Shown piece by piece: positions 1 to 64,000 of a stretch of DNA of 64,000 nucleotides. The DNA is from Ministeria vibrans ATCC 50519 (Eukaryota > Protista > Filasterea): contig CALSCP010001674.1 in assembly GCA_943704425.1 (NCBI GenBank), positions 1 through 64,000 of the forward strand, written 5' to 3'. Numbering within the stretch: the first letter of the stretch is position 1; each line of letters opens with the position of its first letter. The translations under genes and the position numbers were made by a program. Below the pieces are notes generated by a model. That model did no database searches, was not told the DNA's origin, and saw only the letters and a program-made list of their open reading frames with translations.

Positions 1-32
1 AAAAAAAAAGAAGAAGAAGAGATGAGACATAC

Positions 33-474
33 GAGGGGAATGATGCACTCGCAATCGGAGAGGGTGGTGAACGAATAGTCGGGCACTTCGTCACGTCGCA
101 ACTCACGGTGATTGAAGATCTCGCCGTTGACCGTCAGAATCACAGTGCCTTCCGTGTTCGTCAGTGGCTGGGCGCCGTGTTCTACACACAATCAGCAGCT
201 GATTAAGTAGCCGCCAAAAACTTCACATGCCAAACTTTGTACCAACATCGACAATGGAAAGACGCTCGTGCGTGATTGCCGTCTTCGGGTTGGGCACCAT
301 AATCCCACTCCAGTCGGGTCCACGATGACGGATGCTGCAACAATCCAAGCGTTGTGGACAGTGAGTTGAGTATGGGTATTAGGGCTTTGGTTTGCACCGT
401 TGCGTTGCGCGCAAGGCCGCCTTGCGGATCGCCTCTTTTCGCTCGTAGCCGAATACTGCCAGAATACCACACAT
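33..474 (-). CDS. ASNS: Asparagine synthetase (glutamine-hydrolysing), 5' exons; gene continues off the left edge
   Basis: Spliced translation from ATG 474: MCGILAVFG...R|IRHRGPDWSG...HERLSIVDV|...GAQPLTN..GTVILTVNGEIFNHRELR...F.T.SDCECI. These are class II glutamine amidotransferase (N-terminal Cys) motifs of AsnB; introns are GT-AG. Not captured in the ORF track. Confidence 0.92.
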
Positions 475-807
475 AACTAGTTTGACTTATGCACACAAGG
501 AGGGAGAATAAGACTGGTGACGATTGAAGATCGCGCAATTTGAAAATGATGTGTCCGATTTCATCATCGACAAAAACTAAAAAAAAAGATTTCTCATCGA
601 CCATTTCACATCCCACTTCCTTCACCTTCCTTTGATCAAGCCTATCGCTCAGCAGGGACTCTGAGCTACTGTGAACTATAACACTGTCAATGTTCAAAGA
701 GGACGTCTGAACAACCAGCCGACCTGTGTGAGGGACGGGAGTGCAATCACAGCACACTGGACTGACACGCACTCACTCACTCAGACTGAGTCAGACGTAA
801 CTCAATA

Positions 808-1968
808 ATGTTGTTTGCGTTTGCACGCCGGGTGACGCCAACTGCTTGGCGTCCGATTGTGTATAGATGCATGGTGACGGCAAAGGGAGCGTCGTCGCCG
901 TGGTCGGCAGCTGGAGTGCCGGGCAAGGAGCGCGAACGCAAGGCCGTTGTCATTCGACGCGTTGTTGACTCCGCCCCCATCGATCCTGCCTTGCAACAGT
1001 GGGACGGCGATCTAGAGGATCATACGCAAGGAAGGAAGATGGATTTGGACGCGCGGTATGCAGTGTGGGCGACTCGGCGAGCGCGCGACTGGATCAACGA
1101 GTTGGAGCGACTCTGTGGACTTGAAAAACGCTCCGCCGACGTCGGACGCATGATTGACGCCATGAAGAAGGTGTATCCCAAGGTGCGTTTGCCAAAGGGC
1201 ACGTGCTCCCTGTACATGATGGCGCTAAAGCGTGACCAGCGCTCGGCCGAAGCAATGCGACTGTTCAACAAGATGAAGCGCGAACGTATTGATATTGAGG
1301 CGGCCGCGTACACCGCGCTGATTGCGGCGCAAGGCAGCGCTAACCAGGTGGAAGAGACTGCTCTGCGGAATATCGGTACAATTCTGGATACATGGGATAA
1401 GCAAAAGTACCAACCAAACCTGTTGAACTGCAACGCGGCGCTGGGTGTGTATGCGCGCGCAGGAGCGCCCGATTGTGCCATTGAGATGATTGAGAAGATG
1501 GCCAATCCTGAGTGGGCCCTGACGCCAGACACGCTCTCGTGGAGTCTAGTTGTGCGAGCGTTCAGTCGTGCGGGTGACCTGGCAGGAGCACACGCGCTCT
1601 CGAACGAGCTCATCAGCAAAAACATGGCCATTGATCGCCTTGAGATGCAGCGGCTGGCAGAGGTGATGGGACGCGCCCAGTCACTGGACCACATGTCCGA
1701 AATCATTGCACAGTGCATCGAGGTACACGGTGAGATTGCTGCAGACACGTGGACACGTGCACTGGTCGCCATTGCGCTCGCGCCCACCCACCCGACGGCG
1801 GCTGCGGCTCTTGCGCGTCTTGGTGCACTTCCTGCCGAGAGGAGGCCTCCGCTCGACGAGTCGTCCGTCACGAGGGTTGTTGCACTCGCTCGCAATGTGG
1901 GCAAGCGCGAGAATTCAATGGACACCTTTAGACTGATTCTCAAGTTGCTCGAAAAGCGCAAGAGATGA
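808..1968 (+). CDS. Pentatricopeptide-repeat (PPR) protein, probably mitochondrial
   Basis: 386-aa single ORF with an Arg-rich presequence-like N-terminus and ~35-aa helical repeats (AYTALIAA..., PNLLNCNAALGVYARAG...AIEMIEKM, PDTLSWSLVVRAFSRAGD...A). Confidence 0.8.
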   Translation: MLFAFARRVTPTAWRPIVYRCMVTAKGASSPWSAAGVPGKERERKAVVIRRVVDSAPIDPALQQWDGDLEDHTQGRKMDLDARYAVWATRRARDWINELERLCGLEKRSADVGRMIDAMKKVYPKVRLPKGTCSLYMMALKRDQRSAEAMRLFNKMKRERIDIEAAAYTALIAAQGSANQVEETALRNIGTILDTWDKQKYQPNLLNCNAALGVYARAGAPDCAIEMIEKMANPEWALTPDTLSWSLVVRAFSRAGDLAGAHALSNELISKNMAIDRLEMQRLAEVMGRAQSLDHMSEIIAQCIEVHGEIAADTWTRALVAIALAPTHPTAAAALARLGALPAERRPPLDESSVTRVVALARNVGKRENSMDTFRLILKLLEKRKR

Positions 1969-1995
1969 TGTAAATAATTAATGTAAAAACCATAA

Positions 1996-2029
<34 letters not shown>

Positions 2030-2122
2030 TTTATTTTTTATTATTATTAACTCATGAAAGAAAAAGAAGCCGAATTGCATAGGTTGAATTAAAGGAGTAT
2101 GTACAAAAAAAAGGGAAGCGGG

Positions 2123-4034
2123 TTAGAGGAGAAAACCAAACGCCTTGTAGAGAAAGTAGGTGAAGAGTTCGAAGAAGAGAAGAGGACGGGGCATGGTGGG
2201 TTGAGAGCAGACAACGTTGCGGGCGTCGGCAGCGGGAAGGGCGCCCGGCCCCGTAATGCGGTACTGGACGGCAGAGAGGGGCGAGCAGAGAAGTCGGAAG
2301 AAAAGACGGGGATCGGTGAGGAGGGTGCGGAGGTTGAGAGGCGGTTGGCAGCCAATGAGCTGCGCCATGCGGTCCTGAAATCGCAGGTAGTTGGTGAGGG
2401 GCGCAATACGCGGCGCGTCGTGTGGGTAGGTGGCAAATTCGACGCGCGCGTCCTCTTCGATTTCCGCCTGCATGGCAGCAGGGTCGGGCAGTGCCGTTGC
2501 GTTGCTGATGAGGAGGGCGTAGTAGCGCGCTTGCATCTCGGCCATGGGTGGGATGGAGCCAAAGGCAGGACGCACGAAGCCGAAAAGACCCAGGGCCAGT
2601 CCGGTGCGAGGGTGAAGCATGTGCTTGAAGAGAGGACGCGAGGGCGAGACCATGTCGGCAGCCAGCTTTGAGTCCCACTCCTTAAGAAAAGGCACGGCAG
2701 GCGTGAAGCCGGTGCAAAACAGCACCAGGTCGCAGGGGTAGGTGGATCCGTCGCTAAACACAGCGTGATCTGCCTCAAGGCGCAGTAGCGATGGCTTCAG
2801 CAGCGCACCGTGGTGCACCACTGCCTCGCAGAAGCTCGTATTTTTGGTACCAAAGCGCTCAAAGGGACCTGATCCGTTGTCGCGGTTGAGCTTGGATGCA
2901 AGACTCAGCACCGCCTTGTCGTCCTGCGGCGTTAAGTAGAATGACTCAATAAAGGTTTTGAGGCTGTGCCAGAGGGTGGCGGCGCCCGCCGTGAACGACT
3001 GCGGCAACGAGTGGTACGCCCGGTTTGTATCCAGATCGGCGACACTGCCCAACACCTCACGCGGAACCACATAGCCAGGGCCGCTACGCGAACATACTGC
3101 CACTGACTCAGCTACTTGTGCGGCGTGCAATGCAATGTCGCTGCCTGACTCGCCCAGACCCACAATGAGAACGCGACGACCTCGCATTTGAGCAGCCGAC
3201 GTGTACTCAATGCTGTGCATGAGACGCCCCGTGAACGTGTCGTCGCCGTCGACACGCGGCCGCTCTGCAGCACCGTGCACGCCGCTGCAAATGGCGACAT
3301 GGTCGAAAAAGTGTTCAGTCATTTGTGGATGGGGCTGGCCATCCTGCTGAACAAGCGTGCTCACACGAAACCCCTTTTCGAGGGCCGTCTCATCGACGGG
3401 AGTTACGCAGGCGACACGCGTGTGGAAGCGCATCGAGTCGTAGAGACAGTGTGCCTGAGCGTACACCCCCAGGTAGTCGACGTACTCCTCTGCCGTCCAC
3501 ATCACCGGCCGTTTCATCACTCTGTCATCGACAAACGCTCCGAATTGTGTGTGGATCGACGACGACGTGAGCTTTGCCTGCAAGACACAGCCATGCATTT
3601 AGTGGGTGTTGTGTGCACATATACAAAGGGAGGCGCGGTGCGGCGCCCCTCTCAGTGTCATGTGCACTTTCTCTTTTGCCCCAAAATCCAAATTGGGGTG
3701 TCATCCAGAACAAAAAATAAGAGCGTGATCCGCTTTCTTGTGAACACCAACCCCGGGACGAAGGCGGCAGAGCAGCGCAGAGGACGCGCGTGCATGGCAA
3801 TGAAAAGCGTCATATGACGCAAGGTGAGGTGGGTGCGAGCGGAGGGGACAAAGGGAACGAACATGCGCAGGGCAGAAAGTAAACGGTGCTTACGTCTTCG
3901 TAGCAGTGGCCAAAGACGCCTCCAATGCGGTCGGACGCCTCGAATATGGTCACAGAATGCCCGAGTTCCTGGCATTCCTTGGCGACGACGAGCCCCGACG
4001 GCCCTGCGCCAATGACCGCAACCTTCTTCTTCAT
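2123..4034 (-). CDS. Flavin-containing monooxygenase (FMO), 2 exons (intron 3578-3893); an upstream in-frame ATG exists at 4142
   Basis: FAD motif VAVIGAGPSG, FMO signature FTGRLMHSIEY (FxGxxxHxxxY), NADPH motif GLGESG, DLVLFCTGF, AEMQAR, hydrophobic C-terminus. Confidence 0.92.
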
Positions 4035-4472
4035 GTGGCGGCGCTGGCACAGCGAGATGTACGTCTGGACGCCCAGGTCGTCGCCCTGCACAACTGGAGT
4101 GTGTTTAGACAAGGTCGTAAACATGGCACTTGCCAGGAGCATTTTCTAGGTGGGAAGAAGGTGAGGGAGAACGGGGAGCAGTGCAGGAAGGGAGAAAAGT
4201 GTGACTAATTAAATTTCAAGAGTGAGTAATCGCTGGCCGAAAAATAACCTTAAAAGTAAGCTCTCACGGGTTGAAACTGGCCCGATGGCGGACTGAGTCA
4301 CTGTCTCACTGGTGTTTGCGCGTTTATGCCGACTGCTGTCGCCCGTCTGGGCTCTCCGGCTATATAATTATATTTATTACGTCAAAAATTATAGTTTCGA
4401 TCTTCTGCATCTTCAATGAGTTCATCACAATTTCAACCAGTCAACCACGTTTTTATTGCCCATTGATTAATA

Positions 4473-6324
4473 ATGGCGAGTCCGCGGGGCGGCGTGCCTC
4501 CGTATCGTAACTCGCTGGCGGTGCCCAGTCGACGATCGACCTTTTTTTCCAAGTGGTCGCTTGGACTCGGTCGGAGTTCGCTCGAGACGACGACGCCAGA
4601 GGAAATGAGCCAAAACTGGTTTATTATGCAGCCGTTGGGGTGGCGCGCGAAATTCGTCAAGCAAATCGACGAGCGCGACGTGCAGTAAGGAGGACGGCGG
4701 TCCCTTTTCTTTCGTTTTTTGACGAGCGTTCTTTTGTGCAGACAATCGCAGGCATATGCCCACTATATGTCCATGCACAAGAACGACGACGAGCCCGAAG
4801 AAGTCATTGATCCGTCGACGCTCAACGAGAGGATACAGCAGCTGGAGTTTTTCCTGTTTCAGAAAACGGTGAGAGAGGGAAAAAAAGAGGATGTGCTGAT
4901 GCTGACTCGGTTGCACCGCTCATTCTGTAGGGGGCATCGCGGCGTCAGATTCGCGCCATGGCATGTCTGCTGTTCAGCGTCATTCTCATTCTCATTGTGG
5001 CCATTGTCATCATTGCACTGCTGCTCAATGGTGGCGGTGCATCTCTCAACACCCGCTGTGAAGACACTTTTGTACTCAGCGACATGGCCAGCGTCAACGA
5101 CCTCTTCAATACCAAAGAGTGTACTACCATCAGTGGCCTCACAATCACAGACTTCTCCTCGATGACATCGCAGACGCTCGTTCTGGACCGGCTCGTCGTT
5201 GTAACCGGCTCGCTGACAGTCCAGAGCGCTATGCTGGGTGCGCTCGTCCTGCCCAACCTGCAGCGCATCGGAGACCAACTTTCCATCATCGACAACACTC
5301 TGATGACGCACTTCAATGTGTCTGCAGACCTCACGCATGTCAACACGGCCATCATTGTCACTGAAAATCCTTTTTTGGTCGATGTCACTTTCTCCGGTCT
5401 CACCACAACAGGTCAGAATGAGGAAATGAGGAGATAACGAAAAGAAGCAGACAAAAAAAGATTACTGAACGACGCAACAATGGTGATAGGGACAATGACG
5501 CTGGTGGACCTGAGCACACTGTCGACGATTGCCTTTCCGGCCCTCACCTCCGCTACCTTTGTCACCCTCGAAGATCTCCCGCGTGTGCTTCACGTGGACT
5601 TTCCTCTCCTCCGCACTCTCACCAATGTATCGTCACTGTTTCTCTTTACCGCTCACTTCTCATATTCTCTATCGTAGCTGAACATTATCTCAGTGGGCGG
5701 GACAGTAAGAATAATTATATTCTTTGCATCATTGTTCTCTTACCCTGTTGTTTTGCCACTTTTGTATTTTCTCCTTAATCTGTATCTCACTTTTGTTTTC
5801 TTCTTTTTTCTCACTTTTTTCTTCCTTGTCTTATTTTGCTTTTACTTTTTCGTCCTCCTTTGTCTCACTTTTGTTTTTTCTTCCTCCTTTTTTCTCACTT
5901 TTTCCTTCCTTGTCTCGTTGTGCTTTTACTTTTTCGTCCTCCTTTGTCTCACTTTTGTTCTTCTCCCTCCTTTTTCCCACTTTTTCCTTCCTTGTCTCGT
6001 TTTGCTTTTACTTTTTCGTCCTCCTCTTTCTCGCTTTTGTTTTTTCTTGCTCTTTTTATCTGTCTTAATTTCTTCATAGTTATTCAATCTGTCTATTTTC
6101 TTTTTATGTAGGAATCGCCCATTCCCAACACAGTCGCATCAAACGCAGATGCATCTGTGCTCATTGCCATTGAGTTTCCCCTTCTCAACTATGTGACAGG
6201 CGATGGTACAAGCATTGTCAATCACAATGCGAATCTGATATAATTATCATTGTCTGTATAGTGTCCATTCGCAGTGTCAATGACATTCGCATAATCGACT
6301 TTCGTTCTCTCACTCATACCGATA
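4473..6324 (+). CDS. Type II membrane protein with extracellular receptor L-domain-like repeats; no stop codon found, ends in an intron running into the (CT)n tract
   Basis: Exons splice in frame: MASPRGG...DVQ|QSQAY...QKT|GASRRQIRA, then a TM segment (MACLLFSVILILIVAIVIIALLL), then repeats such as LVVVTGSLTV, LPNLQRIGDQLSIIDN, FPALTS, FPLLNYVTGD, IDFRSLT. Confidence 0.65.
5785..6045. repeat. About 3 tandem copies of a ~84-bp pyrimidine-rich unit in an intron
   Basis: Recurring cttccttgtc..ttgcttttactttttcgtcctcctttgtctcacttttg. Confidence 0.75.
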
Positions 6325-6426
6325 CGTAAATGATACAAATTATACATGAGCTGCTTTATTACTTGTGTACTCGTGCCAACACGTATTGATTGGTTCGTTC
6401 CATCACGTCTTCTTTGGTTATTTTTC

Positions 6427-6431
<5 letters not shown>

Positions 6432-6516
<85 letters not shown>
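6432..6516. repeat. (CT)n microsatellite at the junction of two truncated convergent genes
   Basis: Pure ct repeat seen directly. Confidence 0.95.
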
Positions 6517-6518
<2 letters not shown>

Positions 6519-6544
6519 TTTCATAAAATGTTCTGCACATTTAC

Positions 6545-9500
6545 CACATCAGTCATTCGGCTCAGTCCAAAATCTGCCACTTTAAGAACCATTCGATTGC
6601 CCACCAAAATGTTTCGCGCAGCCAACTTCAAAAACAAACAGGACACGATTAACCCACACGTCTTATTGTTATTTGTTTATTCATTCTTACGTCACGATGA
6701 ACAAAGCCACGTTGAGACAGATACTCCATTGCACTTGCAACTTGATAGCACATGTGAAGTTGATCAGCAAACCTACATCACAAAGAAAAGAAACCAAAAT
6801 AGACTAGTTCAGTTCCAACTCACTCACTTCACTCCCTTTCAAGTTTTGATACGTGACAAGACTCCTTGCAACCACCAGAGCACGCAAAAAGTTACGAAGA
6901 TCGGAATGCGGACAGTGCTCAAGGACAATGAGCCAGGGAGTGACATCCGAGCAGACGCCTATGAGACGCAGTACATTGGGATGGTCAAACTGCTTGAGGA
7001 GCAGTGCCTCTTGAAGGAAGTCGTTTTGTGTCTGTGCCGCTGCGCCCTCGTGCAATGTCTTGACTGCAACCAGCGTCCGTTTGGGTCCCGCTGTCTTGCC
7101 GCCCCCCGGCTCACTCGACACTGCCAACATGACCTTGCCAAACTCGCCCTTGCCCAAAAAGTCGACGTAGGTGAGCCACTCGCGAGGAAATGCCTTCGGC
7201 ATAAGCTCATCAAACAGCGTCTGGAACTGAGCATTGTGTGCTCGTTCCAACGTCGCATTACTCCCAATCCCGTCTGCTCCATCTTCTTCCCCGTCCTCCA
7301 GCTTCACCGTGCGCGTCGGTCGCTTGCGACGCACCGTCTTATACAAATCTTCATGGCGCGACTTGTCCTTGCGTACCCGATCAAAGTCACCATAGTCATC
7401 ACCCGGCTCAATAATGTTCGTGGCACCAGGCAAAGCAGTTTGTGCCGCTGTCGCTAATGCTGCGGCAAATGTGGACTCGAGAGGCGGTGGCCCGTCGCCA
7501 CTAGACTCCTCACCGGCTCGCACAGGGGCACGCGATGCGTCCAACAGTCCTTTGCCGAGCACCGAGTTGAGCGAAATGTAATCGCCACGCTCAACAGGCA
7601 CTTTGCCCCCTTTGTAAAGCATGCGTGCGTCCGTGAGCGTTGCATACATGTCATCGCCACCATCCTGAGCATTCACATAGTCTGCGCCGGTCACAGCACC
7701 CTCTCCGCCACTCCTCATTGAAGAGTAGTACGCATCGCCAGGCGCCCCTCCACCAGCCGCTGCATTCACATAAAGATCGCCTCCTTCCTGCGGCTGCTGA
7801 GAGCGAGGAGTCGCCACGGTGTGGTACAGGTCGTCGCCTGAAAACGCCGCTCCATTGACATAGGCGGACTCGGTGCCCGACAAATAGTACGTCGTTCCCG
7901 CTCCCGTGTAGTACACGTCGTCCGAGTCACCACCAAATTGACCTGCAGCGGCCGCATCAGCAGTAGTAGCACCACCACCACCACCATCCTTGTTCTTCTG
8001 AGGCTTGTACGCACCATGCGCATCCACTACAAGCTCGCCTGCACCCTCCATGCGCTTGCCGTCCGGTGCCACATAGATACCAGGTGCGACGCGCAACAAA
8101 TGTCCCGTGTCGCCATACTTGATTTCGCCGCTGTGCGTACGCCACGTACCGTCCTCGTGCTGTGTCAACGTCGCCTCGTACTCGTCAAAAACGCGCTCGC
8201 CAAACGCATTCCAGTAGGTGCGTGTGCGCTCGCAATGGAACAGACGCGGCTCGTTGCCATAGACCACCTTGCCGGCAGCATCGCGGTAGCACCCATCGGT
8301 GCCACGCACCAGCATGGCTCCCGCGTACACCACATCGCCAGTCTCGGAGCGCCACGTGAGATCGCGTCCGCACACCAAACGGCGCCCATTATCACAAATG
8401 CTCTTGCTCGTATTGGGATCGTAAACAACAAGATCGGCAAAGACAGGCTCGCCTTCGCGCGTGCGATACGAGCCACGCTCCGTGTCCAGCACCACCTCTT
8501 CGGTGCACATCGGCTGTCCACTTGCATTGGACCACACCGAGTCGTAGGTGGCACTGCCCGTCTCCGAGCGCCAGATGCCACGCGCGTCCGGACGCAGCAC
8601 ACGCGCCGGTACGTACTCGCCGTCAATGGTGCGCGTCTTCCACTGACCGTCCTGACTCATGGTAAGCGATGCATACGTAATCTCAAGGGGCTTGCGAACG
8701 GCGACTTCGGCGCCCGCAGCGGGACGCGCGTACACTGGCAGCAGCTGTTGCTTGACGCGCACCGGGTCGACCGGCAAGAAAAGCATGCGCGCCTCGTCGT
8801 CCTGCACAACCGACTCACCCGCAATTGGATTGTCGAAGCGATGTACACCATTGCCCGACAACAATGTCATACCAATCACAGCCGACGAAGAATCGTCTTC
8901 AATATGCGACTGATGTGTCAACGGCAGAAAGGAACTCTGATGCGACAAGTTCGGCATCTGGTTCTTGGGCGGTCGGCGCGACAACGAGCGCCGCTCCCGA
9001 CGTCGACGGCGTAGCACCACAAGGAGCACCAGCAGAAAGAGCAACACAATGCCGGCCGCAGCGCCCGCTCCAATACCCAGTACCATGGCGGAGCCACCAG
9101 ACGACGACTGTCTGCCCACCCCAGAGAGTGATGTCTCGCATAGCGTGCCAAACGTGCCGTTGACACAAACACACATAAAATTGGCAACTTGGTCGACACA
9201 GGTGCCGCCAAAGTAGCACGGCGACGACGCACACTCGTCAATCTCCGACGCACACAAATCGCCGGTGTAGCCGGCGGCACACGTACAACCAAACGACCCC
9301 AGCTCGTCCACGCACGACGCGCCATTCTGACAGGGCGACGATGCACACTCGTCAAGGTCCGTGCTACACGTTGCGTCGCCATAGCCAAGCGAACACGTAC
9401 ACGTGAAACCGCCGGGTGGAAGGGAACGCTCAGAGCACGAGCCTCCGTTGTTGCACGGCGACGACGAACACTCGTCGGCATCGTCGTCACACGTAAGACC

Positions 9501-11853
9501 AATGTAGCCTGCGGCACAAACACATGTCCACGCGGACACATCGTCCAGACAAGTCGCAGCATTGAGACACGGCGACGACGCACAGTCGTCAATATTCACC
9601 TCACACACAGTGCCTGTGAATCCCGTCTGGCAGAAACACTGGAAGCCATCAATCGCATCGAGACAGCCACCGTCGTTGCTGCACGGCATCGAAGCACATT
9701 CGTCAATGTTCGTTTCGCATATATCGCCGGTGAAGCCGGCATGACAAGCACACACAAAACTGAGCACACCGTCCGCACACGAGGCTCCATTCAGGCAGGG
9801 GGTCGAATCACACTCGTTCACGTCCGCCTCACACATGACACCGGTCTTGCCTGCGGGACAGACACACGTGAAAAGACCTTGCTGATTCAAACACGTGCCA
9901 CCATTCTGACAGGGTGATGAGGCACACTCGTCCACTGCAAACAGACCCAGTTGACCAGACGCCTCGCTCGTTTCGCCACACGCTGCGTTGGTGGCGCACG
10001 TAAGTGCACGTCGTCGATTACCTGCAACATCATCCTCCTCAAGAAGCGCAACCCATTCCTGAGGCGACGACAACGGGCCTGCCAGGTAGACAGCAGCGTC
10101 TGCCGTCGGCGGCGTCGTGCCCGACGTGGTGGTCAGATGAATGAGGACGCTCGTCAGAAAAGACGAGCCGGCAAACAATGGCACATCAAAGTAATACACT
10201 TGCGCCTGTTCTACCACCGAATCGGCGGGCGCTGCGCGCGCATTAGCCAATAAAACGGTGCCCACAAGCATGGTCGCGTTGGTGTCGACAGCATCCACAG
10301 GTATGGTCACAGTCAGCGCCTGATAGACAAAGGTGCCGCCTTTGGGCGTGATCAGGAAGCCCGGCTGTTCGCAGAGCAGACCCAAGAAGCCGTAGGGACA
10401 GTCGCACGTGTGCGAGTTGATTCCGTCGTGACAGACTCCGCCATTCTGACAGGGCGATGAGTCACATTCGTCAATGTTCTCGTCGCACAATGCACCCGAG
10501 AATCCACTGGCGCACGTGCAGGAAAAGCCATCAACTTGCTCGACACACACGCCGCCGTTGGAGGAGCACGGTGACGAGACACACTCGTTGATTTCGACTG
10601 CACATAGCGAGCCGGAGAACCCCGATGCACATTGGCAAGCAAATTGACCCACGAGGTTGACACACGTGCCACCGTTGGTACACGGCGATGAAGTACACTC
10701 ATCAATGTCAATCTCGCAGTCGGTACCCGTGTAGGCAATGTCGCACGTACACAAGTAGCCATCCACAAGATTAGAACATGTCGCAGCATGCTGACACGGC
10801 GATGAAGCACATTCGTCAATCTCGTCCTGACACAGGCCGCCGGTGTAGCCCGAGGGGCAGTTGCACTCAAAGAGATTCACATTGTCAATGCAGACGCCTC
10901 CATTCGCACATGGCGACGAGAGACACTCATCAGTGTTCACTTCGCAGTGATCCCCTTCAAATCCAGGCTCACAAGTACACGAGTACCCGTTCACGAGATT
11001 CACACACGTCGCCAGATTCTTGCATGGCGACGACGCACACTCGTCCACTTCCGTCTGACACGCTGTACCCACAAACCCTGTTCCATCGCACACACACTCC
11101 CATCCTTTGATCGCATCAACACAGTTACCGCCATTCTCACAGGGCGATGAAAAGCACTATTCAAAATAAAATACTCATCAGCAAATTGAAAAAAGATCAC
11201 ACACACAAAATAATAATAACAATGGTTATTATTTTTCTTATATTAATAACGTATCGGATTACTTCGTCAATGTTGTTTGCGCACGTATCGCCGTCATAGC
11301 CGGGTACACAATCACAGAAAAATGCGTCAAAATTAGGTGTGGAACAAGTAGCGCCATTTTGACAGGGGCTGGACGCGCACTCGTCAACATCGCCGTCGCA
11401 CACGAGGCCCGTGTAGCCGCTTGCACACACACAACGGAACTTGTTTTCCTCATCAACACAGGTTGCACCGTTCTGACACGGCGCACTCAGGCAATCGTTG
11501 GTGGTCGACTCGCACTCGAGACCATAGAACGAAGTGGGACAAGTGCAGGTAAACTCGCCAGGCTGATTCTGGCTGCACGTGCCACCATTCGCACAGGGCA
11601 TCGACTCACACTCATTGATATCAATAACACATGTGCTGCCAGTGTAGCCTGTCGCACACGAACAGGTGTACGACTCGATGCCATCGTTGCAAGTGGCCCC
11701 ATTGGCGCACGGCGTCGACGCACAGTCATCAATGTTCTCAGAGCATTTGGCGCCAGAATAGCCTCCATCGCACTGGCACGTCCAACCATCAACATTGTTT
11801 TGGCACGTTCCATGTCCCGTACACGGCGACGATGCGCACTGGAACAAAGGACA

Positions 11854-11885
<32 letters not shown>

Positions 11886-14800
11886 AAAAAAAAAAAGATA
11901 AATCGATGGTGCAGTATGCTTTTGTTGGCAGAGTGCAGTGGTATTTACCTCATCAATGTCAGACTCACATGAAACACCTGTGTATCCATTGGTACAGGCA
12001 CACGTGTACTTGTCGACTCCGTCGGTACACACACCTCCATTGTGACAAGGAGAAGAGGCACACTATTAAAGAAGAAGTAAAGTGAAAAAAAAAAATATGA
12101 TGGTGTTTTCAACAGAAATATAATTGGAATTTGTAGGGAAATGAATAAAATAATTATGAAAATTAGTATACCTCATCAATGTTGACTTCACAACGCGAAT
12201 TGGTATAACCAAAAGAACAGGTGCAGCTGTATCCATCGAGTGCATCGACGCAGGTGCCGCCGTTCTGGCACGGGCTGGAGGCACACTCATCAATATTGGA
12301 TTCGCACAGGACACCCGTGCGACCGGCCTGGCACGAGCAGGTGAAGGAGTTTGTTCCGTCCACACAGGGCGCAGTGTGCTGACAGGGAGACGAGGCACAC
12401 TCGTCAATGTTGATATCGCACAGGGCACTTGTGAATCCTGCAGCACACGCACACGAAAATGCATTGAAGGTGTCCAGGCACGAGGCGCCGTTTTGACAGG
12501 GTGAGGACGCACACTCGTCCATGTCGGTGGAGCACGTTGCGTCTGAGTAGCCAGCAGCACACGTACACTCGTAGGTGGAGGAGTCGATAACGACGCACGT
12601 GCCTCCATTGAGACAGGGTGATGCGACGCATGGATCGATGGTTGACTCGCAGAGTGAGCCGGTGTGTGAAGGAGGACACTGGCACGTGAAGTAGAACAAG
12701 AAAAATTGCTTGTTTTCGCATGTTCCACCGTTCTGACAGGGCGAACTAATGCAAGGCTGGCTATTTCCGAGGCACTGGGAGCCATAATACGGCGAAGGAC
12801 AGTCGCATTGCCAACCACAGGCGTAACGACGACGATCGCTATCGTCGTTACACTGCTTTATGGAACAGATGCCACCGTTGGCGCAGGGGTTTGAGGCACA
12901 GTCTGTCTCGGTGGCACACGTGGAACCTGTGTAGCCACTGACGCAGTTGCATGTGTAACCGTTGGGTGCGCCAGAAGAGAAGGTGTGGGAGCAAGTCCCT
13001 CCGTTGCGACAAGGGTTACTTGCGCACAGAGAGGAGTATTGACACTCATCGCCAATGAAGGAGCCGGTGCAGGCACACGTGTAGCCACACGTAGCTGTGT
13101 CGCTGCCAGTGCAAAAAGTCAGGGAGCAAGCGGCGCCATTCTGACATGGGTTACTTGCGCAGCTATCAATGGTGGCGCACGAAGCGCCGGTGAAGCCAGC
13201 GGGACAAACACAGGTGGTGTCGAGGCCATTCCCAGCAACCGAACACACACCGCCATTCTGACATAGATTGGCAGTGGTCGCTTGCACACGATCGATGGGC
13301 GTGTTGCACTCATTTCCGGTGGCCACCGAGATGTTGAGGGTAGCGGCAGTGGACCACTCGAGACCGAGCTCCGTGGAGAAGCACGCCTTGGGGTTGTCGA
13401 CGAAGGTGAAGCCGCCGGTGATGGAGGTGATGCCATCGGCGTCCGTGATGGTTGCCAGGTCGGCGTTGTTCTTGATGAAGATGGGAAAGCAGGAGCAAGC
13501 GGATGAGCCGGTAATCTGCGTGACACTTTCGAGACCCTTGAGCGTCGTCAACTTGGCATTGTTGATAATCTCGAGGCAGGACAGCTTGCCCGACGCGATT
13601 GCACCAAGCACTCCCTCCAATGAGGTGAGATCAGGGTTGGACAAGACATACACCCCATCGGTGATAGTGCACGACGCCGCCAGCGCAACGTTGAGCAACG
13701 ATGGGTTATTGAAAAGATGGTAGGCGCCGCCAATGAACTGCACCTTGGAGAGAGAGGCACTTGTCACGCGTGCATTGTTGATTATCTTGAGGTCACCATG
13801 GACCGTGTCGAGTGCCGGCAGAGCATTCAAGTTGGTCCACCGGTCAACCGAGTCGATAATGAGGTCACCACCCACCGTGGTGAGTTTGGAGAGGGTGCCC
13901 GACTGGAATCCGTTCGACGACGACATGTACAGTGTGCCACCAACATTGGCAATATTAGAGAACTGTCAAGCGAAACAAAACAAAAATTCAAAACAAAAAC
14001 GGTTCCTCCAGGGGTGTTTGAGAGCGATTGATTAATTATTATTATTATTACCTTTGAGATGTCGTCCCAGTCAAGATTGGAAGGACCCATTGAGAGGTCA
14101 CCGGCGACGTTGGACAGCAATGGAGTGTCCATGTTGTCGAAATCGGGATTGGCAGAGACCAAGAAATTGCCCCCGATAGAGGTGAGCTTTTCGAGCTTGA
14201 TGTTGCGTAGCTGACCGTTATTGACAAAGGCAGCCCCCAAGCTCAGAGTGGGGACATCTGAGGCCTGGTAGGTGACAAGGTCGGGGCAGTTGATGAGAGC
14301 CATGCCGCCGACACTGGTGAGACTGCCGAAGTCGAGGGAGTTGAGCTGATTGTTGTTGGTCAAGTTGAGCCAGCCGCCGACGGAGACAAGGTCGTCAAGA
14401 TTGGCTGTGCGCAAATCGGCGTTGCCCGAGACGACCAGATCTCCTCCGACGAATTTGATGGACTCGAGAAAGTCGAGATCGCGCCCACTGCCACTTGTCA
14501 TTGTGGGCACAAAGATCTACACACATGATTAATGGGTTGACTCTTGTGAGAATCGGCGGCGGCGAGATGCACAAACGAACGAGAAGAGAGCGAAAAATAA
14601 AAAATGCACTACGGAAATTTTTGGATGTCACACTCAACGCGTTCTTCCTATGGCGGCAGCAATGCGAGCGTATGAGGGCATTAAGAACACCGACTATGAG
14701 GTTCGCATTCGACTTTGTGGCGTCCGTGAGTGCAGGACAGTGTCACATTGCGACTTTTGGGTCTGTGAACTTTGCGGGTTGAACAAAATTCCCTCAGCTG

Positions 14801-15168
14801 CTGAAACAGTGAGGCGAAGAAGGACGGAGAAAAGGAGGTGGGAGAGACGAAGGCCTTGAATGGGGATGAGAATGTCGAGTGCGCAGCGAGAAAGACGAGC
14901 GGGAAGGGGAAACGGCAGACGACTTTGCGGTAAGAGCGATGTCCATATGACTTACAAGAACGTCACCGGTGACGGTGACTGCATCGATATCGGCAACAAG
15001 ATCGTCTCTGACTGAGCTTGAGACAGGCACATTGACGATGAGATCGCCGGTAATCGTCACACAGTTATCGATAGTGTTCACATTGTGTGACCATACTCCG
15101 CCTTCGCAAGCGCCCCGAACGACCGACGGCACGACCATAAGGGCCAGCAGTGCCAAGATCAAGTGCAT
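6545..15168 (-). CDS. Receptor tyrosine kinase: signal peptide, L-domain-like repeats, ~22 EGF, ZU5-like insert, ~7 EGF, TM, Tyr-rich cytoplasmic region, TK domain (subdomains VIII-XI missing)
   Basis: Signal peptide MHLILALLALMVVPSVVRG; L-domain repeats (LTTVGGDLII..., LDTVHGDLKIINN); cbEGF repeats (DECASSPCQNGGTC); TM ~9012-9086; kinase motifs LGKGEFGKV, VAVKTL, and exons 6691-6772 and 6545-6625 giving FVHRD|LAARNILV...KVADFGLSR (HRDLAARN is the tyrosine-kinase signature). Confidence 0.9.
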
Positions 15169-15284
15169 TCGGAAGCAGACTTGGAAAGACAAGATAAATT
15201 TATGACGGACATCCGACTGTGAACTGTGAACTGTCTTATTCATAACTCGATCGTAAAATCGACTTACTTTTTTTTTTTGTTATC

Positions 15285-17516
15285 ATGTCAAAGTTTATCA
15301 AGTCGCTAAGCTCGTACAAGAGCGCCTTTCTCGTACAAGATTTGATGAGGCAAAGCGCGGTGTCGTAAATAACGCTTCGTCTTGCTCGTTGTTGTTTCAG
15401 GGCGCTGATCTACGCCGGGCGGGGCGCTTTGATCGCGGCACAATCAAGATGCCATTGGCGTACGACGACACATACATGCTCACACAGACACGCTCACCCG
15501 CAATCACTTTTTTTTTTTTTTTTTTTTTTTTCTATGTTCTCCTCATGGGATGTAATATCATAATAATAATACGATGTAGATTGTACTTTCGCACTCAGCG
15601 TCTGCTGGCGACGTACGACGGCACACAGCTGCGTGAAGACTCGGCAGCGCTGATGGACGCCATCAACCATCGTCGCGTGTACGCTCAGAGGCCCATGTCG
15701 CTGCTGTTGCCCGAGTCGGTGATGCTGCGCAGTGAGGCGAAACGTCTGAAACAGGCGGCGCATCAAAGTGTTCGCGACGAGAAGCTGAAGCGAGACGAGC
15801 GGGGAGCGTTCAAGGCACGACAGCGCGCCGAGAGGGAGCGTCTGCCCAAAGGGATAGTGGGCGAAGAGGAAGATGAAGAAGAGAAGGGCAAAGGGGGAGC
15901 AGAGGAGGAGGAGGAGGAGGACAACCAGCGGCAAGTGGTGGCGACGGTGACGTCGGGATCCGCCGCGAGTGAGGCGCTCGTGTCTCGCGAAGACCTCAAA
16001 GAGATTGTACACAGTACGTTGAGCAAACGCCTGGATACGCGTGCGATGCAGACGATCCGGTATGGTCGCCGTGAGAGCATTGCCTACCTGGCGGAGCGCA
16101 TGAACAATTGCTATGGCGCCACCTACAGAGTGTTGCACGACCTTTCGGCGCTACTGCCGGATCTGCAGCCTGACCGAGTGCTCGACTTTGGGTCGGGTCT
16201 TGGCTCGACAGTGTGGGCGGTGCGCGAGGCGTTTGGGAGGCGTCTGGACGAGCGCACATTCACACTGGTGGACACGTCGGAAGCCATGAATGAACTGTGC
16301 AATGTGATGCTCAAGGGACCAAAGCAGGCGCTAGTGGACGCACAGACGGCAAAGCTCGCCTCTCCTCGCGGCCGAGTTTACCGCGACGAAGCCGTTGACG
16401 ACGCCGGCGACCTCACCAAGGGTGTCTCGTACAGCCGCTTCCTCCCGCTCGGCAGCGAATGGATGCGCCACTTTGACTTGGTGGTGTCGGGCCAATCATT
16501 GTCAGAACTGCCCTCTATCAAAATGAAAGTGCTCGTTCTGCGCGCACTTTGGAATGCCACTCGTGACTCCCTCGTGATCATTGAGCCGGGCACCAAAGAG
16601 GGTCATGACAATGTTCTCTTTGCCCGCAATATGATCGTCAATCACTTTCACTTGGGCAAAAAGGACAAAGTGGATTCGGGCCATATTGTCGCTCCAGTAA
16701 AACACACTAAGCACACACTAAGCACACCGAATCATGACAATGTTTACTGATTGTGTGTTTTAGTGTCCGCATTCAATGGAGTGTCCCTTGGCTAATACTC
16801 CAATGGGCTGTGTGTTTGGATACCAAGTGAACGCGACAGAGAGACAGGTTAGACTAGACTACCATATATATATAATTATATATGTATATAAACTAACGCG
16901 GGACTTTCTTATCTGTGAATGCGTGACTATGTGTGTGTAGACGATGACAAGAACTGTGAAGAGTCAAGGACACAAAGTGGACCATTATTCATACGTGGTG
17001 TTGCGAAAGAATGAGGCAGACACGGGCGTTCGTCCAGAGACTCCCTTGCGCGATTCTGATGGTATGTTTTTATAGATGTATATGTTGTGAGAGAGAGTGT
17101 GTGTGTATGTGTGTGGTGGTGGTGGTGGTGGTGGAAATGTGTTCATGTGTGTCGTTGTAGTGAGTCGCCTTGTGAAGCACGCGCCTGACCGTCGGCGCGC
17201 TCATATTGAGATGAAGCTGTGTACGCCAGAGGGTGCGCTTGAGTCGCGTACGTTGACGTCGCAACAGGATGGTGCTTTGCTGTGGTCTGATGCGCGTCGA
17301 AGACATGTGGGTGATCTGTGGAGTCCTCGACTGGCTGAGCTCGCTGAGGGGCCCCGACGAGATCGCTTTAATCGATGGCAGGAGAATGATGATGGGGAGG
17401 AGGAGGAAGAGGAGGAGATGGCGGAGGAGACGGTCGAAGAGGAAGTTGTGAAGCCAAAAAGACTGCTGAGTCGTCGTGAGCGACTTCGTAATATTCGCAG
17501 GGGAGGAACATCGTAA
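15285..17516 (+). CDS. METTL17: Mitoribosome small-subunit assembly methyltransferase-like protein (Rsm22/METTL17), multi-exon
   Basis: VLDFGSGLGS, FDLVVSGQSLSEL, LVIIEPGTKEG, HIVAP|CPHSMECPL, FSYVVLRK, LCTPEG, ARRRHVGDLW; the Cys residues typical of the family are retained. Confidence 0.85.
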
Positions 17517-17778
17517 TAATGTTTTATTATTATTATTATTATTATATTCTGACTGTGTTTTTGCGTGGCGACTGTATCATAATAAATGGGTTGTAAATTA
17601 TTATTATTATTCGATTCGGATATAATTACTTGATTCATGTTTTACAATTTTCTGCGATCACGTGCGGAAGACGAAAAATGATATTGTAATATTTTTAATT
17701 ATTCTTCGTATGATTGATTAACATTCGCTCGATTTGAGTTGCATAAATGATAATTAATTTGCATTTTTTTTTCACATA

Positions 17779-22437
<4,659 letters not shown>

Positions 22438-22626
22438 TAATAATGAAGATATTATGTAGAATTGTCATGATTGATGTGTGTATTACTATTATTATCCTTC
22501 TGTATCTGAGATGAGTACGCTATCAATTTTATTATTTTAATTTAATATTTTTATTGCTCTTGATTTTCTATTAAATTATTGATTTTTATTTTTTTTGTTA
22601 CACATTATTTTTATTAATAATTATTG

Positions 22627-24485
22627 ATGTCTGTGATCCTCCACTTGGACCTTGATTGCTACTATGCTCAAGTGGAGGAGCAGCGCCTCGGACTCACCGT
22701 GCGTTTCTGTGTTGTGTTGCTCGTCGCTTTCGCGTCTTCACTTTGCTTGACTCTCTCTCCCTCTCTCTTTGTAGGGAAGTGGTCGACCACTGGCCGTGCT
22801 GCAGTGGTCCAATTTGATCGCGGTAAACTACGAGGCGAAGAAATGCGGTGTAAAGCGCTCGGTGACGGCGGAGGAGGCGCGAAAGCTTTGCTCCGACATT
22901 GTTCTTGCGCACGTCGCGACTCTTACCGCCGGTGACACGCGCCCCGTCTATCGTGAGGCTCACCAGGTCGACATCACGACACACAAGGCATCGCTTGATT
23001 CGTACCGCGCTGCATCGGCTCGCATCATGGCTCTGATTGCGGCCGAGGGGTACCTGTTTCAACGGGCGGGCACCGACGAGTGCTTTTTGGATGTGACCAC
23101 CAAGGCACGCGCCATGGCCGCAGCAGAGGCGGGCAAGCCGTGTGACTGGACCGACTTGGGTTTGGTGTTGGGTGAGGCGGGCCACGAGTTGCCTGAAGGC
23201 AAAGGAATGGAAGAAGAGGACGACGACGAGGAAGGGGTCGAGGTTGACAGTCCTGACGACGACGACGCCGCCAACGAGACCAACGATGGAGAGGAGGAGG
23301 ACATGCCCGAAGAGGAGACTGATCGAGTTGAAGTAGACGAGGCCAACGATGCTCTAATGCGAGCGGGGGCCGTCATTGCGAGCCAAATTCGCGCCAAATT
23401 GTGGAACAACCTCAAATTTCGCGCTTCGGCTGGCATTGCGCCCAACAAGCTCCTTGCAAAGCTAGGATCAGCTTTGAACAAGCCCAATGGACAGGCTGTG
23501 GTTCGTTTGGCGTACGCGCCTATCCTGCTGCGCCAAACGCGACTGCGCAAGATTCCACAATTGGGTGGGAAGTTGGGGAGTCTGGTGGAAAAGCATTTTG
23601 GTGTGGGCATCATGGCGGGTGATGCGGCACTGCAGAGTCGCTCAAGAGGGCAAATGCGTGCCATTCTGGGAGAAGATGCAGGATCGTTTGTCTACAATGC
23701 AGGTAAAGGAACGGAATGATAATGCCCAGCTCATGAAAATGCAATACTAACGTAATATTGTAGTGCGCGGAATTGGATCGACGAAGGTGAAGGAGAACGA
23801 CAAGGTGAAGAGCATTATGGCAGCGAAAAACGTGGGGAAGAAGGTGGACACGCGTGTGCAGATGGTGCCGTGGCTGGACATGCTTGCGGTGGAGGTTGGA
23901 ATGCGGTGTGCAGCAGATGAGAGTGTGTATGGGCGTCGGGCGCTGCGTCTCAATGTGTACTTTCGACATGCGAGCAAGACTTCGTCTCGGGGGTGTCGTA
24001 TGCCTGGTTTGAATGCATATGGGTGTGGAGAAGCCATTGCGCGTGCGGCACGTGCAGTGCTGGAGCAAGTTCCGGATGCAGAGCTGTTCCCCTGTGGCTG
24101 GCTTGCTCTCTCTGCGTCGCAATTTGTGGATGTGGCACATGGAAAGGCTTCAATTGAGCACTTTTTTGCGGGTGGTAGTGGTGACAAGCAGACGGAGGGT
24201 GGAGAGCAGCCTTGCGTTGGTGGTGAGGAAGGCAGTCGCTGTGGCGAGTGTGGTGCGACGGTGCCCTTAGGGGCCGAACAGGAGCACTCGGACATGCACA
24301 TGGCACGCAATCTGCTGCGGCAGGAGCGACAGGACCGGCTCAAGCGTGCCCGTCCAGTGTCGAGCAGTGACAAAAGCAAAGGAGGGCGAGGTGGTGGTGG
24401 CGGTGGAGCGTCCGTGTCCTCATCATCGTCTTCCGCTCCGAAGCGACCATGCATTGAGAATTTCTTTAAAAAGAAAGGCGTGTAA
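22627..24485 (+). CDS. POLH: Y-family DNA polymerase eta, 3 exons
   Basis: LHLDLDCYYAQVE, QW..LIAVNYEAK..GV, KASLDSYR.AS, TDECFLD, SAGIAPNKLLAKL.S.LNKPNGQ, LGGKLG, KSIMAAKN; C-terminal UBZ (CGEC...QEHSDMHMA) and PIP-like IENFF. Confidence 0.92.
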
Positions 24486-24680
24486 AACTGAAACGGTGTA
24501 CAATTAAGTTTCAAAATGATTTGTCTAGCGAGGTGAATAATTATAATAATAATAATAATAAATTTATTGGTACCATATTCAAAGATTAACAGCGCTTGTT
24601 CCGCCTTGATTTTTTTTGTTTCGTTCAACATTGACGAACTACTTTGAATACATCTTCTTCTTACTAAACTGATTATTTTT

Positions 24681-24848
24681 ATGAAAAGTGTGGATTCCTA
24701 GGATTATTATATGAAAAGTGTGGATTCTCGATTATTATATAAAAGTGTGGATTCTATGGATTATTATATGAAAAGTGTGGATTCTATGGATTATTATATG
24801 AAAAAGGTGTATTCTATGGATTATTATATGAAAAGTGTGGATTCTACT
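24681..24848. repeat. 30-bp minisatellite, ~5.5 copies, intergenic
   Basis: atgaaaagtgtggattctatggattattat repeated head to tail with few substitutions. Confidence 0.9.
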
Positions 24849-25459
24849 CGGTGTTATTTTAATATAAATACATATAAAAGTATCGGACTCAAATTTAATC
24901 AAATATAAAGTGGAATTTCGGTTTGATTTGATATCAACGATGTCAGAATGGGAGAGAGAACAGCTGCAACAACACACGATGTTAGTGGTTATTTCGTAGG
25001 TGATCCCTGTCTGTTAACGTTGTTGCAATTGAACAACAAAATGTCTGATGTGGCACAATAAGGTATAATATAGCTATAAATCATAGACCCTCAAACCCCT
25101 GGGATTCCCCCGGGAGATCCCAGAGGGTATTAATAGCAAAGTCGCAAACTACATGTTACCATGCATGGACGGCTACATATTAAAATCTGGTTCGATGGTT
25201 TGTCCGCCTGTAGGAATGACAATCTCCCGCAAATGACAGAACAGACAACGATGAACGAGGCACGAGCTAAGGTACATTATTATTTATTAACACATAACAG
25301 ACAACATCACAACAACAACGCAACCATGCATGGTCGCAAAAATAAAATCGGGAATATCCCATTATCTAAATTACTCGGAACCCAAAATAGGTTACTTTTG
25401 TCAACCTTTTCCTATCAGCTAAAATCAAATTAAAAAAATCACAATAATTTTCTCTTTCC

Positions 25460-27629
25460 ATGTCCCAATCCACCCCCGAAACACACCCGCTGCACGCGGC
25501 AGTGCTGAAAAGCGACGAAAAAGCGCTGGAAGCGGCGCTTTCAACGGACGGCGCTGATCTCGACGCCGTCGACCACCACGGCAACACGGCACTGCACCTG
25601 GCGTGCATGCTTCGCGCCACGGCCTGCGCCAAGCTTCTCGTTGACGCTGGCGCGTCCGCCAAGAAGCGGTCGGTTGCGGCGTGGTCGCCCTACGACGAAT
25701 CCATTTCCAACGGCGACCGTGAACTTGTCGGTCTGCTGCTCAAGCGACGCCGCGAGGAGTCCGAGGCTGCCTTCCGCACACGCACCCCGCAGCTCCTCCA
25801 GAAGATCGAAGAGGTACTCCGTGGCGCCGAATGGCCCTCCGGTTTTCCGCTAAACGCCGAACTGTATAGATGCCTGACTTTTCCATTGAAATGTCGTGGG
25901 AATTCACGACGTGGATTCCCTTGCTTGGGCGACTCCTTCCGCGCGACACCTGGCTGATCCAGAAGTGCGGGCGTCAGTTGCGTATCGACACGACGCTCAG
26001 GGACTTCCGAGGCATGTCGTGGCAGCGTGGGAACCTGTCGTACCTTGTGTCGGAGCGCCAAGGCAAACTGGTGTTTGTCGAAGTCGACCGAGGTACCCTT
26101 TCACTTCATGTGGATTATTCCGCTTTGGCTTATGCACGAGTTGCGTAGATGAAAAGACATACGAAATCAATGAGACTAAGTTGGTCCCCGACGAGAAAAA
26201 GTCTGAGAGCGACGACGACGACGACGACGACGTCGAAGACGATGATCAAGGAGACGACAAAGACAACGAGGACAACAGCAGCAAGAGTGCGATGGACGTG
26301 GACGAAGATGGAGCGCCTCGGCGAGAGGAATCTGCGATTGAGCGGCGACGACGGCGACGACGGGAGCGCCATCAACGACGCCGCGAGAACACGGAGGAGA
26401 TCATAGACGAGCTGCTGAGCCACGACATCTCAAACACGTTTGTGGATGAGGACAAGATTAGCTTTGAGCGAGTAAGTATCTGTGTATTTATGTATGTGTG
26501 TTTTGTCTTTGTGGTGTGTGTGTGTGTTGTTGTTGTTGTTGTCTTTGTGTTGTCTTTGTGGTGTGTGTGTTGTCTTTGTGGTGTGTAACTAACAAAGAAA
26601 AGCACACACCCTTACGCTCTCTCGCTCTTCTGACTTTAGGTTCGCACTGGGTTTCCCGGTTGGCGGTATGATAAAGTGGAGTCTGTGGGTGGGTATGAGG
26701 CAAAGGTGTTTGAAGTGAAAGAGGCGTCGTTGCGGGCGGTCAAACGGCAAGAGCACCTGACAGAGGAGGACATTAGACGCAATGAGCGCAAGAAGACGCA
26801 CTTTATGCAAAACACGGGAGCGGCACTCAAAGGGGTTCTCACGAAACACGATGAAGATGCATGTTGTGATGGTGATGAAGAAGACACCGATGAGGATGAG
26901 ACGACAAGCTGTGCATTGGCGATCAAAGAGACAGACACGGAAGGGAATGAGACGAAGGGCAAAAAGGATGCGAAGGATGCCTATGTCGTGCAGAGGGAGT
27001 CGCTTCCCCCACCCCCTCGCCCCTCACAGGCCACAGTGGACGCGTATTTTTCCGCAGAGGCCAATCCCCTTGATCAGAGCACATGGTACCTGGGACGGCC
27101 CATGCGCCTCAAGGAGAACACAACAGCCTTTAAGGCAACTCTCGCCATGGCCGACGACTTTCCTGTCCCTCTCACCGACGTATTTAGAACATGAACATGA
27201 TACCCGTTCCCTCTGTGACCATACTAAGTATTCGTCCATTCTTTCTCTTTTCTAGATTCTCCCTCTCCTTGAGATCATGGCCAACACTCAGTCTCACGCT
27301 GAGCGGCTCAGGCAGTTCCTTTCCGGCGCCCTCCCCCCCGGATTTCCCGTCAAAATTGGTACTGTCGCAAAAATATCCGCATTCAAAATTAGTGTACTCC
27401 TGCCCTTTGTTCTTTCTCTCTCTCTCCTCTCTGTATCACTTCTGCTTCTCTTTCTCTTCTCACTTTTACTTTCTCTCCCTCTTGTCCCCCGTCCATAGAG
27501 ATCCCTCTGATTGCGACTGTTCAAGCGCGCATCTGCTTTACCAACTTTTCCAATGGCCCTCAGGATGAGTCGTTCTTTGCCATCCCCGACGGATTTCGTC
27601 GTGTCGTCACAATGCCACAGAACAAATAA
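25460..27629 (+). CDS. ANKRD13: ANKRD13-family protein (ankyrin repeats plus GPCR-chaperone domain), multi-exon
   Basis: HPLH, GNTALHLA, WSP..E.I..G; MPDFSIEMSWEFTTWIPLLGRLLP.DT..I.K.G..LRIDTTL..F..MSWQRG; FKATL.M.DDFP; PPGFPVKI|EIP; stop 27627-27629. Confidence 0.9.
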
Positions 27630-27697
27630 AATATTTTTATAATAATAATAAAATTAATATAATAAAATTAATAATAAATAATTGCATTTTGGTGTGG

Positions 27698-30160
27698 TTA
27701 GAGAGTGTACAGAGTGTCTTGAAGGTGACGGACATTACTGTCAATGCGCTGTTGAAGGTCGCGCGTGCGCGCGTGCTCGGCTTCAAAGAAAGAATCGGCG
27801 TCGCTTGGGGCGGCACTGAGAGGGATGGCAGCGGAGTCGTAATCGACGGACGGGTCGGGCGTGCTGACGCTGGCAATGCTGTGCGCTGGCGGAGACCATT
27901 CGTCGTCGCTGAGTTCCTCGTCATGTTCTTGTGGTGCTGATTGGTGGGTTTGGTCCTGCCGTGGTGGTGGTGGTGGTGAGGAATGAGAGGAGGGTGAAGG
28001 GGATGCGACGCGGATGCGGCTTGGAGGGATGGCGGTGTGGAGGGACTCAGAGGATGGGGTGCCAGAAGAACGAATGGGTTGCGGAGTTGGGGGAGAGGCA
28101 GATGGGGAAGCAGACGAGTCGACAAGACGAGTGCGAATGTTGCCGCTACCGCCCAAGAGTGATTGAGTTGTAGTGGTAGTCGAGGGGCGAGGGTGCTCTG
28201 TTGCTGTCCGTGAGATGGGTGGAGCAGTGCGCTCCAGTGGAGCGTACTTGTGCTGTGATTGGGGCACGCTTGGGACTGCACGCGTCGTGCGAGAAGTCGG
28301 CTCTGGTGCGAGGCGCAACGGGGTGACTCTGGACTGTCGTTGGTGGCGGCGCGTAGGCTCATACTCGTCGCGGTTGTCGGACAAGTTGGCATAAGGGTAC
28401 TTCGATGGAGTGTAGACTGTGGCGGGCGAAGGGTCGTCCGCGCCACTGCTGACGGCCGAATCAGTCGACAGACGCGGTGAGGCGCGGTCGACCGACGAGA
28501 GTGACAGGTCGTCGTCAAACAGAGCCTGCGAGTCGTTGCGATGTGACTCACCCAAGTGGCTCGCTCCTCTTTCTCGTTGCTGCCGCCCATACAGTGCGTC
28601 CACACGCCGCTGCAAGTCGCCCATTCTCTCATACCCTGGCACAGCAGAAGTAGTAGTGCCAACATCATGGTCACCCTCGCGACTGCCACTCGTGCTCAAG
28701 TGACTACTCTCCGCCGAGGAATCAGGAGGCGACACTCTATCTGCTACCGACGCCTCGACTGCAAGCGCCCGCTGTGCTGCCATCGCCTGGTCGCCCGTGG
28801 TACCTAGAAACCCGTCAACATGCCGGAGAAAGCCCGCGACGGCCGTGCGATCGTTGGCTGCTCGCTGCAGTCGCGCATTCAGCGCATCGAGTGCTTCGCT
28901 GAGACGCTGTCGCTCCACTTCGCAGCGGCGCAGCACTCCTTCCAGGCGATCCGCACGTTCCTTCTCGTTCGCAGTGGCACGCTGTGCTTCCTTGCGCACT
29001 CGCTCCAGTTCAACACGATCCCGTTCTTGACGCGCCAAAGCTGCTTCGCGTGTTCGTTCCAGCGAGTCTACCAAGTGGGTTAGTTCCGAGGTGAGCGTGT
29101 CACGCTCGGAGGTCACACTGGCCACACCATCGCGCAAGCCCTCGGCAATGCCCAGCGCATCCTGCAACTGCTCTTCGAGCTCGCCGATGCGTGTTGCACT
29201 CGCAGTCAGTCGTTCGTTGGCGGCACGCAGCTCTGCCGAGCCTGCCGCCTCCTGCTGCTGTCGAATAACCGTGTGCAACAAACGGTTCTCCTCGGCAAGA
29301 CGCTCTTTCTCGCGCGAGCCCACCTCGGCCGTGAGCGAGCCCACCTGTTCACGTAGTGCGCCACACTCGTTGCGCAACGACGCAGTCTCCGCCTCGGCCG
29401 CACGCAATCGGTGCGACGTCTCCTCCGCAACCTGGTGACGCAAACACAGTCGAAGTCGCGCCGACTCACTCCGCATCTCCTCCACATCGTGTCGCCAGTC
29501 CGCAAGCGCATCCTCCAGTCGTTGTTTCAAATGGTCCGTCGTCTCTTCGTGCATCCGCTGCAGAGCTGTACGCTCCTCCAGTTGTTGTGCAAGACTCTCG
29601 GCACGCTCTTGCAACTGCAAGTATTCCTCCATAAGCACCCGCTCCATCTCGGTCCGCGGTCGATCCAGTCCCGCAATGCGAGCCTCGCCACCACGTGTCC
29701 CAGCCGTAGCATGGTGGACGCCATACTGACCATCATGATGGGCACACGCGACTCGCAAATGGTCCAACTCGGCGCGTGCCATGGCAAGCTCATCGCGCAC
29801 ACGCAAGTCGTCCCGACGCAGCGCTGCAAGTTGGTCAGTCAGACGTGCTCGCTCGTGTGCCTCGCGATCCATCACTTCACCATTGCTTGCATCGCTTGCA
29901 ATGAGTCCCGACAGAGTGCGCACTTCCGTCTCCAAATCGCGAATACGTGTGCTCTGCTCACGCGCACACTCACTCTGATGCGTCGCGTGCCCCAGAGCGC
30001 TGCGCAACTGCTCCACTTCAGCCTCGAGATGTGTCATGCGATGTACTCGCACACGCAGCGACTCAACCTCATACAACAACGACTGATAGTGCTCCTCATG
30101 ATGACGATGATGATGACGATGATACTGACCACTCTCTTCTTGTGGTTGTTGTTGTTGTGG

Positions 30161-30198
<38 letters not shown>

Positions 30199-30205
30199 CT
30201 TGTGG

Positions 30206-30252
<47 letters not shown>

Positions 30253-30644
30253 GCTGTTGTGGCGGTTGTTGTTGTTGCGGCTGTTGTTGCTGCTGCTGTT
30301 GTTGTTGTTGTTGGTAATCGCGACGCTGTTCTTTCAATTGCTCGTTTTCCACCTCAAGTTGTCGCACACGCTCGTGCACAATCGCCGAGTCGTCGCTGGC
30401 CTTCTGGACCAATAATGGTTTTGCCGATAGCACACGCGTAAGTCGCTCGTTCTCTTGGCGCAGCGCATGCACCTTGTCCCGCTCCGCTGCGAGTTCACGT
30501 GCCGATTCGGCGCGACGATGGATCGATCGCTCCTGCTCAAGTAAATTTCGCTCAAACCGGTCGCGATGCGATGTCGACAAGGGTACGCTGGCGGACACTG
30601 ACGCAGAGAAAGGGGCATGAACAGACTCCTCTCGTGATTGCTGC

Positions 30645-30680
<36 letters not shown>

Positions 30681-31934
30681 TGGACGTCGCGAAGACACGC
30701 GACTGCATGATCCACTTCAAGGTGTGTCTGTTCGACAAGGTATGCACCCTGGAGCATCGTGTTGTCTAGATGGCGCGCACGACCAGCGTAGTGCACGCCA
30801 CGCAGCTTGTGCAGTGTGTTGCGCAATGCCTCAGTGCACTCAGCCAACTGTTCCTTGATTTCCGATCGTTCGCGCACCACATCCTGTGCCTCGGCAGCGC
30901 GCCTTTCCAAATCGTCAAGTGTGTGTCGCATGCGGAGCAGCTGGGTGCGCAGCTGCGATGCGTTCTCCGCGAGATCGTCCCGTTCCTCCGCCACTCTCTC
31001 GAGTTGCGCCGCCAACTGTGCGCGTTCCTCAACTAACCGTGCCGTGTCGTCACGTACCGTTGCGTGTTGCTGTACCTCGCGTTGGGCCGCTTCACACTCA
31101 TACTTGAGCTTGCCATTGGCAGCGTTTGCGTCGTCCAGGGCACGTCGTAGTTGTTCGACCGCACGCCGATGTGTCGCTGCATCGTGTCCGCGCGCCTCGC
31201 CTCGCACACACTGCGACTTGAGACTCTCCGTGGTAAGCTGCAGCTCGTGTAGATCCCCAGCAAGCTCCGAGCTATGTGCTTTCTCCTCAGCGAGCAACTC
31301 CCGCGTCACCTCCAGTTCGCGCGCCATTTTGTCGCAGCGCTGCTCCGCCTCTCGAGCTGTACTGTCTGCACGCGCCACCAGCTCGCGTTGCCGCCGCTCG
31401 ACGCTCTCCACCGCATCCGACAGTGCTGTGATCCGCACTGCCGCTGCAGACGCGCTCCTTACAGCACTCTCCGGCGCGCTTGACGCTCCTGTCGTCGTGT
31501 CTTCAAAGCGCAACACTCGCCGACTTGTTGCCTCCGCTCCTGTCGTCATCGTGCCCGCTTCCGCTTGCGCGCGCCTGCGACGAGACCGAGGTGATAGTAA
31601 GAGAAACGGCTCCAGCGTCGAAATGAGCTCGTTCATCTCGGACGAGCGCTCATCCCTAAATTCGCAAAAAGCGGATTTCAAACCAAAAAAAAAAAAAAAA
31701 AAAAAAAAACCGTTGAAGTTAAAAGTCGCAAAGGAAAGCAATGCACTTGCATGCGACAAGAAGAAGAGGAAGGAACACCGCCAGGGATAGGATGTGGGGA
31801 CGCAGGCGGCGCGAGGGCGGGCGTGGGGGGCTGCGGCACACACAGACGTACCTTCGAAGTGCATTGAGTTCCTCGCGTATTCTCACCACATCCGCCTCCA
31901 GCATCCGTGCTGCGGCGTCGTCGTGAGAGGACAT
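27698..31934 (-). CDS. Long coiled-coil protein with polyQ tracts and Ser/Pro-rich tail, function unknown (intron 31656-31851)
   Basis: ATG 31934 MSSHDDAAARMLE... spliced in frame to the long ORF; heptad-rich; (CAA/CAG)n at ~30140-30313 and 30637-30678. Confidence 0.7.
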
Positions 31935-32264
31935 GCCAGCACCAACCAACCCAGTGCACGCAGAATAAATAAAGATTACAGATTGAAGTGACTGACTGAG
32001 TTNNNNNNNNGGACTGAGTCTGACTCGGAGTCTCTGATAACTGAGAAGAAAGACGTATTATGTAACAAGTGATTGAACAGTATAATAAGAATAATAATGA
32101 TGGGTTGCTAACATCAGTCGTATACCCCTTTTTAGACACTTTTTGCTATTGTGTTTTTCACGTCTTGTGACTTGTCAATTACTGCTTGAATCTTAGATGA
32201 GAGATATGGATAAATTTTTCTTCGCTCTCAACAACACCTCTCTCTTATTCTCTCTCTCTCTCTC

Positions 32265-35200
32265 TCAAATCATAAGTTCAGTCGCCACCGCAGGCAACCC
32301 AACGTCGGCCGGACCCGCGCCGCTCTTTTTGTCCTTCTTCGCAGCCTTTTTGGCGGCCTTCTCGGCCTTCTCGGCCTCACGCGCCGCCTTCTTGTCCTGC
32401 TTGGTCGGCGTGCCCGCCGCACTCGACGTGCCCGATGGGGGTGTCTCCAGCGACGAGCGCGTTGGCTTCTTCTTCAAACCAAATAGCTTCTTAAAGCCGC
32501 CCTTCTTGGGTGTCGACTCGGTAGACGCAGCAGGCGCAGCAGTAGTAGAGGCCGAAGACGCCTCGGCAGCAGCTGCAGCTGCGGCAGCAGCACCAGGCTG
32601 CTCTTGGCGCGGTGTTGCCGGACTCATGTCCACGGAGCGCTGGCGCTTAGGCGACGCAGCAACAGCGTCGGTCGGAACCGGAGCAGCAGCAGCGGCGGCC
32701 GCAAGTGCAAACGCTGTCTCCTTGCTGTCCTTCTTGGGCTCCTTACCCTTGTTGCTCTTGGGAGCAGCAGCAGTAGCAGCAGCAGGCTCTTCCTGCTTCT
32801 TCGGCACAGCCCCATCGGCTGCCGCCTTCTCTGTCTTTTGCTCCGCCTCGGCAGAAGCAGCAGCAGCAACAGCAGCAGCAGCCTTCTCTGCCGCCTCCGC
32901 CTCCGCTTCCTTCTTCTTCTTCTTCTCTGCCTCCTCTGCGTCCTTGCGCTGCTTCTCCGCCGCCGCCGCCGCCGCCTTGGCATCCTCCTCGGCCTTCTTG
33001 GCCGCCGCTGCGGCTGCCTCCGCCTCCGCCTCTTGCGTGCTTTGATCTGCCTTGCGCTTCTCAGCATCGGCAGCCTCCTTGGCCGCCAGCTCCTTCGCCG
33101 CTGCCTCCTGTGCCGCCAACAGCGTCGCCTGGTGCTCCCGCTCCTCCTCAGCCTGGCGCTCCGTCTTCTCCTGACGCTCTCGCTTCTTCTTCTCAATCGC
33201 CTCCTCCGAGCGACCCTCTGCCTCGCGTGCGAGACGCTCGCGCTCCGCCACCGCAGCCTCTTTGCGTCGCTCCGCCTCGGCCGCCGCCTCCTCGCGCTCC
33301 TTCAGCTCGCGTTCCTTGCGCTCCGTCGCCAGTCGCTCGTGCAACTCCGTCTCCTTGCGCATCTTCTCCTCGGCCTCAGCACGCAAAGCAGCCTCCCGCT
33401 CCTTACGCTCAGCTTCCGCCTGGCTGCTCTGCTCCTTGGCCCACGCCGATCGCTCCAGCGCCGCCGCATCCTCCTCCTCGGCACGTTTCTGACGCGCCGC
33501 CTCAAGTTTCTCCCGTCGCTCACGGTCCTCGGCAAGTCGCGCCGCCTCCGCCTCCTCCGCCTCGGCCAGCAGCTTCGCCTTGGCCGCTTGCGCATCGTCG
33601 CGACGCGATGCTTCCTCCGCCTTTCGCTTCTCCTCCACCGCCTTGACACCGTCGGTACGCTGGCCACGGCGCTTCATTGCCTCCACTGCCTGCTCGTGGT
33701 TCTGCACGCTCTCCGTCGACGCGCGCTCCTCAAACTCCGCATGCATCTTCGCAGCTGTCTCTGCCTCAGCAGCCGTCGCTTGCTTCTCTGCCTCGAGACG
33801 CGCCGCTTCCTTGGCTCGCTCACTCTCAAGTGCCGCACGCGCAGCCGCCTCACGCTCCTGCGCCGCACCCGAGACACGCTCGCGATCTTGCTTGGCACGC
33901 TCCGCTCGCTCAGCCGCACTCTTGACCTCCTGCTCGGCACGCTTCGTCTCCGCCTCGGCACGCGCCTTCTTCTCCGCCGCCAGACGCTCCTCCATAGCTG
34001 CCGCCTGGGTCGCCGCCAACTTCTCAAGCGCCGCCTGCTCGGCACTCGTGCGCGACGCACGCGACTTCTCACGCTCCACACGAGCCGCCTCAATCGCCGC
34101 GGCCGATTTCTTTGCTGCCTCAGCCTCAAGCTTGGCACGCGACGCCTTGGTCTCAGCCAGACGCTTCTGCTCGGCCGACGCGTCGTCGTCGGCTGCCTGC
34201 AGCTGCGCCTTGCGCTCCGACTCCTCCGCCTCGCGCTTCTTTTGCATGCTCGCTGTCTCTGCACCGCCAAACAGCGCATCCGTAAACTTCTTGTAGTCAA
34301 GCTTGTCGTCATTGCCGTCAAACGAATCCATGTTTGCAATGCAATAGTCTGCCTGTTCGCGCGGCAGCGTCTTGTACAGCTCGGCCTTGGTCACGTACGG
34401 ACGCTTCTCGGCTGCCACCGAAAACGACTCAGCAACATCCTCGGCACGGTCCGCATTCTCCGTCTCCAGCGAAATCATGTACGCGTTGTACTCCGCCAGA
34501 CCCACCGTGCCGCTGTGGTTCGAGTCGACAAAGGCCATAATCTTCTTAAAGTCCTCGTTCTCCTGACCGCCGGGGTAGTCGTACCCGAGCGTGCGCAGGC
34601 ACGCGCAAAACTCCGTCGCGTCCAGCGTCCCGTCGCCGTTCTTGTCAAAATGAGCAAAGGTCTCGCGGTATTCCTTCAGCTTCTCATCGCTCACACCCGA
34701 ACTGTCGCGCGCCTTAATCTGCTGCATCAAGTTGCCCTCAAGACGACGGCACAGCTGGTCAAGCTGCTCCCACGCCTGCGCCAGACTCGTCGACGTGTGC
34801 TCCGTGTACTCATTGTCGTAGATTTGCGCCGCCTCCATCTCGGCGCCTGTCTCCTCAATGTCCGCAATGTCCGCTCGCTTGCTCGCCACCTGCTCAGCAA
34901 TGCCCTTCACCGACGCAAGTTGGTCCTCGAGCGTGCCGGTCGCACTCGTCGCAAGCACACGCGTCTTGGTCGCCCATGCATCAAACACGGCCGCCTTGTC
35001 GGCAAACGCCTGGCGCAGCTCCTCGTTGTCCTCCTGGCGCTTCGCCTCGTTGTCCAGCTCGCCAATGCGATCGTCAATCTTCTCCAAAATCACATTCCAT
35101 TTTTCCGTGAGCAAATCCATCGTGAAGGGCGTGTACGGGTTCTTGCCCTGCATGCCCTGCTCCACCAGCTCCGTGTCAATGCGCTCCAGCTCGGCCACGT

Positions 35201-38200
35201 CGCGCTTCAGCTCCTCAAGCTGCTCCTGGTGCGCCAACAGACCTTCCTCGAGCACCGTCACCTCTTGCAGCGAATTGACGCGCACCGGCTCCGACAGGTC
35301 CTCCTCGGCAGTGCCAAGCCACGAGCTGAAAGCGGCCGCCTTCTTCGCAAAGTCCAGCATGCTTGCGTCAATCGCGCGGAAACGCTCGTGCGACTTATCC
35401 AGTGCCGCACGACGCGTCTTGGTCGCGCTCTGCAAACCAGTAAATCGCTCTTGTACCGTGGCAAATCGTGCCGCAATCGTCTCTCCTGCACTGTGGCCGC
35501 CCGCCTTGAGCGACGCACTCTGCTCCGCGAGCTCGTCGACACGCTTCGAAAAGGACGCCACAGTCTTCTCAAGCTTGTCGTGCTCCTCAAGCAGCAATTC
35601 GACGCTGCCCAGATCCGAGCCTTCGTCCGTCGACTGTGCACTTGCCTCGTGCTTCTCCGTCCACGACGTCACCGCATCGGCACTGCGTGTAAAGGAGTGC
35701 AACACCACCGCGTCGTTGAGACTTTGCTTGCGCTTCGCCGCCAGCTCGTCCAACTCGCCCATGGCACTTGTCAGTTCACTCTGACGCTCCGACACAGTCG
35801 CCTTCTGCGAGTGTCCGTTCGCCACAAGCTTGTCGGCAGCTGCTGTCACTTCGCCAAGGATCTTCTTGTGTCCCGACAGCTCAAGCTCGACCGCCACATG
35901 CTGCTTCATCATGCCCTGCGTCGCGGCCAACGTGTCGCCCGTGTCGGCACTTGCCAGCACGGTGCGACGTCCCTTGCACCAGGCGAGCTCTTCGCTCGCG
36001 TCCGCCTCCCACTCAAAGAAGGACACAGACTCATCGAGGGCGGTAGTGCGCGTCGCAAGCGCCGCCATCACAACCTCGCGCTTCGCCTTGACAGCGTCCG
36101 CACGCGCTGCAACTGTTGTCTGCTGCTCGCCACCGCTGCCGCTGCTAGCAAACGTCGCCGCGCGGCTCAACATATCGTCAACACGGGCACTGCGTGCCTG
36201 CACCTCGGTCGCCAGAGCTTGGTGCTTCTTCTGCAGACGCTGCGCCACCGTAAGGTTCGCGCCCAAGTTGGCGTCCGAGGCAATCTTCTCCTTGTTGCCA
36301 AGCCAGCCTTCCTCCTCGGCCAGGCCACGCAGCAGTGTGTGCATCACCGAGGTCGCTTGCAGATTTTCCGCACGCTTGCCGCTCAGTTCCTGCACCTCGG
36401 CATAGCCCGACGACACGGTCGCACCCTTGCTCTCGAACCACGCCGCATCAAAGTGCTTCGCCGCGACAAACTCGTTGGCGCGCGACACGGCTGCCTTAAC
36501 CGCGTCCGCATGCGACTCGATGTCGCTCGCCACAATTTGGTGCTTCTTCACGAGGTTTTGCGTTGCCTTGAGGTCCTTGCCAAAGTCTTCGCTCGCCACA
36601 ACCGCGCGCGTCGCCTTGAGCCACAACTCCAGATCATCAATACTGCGACTGTACTGTTGCTTCTCGGCCGTCGCCGCCATCTTAGCACCCTCTTCGCCAG
36701 CTTGCTCGCGCAGCGCCTCCCAGTTTTTCTTGGTAGTCGCCATGCGTGCCGAAATCTCGCCACTCTTGGGATGGCCCGCGTCCACAAGTGCCTTGCCGGA
36801 CGCCTCGACCTTTCCAACGCGGTCCACGTTGGCATCCAGCTCGCCCGCCAGCGCAATGCCATTGCCGGCCTCGTCGCTGTTCTCCTTAGTGGCAGCACTT
36901 TCGTCGCTAGTGCGCGCCGCGATCCACTCGTCAAGGTCGTCGGCGTCGCGCTCAAACTGATGATGGCGCACGGCGTCGCGCAGCGCATCGCCACGTGAAG
37001 CAGACTTGCCCTGAAGACCGTCCCAGCGCGTTTTAATAGCACCGCTGCGAGCCGTCGCCTCGTCGCCCTTGGGGTTGCCGTTAGCCTTAAGGGCGGCCGC
37101 CGACGCCTCCACCGACGACACCTTGTCGGCCTGCAGCGGCAACTGACTCTCAAACTTGTCGTGCTTCTTGGTGAGCAATTGTGACTCCTCGAGAGACGCA
37201 CCCAAGTCGTCGGTGTCCAGCAGCTGTTCGCTCGACGTGAGCCAGCGTTCCAACTGATCCGCGTCACGGTTGAACTGCTGCAACTCGACTGCCTTCTCCA
37301 GTTCAGCCTTGCGCGTCTCCCAGGCCGCCTGCAGGTCGGCACGAGCCTTCTCGATCTCGCCCATGACCTCCTTGACACGAGTCGACTCGGGATGGTCGCC
37401 CTTGATCAGCGCGTCGCCATCACCAAGCACACGCTCAATGATCTCGTTGCCGGCCGCAATGTCAATGCGTCCGTGCATGTGGTGCTGCAGCATGGCCTCG
37501 GCCGACGACAGATCCTTAGGCTCCTCGCCCGAGGCGTGGCGCGCCGCCAACTCGCTCGCCCACTCATTCACCTCATCGGCCTCGCCCGTAAAACGGTACA
37601 GACGCTCGCTCTTGTCCAAATCGACCCCGCGCTTTGCCACGGCCGCCTGGTACGCACCAAAGCACGCCTGTAGCTCGCCCTGCTTCAACTTCACCTGCTC
37701 CTTGTGCTTAGGGAAGGTCTCGGCGAGCACATCGCCCTCGCCCACGAGCGCACGCACACTCTGTTCGGCGGCAATCACGTCACGCTCAACACCCTCGTGA
37801 CGGCGCAACAGTGCCTTGACACCCGCCAAGTCCTTGCCCTGATCCTCGTCGGCAATCTGCATGTCGAGCGCCGCCTGCTTCGTACCAATCCAGGCCATGC
37901 GCTCGGCCACCTCACGGTTGTACACCTCGAGTTCGCGACCGTCGCTCAACGTGCGCTTCTGATCGGCCATCAAGCACTTGAGTTTGTCCCAGGCCACAAG
38001 AAGATCCGCCTTGCGCTTGTTCGTCACGGTGCGCTCGGGGTGCTCGGCCGCGTCCAGACGCTCCGCGACCAACTTGACGCGATGAACACGCTCCTCCGAC
38101 GCGGTCACACCCGTCTCAAAATGACCCAACTTCTTGAGCACGCTCGCCAGACGATCCACATCGTTGTCGGCCTCATTGCGCTCGGCTACGAGCTGATCAA

Positions 38201-41200
38201 GTGATGTCTGCTTCTGACTGATCATGGCGGCAATTTCGTCTGCATCCAGCTGGAACGAGTGGAACTGCTCCGAGTGGCTCAACTTGTTGCGACGTGTCAT
38301 AGACATGGAGCCCAGCTCGGCCATGGCTGCCATGAGGTCTGCCTTACTCTTGGAGATTTCGGCACTGGCAAAGTGCGATGCGGCCACATAGCTGTCCGCC
38401 TGCTCGCACACGGCATTGACAATCTCCTTGTGCGACGCAATGTCCGCCTCAATGTGTTGCTGTTTCTTTTGCAGACTCTGCACCGCCGCGAGATCCTTCC
38501 CAAAATCTTCGCTGCTCAGCTGCGAGTGCACCTCGCTGTGCCAAGCGTTCATCTCGTCCACAAGACGATTGAGCTGCTGCAGCTCGTGCGCCTCGCGCAG
38601 ACGACGTCCCTTCTCCTCGGTGCGTTGCGACAGCGTGTCCCACGCGTCCATCAGCGTGTCCATACGCGCCTTGATGTCCTCTGAGGCGTAGTGCTGCGCG
38701 CCCACAAGGCCGTCGGCCTGGTCGCGCAGCTGGTCCACACGCGAGCGGTTCGCTGACACGTCCGCGCTGAACACCTCGTGCTTTTGCACCTTGCCCGGCA
38801 AGTTTGTCGCCTCCTTGTAGTTCTCGTCGCTTGCCACCTTGACACGGTCGCCAATCCACATGTCGAGCTCGTCGACGTCGCGGTAGAACACCTGAAGGTC
38901 GTGCGACGCTTCCAGCTTGGCGTTGCGCTCGTCGGCAGCAACAAGGAACTCCTCCCACGAGTTCTCGAGCGCCTCACGTCGTGCCTCAATGTTCTTCGCG
39001 TCGTAGTGACCCTCGTCCACAAGCTGGTCGGCGAGCGCGAGCAGTCCCTCAACCTTGTCCTTCTCAGGCGTAATCGTCTTCATAAATTCCTCGAGCTTCT
39101 TGGAGAGCTCGTCCACGTCGACAATCGAGTCGCCCAGCTTGTCGGAGCTGGCAAACTCCTTGCCGTGACGAATCCACTCCTCGGCCGTGTCAATGTCTCG
39201 GTAGAGTTCGTGTGCACGCACACCCTGCTCGAGCATAGACTGTCGCTCCGTCCACGTCTCGTCCAGCTTCTTGTGCTCCGCATCCAAATGGTCAATCGCC
39301 TCCTGAATCTGCGCCTTGTCCGGGTGGTCGTCGCTCACAAGCTTGCTGCCGGCGTCCATGACATTGAGCAGCGACACCGAGCCCATGTCAATCTGCTCGC
39401 GGTACTCTTTGTTCTGCTTGAGCAGCGCTTCGGCACGCACCAAGTCCGTCGCAAGTTCCTCGGCACCCACCTCGGTGCCCTTCTTTTCCATCCACTCGAG
39501 CGTGTCGCGGTAGCTCTCCAGGAACTTCTGAAGACTCGCCGCGGCCTCCAGTCGTCGCTTGCGCTCCGCCGAGATCGACTGAAGCATGCCGACGAGGCGA
39601 TCCACCGACTCCTCCATCTCCTTGACTTGCGTCGCGTCGCTCGGCTGGTCCTCCTGCAGCTTGGCACTGCGACGCTTGAGACTGTCAACCTTCTCGACCA
39701 CGGCCGCGTGACCGTGCTCGGCGGCGTCATGACGACGGCACAACATCTCGACCGAGTTGACGTCCTTGCCAAAGTCCTCGATGGTCACCTCGCCAATCTT
39801 TTCGTTGATCCAATCTTGAAGATCATCACCGTCGCGCAGGAAAGTCTGCAGCACCATGTTGTCGTCGAGAGTGTTCTTGCGGTCGTCGGAGAGCTCCTGC
39901 AACGCCTTCCAGTGGGCATCCAGCTGTCCGTCACGCTCGCGAATACGCTCTGCCTCGGGGTGCTTCTCGTCGTCGCACAGACGCGTCGCGGTCGCCTTGA
40001 GCGCCTGCAAACGCTCCTCGTTGGCTGCCATGTCGTTGTCCAAGTTGACGTACTTTTTGCGCAGCGCGTCAATGCGTTCGAGGTCGCTCTCGGTCTCAAC
40101 AGCAGGCGCCGCCGAATCCTTCTCGCTAATCCACGCATCGAGCTCGTCCGCGTCCACCAGGTAGGCAAAGAGCTCTTCGGCCTGGTTGAGTTTGGCACGG
40201 CGCGTTGCGCTCAGATCCTTCACCTCGGCATAGCGGGACTCGACGTTCTTCTGGCGCTCTTGGATGCGCTCCGCGTCAAAATGACCATCATCAACGTGGC
40301 GCTGCGTCTGCTGCGCCGACAAGTCGATGATCTCGGCGTGCGCCGTGATGTCGTCCTCGACAAGCGCGTGCTGCTTGATAAGGTTGCGTGTCGCCTGCAA
40401 GTCCTTGCCGTAGTCCTCGCTGCTGACAGTCGGGTGCACCTCGGTGAGCCACATCTCAATATCGTCGAGCTGGTTGAAAAACTCGTGCTGAGCGTGGGCC
40501 TCGGTGACCTTTTGGCCGCGGTCCTTGCAGCCCGACTGGAGCGTGTCCCACTTCTCGCGCAGCAATGCCAGACGTGCCGCGATGCTGTCGGCGGAAGGGT
40601 GACCGTCGGTCACGAGCTTGTCGCCGTTGGCCGCGACGTTTCCGACGCGCTCGGCGTTGGCCGCAAGTTCCGCCTGAAACTCGTCTTGTTCGTGCATCTT
40701 CTCGGAGATGTTGGCGGGGTCCTTGTAAGAATCGTCGTTGGCAAAGGCGAGCTTCTCGTCCATCCAGCCGTTGATCTCGTCAGCGTCCGTCTCGAAGCGA
40801 AGCTGCTGGCATGCGGCGTCGAGGGCGCTCGCGCGCTTGTCCGACAGCGCCAGAAGGTTCTCCCAACGTTCGTTGACACCCGCCACCATCGTGTTGATCT
40901 CATCAGCGGCGTAGTGATCCGCCTTGACCAGCTTGTCACCCGTCTCGCGAATGTCGTCAATCTTGCCTTGCTGCGGTGGCACCGTCTTCGAGAAGTTGGT
41001 GTGCTTCTTGGTGAGCGCCTCGGCCGCCTCGACAGTACTACCGGTGTCGTCGCTAGCGAGACGTTTCTCACTGGCGTCCATCCACGCGTGCGACTCGTCG
41101 ACGTCGCGTTTCAGCGCGTGCAGTTGACAACTCTGATCGAGCTGCTGCTTGCGAGCCTGGTAGGCGGCCTCAAGGTCCGCCTGAGCCTTCTCAAGATCAG

Positions 41201-44200
41201 CGGTACGCGAGACGACGTCATCCTTGGCAAAGTGATCGCGTGCCACGAGACGGTCGGTGGCCGCCTTGACCGCCTTGACGGCCACCGCGGACGCGTCCAC
41301 CTCCGTTTTGAGTTCGTCGTGGCGTGCACTGAGCACTTCGGCGCCCGCCAGGTCGTCGGCGAGCTCGGCTGTGCCCACACGGTCGTTGAGGTCGCTAATG
41401 GTAGCGCGCGCGTCCTGTTCGTCGGCAAGCAACTTGTTGAGGGCGAGTGAGTCGTCGAGACGCTCGCGGCGGTCGGCGGCCGCCACAAGCAATTCGCGGT
41501 GTGCCTTTGCGATACCCTCCCGCTTCTCATTGAGATGATCACGCTCGCCAGGGTGGTCAGCCATGAGCGTAATGCAGTCGCGTGTGAGTTCCTTGACCTG
41601 CGACTCCAGCGCCGCGATCTCTCGCTCGACATCGTCGTGCTTGCGCTGGAACTCTTCGACCGAGGGCACGTCCTTGCCGCACTCTTGCGAGCGCATGCCC
41701 TGCGTCATCTCCTGCATGGTCTGCACGAGCTTGTCGGCGTCGCCACGGAAGGCACGAGTCTCGGCAATGCTCGTGGTTGACTCGTGGGTGCTGGCAATGT
41801 CGACCTTGAGCGCCGTCCAGCGTGCAATGAGTGTCTCTTCGCGATCGACAATCTCCATGCTCTTGGGGTGGTCGGCCTTGAGAAGGTCGGTGACGGTAGT
41901 GGTGATAGCGTCCATTTGCTTCTCGTGCTTGACAATGTCCGCCTCAAGATCAGCGCCACGCTTCTGAATAACATTGGCAGTGTCCTCGGCGCCGTCGTCG
42001 GCGCCCGCTGCGATAGCCTCCTTCAGGCTGGCGACGGCACCCTCCTTCTCGGCGACAAACGCGTCGAGTTCGTCGGCGTCGCGCACAAAGTCGAACATGC
42101 TCAGCGACTGGTCGAGCTTGGTCTTGCGGACGGCCGCCTGCTTTTGCAGCAGCGAAAACTGTGTCTGGAGTGCCTTGAGCTGCGAGTCAAATGTGTCGGG
42201 GACGGCGCTGGCGTCCTCATTGAGCTTGCCCATGACCGACGCATAGTTGTCGACATCGACAATGACAGCCTCGTGGCCAGCAATGAGGGCGTCGGCGCTG
42301 TCGGCGTCGGTGCCGAGATCCTCGCGGTTCGCAAGCGCCAGCTGTTGCTTCACCCACGACTCGGCATCACTGAGATCGGCAGCCACCTGGAAGACACGCA
42401 CCGATTGCTCGAGTGCTGTCTTGCGCGTAGCCGAGGTATCGCGCAGCTCCTGAGTGACCGAGGCGAGTTGCGCGGCAGCCTCAGAGGCGGCTGCGGTCTC
42501 GTTGGTGGGCAAAGCGGCGGCACGGGCGGGTAGTTCACCAATGCGCGGCTCGTGCGAGCCCAGTTCGGCGGCGAGTGTCTCGTGCTTCTTGAGCAGCGAC
42601 TGGGCGCTCGTCAGGTCTGTGCCACAACCAGTGTTGGACACGACCAACAACTTATCCTTCACCCAAGCGCTCTCCTCGTTGAGATCGTCGTAAAAGGCAA
42701 ACACTGCCTGTTTCGACTCGAGACTTTGACGTCGTTCCGTCACAGCAGTCTGTAAAAAAAAAATCAAAAATTAATATTGATTGTTAATATTATTAATAAT
42801 AATAATAATTATTATTATTAATTATTTTTATCAATTTATGTATTGTTTATATTTTTCTCCTTCTTTTCTTTACCTTGAGGGCATTAAAGTCGCTGGTAAT
42901 GTCGGCTGCACGAGCAGCAATAGTCTTCGCGTCGGGATGGTTTTCCTTGGCAAAAGAGTCGGCGTCAGCCGTGAGAGCCTGCGTGAGGTCACTGCAACGA
43001 GCAACTTCGGCGTCGATGAGAGCGAGATCCTCAAGGGCACCCTGGACACTGGCCAGGTCGTCGGTGGCGGGTTCAATCATGACGTCGTCGTGGGCGTCGG
43101 CAACCGACTTGGACGCGAGGTTTGCGCTACGATGGAAACGCTGGACGTGGAACACCGCCTCGAGATGATCGCCGCGCGCCTCGAGCGCCTGCTTAAGATC
43201 CGACCACTGCTCACGGATGGACTCAGCCTTGGCCAGGACCACGCCGTCTTCGTCGCGGTAGGAGCCCTCGTTGAGTTTGTCGGCGACCGCGATGAGGTTC
43301 TCTACGCGGTCCTTGTGGGTGAGCACGTCGGACTCGGTGGCACGCAACTTGCGCACGTTGGCCTCGGCGGAGGCGTAGTCGGTGGCGGCCGCAGCGTCGT
43401 CGGCGGCCGCAGCGGCAAGCGCCGCGTTGGTCTCGTCGAACCACTTAAGACGCGTGTCAGCCTTGCGCTTAAACTTGGTGGCGAGCTGCTCGAGCTCTTG
43501 AAGACGATGAAGTTCCTTGCGCACATGCGCCTCGTAGCCCTTTTCCTGCTCCTCGAGGGCACCCCAAGCGTCGTTGATGTCGCTCAAAAGCATGCCGCTG
43601 GGAGGCGACCAGACATCACGCTTGGCCGTTGCGAGTTTGGTTTGAAGAGTAAAGAGGTGCGCCTCAAGGTCGCCCTTCATGATGGACTTGGGCGGCTTCT
43701 CCTGCGAACGGTACGTCTTGAAGTCGGCCGCAATCTTCTCGACCTCGCCAAAGCTGTTGGGCAGGTCGCGGTCACTCATGGCAACATGCTTGACCTTGAT
43801 CCAGCGCAATAGCTCAGTGACGCGCGCCTGGTAGTCGCCCTTCATGCGGTCCATCTCGTCCATAAAGTCAAGCACCTTGCCGACACGACGGCCCGCCACG
43901 TCCTCCGTCTGTGCCTGCGAGAAGTAGTGATAGTACGCCGCAACGTACGTCATGACAGCACGGTCGTCAGGTCGCTCCACTCCGGCAATGTCGTCCACGT
44001 CCAAAAGGCGCGCAATGCCCAAGTCCTAGTAATAATAATAGTATAAAAAAACGTCGCTATTGTTTTTTTGTGTTTGTGTGGGAGTTGTTTTGCGTACGTC
44101 TTGGGCGACACGAAAGGCGTTCTCGAGGGCCTCTTCGGGGGTCATCTTTTCGACCTCCTTCCAGTTGATGAGGTCGGGGCGATGCTTGTGAATGATGGCG

Positions 44201-45559
44201 TTAAAGGCGAGACCTGACTTCCATGACTTGGAGAAGTCTTGCACGTTGACATCGTCGTAGTTGGCTGTCTTGCGCTGGCACCACAGCAGCAATGCTTCCT
44301 TGGCGGACAGGGCGTCCACAGAAATATCCTAGAATTGCAGGAATAATAATAATAATAATTATTAATAATTAATATTAGCGTCATTATTATTATTATAATG
44401 TTTATAATAATTATAATAATTTTTTGTTTTCTTGATACTCACTTGGATTTGGAAACGGAGAATGACAGTCCAGAGGAGACCCAACATAAGTTTGTGGTTT
44501 CCATCGACAATGTCCTCGGCACTGATGTTCTCAAGATGAACCTGAAGACAAGGATTATATGTGTTAAGACAAAAGTGCCGTGTTATGATCATATCATGTT
44601 GCAGTGTGTACCTTTGATTCGACAAACGAGAGAACCTTGCGCACATTTCCAATCTGAAGAATAGAAGAAAGGAGGGCAGTGCAGGGTCAACACGAGGCGT
44701 CTGCGTCTGCGGATGTGTGGTTTCGCCACAAGCGCAGTCCGTCTTTGCTTACCTTGTGCACTCGCATCTTTCCGCGCTCAGGCTTGCCGGGTGACTCGCC
44801 CGAGATGGCAGAGAGAAGCGTCAAAAGCTTGGTTCCATCCTGAAAGTGCAGAATATGAACACGGATGAGCAGCAATGACAAAAAAGACGAAAGTAAAGAT
44901 GACAAAAAAAAAAAAAAAAAAAAAAACAAGCGGTTCAGCTGAAGACAAATCGGGATGTAATGGGCAGGGTGTGCTCGAGGAGACGACGGCAGGTGTGTGG
45001 GGCGTGCGTCGGGGTGCGCTTTGGGAGTGGAACGAGACGCTGATGGGTTGAAAATGCGGTCGGGCAAACAATAGGGAGTTTGTTCGTGACGAATGGAACA
45101 CAAAAAAACGGAGGAAAGAGAGAGAATCGAACAGAACTACACTCGGAGGAGACTCAGATGAACGCACGGCAGCTGCACAGTCGCGCTGGAGCAGTCACAG
45201 TCGTCTGCGCTACTTTTTTTTGCTTTCTTCTTTTTTTTTTTTTTTTTTCTTNNNNNNNNNNAAAAAAAAAGAGAGAGAGTTAGAGAGAGAGAGAGAAGAC
45301 AAAGCAACACAATGCACAAATGACAATAAAAAAAGGGAAGGGTAGCGACCGACACGTCAACCCCGTACCGATCGCGTCCATAGCTGGGAGGGGCCCGTCG
45401 AGGGTAGTCGTCGTCGCGACGCGGAGGCCAGTCAGCGGGCGGAGACCGTTCACTGCGAAACTTTTCCCGTCGTCCGCCTGCAGGGGCGTCTTCGTCGGCA
45501 GCATCGACGCGTGATCCACGTCCTTCGTCTTCAGAGTCACTTGCGTTTGATCCAGGCAT
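32265..45559 (-). CDS. Giant single-chain spectrin: CH1-CH2 actin-binding domain, ~28 spectrin repeats, EF hands, ~660-aa E/K/R/A-rich tail
   Basis: Small exons 44840-44098 encode CH motifs ([11 protein letters not shown]|IGNV..., [33 protein letters not shown]|[35 protein letters not shown]). Exon ~44024-42873 splices in phase 0 (FNALK|TAVTE) to a ~10.5-kb exon with ~106-aa repeats and EF hands ([14 protein letters not shown]). Linkage of exon 1 (45559) across the N gap is uncertain. Confidence 0.9.
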
Positions 45560-45664
45560 TCCAATTGTGTAATTAAAAAAAATTGACCGATTCGAACATT
45601 TCTAATTCTGATCTCTCTTTTTGATTTTTTTTGAGTCGACTCACTGACTACCTAGCGATCGCTG

Positions 45665-45700
<36 letters not shown>

Positions 45701-45745
45701 TCACACACACTGCTGTACTTGTTCTTACATCTCGGATAAGTAGCC

Positions 45746-46978
45746 ATGCCTCGCGTGCTGTACGTCAGCCTTGAATTTGTCGAGCCCATCTTCAGTGGAA
45801 ATGGGGTTCTCAGTCGCTCGCACGTCCGAGGCCTGCTTGCCTGTGGCTGGCACGTGTGTGTCCTGACGGGCGGAGATGCCAATGGACATGGGTCGTGCGA
45901 TGCAGCGGTGCGCACCGGAGCAGACGGGGATGTGTTGGAGGCGACGCACAAGTTGTCGGGACACATTGTGCCGCTGTCTGTCTGGCGAAGGACCGATCGC
46001 GCCGCTGCTTACCGTGAGTTTGAAGCAGGCTCGAGAGTGCTGCGTCAGCAGATTGTTGATACTTTTGCGCCCGATGTGGTTGTGGCGGTGGACTGGACTG
46101 GACACCTGGCGACCAGAGCCCTCGCTCTGGCTTCATCCGTTCCCGTCGTCTTTGCCAACTACTGCGTCTATGCCCTTGCTGCAGGCTGCTCCGACAACGA
46201 CCGAGCATTCTATGTGGAGCACGAGACGGCCGCAATGCGCTCGGCCAGGCTCGTCCTGCCTCTGTGTCCTGCCGATGCCCAATCGTTATGTCGTCTCGCC
46301 CACATCGACTACCCCCAACCCAATATCATTCCACTCTTACCGCCGCTGCGTCGCGACATTGCCACAGTGGCGCAATCCATGCTAATAGGCGACGACGATG
46401 ACGACGACACGACTCGACAGTACCTCACTTGCTGCGTTCGTCTCCACCCTCAAAAGCAAAGTGATGTCTTTGTGCGCCTCATCGAGGACCTCGTCGCACG
46501 CGGCGCCTTCGATGCGCTTGGTGTCACCCCATTGCTGTGTGGTGCAGCTGCCGACGCTGCCTACGCCGAGTCCATGCGCACCCGTCTAGCGGCAGTGTGT
46601 CCCAACGCTCGCATCATCCGCGACTTTCTCACTCCCGAGGCGCTCGCACAAGTCCTTCGCCAGACTCTTTTGAACATCCATCCAAACAGCTACGAAGCGT
46701 ATGGCATGACCATGGTCGAGGCGGCTGCCTGTGGCGCACCCACTCTGGTGGATGCCAGTGGACAGATTGGCGGTGCGGAGCTGTTGCGTCCCGCACACGA
46801 CGAGATCTTTGCGCGCGCCTATGAATCACCTGAAGCGATCGCCAATGCGGTCACAGCACTGCTAGCCGATCGCAAGGAGTTGAGACGCGTTGCGCGCAAA
46901 GCACAGGCTCGCGCCTTGTCGTACAGCGAAGACGATGTTGGGCGAAAGCTCTCGGAGCATCTCTTTAGCGTGCTGTAA
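45746..46978 (+). CDS. GT-B glycosyltransferase, family 4-like, intronless
   Basis: N-terminal RVLYVSLEF..P.FSGNG; VRL..QK; EX7E motif YEAYGMTMVEAAACGAP. Confidence 0.8.
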   Translation: MPRVLYVSLEFVEPIFSGNGVLSRSHVRGLLACGWHVCVLTGGDANGHGSCDAAVRTGADGDVLEATHKLSGHIVPLSVWRRTDRAAAYREFEAGSRVLRQQIVDTFAPDVVVAVDWTGHLATRALALASSVPVVFANYCVYALAAGCSDNDRAFYVEHETAAMRSARLVLPLCPADAQSLCRLAHIDYPQPNIIPLLPPLRRDIATVAQSMLIGDDDDDDTTRQYLTCCVRLHPQKQSDVFVRLIEDLVARGAFDALGVTPLLCGAAADAAYAESMRTRLAAVCPNARIIRDFLTPEALAQVLRQTLLNIHPNSYEAYGMTMVEAAACGAPTLVDASGQIGGAELLRPAHDEIFARAYESPEAIANAVTALLADRKELRRVARKAQARALSYSEDDVGRKLSEHLFSVL

Positions 46979-47212
46979 TGTGATATTCGAATATAATTGA
47001 ATGTATAGTGTATACAAATAAAATATTACAATAAAAGGCATGACCATCATATGACACATCATTAGTGAATAATATCATAAAGTTTACACTTTGAGTCACT
47101 TTCTACTTTCTACTTCGTAATGCTGGTTTGGGACTTTGGGTTTGATTTTTGAGTGAATAATCGTGTGCTAAAAACTGCAAATTTTTATTGATTTTCATCT
47201 TCTCATTTTGGA

Positions 47213-49861
47213 ATGGAACCAGCAACACCTTCTGAGGCACCTCAGTTGTCTCAGAAACGCATCCAACGGCTCGACGAAACCGTCGTCAACCGAATTGCAG
47301 CGGGCGAAGTAGCCACATCAAAACAACCCTCTTCTCTCATTCACACACACTCTCTCTCTCTTGTCTCCCTTTCGCCTTCCTCTTGTTAGGTCATCCAACG
47401 CCCGGCAAATGCACTCAAGGAGCTCATTGAGAACAGCCTGGATGCCGGCTCCACGGTCATCTCAGTCAACGTCAAAGGCGGTGGCATGAAAATGCTCCAG
47501 ATTGTCGACAATGGCCACGGCATTCAGGTAGCGATGCCTCCCCGACACGCCAGCACCCTACTCAGCTGTCCTTTGTGGTGCCACAACACTCTCCTTCTTT
47601 CCTTCGCTCCTTTTGTCGTCGTTTTCGTGTTTCGCGCGCGTTTTCAGCTCTCTCTCTCTCCTCTCTCTCTCCCTCTCCTCTCATGCGTCGATCCTCTCCT
47701 CTAGCGCGACGACATGGGCATTGTGTGCGAACGATTTACAACGAGCAAGCTGCAAAACTTCGACGATTTGCGCAGTATCAACACTTTTGGGTTTCGTGGC
47801 GAAGCACTTGCCAGTATCAGCCATGTCGCCCATGTCACCATTGTGACGCGCACCGAGGGGTCCCCCTGCGCCTACAAGTAAGCGGAGAGAGAATTTGGGG
47901 GAGGGGGAGAGTGGGGCGTTTTAACACATCTTTTAAGAGCACACTATGCGGATGGCAAACTTGTGGCAGGACCCAACCGACAAAATGCCGAGCCGTATCC
48001 TTGCGCAGGAGTTCAAGGCACCATTATCACGGCCGAGGACCTTTTCTTTAATGTGGCCACACGTCGCAAGGCGCTCAAGAGCGCTGCCGACGAGTACTCA
48101 CGCATCGCCGAGGTGGTCACACGCTATGCCATTCACAATGCAGGCGTTGCTTTCTCCCTGAAGAAGGCAAGTAACATCAATCATTTCCGTCAAACACATC
48201 AAATCTAATGTGAATGTTTTGCATGTGGTAGGTGGGCGAAAAGAGCACAGGCGAGGTGCGCACGGTAACGGGTGCGTCGCGTGAGGACAACATTCGCGTG
48301 GTGTTCGGTCCGGCCGTCGCACGCGAACTTCTCAAGGTGTCGGCCGAGGAGACACGCGGGGCGCCCTTTCGTATGGACGGACTCATTACTAATGCCAACT
48401 ACAGCGTTAAAAAGGGCATTTATCTTTTCTTCATCAACCGTAAGTGGGGTTTGTTTATTTTTGTTTTCATGTGTGCAGTAACATTGCCACTTAGACCGAC
48501 TTGTGGACTGCGTGTCACTTCGCAAAGCACTTGAGTCTGTTTATGCGCCCTACTTGCCCAAAACTGGCTTTCCCTTTGTGTATATGAGCTTGGAAATGGA
48601 TGGGAACAACGTCGATGTGAACGTGCATCCGACCAAGAAAGAGGTCAGAGAGGGAGGGAGAAAATGATCATTATTCTTGCTAATTTTTTTCTATTTTTTT
48701 TTCTTTGTACAGGTGCACTTTATGTATGAGGATACGATTGTAGAGAGCATTCAAAAGGCCGTTGAGGCTGCGCTGTTGGGCAGCAATGCGTCACGCACGT
48801 ACTTTACACAAAGTCTGTTGCCGGGTGCCACTACGCCCGGTGTGGCCAGTGCTGCAGCTGCAGCTGCGTCCGCCGATGGTAACGATGAGAAGAAGCCCTT
48901 GCGTGAGGACTCTAGTGCTCGGAAGGGCAAGGAGCCGACGGTGTACGAGAATCGCATGGTGCGCACCGACTCTAAGGCACGCACACTCGAGTCATTCTTG
49001 CAGGTGGTGCAACGTGCCAAGTCGACTACGAGTGCGCCTCCCAACGAAAGTGATGCGATGGAGATGGTGACGACGACAAACCTCGTTGATGAGAATAGCA
49101 CCACTATCGTCACCACCACGGATACAGGCGCAGGCACCACGACAGTCCGAGAGCGAAAGGCGCCAGAAAAGGAATGCTCGGATGCGTCGGAAGATTTGGA
49201 GTTTGCTGCTGGAGTGGCTCTTGACTTGGTGGAGGTGCCTCCTGTGCCAGCGTCTGTGCCATCTACGGAGAAGCCGTCACCCGAAATGACCAAGACCAAG
49301 GCGACACCCGTCAAAGAGCCTGTTCAAAGCACTCTCGAGGGTGTGCTACAGAAGAGGAAGGCAATCGATGTCGAAGAAGATGACGATGAAATGGAAGGAG
49401 ATGGACCGACGAGCAAACGAACGCGCACCCTAGATGCACCACCACCACCCACCACAACCACCACCAATACTGCCACTACATCCACCACTGTCAAAGCAGG
49501 TCGACCTCGTCGCAAAGTTCTCCTGGAGAGCATTCTTCAATTGCGCGCCGAAGCAAAAAGTGCTGAACACTCTGGTAAGTCGAGCCCAAAAGGAAGGTTC
49601 TAATTTTTGTTGAATTTTTTGATTTGTTTTTGGTAGGTCTTCGCGCAATGTTTGCGGGACACACATTTGTTGGGTGTGTCAACGAGTCACAAGCGCTAAT
49701 GCAGTACTCAACTGATCTCTATCTGGTCAATGTGACAAAACTCAGGTAGAGGACGAGAGAAAGAGGGAGAGAAAAACAAAGTGATAGAGAGAGAAACAAA
49801 GAAAAACAAATTAATAGTAATAATTATTAATAATAATAATTATTATTATTAATAATTTATG

Positions 49862-49921
<60 letters not shown>

Positions 49922-51045
49922 GTAATAATAATAGTAATAACAATAGTAATAATAATAATAATAGTAATATAATAATAATAATAATAATAAAAATAGCAGC
50001 AACAGCAATAGTAGTAATAATAATAATAATAATTATTATTATTATAATAATTAATTTAATAATAATAATTAAAATAATAATAAATTATTTTTCTACTTTC
50101 TCTCGATCCGCTATTGATTTCTATTAATTCTTATTTTTATTAATATTTGTAGTAAGGAAATGTTCACGCAACTAGTGTACCACGACTTCTGCAACTTTGG
50201 ACGGATTAGCATTGAACCGGCCGCGTCGGTGCATGAGCTGCTGCTGATTGCACTCGACGACCCCACCATCGTGTGCAGTGTTGATACGGAAGTGCCAAAG
50301 GAGGACATTGCGAAGGCAAGTCAAATACAAAGGGAACCTAGCTACACACTACACATTTCTTATTCTTTTCCTTTTGTTTAGTACCTCTCTGAATTGCTCG
50401 TGAGCAAAAGTTCAATGCTGTCCGACTACTTTTCCATTGACATTGATGAGACTGAGGGCACCCTCTCGTCATTGCCTGTCCTTCTCACTGACTATGTGCC
50501 CGACTTGGACCGTCTTCCTCATTTCATTCTGAGACTCGCCCGAAACGTAACACACTCTACTGTTCTGCAAGAGATCACAGTTGAACAGGAGTTTAATGTC
50601 TGTCTATTAAAAACAGGTGGACTGGGAAGAGGAAAAGGGCTGTTTCAAAGGCATTGCGCGCGAATTGGGCGTTTTCTACTCTATGCGACCCTCTCTGTTC
50701 ACCCCCGAAATGATCAACAACACGAACGAAGTACACTGCATTGCATTTGTTCTCCATGCACAAAGGCTCATGCGCGCTCACACTTTCTCATAGGTTGTAC
50801 CCGTGGTCGAGGTGGCTGATGGGACCTCCGACACCCATGTTCCTCCCACTGTGCCCATCAGTGGCGCCGGCTCTGTCTCCACCTCTGCGTCGTCCCTTGC
50901 CACTTGGAAATGGACCGTTGAGCACCTGATCTTCCGTGCCTTCCGCTCGCCTCTCTTCTCGCCCCCCGCTCGTTTCGCCAATGATCGCTCTGTCCTTCAG
51001 ATTGCCAGTCTACCCGAACTCTACAAAGTCTTTGAGCGCTGCTGA
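47213..51045 (+). CDS. MLH1: DNA mismatch repair protein MLH1, multi-exon
   Basis: VVNRIAAGE|[63 protein letters not shown], terminal LYKVFERC*. Confidence 0.97.
49861..49990. repeat. (AAT)n-type microsatellite in an MLH1 intron
   Basis: Seen directly. Confidence 0.9.
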
Positions 51046-51126
51046 TGCAACCTCACACTGCAATTTTATCTCTCCTTGTTTACTATAATACAATTTGTAC
51101 ATGTCATCCCGTGCATCTTTTGACGA

Positions 51127-51753
51127 CTATTTGCGCTGCTCAATCAGCTTGCGAATTTGACCCCGCATCTCCGTCACATTGGCTGGTGTCACATTGGACA
51201 GTGACACGTCGCCAATCGGTACGTCTCCCGACTGGCACAATGCCCGGGTAATGGCCAACACGTAGACGCCGCAATCACGTCCATTTTGCTGGCGGGGTGT
51301 CGCACACAGCTGAAACGTCGACGAGTCCTCCACGCGCAACACTCTGGCAAGCTTCTGATGCACGCGTCGTGCCGCCTCAATGGCATACGAGCCCATAGAG
51401 TCAAAGTAAAAGAAGGCACGGGTCTCAGCCTCGTACGCCAGCAAGGCCCAGTGCGTGCCGCCCGCCGCAGTCGTCGATGAGTGATCGTTGATCGCCAAAA
51501 AAATGCGTTTTTTCGACCTCAACTGCAACGGCTCGAGAATCGCCTCAAGTTCTTCCGCAGACTCCATGAGGCCCATGAGAAAGGTGGTTTCCGGTCCAAC
51601 AAACGCAAGGTTGTCCGTGTAGCGCTCTTGCTCAAAATATTCAAACACAAATGCTATGCACATATCATTGAGCCAATCGCACTCCAGCAGGTCCACGTCG
51701 CGTCGTCTCAGCAACACACTATGGTAACTTAGTACAACATCATTGTCACACAT
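51127..51753 (-). CDS. SENP8: NEDD8-specific protease (SENP8/DEN1, peptidase C48)
   Basis: VLSYH...L...DVDLL...WLND..I.F.FEY; FLAIND...AGGTHWALL; FDS; QQNGRDCGVYV (His/Asp/Cys triad plus oxyanion Gln). Confidence 0.92.
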   Translation of the reverse strand: MCDNDVVLSYHSVLLRRRDVDLLECDWLNDMCIAFVFEYFEQERYTDNLAFVGPETTFLMGLMESAEELEAILEPLQLRSKKRIFLAINDHSSTTAAGGTHWALLAYEAETRAFFYFDSMGSYAIEAARRVHQKLARVLRVEDSSTFQLCATPRQQNGRDCGVYVLAITRALCQSGDVPIGDVSLSNVTPANVTEMRGQIRKLIEQRK

Positions 51754-51817
51754 GTAAATACTATTAATTTTGTCTTGATTTGGTCTCAGTCTGACTATAA
51801 TCAATCACTTTTTCCTA

Positions 51818-52096
51818 ATGTTTCGCCGACCTCGAGCCGACGACGATCTTGATGCTCTTGCGAAAGAGGTTGGCGCACCGATCAGCGTTGATGAATGACA
51901 GGGCGACTCACACACGTGCTTGCGCTCGTCTTTAGTTTATGGACGCCTCGGCAAAGCCAACGTATCGTGCGTCGCCTCGCGTTGTCCTGACCGAACGCCA
52001 GCCTGGCGATGCGCCCACCATTGACGACGCGCCCATGCCACCGCCCGCGAGTGGCAAGCAGTCTCTCTTTGCGCAGCGGCACCAGCGACAGCAGAC

Positions 52097-52135
<39 letters not shown>

Positions 52136-55100
52136 GGCGCAGCGTGCCAAGATCGACGCATCGCACGCTGCTCAGCAGCAGCCTGCGCCGCATGACTCCC
52201 AATCCCACTCACACGGAGCACCCTCTCCACCAACTCAACCGCAAAACCAGCAGCAATCGACGAGGACGGCCACGAAGAAGAAGAAGAAGCCATCACTGTT
52301 CGCTCAGCAGCGCCAGGCGGCTCGCGACGCGCACTCTTCCACTGCCGAACCCCAATCCGCCTCACCACCAACACCACCACCCTCATCGTCACAAGAACAA
52401 CCTCAGGCTCCTCAAGTCGCCGTCGTTGGCAAGGTACTCGAACGAAACACAGACAGCTTCACCTCGACTAGCTCCTCCTCTTCCGATCCACCACTCGTCT
52501 CCTCATGCGCCTCCGTTGTCGCACCTCACGTCATGACTCGCCTGACTCGTGGCTTTCCCACCATTGCACGTCTTACGGACGCCGAGTTGGCCGAGTCTCT
52601 GTCACGTCGTCGGTCCCCCGCAAAGAAACAGCCAAGTCTGTTTGCTCAGCAACAGTTTACCCTTCATCAAGTCAATCCCGACACGCCACTGCCTCAAGAG
52701 GAGTTCCATGGTGCTGTGGACTCGGCGCTTGTGGGTCAACACAGTCATCATGCGCAGGACGTAAGCAACAGTGTGGTGGGTGCAAGCACGGTCGTGAACG
52801 AGTCGGAAAAGACCGAAATCCATCGAGAGAATCTTGGCAAGGTCGCGTCCATGAGCGACGCAGAACGCGATCAAATGCGCAATGAGATTCTTGAAGTGGT
52901 ACCGCCAGGTTTGCAAGAGGCGCTTGCTCGACGACGAAGCAAGGCGAAGCAGCAACAGGAGAAGAGTGTCGAATCAAAGGGCAAAGGCAAATCGGTGACT
53001 TTTTCGAGTGAACCGGACGAAGAGAGACTGTACGAAAAGGAGGAAAAGGACTCGTCATCATCCATGTCGGTGACCAATAGTCCATCGGAGATTGTCGAGA
53101 AGATGCGTGAGGATGCAACTCGACAAGGCTGGCTCAACATGAACGACATGGAGACGGGCAAGCTGGCGTGGACTCACGAGGCGACCGTCGCCAGTGCAGG
53201 CGATGCTGTCACGCCCAGCGAGGATACCCATCCGGCTCTTGCACAAGTGGCACAGCTGCGATTTGATTTTCATGGCTATATTCTGACGGGCACAGCGCGC
53301 GAGGAGAGCGAGCCGGTGCACACGGGACTGCACCACCACGGCCGCGAGCCTGACCGACCAGGCTACACCGTGCACGAGCTCATTCTACTCAGCCGCAGTC
53401 GAAATGGTGCGCAGAAAAGCATTGCGTTGTCGACTTTGGCAGCCATTGCGGAGCGTGCACGCGAGGACAGTCGTGACGATGTGCTCTTGCTCGTCTCATT
53501 AACTGGCGCTGCCTTTTCGGCTCGTCTCGCTCTTGACGAACGTTCGCTCACTGTAATTGCGGCGGGCGCCCGTCTTCTCGCTTGTCTCGCACGCGCCGAA
53601 GACAGTTCGGTTGAAAAGGCATCCACCGACACCAATGCACTGGTGTTTGCACAGTCTCTTGCGGCGGCCAAGGCAGCGGCGGCTTTCAACGAAGACGAAG
53701 ACGACCCAGCGACCCTTTGTTCCGTCACCCTTCTGGACGGTCTCTTGCAAATGCGCACCGCTGAGCGCATGCGCTTTCTGCTTGAAGTGCGACGTGAGGA
53801 ACTGCCGCCAGAGACTACCGATGATCTGGTGGACGTGCTGGCGTCGCTGTGTGTGCACAGTGTCGACGGTGCAGCAAAAGTCATTGGGTGCGATCGGCTC
53901 TTGCTTGTCTGTGCTGTGCACCTGACGCGTCCCGGCCGCGTCCGCTGGCGTGTCTTGCGTCTCCTACGCCTCATGTGTGCTGCCGGAGGACAGGGCGTTG
54001 CACGTGAGCTCGTCTCTGACTATGGCATTGCCGAGCGCATTTTGCCACTCTTGCTCGAATGTGTCTCGCTGGTTGATCCGCACGAGAGTCCGCAAGCAAC
54101 CGAGTGTGCGCGCCAAGAGGCCTTTCGTCTGTGGGCCGTCTTCTGTCGCTATGGCCTTCTGGCGGGTCCTGTCGCCGACTTGTACGCGCCTGTATTTTGC
54201 GAGGGAGCTCTCTCGCCCTCACGAACGCAGTACAGCGATGCGTCGCGCGTTGCTGCTCTTCACTGCATTGAACAGATTGCGTTTGCCGCAGCGCATCCCT
54301 TGGAACAGTTCCCGCCCGAGGGACTCCTATGGTCGCACGTCGACGGTCTGCTGCCGTCCATTGTTCAGCTGTGGACGACCAGGGGTGTGTCGAGTGCTGT
54401 TTTGCATGCGTGTGCTCTCGCATGTGCTGCTATCGTGGAACACACTCCTGCGGGCCTCACACACCCTTTGAGTGTGTTCACGCGCATCTTTGACACACTC
54501 TTGTTGCTCACCAAAGATGAGCCTGTCTGGCCCTGGTCCTATGTGCGTCTGTCGCGGGTCTGTCTCGAGCACATGAGGGATGCCCACCACGAGTGCGTGG
54601 TTGCCTTTCGCTTGCATCTGACCACCGTGTTTACTGTGGGCACTGCTCAGGCAGACGCGGATGTGGCGTGTCTCAGTGAATTTGTACGAGTGGGCACTCT
54701 CCTTGACGACACAAACGAAAAAAACATTGCCGCGCAAGTGTGGTCGACTAGTGTCAACATTCTCGCGTGTGCTCGTGCCGGCGACGAACACATTGTCGAG
54801 TGGCTCTTACATCATGTCATTCTCGACGATCGATTCCTCCTGTCGCGTCCTTCGTCCTTCAACGAGACCATCGAATCGAGCGCCTGGGACGTCACCGAAC
54901 GCGCTGTGCCACTCTCCCAGGGCGACACCAAGAGTGTATCGAGCCTGCGAGAGTCGCTCTCCGACTATTTTCTGGGCGGCCTTGTGGGCGATCGTGCTCA
55001 GCAACATCGAAGCAAGACTGTGTGGCCTCTGCGTCAGTTTGCCGGTGTGCGTGCGACGTCGCTTCTGCCGTGCTCTGCTTATTGGGCTCTCATTCCACTT

Positions 55101-55952
55101 GAGCTTGCGTACGACTACGTAAACACTCAGGGGGTCTCCATGGAACGCCCGTTGGCCGCCGACAACACTCTGGCCGTCGTCACGGCCGCTCTGCAGTTTC
55201 TCTACGAGTGTTGCACGCGACATGGTCTTGCCGCCTCCGCCGAACCGGGTCTTTGCATCGCTACTCTCAGCAAGGTTTTTCTGCTCAGCTCGTCGCTCTT
55301 CACCGAACCCAAAGTGCACGCGCTACTTGCATCGCTGCTCGTCTTGTTTGCATCTACTCCCTCTGCGACGGCATTCTTTCCCGCTGGGCCCTATGAGGAT
55401 GTCTACCGTGCGCTGCTGGATCACTTTAACAGTGTTGCCAATGGCAACACTCTATTCACCGCCTACCTCTTTTACCCGCTGCGCCAGTGCTGTCCGCCCC
55501 TTCTACGCGCTCGTCTTTATCGCGAAGACGAAGACTCTCTTCTCACCTACTTGCATGCGCGCGGAGCAACGACGCTCTGTTGGAGTCTGCGCGAGCACAG
55601 TGACCCGCCCGAACGTGACCTGGTCCTCCTCACGTCCCTCGTGGCGCTCCTTGCGCGTCGAGGTCTCCCCTTGCTTCTCGAACGCGCTCCCTTGCTCTTC
55701 TCCATGGCACTTTATCACGTGGCACGAGCGCTCTTTGACGAAGACAGTGTGGTGCGAGAGCCACTTTTGAAGCTGGTGCGGCAGCAATGGAAGAAGGTAA
55801 TTTTTTAGTGAGTGAGTGAGTGAGGTGGAGTGTGCGTTTGACATTGTTTTTCGTTTTAGGATTTGGTGGATCATTTGGTGTGGTGCGATTGGACTGTGCC
55901 GCTGGCGGTACCTCTGGCGCGTCGGAGTGAGCCTGTCTTAGGTTGTTTTTAA
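51818..55952 (+). CDS. RPAP1: RNA polymerase II-associated protein 1 (RPAP1/Rba50), 3 exons
   Basis: Exon 1 MFRRPRADDDL; K.SLFAQ repeats; EIHRENL..V..MS..E; LRFDFHG; GLHHHG.EP.RPGYTV.EL..L.RS...Q...AL; last exon 55860-55952. Confidence 0.9.
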
Positions 55953-56044
55953 CTTAACTACAAGCCCTTAATCCAGACATTTAAGAGCAACCGTCACGCC
56001 TTCGTATTTTAATAAAGGCATCTTGTCAATTTGCATTTTGTACG

Positions 56045-56831
56045 TTACTCTGTGTTTGGCCGCTTAAAGAGCGCAAAAACGCCAGCAAAGCCCAACAGAC
56101 CTCCATCGCCGTGAATAACAAGCTCACCGACAGCATAGGCAGCGGCAGGCAGACGCAAACCGGCGACAATGGCACGCCAGGTGGTCTCTGTCGTTACGAC
56201 AGTGTACTCGCTCAGCGCACTCGAGTGCTCAGGCACCATTGTCGCTTCAAAGGAACTGACATTGGTGACACAGATCGACTCACGTATGTGCAAGAGGACA
56301 TGTTGGTGGGTGTCGGTGAAAAAGAAGCGCACGCGTACGTTGGTCGAGGCACTCGCGAGTGCGTCCAGTGTACAGGCCATCAGACGAAAAATGGTCTCGA
56401 GCGGTAGTCGTTCCACCGCACTTTGAATCTAAAGTAAAGTTGTTGGCGTCCAGGTGACTGTTGATTTCATCTCGCGTGCAAACAATACCTTGTCACGCGA
56501 CGGCTCGAGGATTGCGACTTCACTGGCCTCGAGCGCACAGGTGAGGAGGTAGTTGCGGCCATTGGCACTCGTGTAGTAGGCGGCAAGGGAACGCAATGCG
56601 TCCGCATACGCTTGACGAACTCGACTCAGGTCCGCGGGAGAGAGCGAAGGAGTAAGCAGGAGTGACTCAAGCAGCGTCACAGCCCATTGGTCACCCGATC
56701 GACTGTTTTCCTGACGCGCACTCTGAGCCTGAGCAAGCACACTCGCAGAGGAGCCCCCGCAGAGACGAAGCAGTCGGGCAGCCGTGTCAGAGCGAGGAAG
56801 AGGGTCCAGTTCGCTCGCAAACCCACTAAAC
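56045..56831 (-). CDS. C-terminal part (dimerisation and SCP2-like domains) of an SdsA1/BDS1-type alkyl sulfatase, 2 exons, catalytic domain absent
   Basis: FSGFASELDPLP...RLL.L.GG...VL..A......QWAVTLL..L......A.ADALRSLA....SANGRNYLLT.ALE, then an SCP2-like end (WRAIVAG...AAAYAVGELVIHGD). Splice acceptors at 56832 and 56429. Confidence 0.7.
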
Positions 56832-56927
56832 CTGGAGGGGGGAAAGAGAGAAAAGGAGTTAAAAAGGTGCGGCCAAAGTGAACAACAATGCACACAATAC
56901 TAACACTACTTCTACTACTTCAAATAC

Positions 56928-56928
<1 letters not shown>

Positions 56929-57018
<90 letters not shown>
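56929..57018. repeat. (AAT)n microsatellite between the myosin stop and the sulfatase fragment
   Basis: Seen directly. Confidence 0.95.
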
Positions 57019-57019
<1 letters not shown>

Positions 57020-57022
57020 TCA

Positions 57023-60000
57023 TTACTTGTGCAGTGGGTGCGATGGAGCTGAGCTTGGACGAAGGACCGTCGGGTCGACGGAGAGTGTGGCGAGGGGGCG
57101 GGGTCCCGGACGAGGGGGCGCAACGGGGCGTGAGGCGGGACGCGGACGAGGCGCTGCGACGGGCCGACGGGTCGCCACGACCTCTTCGGGTGTGGGCTCG
57201 GGTTTGACGAGCGCCGTTTCGGCCGCTCGACGCGCTTCTTCCTGCTTCGTCAAGAGAGTGGCACTCTCTTGCTCAGTGCGCTCTCGCAGACGATTCATAG
57301 CGCGCTGCAGGCGCTCTTCCTCCCGTGCCGACGCAGCCGCTGCTCGCTCCGCCTCTTCCGTCGCCTCGCGTGCCTTTCGCTCCACCTCAGCCTGTTCCGC
57401 CGCTGCCTGCTCCTCCGCAGCCCGCGTGGCCGCAGCCGCTTCTTCATTCGCAAGGCGCTTTGCCTCGGCCAATCGTTCCCGCTCCGCTTCCACAGCCTGC
57501 TTCTCGGCCGCCTCACGCTCACGTGCTTCCTGTTTCTCACGCTCCACACGCTCCTTCTCCTCCTTCTTTTCCCGCGCCGCCCGTTCCTTCTCCTCCTTCT
57601 TCTCCCGCACCAATCGTTCCTTCTCTTCCTTCTTCTCCCGCGCCACTCGCTCCTTCTCCGCTTTCTTCAGCCCCTTCGTCTTGCGCCCCACACTCTCCCC
57701 TTCCATCTCCGTCTCCTTCGCCATATCCTGAGCTTCCCTCTCCTCCTCCTCATCCTCCTCCGCCTTCTTCTCTTCATGCTCCCGCTGCTGCTTCTGCTGC
57801 TGCTCTTCCTCTTCTTCCAGCTCCTTCAATCGCTTCTTCTCACGTTTCTCCAACAGTTGACGTTTCTCCCGCTCCATCTCGGCAGCGCGTCGTCGTTTGA
57901 TCTCCTCTTCCTCCAAACTCACGCGAGCCGAAGCAGTCTCCACTACTTCTTCCTGCTGCACCTGCTTGGGTCGTCGCGCACGAGACGGTTGCCTTACCAC
58001 TGCCGCTGCTCTACCCACAGCAGCAGCAGCAGTAGCAGGAGCAGCAGGAGACGTCGCAGCCTTCGCAGTCGTGTTGGGGGAGTACCCACCAGCAGTGCCA
58101 CGACTCAACGAAGCGGTGCGCACTCGCATCTCAACGGTCGCGTCGCGTCGCAGGGGCTCTAACAGTGCCAGTTGAACCATGAGCTTCTGGATTGCTTCGG
58201 CGTTCTTCTCAGACCCACCCGTCTCAGTCGCATTGCCGTTCGCGTCCTCAAGTGCGTCGGCCATGCGCAAAACATTGATCTGCTCCAGAATGGTGTTCAC
58301 CTTGAACTGCTGTCGCTCAATGAGTCGCGTCACAGCAAGAATCTGCAAAGGAAGATCGCGCACACAACGCTCAGCAGGGTACCAGTCGGGCGGGCGCAGA
58401 CAGCCGGGCGCAAAGACAATGCCCAGTGCCTTGCTGTCCATGAGGTTGTGCTTGCCGTGCTGTGCCACGCGCACCAGATGATAGATGAGCACCTCAAGCG
58501 TCAGGTAGTTCTCGCGCGGCAAGCACTGGCACACCTGATAAAGCGCACTATACGACTGCTCCACTGACAGGTCGCCTGTGACGCTACGCAACAGGTCATC
58601 GTACTGCTCGTAAGCAATGACTGGCTCGGGGAGCTCGCGGAACCACGACTTTAGCATGGCACAGAGCACTGGCACCGGCACCTCGTCAAAGTCCACGGCA
58701 TCAACGCCGCGTCGCTCGAGTACTCGCTTGAGCTCCTCAATGGCCGAGTGCTGTGCTGGCTTGCGGTACACGCCAGCCGTGTAGAGACCGTTCTTGTCGA
58801 TGGCCGCAACGGCAAGCGAAAGCAGTGGCGACACAAACACGCCCTTGTTGGGGTCCGACTGGCGCCGCAGAGATACCTTGAAATAGCGCCCTTTCGCACC
58901 GCCTTTGAGCATGCCCCACAGACGTCGCTTGTTGTTACCACCTCCGCCACTGCCACCACCGCTCATCGCTCGAATGCTGTCCAACTCACTTCCATTGGTT
59001 GACTGCTCGTGTGCCTCCTCCCCCTCCTGCTGTTGTTGCTGTTGTGCGTCCTTGCCTTCGCGCGTCCGCCCATGGTCCGCACGACACGTGTGCACCGTCA
59101 ACACCTGACACTTGGCATGACAGGCAAACTTGCACAGCCGACACAACACATAGCGTTCAAGGAATCCCACCATACGATCGCAGTGCTCACACACAGTGCG
59201 AATCCCGTAGTGGGCCGCGACAAACTCATGACCATTGTGCGAGAAGATGCTCGTCGCCTCAGTGCCCCTCTTCTTCTTACCATTGGTCTTGGTGACCTTG
59301 TTCCTCAGTCGTTGTCCGAGTCCCGTCGACAGCGCCGCGCCTTCACCCGCCACCGTCGACCGCTTGCTCTTCTTCGACACATTCTCACCCGCACGCTCCA
59401 ATACGAGTCCACTCGACGTCACCACCGTGCCCAGTGACTTGCGACGGTCCAAGACCGGCCGTGCGTCCTCTTCTTCTTCTCCTTCTTCTTCTTCTTCTTC
59501 CAAATCCGCTTCCTCATCCACTTCCCCCACTTCTTCATCTTCCTCATCATTATCTTCGCCCTCTTCCCCCACTTCACCCAACTCGGTGCTCTCGTCTCCC
59601 TCTTTGGTATAGTTGTCTCCTTCAACCACTTCACGAAACTTCACAAGCGCTTCAGCAGCCGGTCGTGCGCCAGACGGTGGCGGTGGCGGGATCATGGGCA
59701 CCCGTTTCTTGGATGGAACCTTGGCACGCAGCATGGGTACCGAGGGCGGGCGGAAACGACGGGTCTCCAACAAAATCGCACGGAACGCCTCCTTGACACG
59801 CGCCACCACCTGAAGACGCACGTCGGACACAACTTTCTTCTCGGCACACACCTGCATCGTGATGTGTCCCATGCGCTCGACCATCTCGTCCATTGCCACG
59901 CACACATCGACCGTCATGGTCGTCGCACACACCACTTCGTTGTGGTAGCGGCGAAGTGCCACGCCAGTCAAATAGTCGACGTCCTCGGCTTCGGGTACCA

Positions 60001-63000
60001 GCTCCGTACTGAGAATGAACGCCCGCTGTTCATCCGAGCTAGCGCCCAGATTCTCATCGTCGTCCTCTTCGGTGGGAAACTCCAGCGCGCGCTTCAACAT
60101 AGCCTTTTGAAATTTTTCAACATGCTCGAGGCTTTTAAGGGCAAAATCGTCAAATTCGGGCTCATTGACAAGCTCGTGTAGCGTCAAAATCGACGGATGA
60201 ACCGTGTTGCGTTGAAGTAATCGCTGTGAGCGGGCTCGTCGCAGTTCAACCATACGCATTGCCTTCTCAATGGCAGCATTTTTGGGAGCGGCGACAGAGG
60301 GGGAGGCAGATGGTATTGCGGCAGCAGAGGAGGAGGGAAAGACGGTAGGTGAGCGGTTGTTCGCGCCACTGTTGTTGTTCAGGTCGAGTGTGGACGGACC
60401 CTTGCCGGCCGAAACTATCGTTGCCGTGGTGGCTACTACGCCTTCAACCTGCTCCTCCTCGTCGTCGTCCGAGTCCGCCGATTTGCGCAGCGCTGCCGGT
60501 GGAAGGTAGCTCGGGGCACGATTAGGCTTCTTGCGTGCCCGTGCTGTGCCGGCACACGTTTTCATGTTCTCGCGACAGCCCATGTGGCACACATGATAAC
60601 AGACGCCGCACTGGGCGGCATGACGGCGCTGCAAGAGGGGCACGTCACAGACGACACAAGGCACCGCCACACGCACCATGATGACGTCGTAGACATGGCC
60701 ACTGCTATTGTCCACATGAAAGCCATGAGCAATCGAGCCGACCTTCTTGGTCGCGGGGCCACCAAGCGGTGCCAATCGACCTGTAGGTACATTTTTACGG
60801 GAGGTTCGGGGAGAGTGTGACGGGCTTGAGCGTGCCGAGCCAACGCTCTCAACCGAGAGGGGACGCGGCGGACCCTTCAACAAGCGATTGAGAGACGTCG
60901 CTGAAGTACCACCACCACCACCACCACCACCGGTAGCGGCCGTTCGAAAGGATTGCGGTCGGGCGGGACTCGTCGCTTTTGCGGTGTTGCTGATCGTCGC
61001 ACTGCTTGTGGACAATGAAGCAGCCTCCAACTCCTGCTCATCGCGGTTGATACTGAGCGCACTGCCAGTGAGTAGCATTTGAGTGCGCTCGGCCACCGTC
61101 GACATGCGAGGCACTTTGAAAGCCGCCCTCAGGTCGCTGTTAATCGAGTCGTTCGACGACGCAACCCGACTCATGGGTGACGAGTCGGACATGTCCGGCT
61201 CGGCCTGCGTGCCCTGAATGAGTCGACAAGTCACACGCGCAGCGCTCAGAGATGGTGACGTAACGGGTGACGCAGTCGACACCATGGTCACCGAAGTGAC
61301 ATTCACCTGAAGTGCTTCGTCCTCCTCCAACACATATGCATTGCTCTCTTCGACTGCCGCAGCTGCCATCCCATCCTCGGTTGCCTCACTACTGTCAACC
61401 ACGTCGGCTGTTGCTTCACGGTTCGCGTCTTTCGCTGCTTCAGTCCCCTTTTCGTTTGTGACGGTAGCCGTCGATGCAACAGACACGCTCGAGCTGAAAG
61501 GCGCTTCGCCCGAATCGTCACAAAAGTCCATGTTGCCAAGGGAGCCCAAGGAATCGTGGCGTTCCGCATCCTGATTTAGCGCCTCGCCTAGAACAGTAAG
61601 GGTCGCAGGAATATGCGAGAGTCGGTTGGCGTTGGCGTGCTGAGCTCGCGCCGCATCTGAGCTTCCGTCGTCGTCACGTTTGCGCGGATCCATCGCACCC
61701 AGAATGGTCTTCATCCTCTTGCGCAGTTGCGGCGGTGCCACCTTATTCATAATCTTGTTTCGCCGTCCACCACCAGCGGCAGTGGCAGTGCCCGACTTTA
61801 AGGCTGTCGAAGGGGACTTTGAGTCGTCGCCATCGGAAAGGCATGAGCGGTCCTCGGATGTGTCACCGAGCGGCGCTCGTTCCTTGCTCGTGCTGCTATC
61901 GTCAAGATCAAGCAGACGGGGATCGGAGCGGTTGCGACGGTGTCCAAAACGACGCCAGCCCTTGAGATGTTGAGGTGCCTTGTAGACAAGAACCTCCGAG
62001 CTGTTGCTCATGGTCTGAACGACGGGCAGTTTTCCATCGCTGCCACCGCTTTCGATACCATCAGCGCTCGCATTGGAGCTGCGTGGCGAGTGGAGATCCG
62101 ACGACGCGAGGTCATCACCACGCATGAGCTCATCGCCCATCGTGTGGCGGTGATGCACGGTCGACGTGTCGCCCTTTTCAAGGCGCTTCTGAGCACGACG
62201 CAGTCTTTCCTTTGCCATGCGACGCTCCTCACGCTCTGCAGCGGCCGCCAGCTCAAGTTCCGCCTGACGGTGCACCTCCTCTTCGCGTTGTTGCTGCAAA
62301 ATTTGCAGTTCGCGCTCGCGCTCGGCCAGACGTAGTGCCTCCTGCTCCATGAGTTGCTGACGATGGAGTGCGGCAGCGCGTCGCTCGGCCTCGCGCTGTT
62401 CGCGCTCAGCTTGAAGGCGTGCCTCTTCGGCAAGACGCTCCGCTTCGAGTGCCGCAAGACGTGCCTCCTCCTCAGCCTTGCAGCGCGCCATTTCCGCTTC
62501 GTGCCACAGCCGAGCAAGCTGAGCCATGGCGAGTCGCATGCGCCACCACGACTGCAGCTGAATGGCGGCGTCGAGTTCGCAGCGAAGCATCTCGGCGTGC
62601 TGGCGCGCGCGACGGCCACGCGTGTACGCTTGAAAAACAATGGCAGCGCGACGCATACTGAGAAAGCGCTGACGCTGCAAGTGTGCACGGTAGCCGCGCT
62701 GAATGATCATGGCGGCGGACATGAGACGACTCTGAAGCATGGTGTCGAGAAAGTCGCAGAGTTGCTGGCGCATAAAAATGCGCGTCTTGCCGACCTGATA
62801 CGGGGGAAAACTTGTGTCCACGGAGGCGTCGGGCAGACGACTGAGCAAAGGTGGCACGCGCTGCATAAGCTGATCAATGGGTGCCTTTCTCACTTCGCCA
62901 CGACGGCGCAGCAGTACGTAGAAGCGCGAGGCAAACGCTTCAAACGAGAGACGGGTGGGGTAGCCGGCGCGCCGGATGCGTGTCGTCTCCTGGACGCCAC

Positions 63001-64000
63001 AGTAGCGTAGTTGGGTCATGACAAAGTCCGCGTCGATAGTGAGCGGCTGGCCAGCCGGATTTGTTTTGATGCAACGCACAAAGTGAGGCACCGACGTGTT
63101 CAGAGTGGCAATGAGTTCACCAAGTGACACCTCAAACTGAGCGCTGACGGTGAGTTGACGTTTGTCGCGCAGACGAGCGATCGTGGCTGGCTTGCGCGAC
63201 GTGGCCTGGCGCATGTCGGCGCGCATTTTGGCAGCCTCGGACTTCTTGCGGACGGCGCCCACTGAGTTGTGAAGGGCCTCGTGCAGACGATGGTTGTAGC
63301 TGATGGCGAAGCAAAAGCGCATGACATTGCGGAGTTTGCGCCAGTTTCGCGCGGCACTCTTGGACTTCATCGACTGAAGGGCACCTCCGTCACCCATGGT
63401 GGACATGTCACGGAGCAGGGGCAGGTCGGAGCGGAAAAGAGCGGAGAGAATGTCGTGGCGCATGACATCGCGGTTTTTGTCTAGGAAGCCGACAATCTCA
63501 TAATGGACTTCGCCAGCGTAGTGAGCAACGCCAAAGGTGGTCGTCTGTTTTTTGACGGGTCGCAAGTAGAGCTTGTTTGGGTTCTTTTTGGGTGCGTGGG
63601 CGCGATGAAACTTGTCAAGGAGCGTCTGGTCGGTGGCCTTGGGGAAGTTGCTCTCCTCGTTGAGGGTGGGAAGGAGGCCGGTGGGACGTTTGGTGATAAG
63701 GTCGATGCACGCCTGGTTATCGACAAACATGATGGCCGACCAGCGGATGTCCTCCTCTTCGTACAGCTGCTGTTCGAGGCGAAAGACGTGTGCGTTGAAA
63801 TAGCGCTGCAGCTCCTCGTTTGCAAAGTTGATGCAAAACTGCTCAAAGGAGTTGATGGCAAAGTTTTCAAAGCCAAAGATGTCAAGCATGCCAAGCACGG
63901 CGGAGGACCAGCCGCTCACAACAGACTGCATGGAGGATGGGGCCCCGCGAGGGCTCACGAGAGTATTCATGTGATTGAGGATCCACTGGAACATGTTGCC
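57023..64000 (-). CDS. MYO9: Class IX-type myosin (motor C-terminal part, IQ motifs, charged helix, two C1 domains, RhoGAP, charged tail); 5' part is off the right edge
   Basis: LDIFGFENF..NSFEQFCINFANEELQ, HYAGEV.Y...GFLDKNRD, PHFVRCIK.N; loop-2 insert (WRKLRNVMRF); IQRGYR, FQAYTRG, LQSWWR; C1 domains H..CVVC..CGVC..H..C and H..CEHC..CRLC..H.KC; RhoGAP GVYRKP, LKSWFRELPEP, N.M....L.IVFAP. Confidence 0.88.
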   Translation of the reverse strand, partial: GNMFQWILNHMNTLVSPRGAPSSMQSVVSGWSSAVLGMLDIFGFENFAINSFEQFCINFANEELQRYFNAHVFRLEQQLYEEEDIRWSAIMFVDNQACIDLITKRPTGLLPTLNEESNFPKATDQTLLDKFHRAHAPKKNPNKLYLRPVKKQTTTFGVAHYAGEVHYEIVGFLDKNRDVMRHDILSALFRSDLPLLRDMSTMGDGGALQSMKSKSAARNWRKLRNVMRFCFAISYNHRLHEALHNSVGAVRKKSEAAKMRADMRQATSRKPATIARLRDKRQLTVSAQFEVSLGELIATLNTSVPHFVRCIKTNPAGQPLTIDADFVMTQLRYCGVQETTRIRRAGYPTRLSFEAFASRFYVLLRRRGEVRKAPIDQLMQRVPPLLSRLPDASVDTSFPPYQVGKTRIFMRQQLCDFLDTMLQSRLMSAAMIIQRGYRAHLQRQRFLSMRRAAIVFQAYTRGRRARQHAEMLRCELDAAIQLQSWWRMRLAMAQLARLWHEAEMARCKAEEEARLAALEAERLAEEARLQAEREQREAERRAAALHRQQLMEQEALRLAERERELQILQQQREEEVHRQAELELAAAAEREERRMAKERLRRAQKRLEKGDTSTVHHRHTMGDELMRGDDLASSDLHSPRSSNASADGIESGGSDGKLPVVQTMSNSSEVLVYKAPQHLKGWRRFGHRRNRSDPRLLDLDDSSTSKERAPLGDTSEDRSCLSDGDDSKSPSTALKSGTATAAGGGRRNKIMNKVAPPQLRKRMKTILGAMDPRKRDDDGSSDAARAQHANANRLSHIPATLTVLGEALNQDAERHDSLGSLGNMDFCDDSGEAPFSSSVSVASTATVTNEKGTEAAKDANREATADVVDSSEATEDGMAAAAVEESNAYVLEEDEALQVNVTSVTMVSTASPVTSPSLSAARVTCRLIQGTQAEPDMSDSSPMSRVASSNDSINSDLRAAFKVPRMSTVAERTQMLLTGSALSINRDEQELEAASLSTSSATISNTAKATSPARPQSFRTAATGGGGGGGGTSATSLNRLLKGPPRPLSVESVGSARSSPSHSPRTSRKNVPTGRLAPLGGPATKKVGSIAHGFHVDNSSGHVYDVIMVRVAVPCVVCDVPLLQRRHAAQCGVCYHVCHMGCRENMKTCAGTARARKKPNRAPSYLPPAALRKSADSDDDEEEQVEGVVATTATIVSAGKGPSTLDLNNNSGANNRSPTVFPSSSAAAIPSASPSVAAPKNAAIEKAMRMVELRRARSQRLLQRNTVHPSILTLHELVNEPEFDDFALKSLEHVEKFQKAMLKRALEFPTEEDDDENLGASSDEQRAFILSTELVPEAEDVDYLTGVALRRYHNEVVCATTMTVDVCVAMDEMVERMGHITMQVCAEKKVVSDVRLQVVARVKEAFRAILLETRRFRPPSVPMLRAKVPSKKRVPMIPPPPPSGARPAAEALVKFREVVEGDNYTKEGDESTELGEVGEEGEDNDEEDEEVGEVDEEADLEEEEEEGEEEEDARPVLDRRKSLGTVVTSSGLVLERAGENVSKKSKRSTVAGEGAALSTGLGQRLRNKVTKTNGKKKRGTEATSIFSHNGHEFVAAHYGIRTVCEHCDRMVGFLERYVLCRLCKFACHAKCQVLTVHTCRADHGRTREGKDAQQQQQQEGEEAHEQSTNGSELDSIRAMSGGGSGGGGNNKRRLWGMLKGGAKGRYFKVSLRRQSDPNKGVFVSPLLSLAVAAIDKNGLYTAGVYRKPAQHSAIEELKRVLERRGVDAVDFDEVPVPVLCAMLKSWFRELPEPVIAYEQYDDLLRSVTGDLSVEQSYSALYQVCQCLPRENYLTLEVLIYHLVRVAQHGKHNLMDSKALGIVFAPGCLRPPDWYPAERCVRDLPLQILAVTRLIERQQFKVNTILEQINVLRMADALEDANGNATETGGSEKNAEAIQKLMVQLALLEPLRRDATVEMRVRTASLSRGTAGGYSPNTTAKAATSPAAPATAAAAVGRAAAVVRQPSRARRPKQVQQEEVVETASARVSLEEEEIKRRRAAEMEREKRQLLEKREKKRLKELEEEEEQQQKQQREHEEKKAEEDEEEEREAQDMAKETEMEGESVGRKTKGLKKAEKERVAREKKEEKERLVREKKEEKERAAREKKEEKERVEREKQEAREREAAEKQAVEAERERLAEAKRLANEEAAAATRAAEEQAAAEQAEVERKAREATEEAERAAAASAREEERLQRAMNRLRERTEQESATLLTKQEEARRAAETALVKPEPTPEEVVATRRPVAAPRPRPASRPVAPPRPGPRPLATLSVDPTVLRPSSAPSHPLHK

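What the first reader, a model, noticed from the sequence alone, without database searches (positions are those of the whole stretch)
32265..45559. Unsplit beta-alpha spectrin: one chain with the beta-spectrin/actinin head and the alpha-spectrin tail (candidate giant-actinin intermediate)
Seen: one spliced reading frame runs from CH1-CH2 through beta/actinin-type repeats 1-2 (RRVGKVLD...EKPPK..KGDLE..LF.LQTKL...PPSG...SDIN.AW..LE..E). It continues through about 28 repeats counted by eye into a C-terminus resembling alpha-spectrin repeats ~17-21 and its EF hands ([11 protein letters not shown]...AEEDL.EPVR.NSL.E, NPYT.FTM..L...W, DN.YTEH...LAQ.W.QLDQL, LR.LGYD, MIS.ETEN, PYVTK.ELY..L.REQADYC). 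No SH3, PH or partial tetramerisation repeat was seen. Established: animal spectrin is an alpha/beta heterodimer, with the actin-binding domain on beta and the EF hands on alpha. It is proposed to derive from an elongated alpha-actinin gene that later split. Inference: this protein is either a surviving pre-split form or a secondary beta-alpha fusion. It could form long antiparallel homodimers, or fold back on itself through the beta1-2/alpha20-21 pairing site, making it a distinct kind of actin cross-linker or membrane skeleton.
Basis: partly seen in the sequence, partly recalled or inferred. Interest (0 to 1): 0.93.

Follow-up and report, generated by a model that had tools for sequence, protein, structure and literature searches.

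The report
Single-chain spectrin of an animal relative
This protist gene makes one 4083-residue chain that starts like animal beta-spectrin and ends like alpha-spectrin, and each end branches just outside the matching animal and choanoflagellate family, so it looks like a living relative of the unsplit ancestor long proposed for spectrin.

Summary
The core observation holds. A minus-strand gene encodes CH1-CH2, 28 spectrin repeats, two EF-hand pairs and a 660-residue charged tail, with no SH3 or PH domain. The ATG exon at 45368-45559 belongs to a neighbouring SRRT/ARS2-like gene. RNA contigs splice exon 3 (44839) to two exons at 65.3-65.6 kb of the same contig, outside the window, and these supply the missing start of CH1. 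The N gap is therefore not in the coding path and most likely marks a mis-scaffold.

In maximum-likelihood trees the head (R1-R2) is sister to all beta and beta-heavy spectrins (100/99; crown 99/96). The tail (R27-R28 plus EF hands) is sister to all alpha-spectrins (100/100). Alpha-actinins and the elongated actinins of other protists fall outside both groups.

The architecture is not unique. Two paralogues in this genome have it. So do Capsaspora CAOG_08407 (16 repeats), which is already public, and one related transcript. The scan flagged the same idea on other pieces of this genome (s1-763906, s1-763920).

My reading is a filasterean single-chain spectrin, probably never split. I found no paper that describes this. 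The proposed antiparallel homodimer is inferred, not tested.

The parts
44753..44839 (-). Exon 3, the middle of CH1 (29 aa). Exons 1 and 2, which hold the start codon and the first part of CH1, lie outside the window at C1674:65483-65590 and 65325-65372.
   Evidence: Spliced RNA contigs; upstream letters located; exon table with GT-AG sites and 19/28 identity to Capsaspora CH1
44612..44653 (-). Exon 4, CH1 (14 aa)
   Evidence: RNA joints in three runs; splice sites
44443..44541 (-). Exon 5, end of CH1 (33 aa)
   Evidence: RNA joints; Pfam CH positions 74-108; boundaries read
44098..44328 (-). Exon 6, most of CH2 (77 aa)
   Evidence: Pfam CH 5.9e-18; RNA joints; 49/74 identity to Capsaspora
42874..44025 (-). 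Exon 7 (384 aa): end of CH2, neck, repeats R1 (about 43498-43890) and R2 (43159-43482), and most of R3
   Evidence: Pfam spectrin 9e-29; PDB matches to actinin R1-R2 and beta-spectrin R1-R3, both 195 bits; N-terminal tree
32265..42749 (-). Exon 8: a single 10.5 kb exon (3494 aa plus stop) with the end of R3, R4-R28, the EF hands and the tail
   Evidence: Open frame; intron 42750-42873 removed in an RNA contig; a 9875-base DNA contig from an independent 2022 run enters it from 42753
34725..42704 (-). Repeats R4-R28. R7-R24 show an old six-repeat periodicity. R27-R28 carry the wider spacing typical of alpha-spectrin repeats 20-21.
   Evidence: boundaries; matches to alpha and beta repeats; self-comparison, 25-39% identity at offsets 6 and 12
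34476..34673 (-). EF hands 1-2, with canonical-looking Ca-binding loops
   Evidence: Pfam EF-hand_1 6.6e-11, EF-hand_7 2e-6; sequence
34266..34457 (-). EF hands 3-4 (Ca-insensitive EF hand of the actinin/spectrin type)
   Evidence: Pfam PF08726 4.2e-16; same coordinates in the genome search
32268..34247 (-). Tail of 660 aa: about 450 aa rich in E, R, K and A, followed by an A/S/T/P-rich stretch
   Evidence: Translation; composition; tails of the same kind follow the EF hands in both paralogues, in P0002 and in Capsaspora
32463..32510 (-). Short polybasic-hydrophobic motif near the C-terminus (16 aa), followed by a lysine-rich end
   Evidence: Position; similar motifs near the C-termini of P0002 and Capsaspora CAOG_08407
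45252..45261 (.). Assembly gap between exon 3 and the neighbouring SRRT-like exon. It is not in the coding path and is a probable misjoin.

Best explanation
The gene encodes a single-chain spectrin of a filasterean protist, most likely Ministeria vibrans or a near relative. The 4083-residue chain carries, in order: the actin-binding CH1-CH2 head and repeats 1-2, which in animals sit on beta-spectrin; 26 further repeats; and then the last repeats and EF hands, which in animals sit on alpha-spectrin. A long charged tail follows and ends in a short basic-hydrophobic motif. Both ends branch as sister to the whole alpha family or the whole beta family of choanoflagellates and animals. The gene therefore descends from a spectrin that had not yet been divided into two subunits, although its rod has since grown in this lineage.

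Inferred mechanism: two chains pair antiparallel, with R1-R2 of one chain against R27-R28 of the other, as in alpha-actinin and at the spectrin dimer nucleation site. That would give a rod of roughly 140 nm (my own estimate at about 5 nm per repeat, not from a tool result) with an actin-binding head and a Ca-sensing EF domain at each end. Topologically this equals a spectrin tetramer without the non-covalent head-to-head joint. The tail may act as a spacer, and its terminal basic motif may act as a membrane or calmodulin contact.
For: Shown:
- Domain content and order.
- Spliced RNA contigs in three runs join the CH1 exons to the large exon. One 7319-base contig runs about 5.4 kb into the large exon, which by arithmetic on its length puts its end near 37.4 kb; only the part down to 42600 was actually laid on the window.
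- The rest of the coding sequence is one uninterrupted frame.
- C-terminal tree: crown alpha-spectrin 100/100; window + two paralogues + P0002 97/82; the union 100/100, with all actinins outside.
- N-terminal tree: crown beta/beta-heavy 99/96; with the window, C596 and P0002 added, 100/99.
- R27 and R28 match only alpha repeats 20 and 21 (188-215 against 66 or less). R1 and R2 match only beta repeats 1 and 2.
- Capsaspora CAOG_08407 (CH, 16 repeats, EF, Ca-insensitive EF in 2704 aa) and the transcript-derived P0002 share the architecture.
- All three alpha-type C-termini in this genome are linked to CH heads.
- The genome has a collagen IV C4 domain, which PMC13366479 says is known outside animals only in Ministeria.
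Against: - No single RNA contig was shown to reach from CH1 to the EF hands. The 3' third rests on the open frame and on orthologues.
- By raw score the head is no closer to beta-spectrin than to actinin, so its placement rests on the tree.
- The rod is not collinear with alpha or beta beyond the ends and has expanded in this lineage, so the protein is not a frozen ancestor.
- The scaffold puts exons 1-2 about 20 kb from exon 3, which points to an assembly error or a very unusual intron.
Confidence: 0.75

Rival explanations
1. Secondary fusion. Alpha and beta genes were already separate before filastereans diverged and were later fused head-to-tail in the filasterean line. The fusion lost the PH domain, the SH3 domain and the partial repeats.
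For: The trees fit this as well as they fit a never-split gene, because both ends simply follow the species tree. The rod has clearly been remodelled.
Against: It needs two events, a split and then a fusion, instead of one. No SH3, PH or half-repeat remnant is seen in the window protein, its paralogues, P0002 or Capsaspora. No repeat matches both the beta C-terminal and the alpha N-terminal partial repeats. No separate alpha or beta gene was found in this genome.
Confidence: 0.15
2. Independent elongation. This is an alpha-actinin that grew many repeats on its own, like the giant actinins of amoebae and metamonads, and only resembles spectrin.
For: Elongated CH...EF proteins of 1400-2700 aa are common in the databases, for example in Vermistella and Anaeramoeba. 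The head scores the same against actinin and beta-spectrin.
Against: Both ends of those giant actinins group with actinins, not with this protein. The tail scores 300-317 bits to alpha-spectrins against about 200 to actinins and 85-145 to the giant actinins.
Confidence: 0.04
3. Assembly or annotation artefact. Two genes, one beta-like and one alpha-like, are joined by a chimeric assembly or are read through in silico.
For: The scaffold is demonstrably unreliable around 45.25 kb and probably around 65.27 kb. The paralogues are broken by gaps.
Against: The frame stays open for 10.5 kb with no N. Contigs from an independent DNA run and from an RNA run extend into the large exon, 9.9 kb and 7.3 kb long. 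Capsaspora, with a 3.8 Mb contig, and a transcript contig from another sample encode the same CH-to-EF chain.
Confidence: 0.04

Closest known systems
Capsaspora owczarzaki CAOG_08407 (NCBI 'hypothetical protein'; UniRef 'Spectrin beta chain')
   Same: The same order of parts on one chain: CH1-CH2, spectrin repeats, EF hands, Ca-insensitive EF hand, an E/R/K-rich tail and a terminal polybasic-hydrophobic motif. R1, R2, R4, R5, R27 and R28 of the window protein match its repeats 1, 2, 4, 5, 15 and 16.
   Different: It has 16 repeats and 2704 aa against 28 repeats and 4083 aa. Identity is only about a third (131/381 over exon 7). The window protein has two further paralogues in its own genome.
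Alpha-spectrin (non-erythroid; for example Monosiga brevicollis MONBRDRAFT_14504 and Salpingoeca rosetta spectrin)
   Same: The last repeats, with R23-R28 roughly collinear with the last six alpha repeats, the wide spacing of the final two repeats, and both EF-hand pairs. Identity is 42-44% over 391 aa.
   Different: Alpha-spectrin has no actin-binding head, starts with a partial repeat used for tetramer formation, and carries an SH3 domain in its ninth repeat. None of these is seen here. Alpha-spectrin also lacks a long tail after the EF hands.
Beta- and beta-heavy spectrin
   Same: CH1-CH2 head and R1-R2, with weaker matches for R4-R5. The tree places the head as sister to this family.
   Different: Beta chains end in a partial repeat and a PH domain and have no EF hands. 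Choanoflagellate beta chains carry an SH3 domain in repeat 5. None of this is present here.
Alpha-actinin
   Same: The same plan in miniature: head, rod, EF hands on one chain, working as an antiparallel homodimer. Matches to solved actinin structures cover both ends.
   Different: Actinin has four repeats. Both ends of the window protein group with spectrins rather than actinins.
Elongated alpha-actinins of other protists (Vermistella 2711 aa, Anaeramoeba 2447 aa, many of about 1530 aa)
   Same: CH head, many repeats and EF hands on one chain.
   Different: Both of their ends branch among actinins. They are separate elongations and not relatives of spectrin.

Membership tests
Spectrin superfamily (actinin/spectrin plan) | Tandem CH domains, spectrin repeats and a C-terminal calmodulin-like EF domain | tested here: met
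   Pfam CH, Spectrin (28 repeats), EF-hand and EFhand_Ca_insen. The start of CH1 was recovered from exons at 65.3-65.6 kb.
Alpha-spectrin | C-terminal repeats 20-21 and EF hands of the alpha type | tested here: met
   300-317 bits to alpha-spectrins; specific repeat matches; sister to crown alpha with 100/100 support
Alpha-spectrin | No actin-binding head; N-terminal partial repeat; SH3 domain in the rod | tested here: not met
   CH1-CH2 is present. No SH3 at E<=0.01. No repeat matches the alpha partial repeat well.
Beta-spectrin | CH1-CH2 head with R1-R2 of the beta type | tested here: met
   R1 and R2 match beta repeats 1 and 2 only. The tree joins the head to beta and beta-heavy spectrins with 100/99 support. 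Raw scores equal those to actinin.
Beta-spectrin | C-terminal partial repeat and PH domain; no EF hands | tested here: not met
   No PH domain at E<=0.01, and EF hands are present.
Beta-spectrin | Ankyrin-binding repeats 14-15 | not tested
   No specific match of any repeat to beta repeats 14-15 stood out. Binding cannot be judged from sequence here.
Alpha-actinin | Four repeats; ends that group with actinins | tested here: not met
   28 repeats. Both ends fall outside the actinins.
Filasterean single-chain spectrin (CAOG_08407-like; my grouping, not a named family) | CH head, alpha-type EF end and charged tail with a basic terminal motif on one chain; a clade at both ends | tested here: met
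   For the window gene, continuity from CH to EF on one transcript is shown only for about the first 60%.
Any spectrin or actinin | Antiparallel pairing of R1-R2 with the last two repeats | not testable with these tools

The most novel reading that the evidence does not exclude
This family is the direct, never-divided descendant of the proto-spectrin. Alpha and beta subunits arose from such a single-chain gene in the common stem of choanoflagellates and animals. The homodimer of the filasterean chain is then the covalent equivalent of the animal (alpha-beta)2 tetramer.
Probability: 0.55. Interest if true: 0.85.

Novelty: new variant of a known kind. Interest (0 to 1): 0.78.

Why it matters
Textbook accounts derive spectrin from an alpha-actinin-like gene that lengthened and was then divided into alpha and beta chains. 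In the papers I could search, spectrin is dated from its presence in choanoflagellates (PMC4550062) or placed in the filozoan ancestor (PMC13366479), and no extant undivided form is described. If the filasterean proteins are such a form, several points of the model become testable at the bench:
- whether a single chain forms the long antiparallel rod;
- when the SH3 domain, the PH domain, ankyrin binding and the tetramer joint were added;
- whether the two subunits arose by cutting one gene or by duplication followed by complementary loss.

Capsaspora can be transfected and has a shorter, 16-repeat orthologue, so the experiments are practical.

Tried and rejected
It is spliced to contig C1468 and belongs to an SRRT/ARS2-like gene.
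- I searched all three frames of 44840-46300 for the start of CH1 and found nothing.
This says nothing about binding.
- I looked for one repeat that matches both the beta C-terminal and the alpha N-terminal half-repeats, which would be a trace of the cut or of a fusion. The best matches fall on different repeats (R11 against R15/R21), so there is no result.
- I tried to map the whole rod collinearly onto alpha or beta. Only the ends map cleanly; the middle matches several paralogous blocks.
- A crude PH detection by similarity was unreliable, so I replaced it with Pfam scans.
- Literature searches for an unsplit filasterean spectrin or for CAOG_08407 found nothing. The key spectrin-evolution reviews are not in the searchable library, so this is not proof of absence.
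- The spliced, joined protein was never sent to a search tool. Exons were searched one by one by reference, so no whole-protein search or fold was made.
Full report
WHAT IS THERE

On the minus strand, one frame stays open from 42767 to the TGA at 32267-32265. Pfam finds 25 spectrin repeats in it (E=0, 1154 bits), an EF-hand pair and a Ca-insensitive EF hand (4e-16). The short frames upstream add three more repeats, CH2 and the end of CH1. No SH3 or PH domain appears at E<=0.01. A repeat profile built from the protein itself gives 3 + 25 = 28 repeats. It also shows the last two repeats set further apart, exactly as in alpha-spectrins. After the EF hands the frame continues for 660 residues, rich in A, E, K and R.

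THE GAP AND THE 5' END (TESTED FIRST)

The exons:
- Contigs from three RNA-type runs are spliced at GT-AG sites. Together with a base-level reading of the sequence and the exon table, they give exons 44839-44753, 44653-44612, 44541-44443, 44328-44098, 44025-42874 and 42749 onward.
- Upstream of 44839 these contigs carry 174-181 bases that lie nowhere in 44843-45800. No frame there encodes the start of CH1.
- The missing letters sit at C1674:65328-65357. Around them are two exons, 65590-65483 and 65372-65325. They start at the first ATG of the transcript and encode the canonical start of CH1, which aligns with the Capsaspora orthologue.
- The coding sequence is 12249 bases, or 4083 residues.

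That contig begins with a T run and encodes an SRRT/ARS2-like protein.
- C1468 is 12.9 kb long, carries further genes, and does not end in sequence that could meet 45251.
- Right after the A run that follows exon 2, a myosin motor exon begins without its upstream exons.
- The simplest reading is that the block from 45262 to about 65270 was placed between exon 2 and exon 3 by mistake at homopolymer runs. The alternative is a real intron of more than 33 kb holding many genes, which I rate at about 15%.
- Either way the gap is not in the coding path.

Evidence for continuity of the large exon:
- A 9875-base contig from an independent 2022 DNA run enters the large exon at 42753.
- A 7319-base spliced contig runs from the 5' end about 5.4 kb into it.
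- I have no read evidence for the last third.

WHAT THE ENDS ARE RELATED TO

The last 391 residues before the tail score as follows:
- 300-317 bits (42-44% identity) to non-erythroid alpha-spectrins, including those of Monosiga and Salpingoeca;
- about 200 bits to alpha-actinin-2 and 188 bits to erythroid alpha-spectrin;
- 85-145 bits to elongated actinins of other protists.

The head exon scores the same, 195 bits, to actinin and to beta-spectrin.

Careful maximum-likelihood trees (LG+C20, ultrafast bootstrap / SH-aLRT) give:
- C-terminus: crown alpha-spectrins 100/100; window plus paralogues C572 and C738 100/96; with P0002 added 97/82; all of these together 100/100, with every actinin outside.
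- N-terminus: crown beta and beta-heavy spectrins 99/96; with the window, C596 and P0002 added 100/99, again with actinins and giant actinins outside.

With the root among the actinins, each end is the sister of one whole subunit family.

THE ROD

- R1 and R2 match only beta repeats 1 and 2. R27 and R28 match only alpha repeats 20 and 21. R23-R28 run roughly parallel to the last six alpha repeats, and R4-R5 match beta repeats 4-5 weakly.
- The middle repeats resemble alpha and beta-heavy repeats more than conventional beta repeats.
- The middle repeats fall into six classes that recur with period six (R7-12, R13-18, R19-24). These copies are old, at 25-39% identity. Some repeats are closer to an alpha-spectrin repeat than to any repeat of their own chain, for example R16 (240 against 170).
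- The 16-repeat Capsaspora protein lines up with beta repeats 1-7 at its start and with the last five alpha repeats at its end.
- The arithmetic 28 = 16 + 2x6 fits growth by six-repeat blocks. I could not map the blocks cleanly, so this is a suggestion only.

THE FAMILY AND THE ORGANISM

- The genome (29.7 Mb) has four matches to the Ca-insensitive EF hand: this gene, C572, C738 and a weak one on C1345.
- C572 carries CH exons, about 50 repeats and the EF end in one locus.
- C596 (CH plus at least 15 repeats, cut by the contig end) overlaps C738 by 109 bases at 100% identity, just past an N gap, so these are also one CH-to-EF gene.
- None of them has an SH3 or PH domain. I found no separate alpha-type or beta-type gene.
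- Outside this genome, P0002 (2616 aa, from an intron-free 8.1 kb contig of run SRR19044621) and Capsaspora CAOG_08407 (2704 aa) have the same plan with 16 repeats.
- The genome encodes a collagen IV C4 domain. PMC13366479 says this is known outside animals only in the marine filasterean Ministeria vibrans. Near-identical sequence is also held by marine and algal metagenome runs.
- From this and the Capsaspora sister relationship I infer a Ministeria-like filasterean. This is an inference, not an identification.

HOW IT PROBABLY WORKS (INFERRED)

- In alpha-actinin, and at the spectrin dimer nucleation site, R1-R2 of one chain lie against the last two repeats of an antiparallel partner. This brings the EF hands next to the partner's head (established knowledge; the solved structures are matched).
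- A chain that carries both sites can form an antiparallel homodimer with a head and an EF domain at each end. With 28 repeats the rod would be about 140 nm long (my own estimate at about 5 nm per repeat, not from a tool result). This has the topology of the animal tetramer without its non-covalent joint.
- The first two EF loops look canonical, so Ca regulation is plausible.
- The tail (about 450 E/R/K/A-rich residues, then a low-complexity stretch) ends in a basic-hydrophobic motif. That motif recurs near the C-termini of P0002 and Capsaspora. It may be a membrane or calmodulin contact that stands in for the missing PH domain. This is a guess.
- Fold-back of one chain on itself cannot be excluded.

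RIVALS

- A secondary fusion fits the trees equally well, but it needs an extra event and has left no remnant that I could detect.
- Independent elongation of an actinin is contradicted at both ends by the trees.
- A chimeric assembly of the open frame is unlikely, given the independent contigs and the orthologues.

NOVELTY

- The idea of an undivided intermediate is old.
- The searchable papers say only that spectrin is present in choanoflagellates (PMC4550062) or was gained in the filozoan ancestor (PMC13366479, PMC12132279). None describes a single-chain form, and CAOG_08407 is mentioned in none.
- The main reviews on spectrin evolution are not in that library, so prior description cannot be excluded.
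- Other readers of this scan raised the same idea on other pieces of this genome.

LIMITS

- The joined spliced protein was not searched or folded; exons were used separately by reference.
- Only the 5' region was examined with reads.
- The N-terminal placement rests on about 284 alignment columns.

Noticed in passing
window 45368-45559 (-) and locus L015/L017 (contig C1468, 12.9 kb): First exon of an SRRT/ARS2-like gene. RNA joins it to C1468, which starts with a T run and carries the rest of the gene (itself interrupted by an N run at 2567-2693) plus other genes. So C1468, not position 45251, is the true neighbour of 45262.
   Followed up: yes
window 45262-64000 and C1674:64001-65270 (L001, L016): This block of about 20 kb is flanked by homopolymer runs and lies between exon 2 and exon 3 of the spectrin gene. 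It is probably misplaced in the scaffold. A myosin motor exon starts about 50 bases after the A run near 65.2 kb, and its 5' exons are missing.
   Followed up: partly
window 45746-46978 (+): A 410-aa family 4 glycosyltransferase (Pfam Glycos_transf_1 1.6e-11), divergent from the SRRT-like exon.
   Followed up: partly
window 27698-31864 (-): A 1388-aa open frame just downstream of the spectrin gene with no Pfam match. A second N gap lies at 32003-32010, between it and the spectrin stop codon.
   Followed up: no
contig C572:21.8-41.6 kb (L006-L008): Paralogue with about 50 repeats. Several repeats give identical Pfam scores at a spacing of about 3.8-3.9 kb, and there is an N gap at 31933-31941. 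It either holds recent block copies or is an uncertain assembly. CH exons of a shorter, actinin-like gene lie just upstream, near 17.9 kb.
   Followed up: partly
contigs C596:1-109 and C738:82904-83012, plus small contigs C1983, C2579, C1561, C284, C1916: A 100% identical overlap of 109 bases links the CH-bearing C596 to the EF-bearing C738. The same stretch also matches several short contigs made only of spectrin repeats, so the rod of this third paralogue is collapsed or fragmented.
   Followed up: partly
contig C1345:102766-115854 (-) (L009, L010): A 4363-aa open frame with two CH domains, only one clear Pfam spectrin repeat and a weak EF region. It is a very divergent member of the superfamily.
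   Followed up: partly
contig C372:34129-34714 (-): A collagen IV C4 (NC1) domain, 88 bits. I used it here only as a clue to the organism.
   Followed up: partly
locus P0270 (Capsaspora) compared with alpha and beta spectrins: Repeats 6-8 of the Capsaspora chain match both beta repeats 6-7 and alpha repeats 2-4. Either the two animal subunits overlap on the same ancestral repeats, which would favour duplication with complementary loss over a simple cut, or these are paralogous blocks.
   Followed up: partly
window 43129 and 43171; 44062: A marine polyA RNA run shows A>G and G>A differences in exon 7. The 2022 DNA run has one extra T in the intron after 44062. These are probably strain differences or homopolymer errors.
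   Followed up: no
window 32604-36998 (+) and other long antisense frames: Very long open frames lie on the opposite strand of the spectrin exon (up to 1464 aa). I take them to be a by-product of the G+C-rich, stop-poor repeat sequence rather than genes; I ran no test of this.
   Followed up: no
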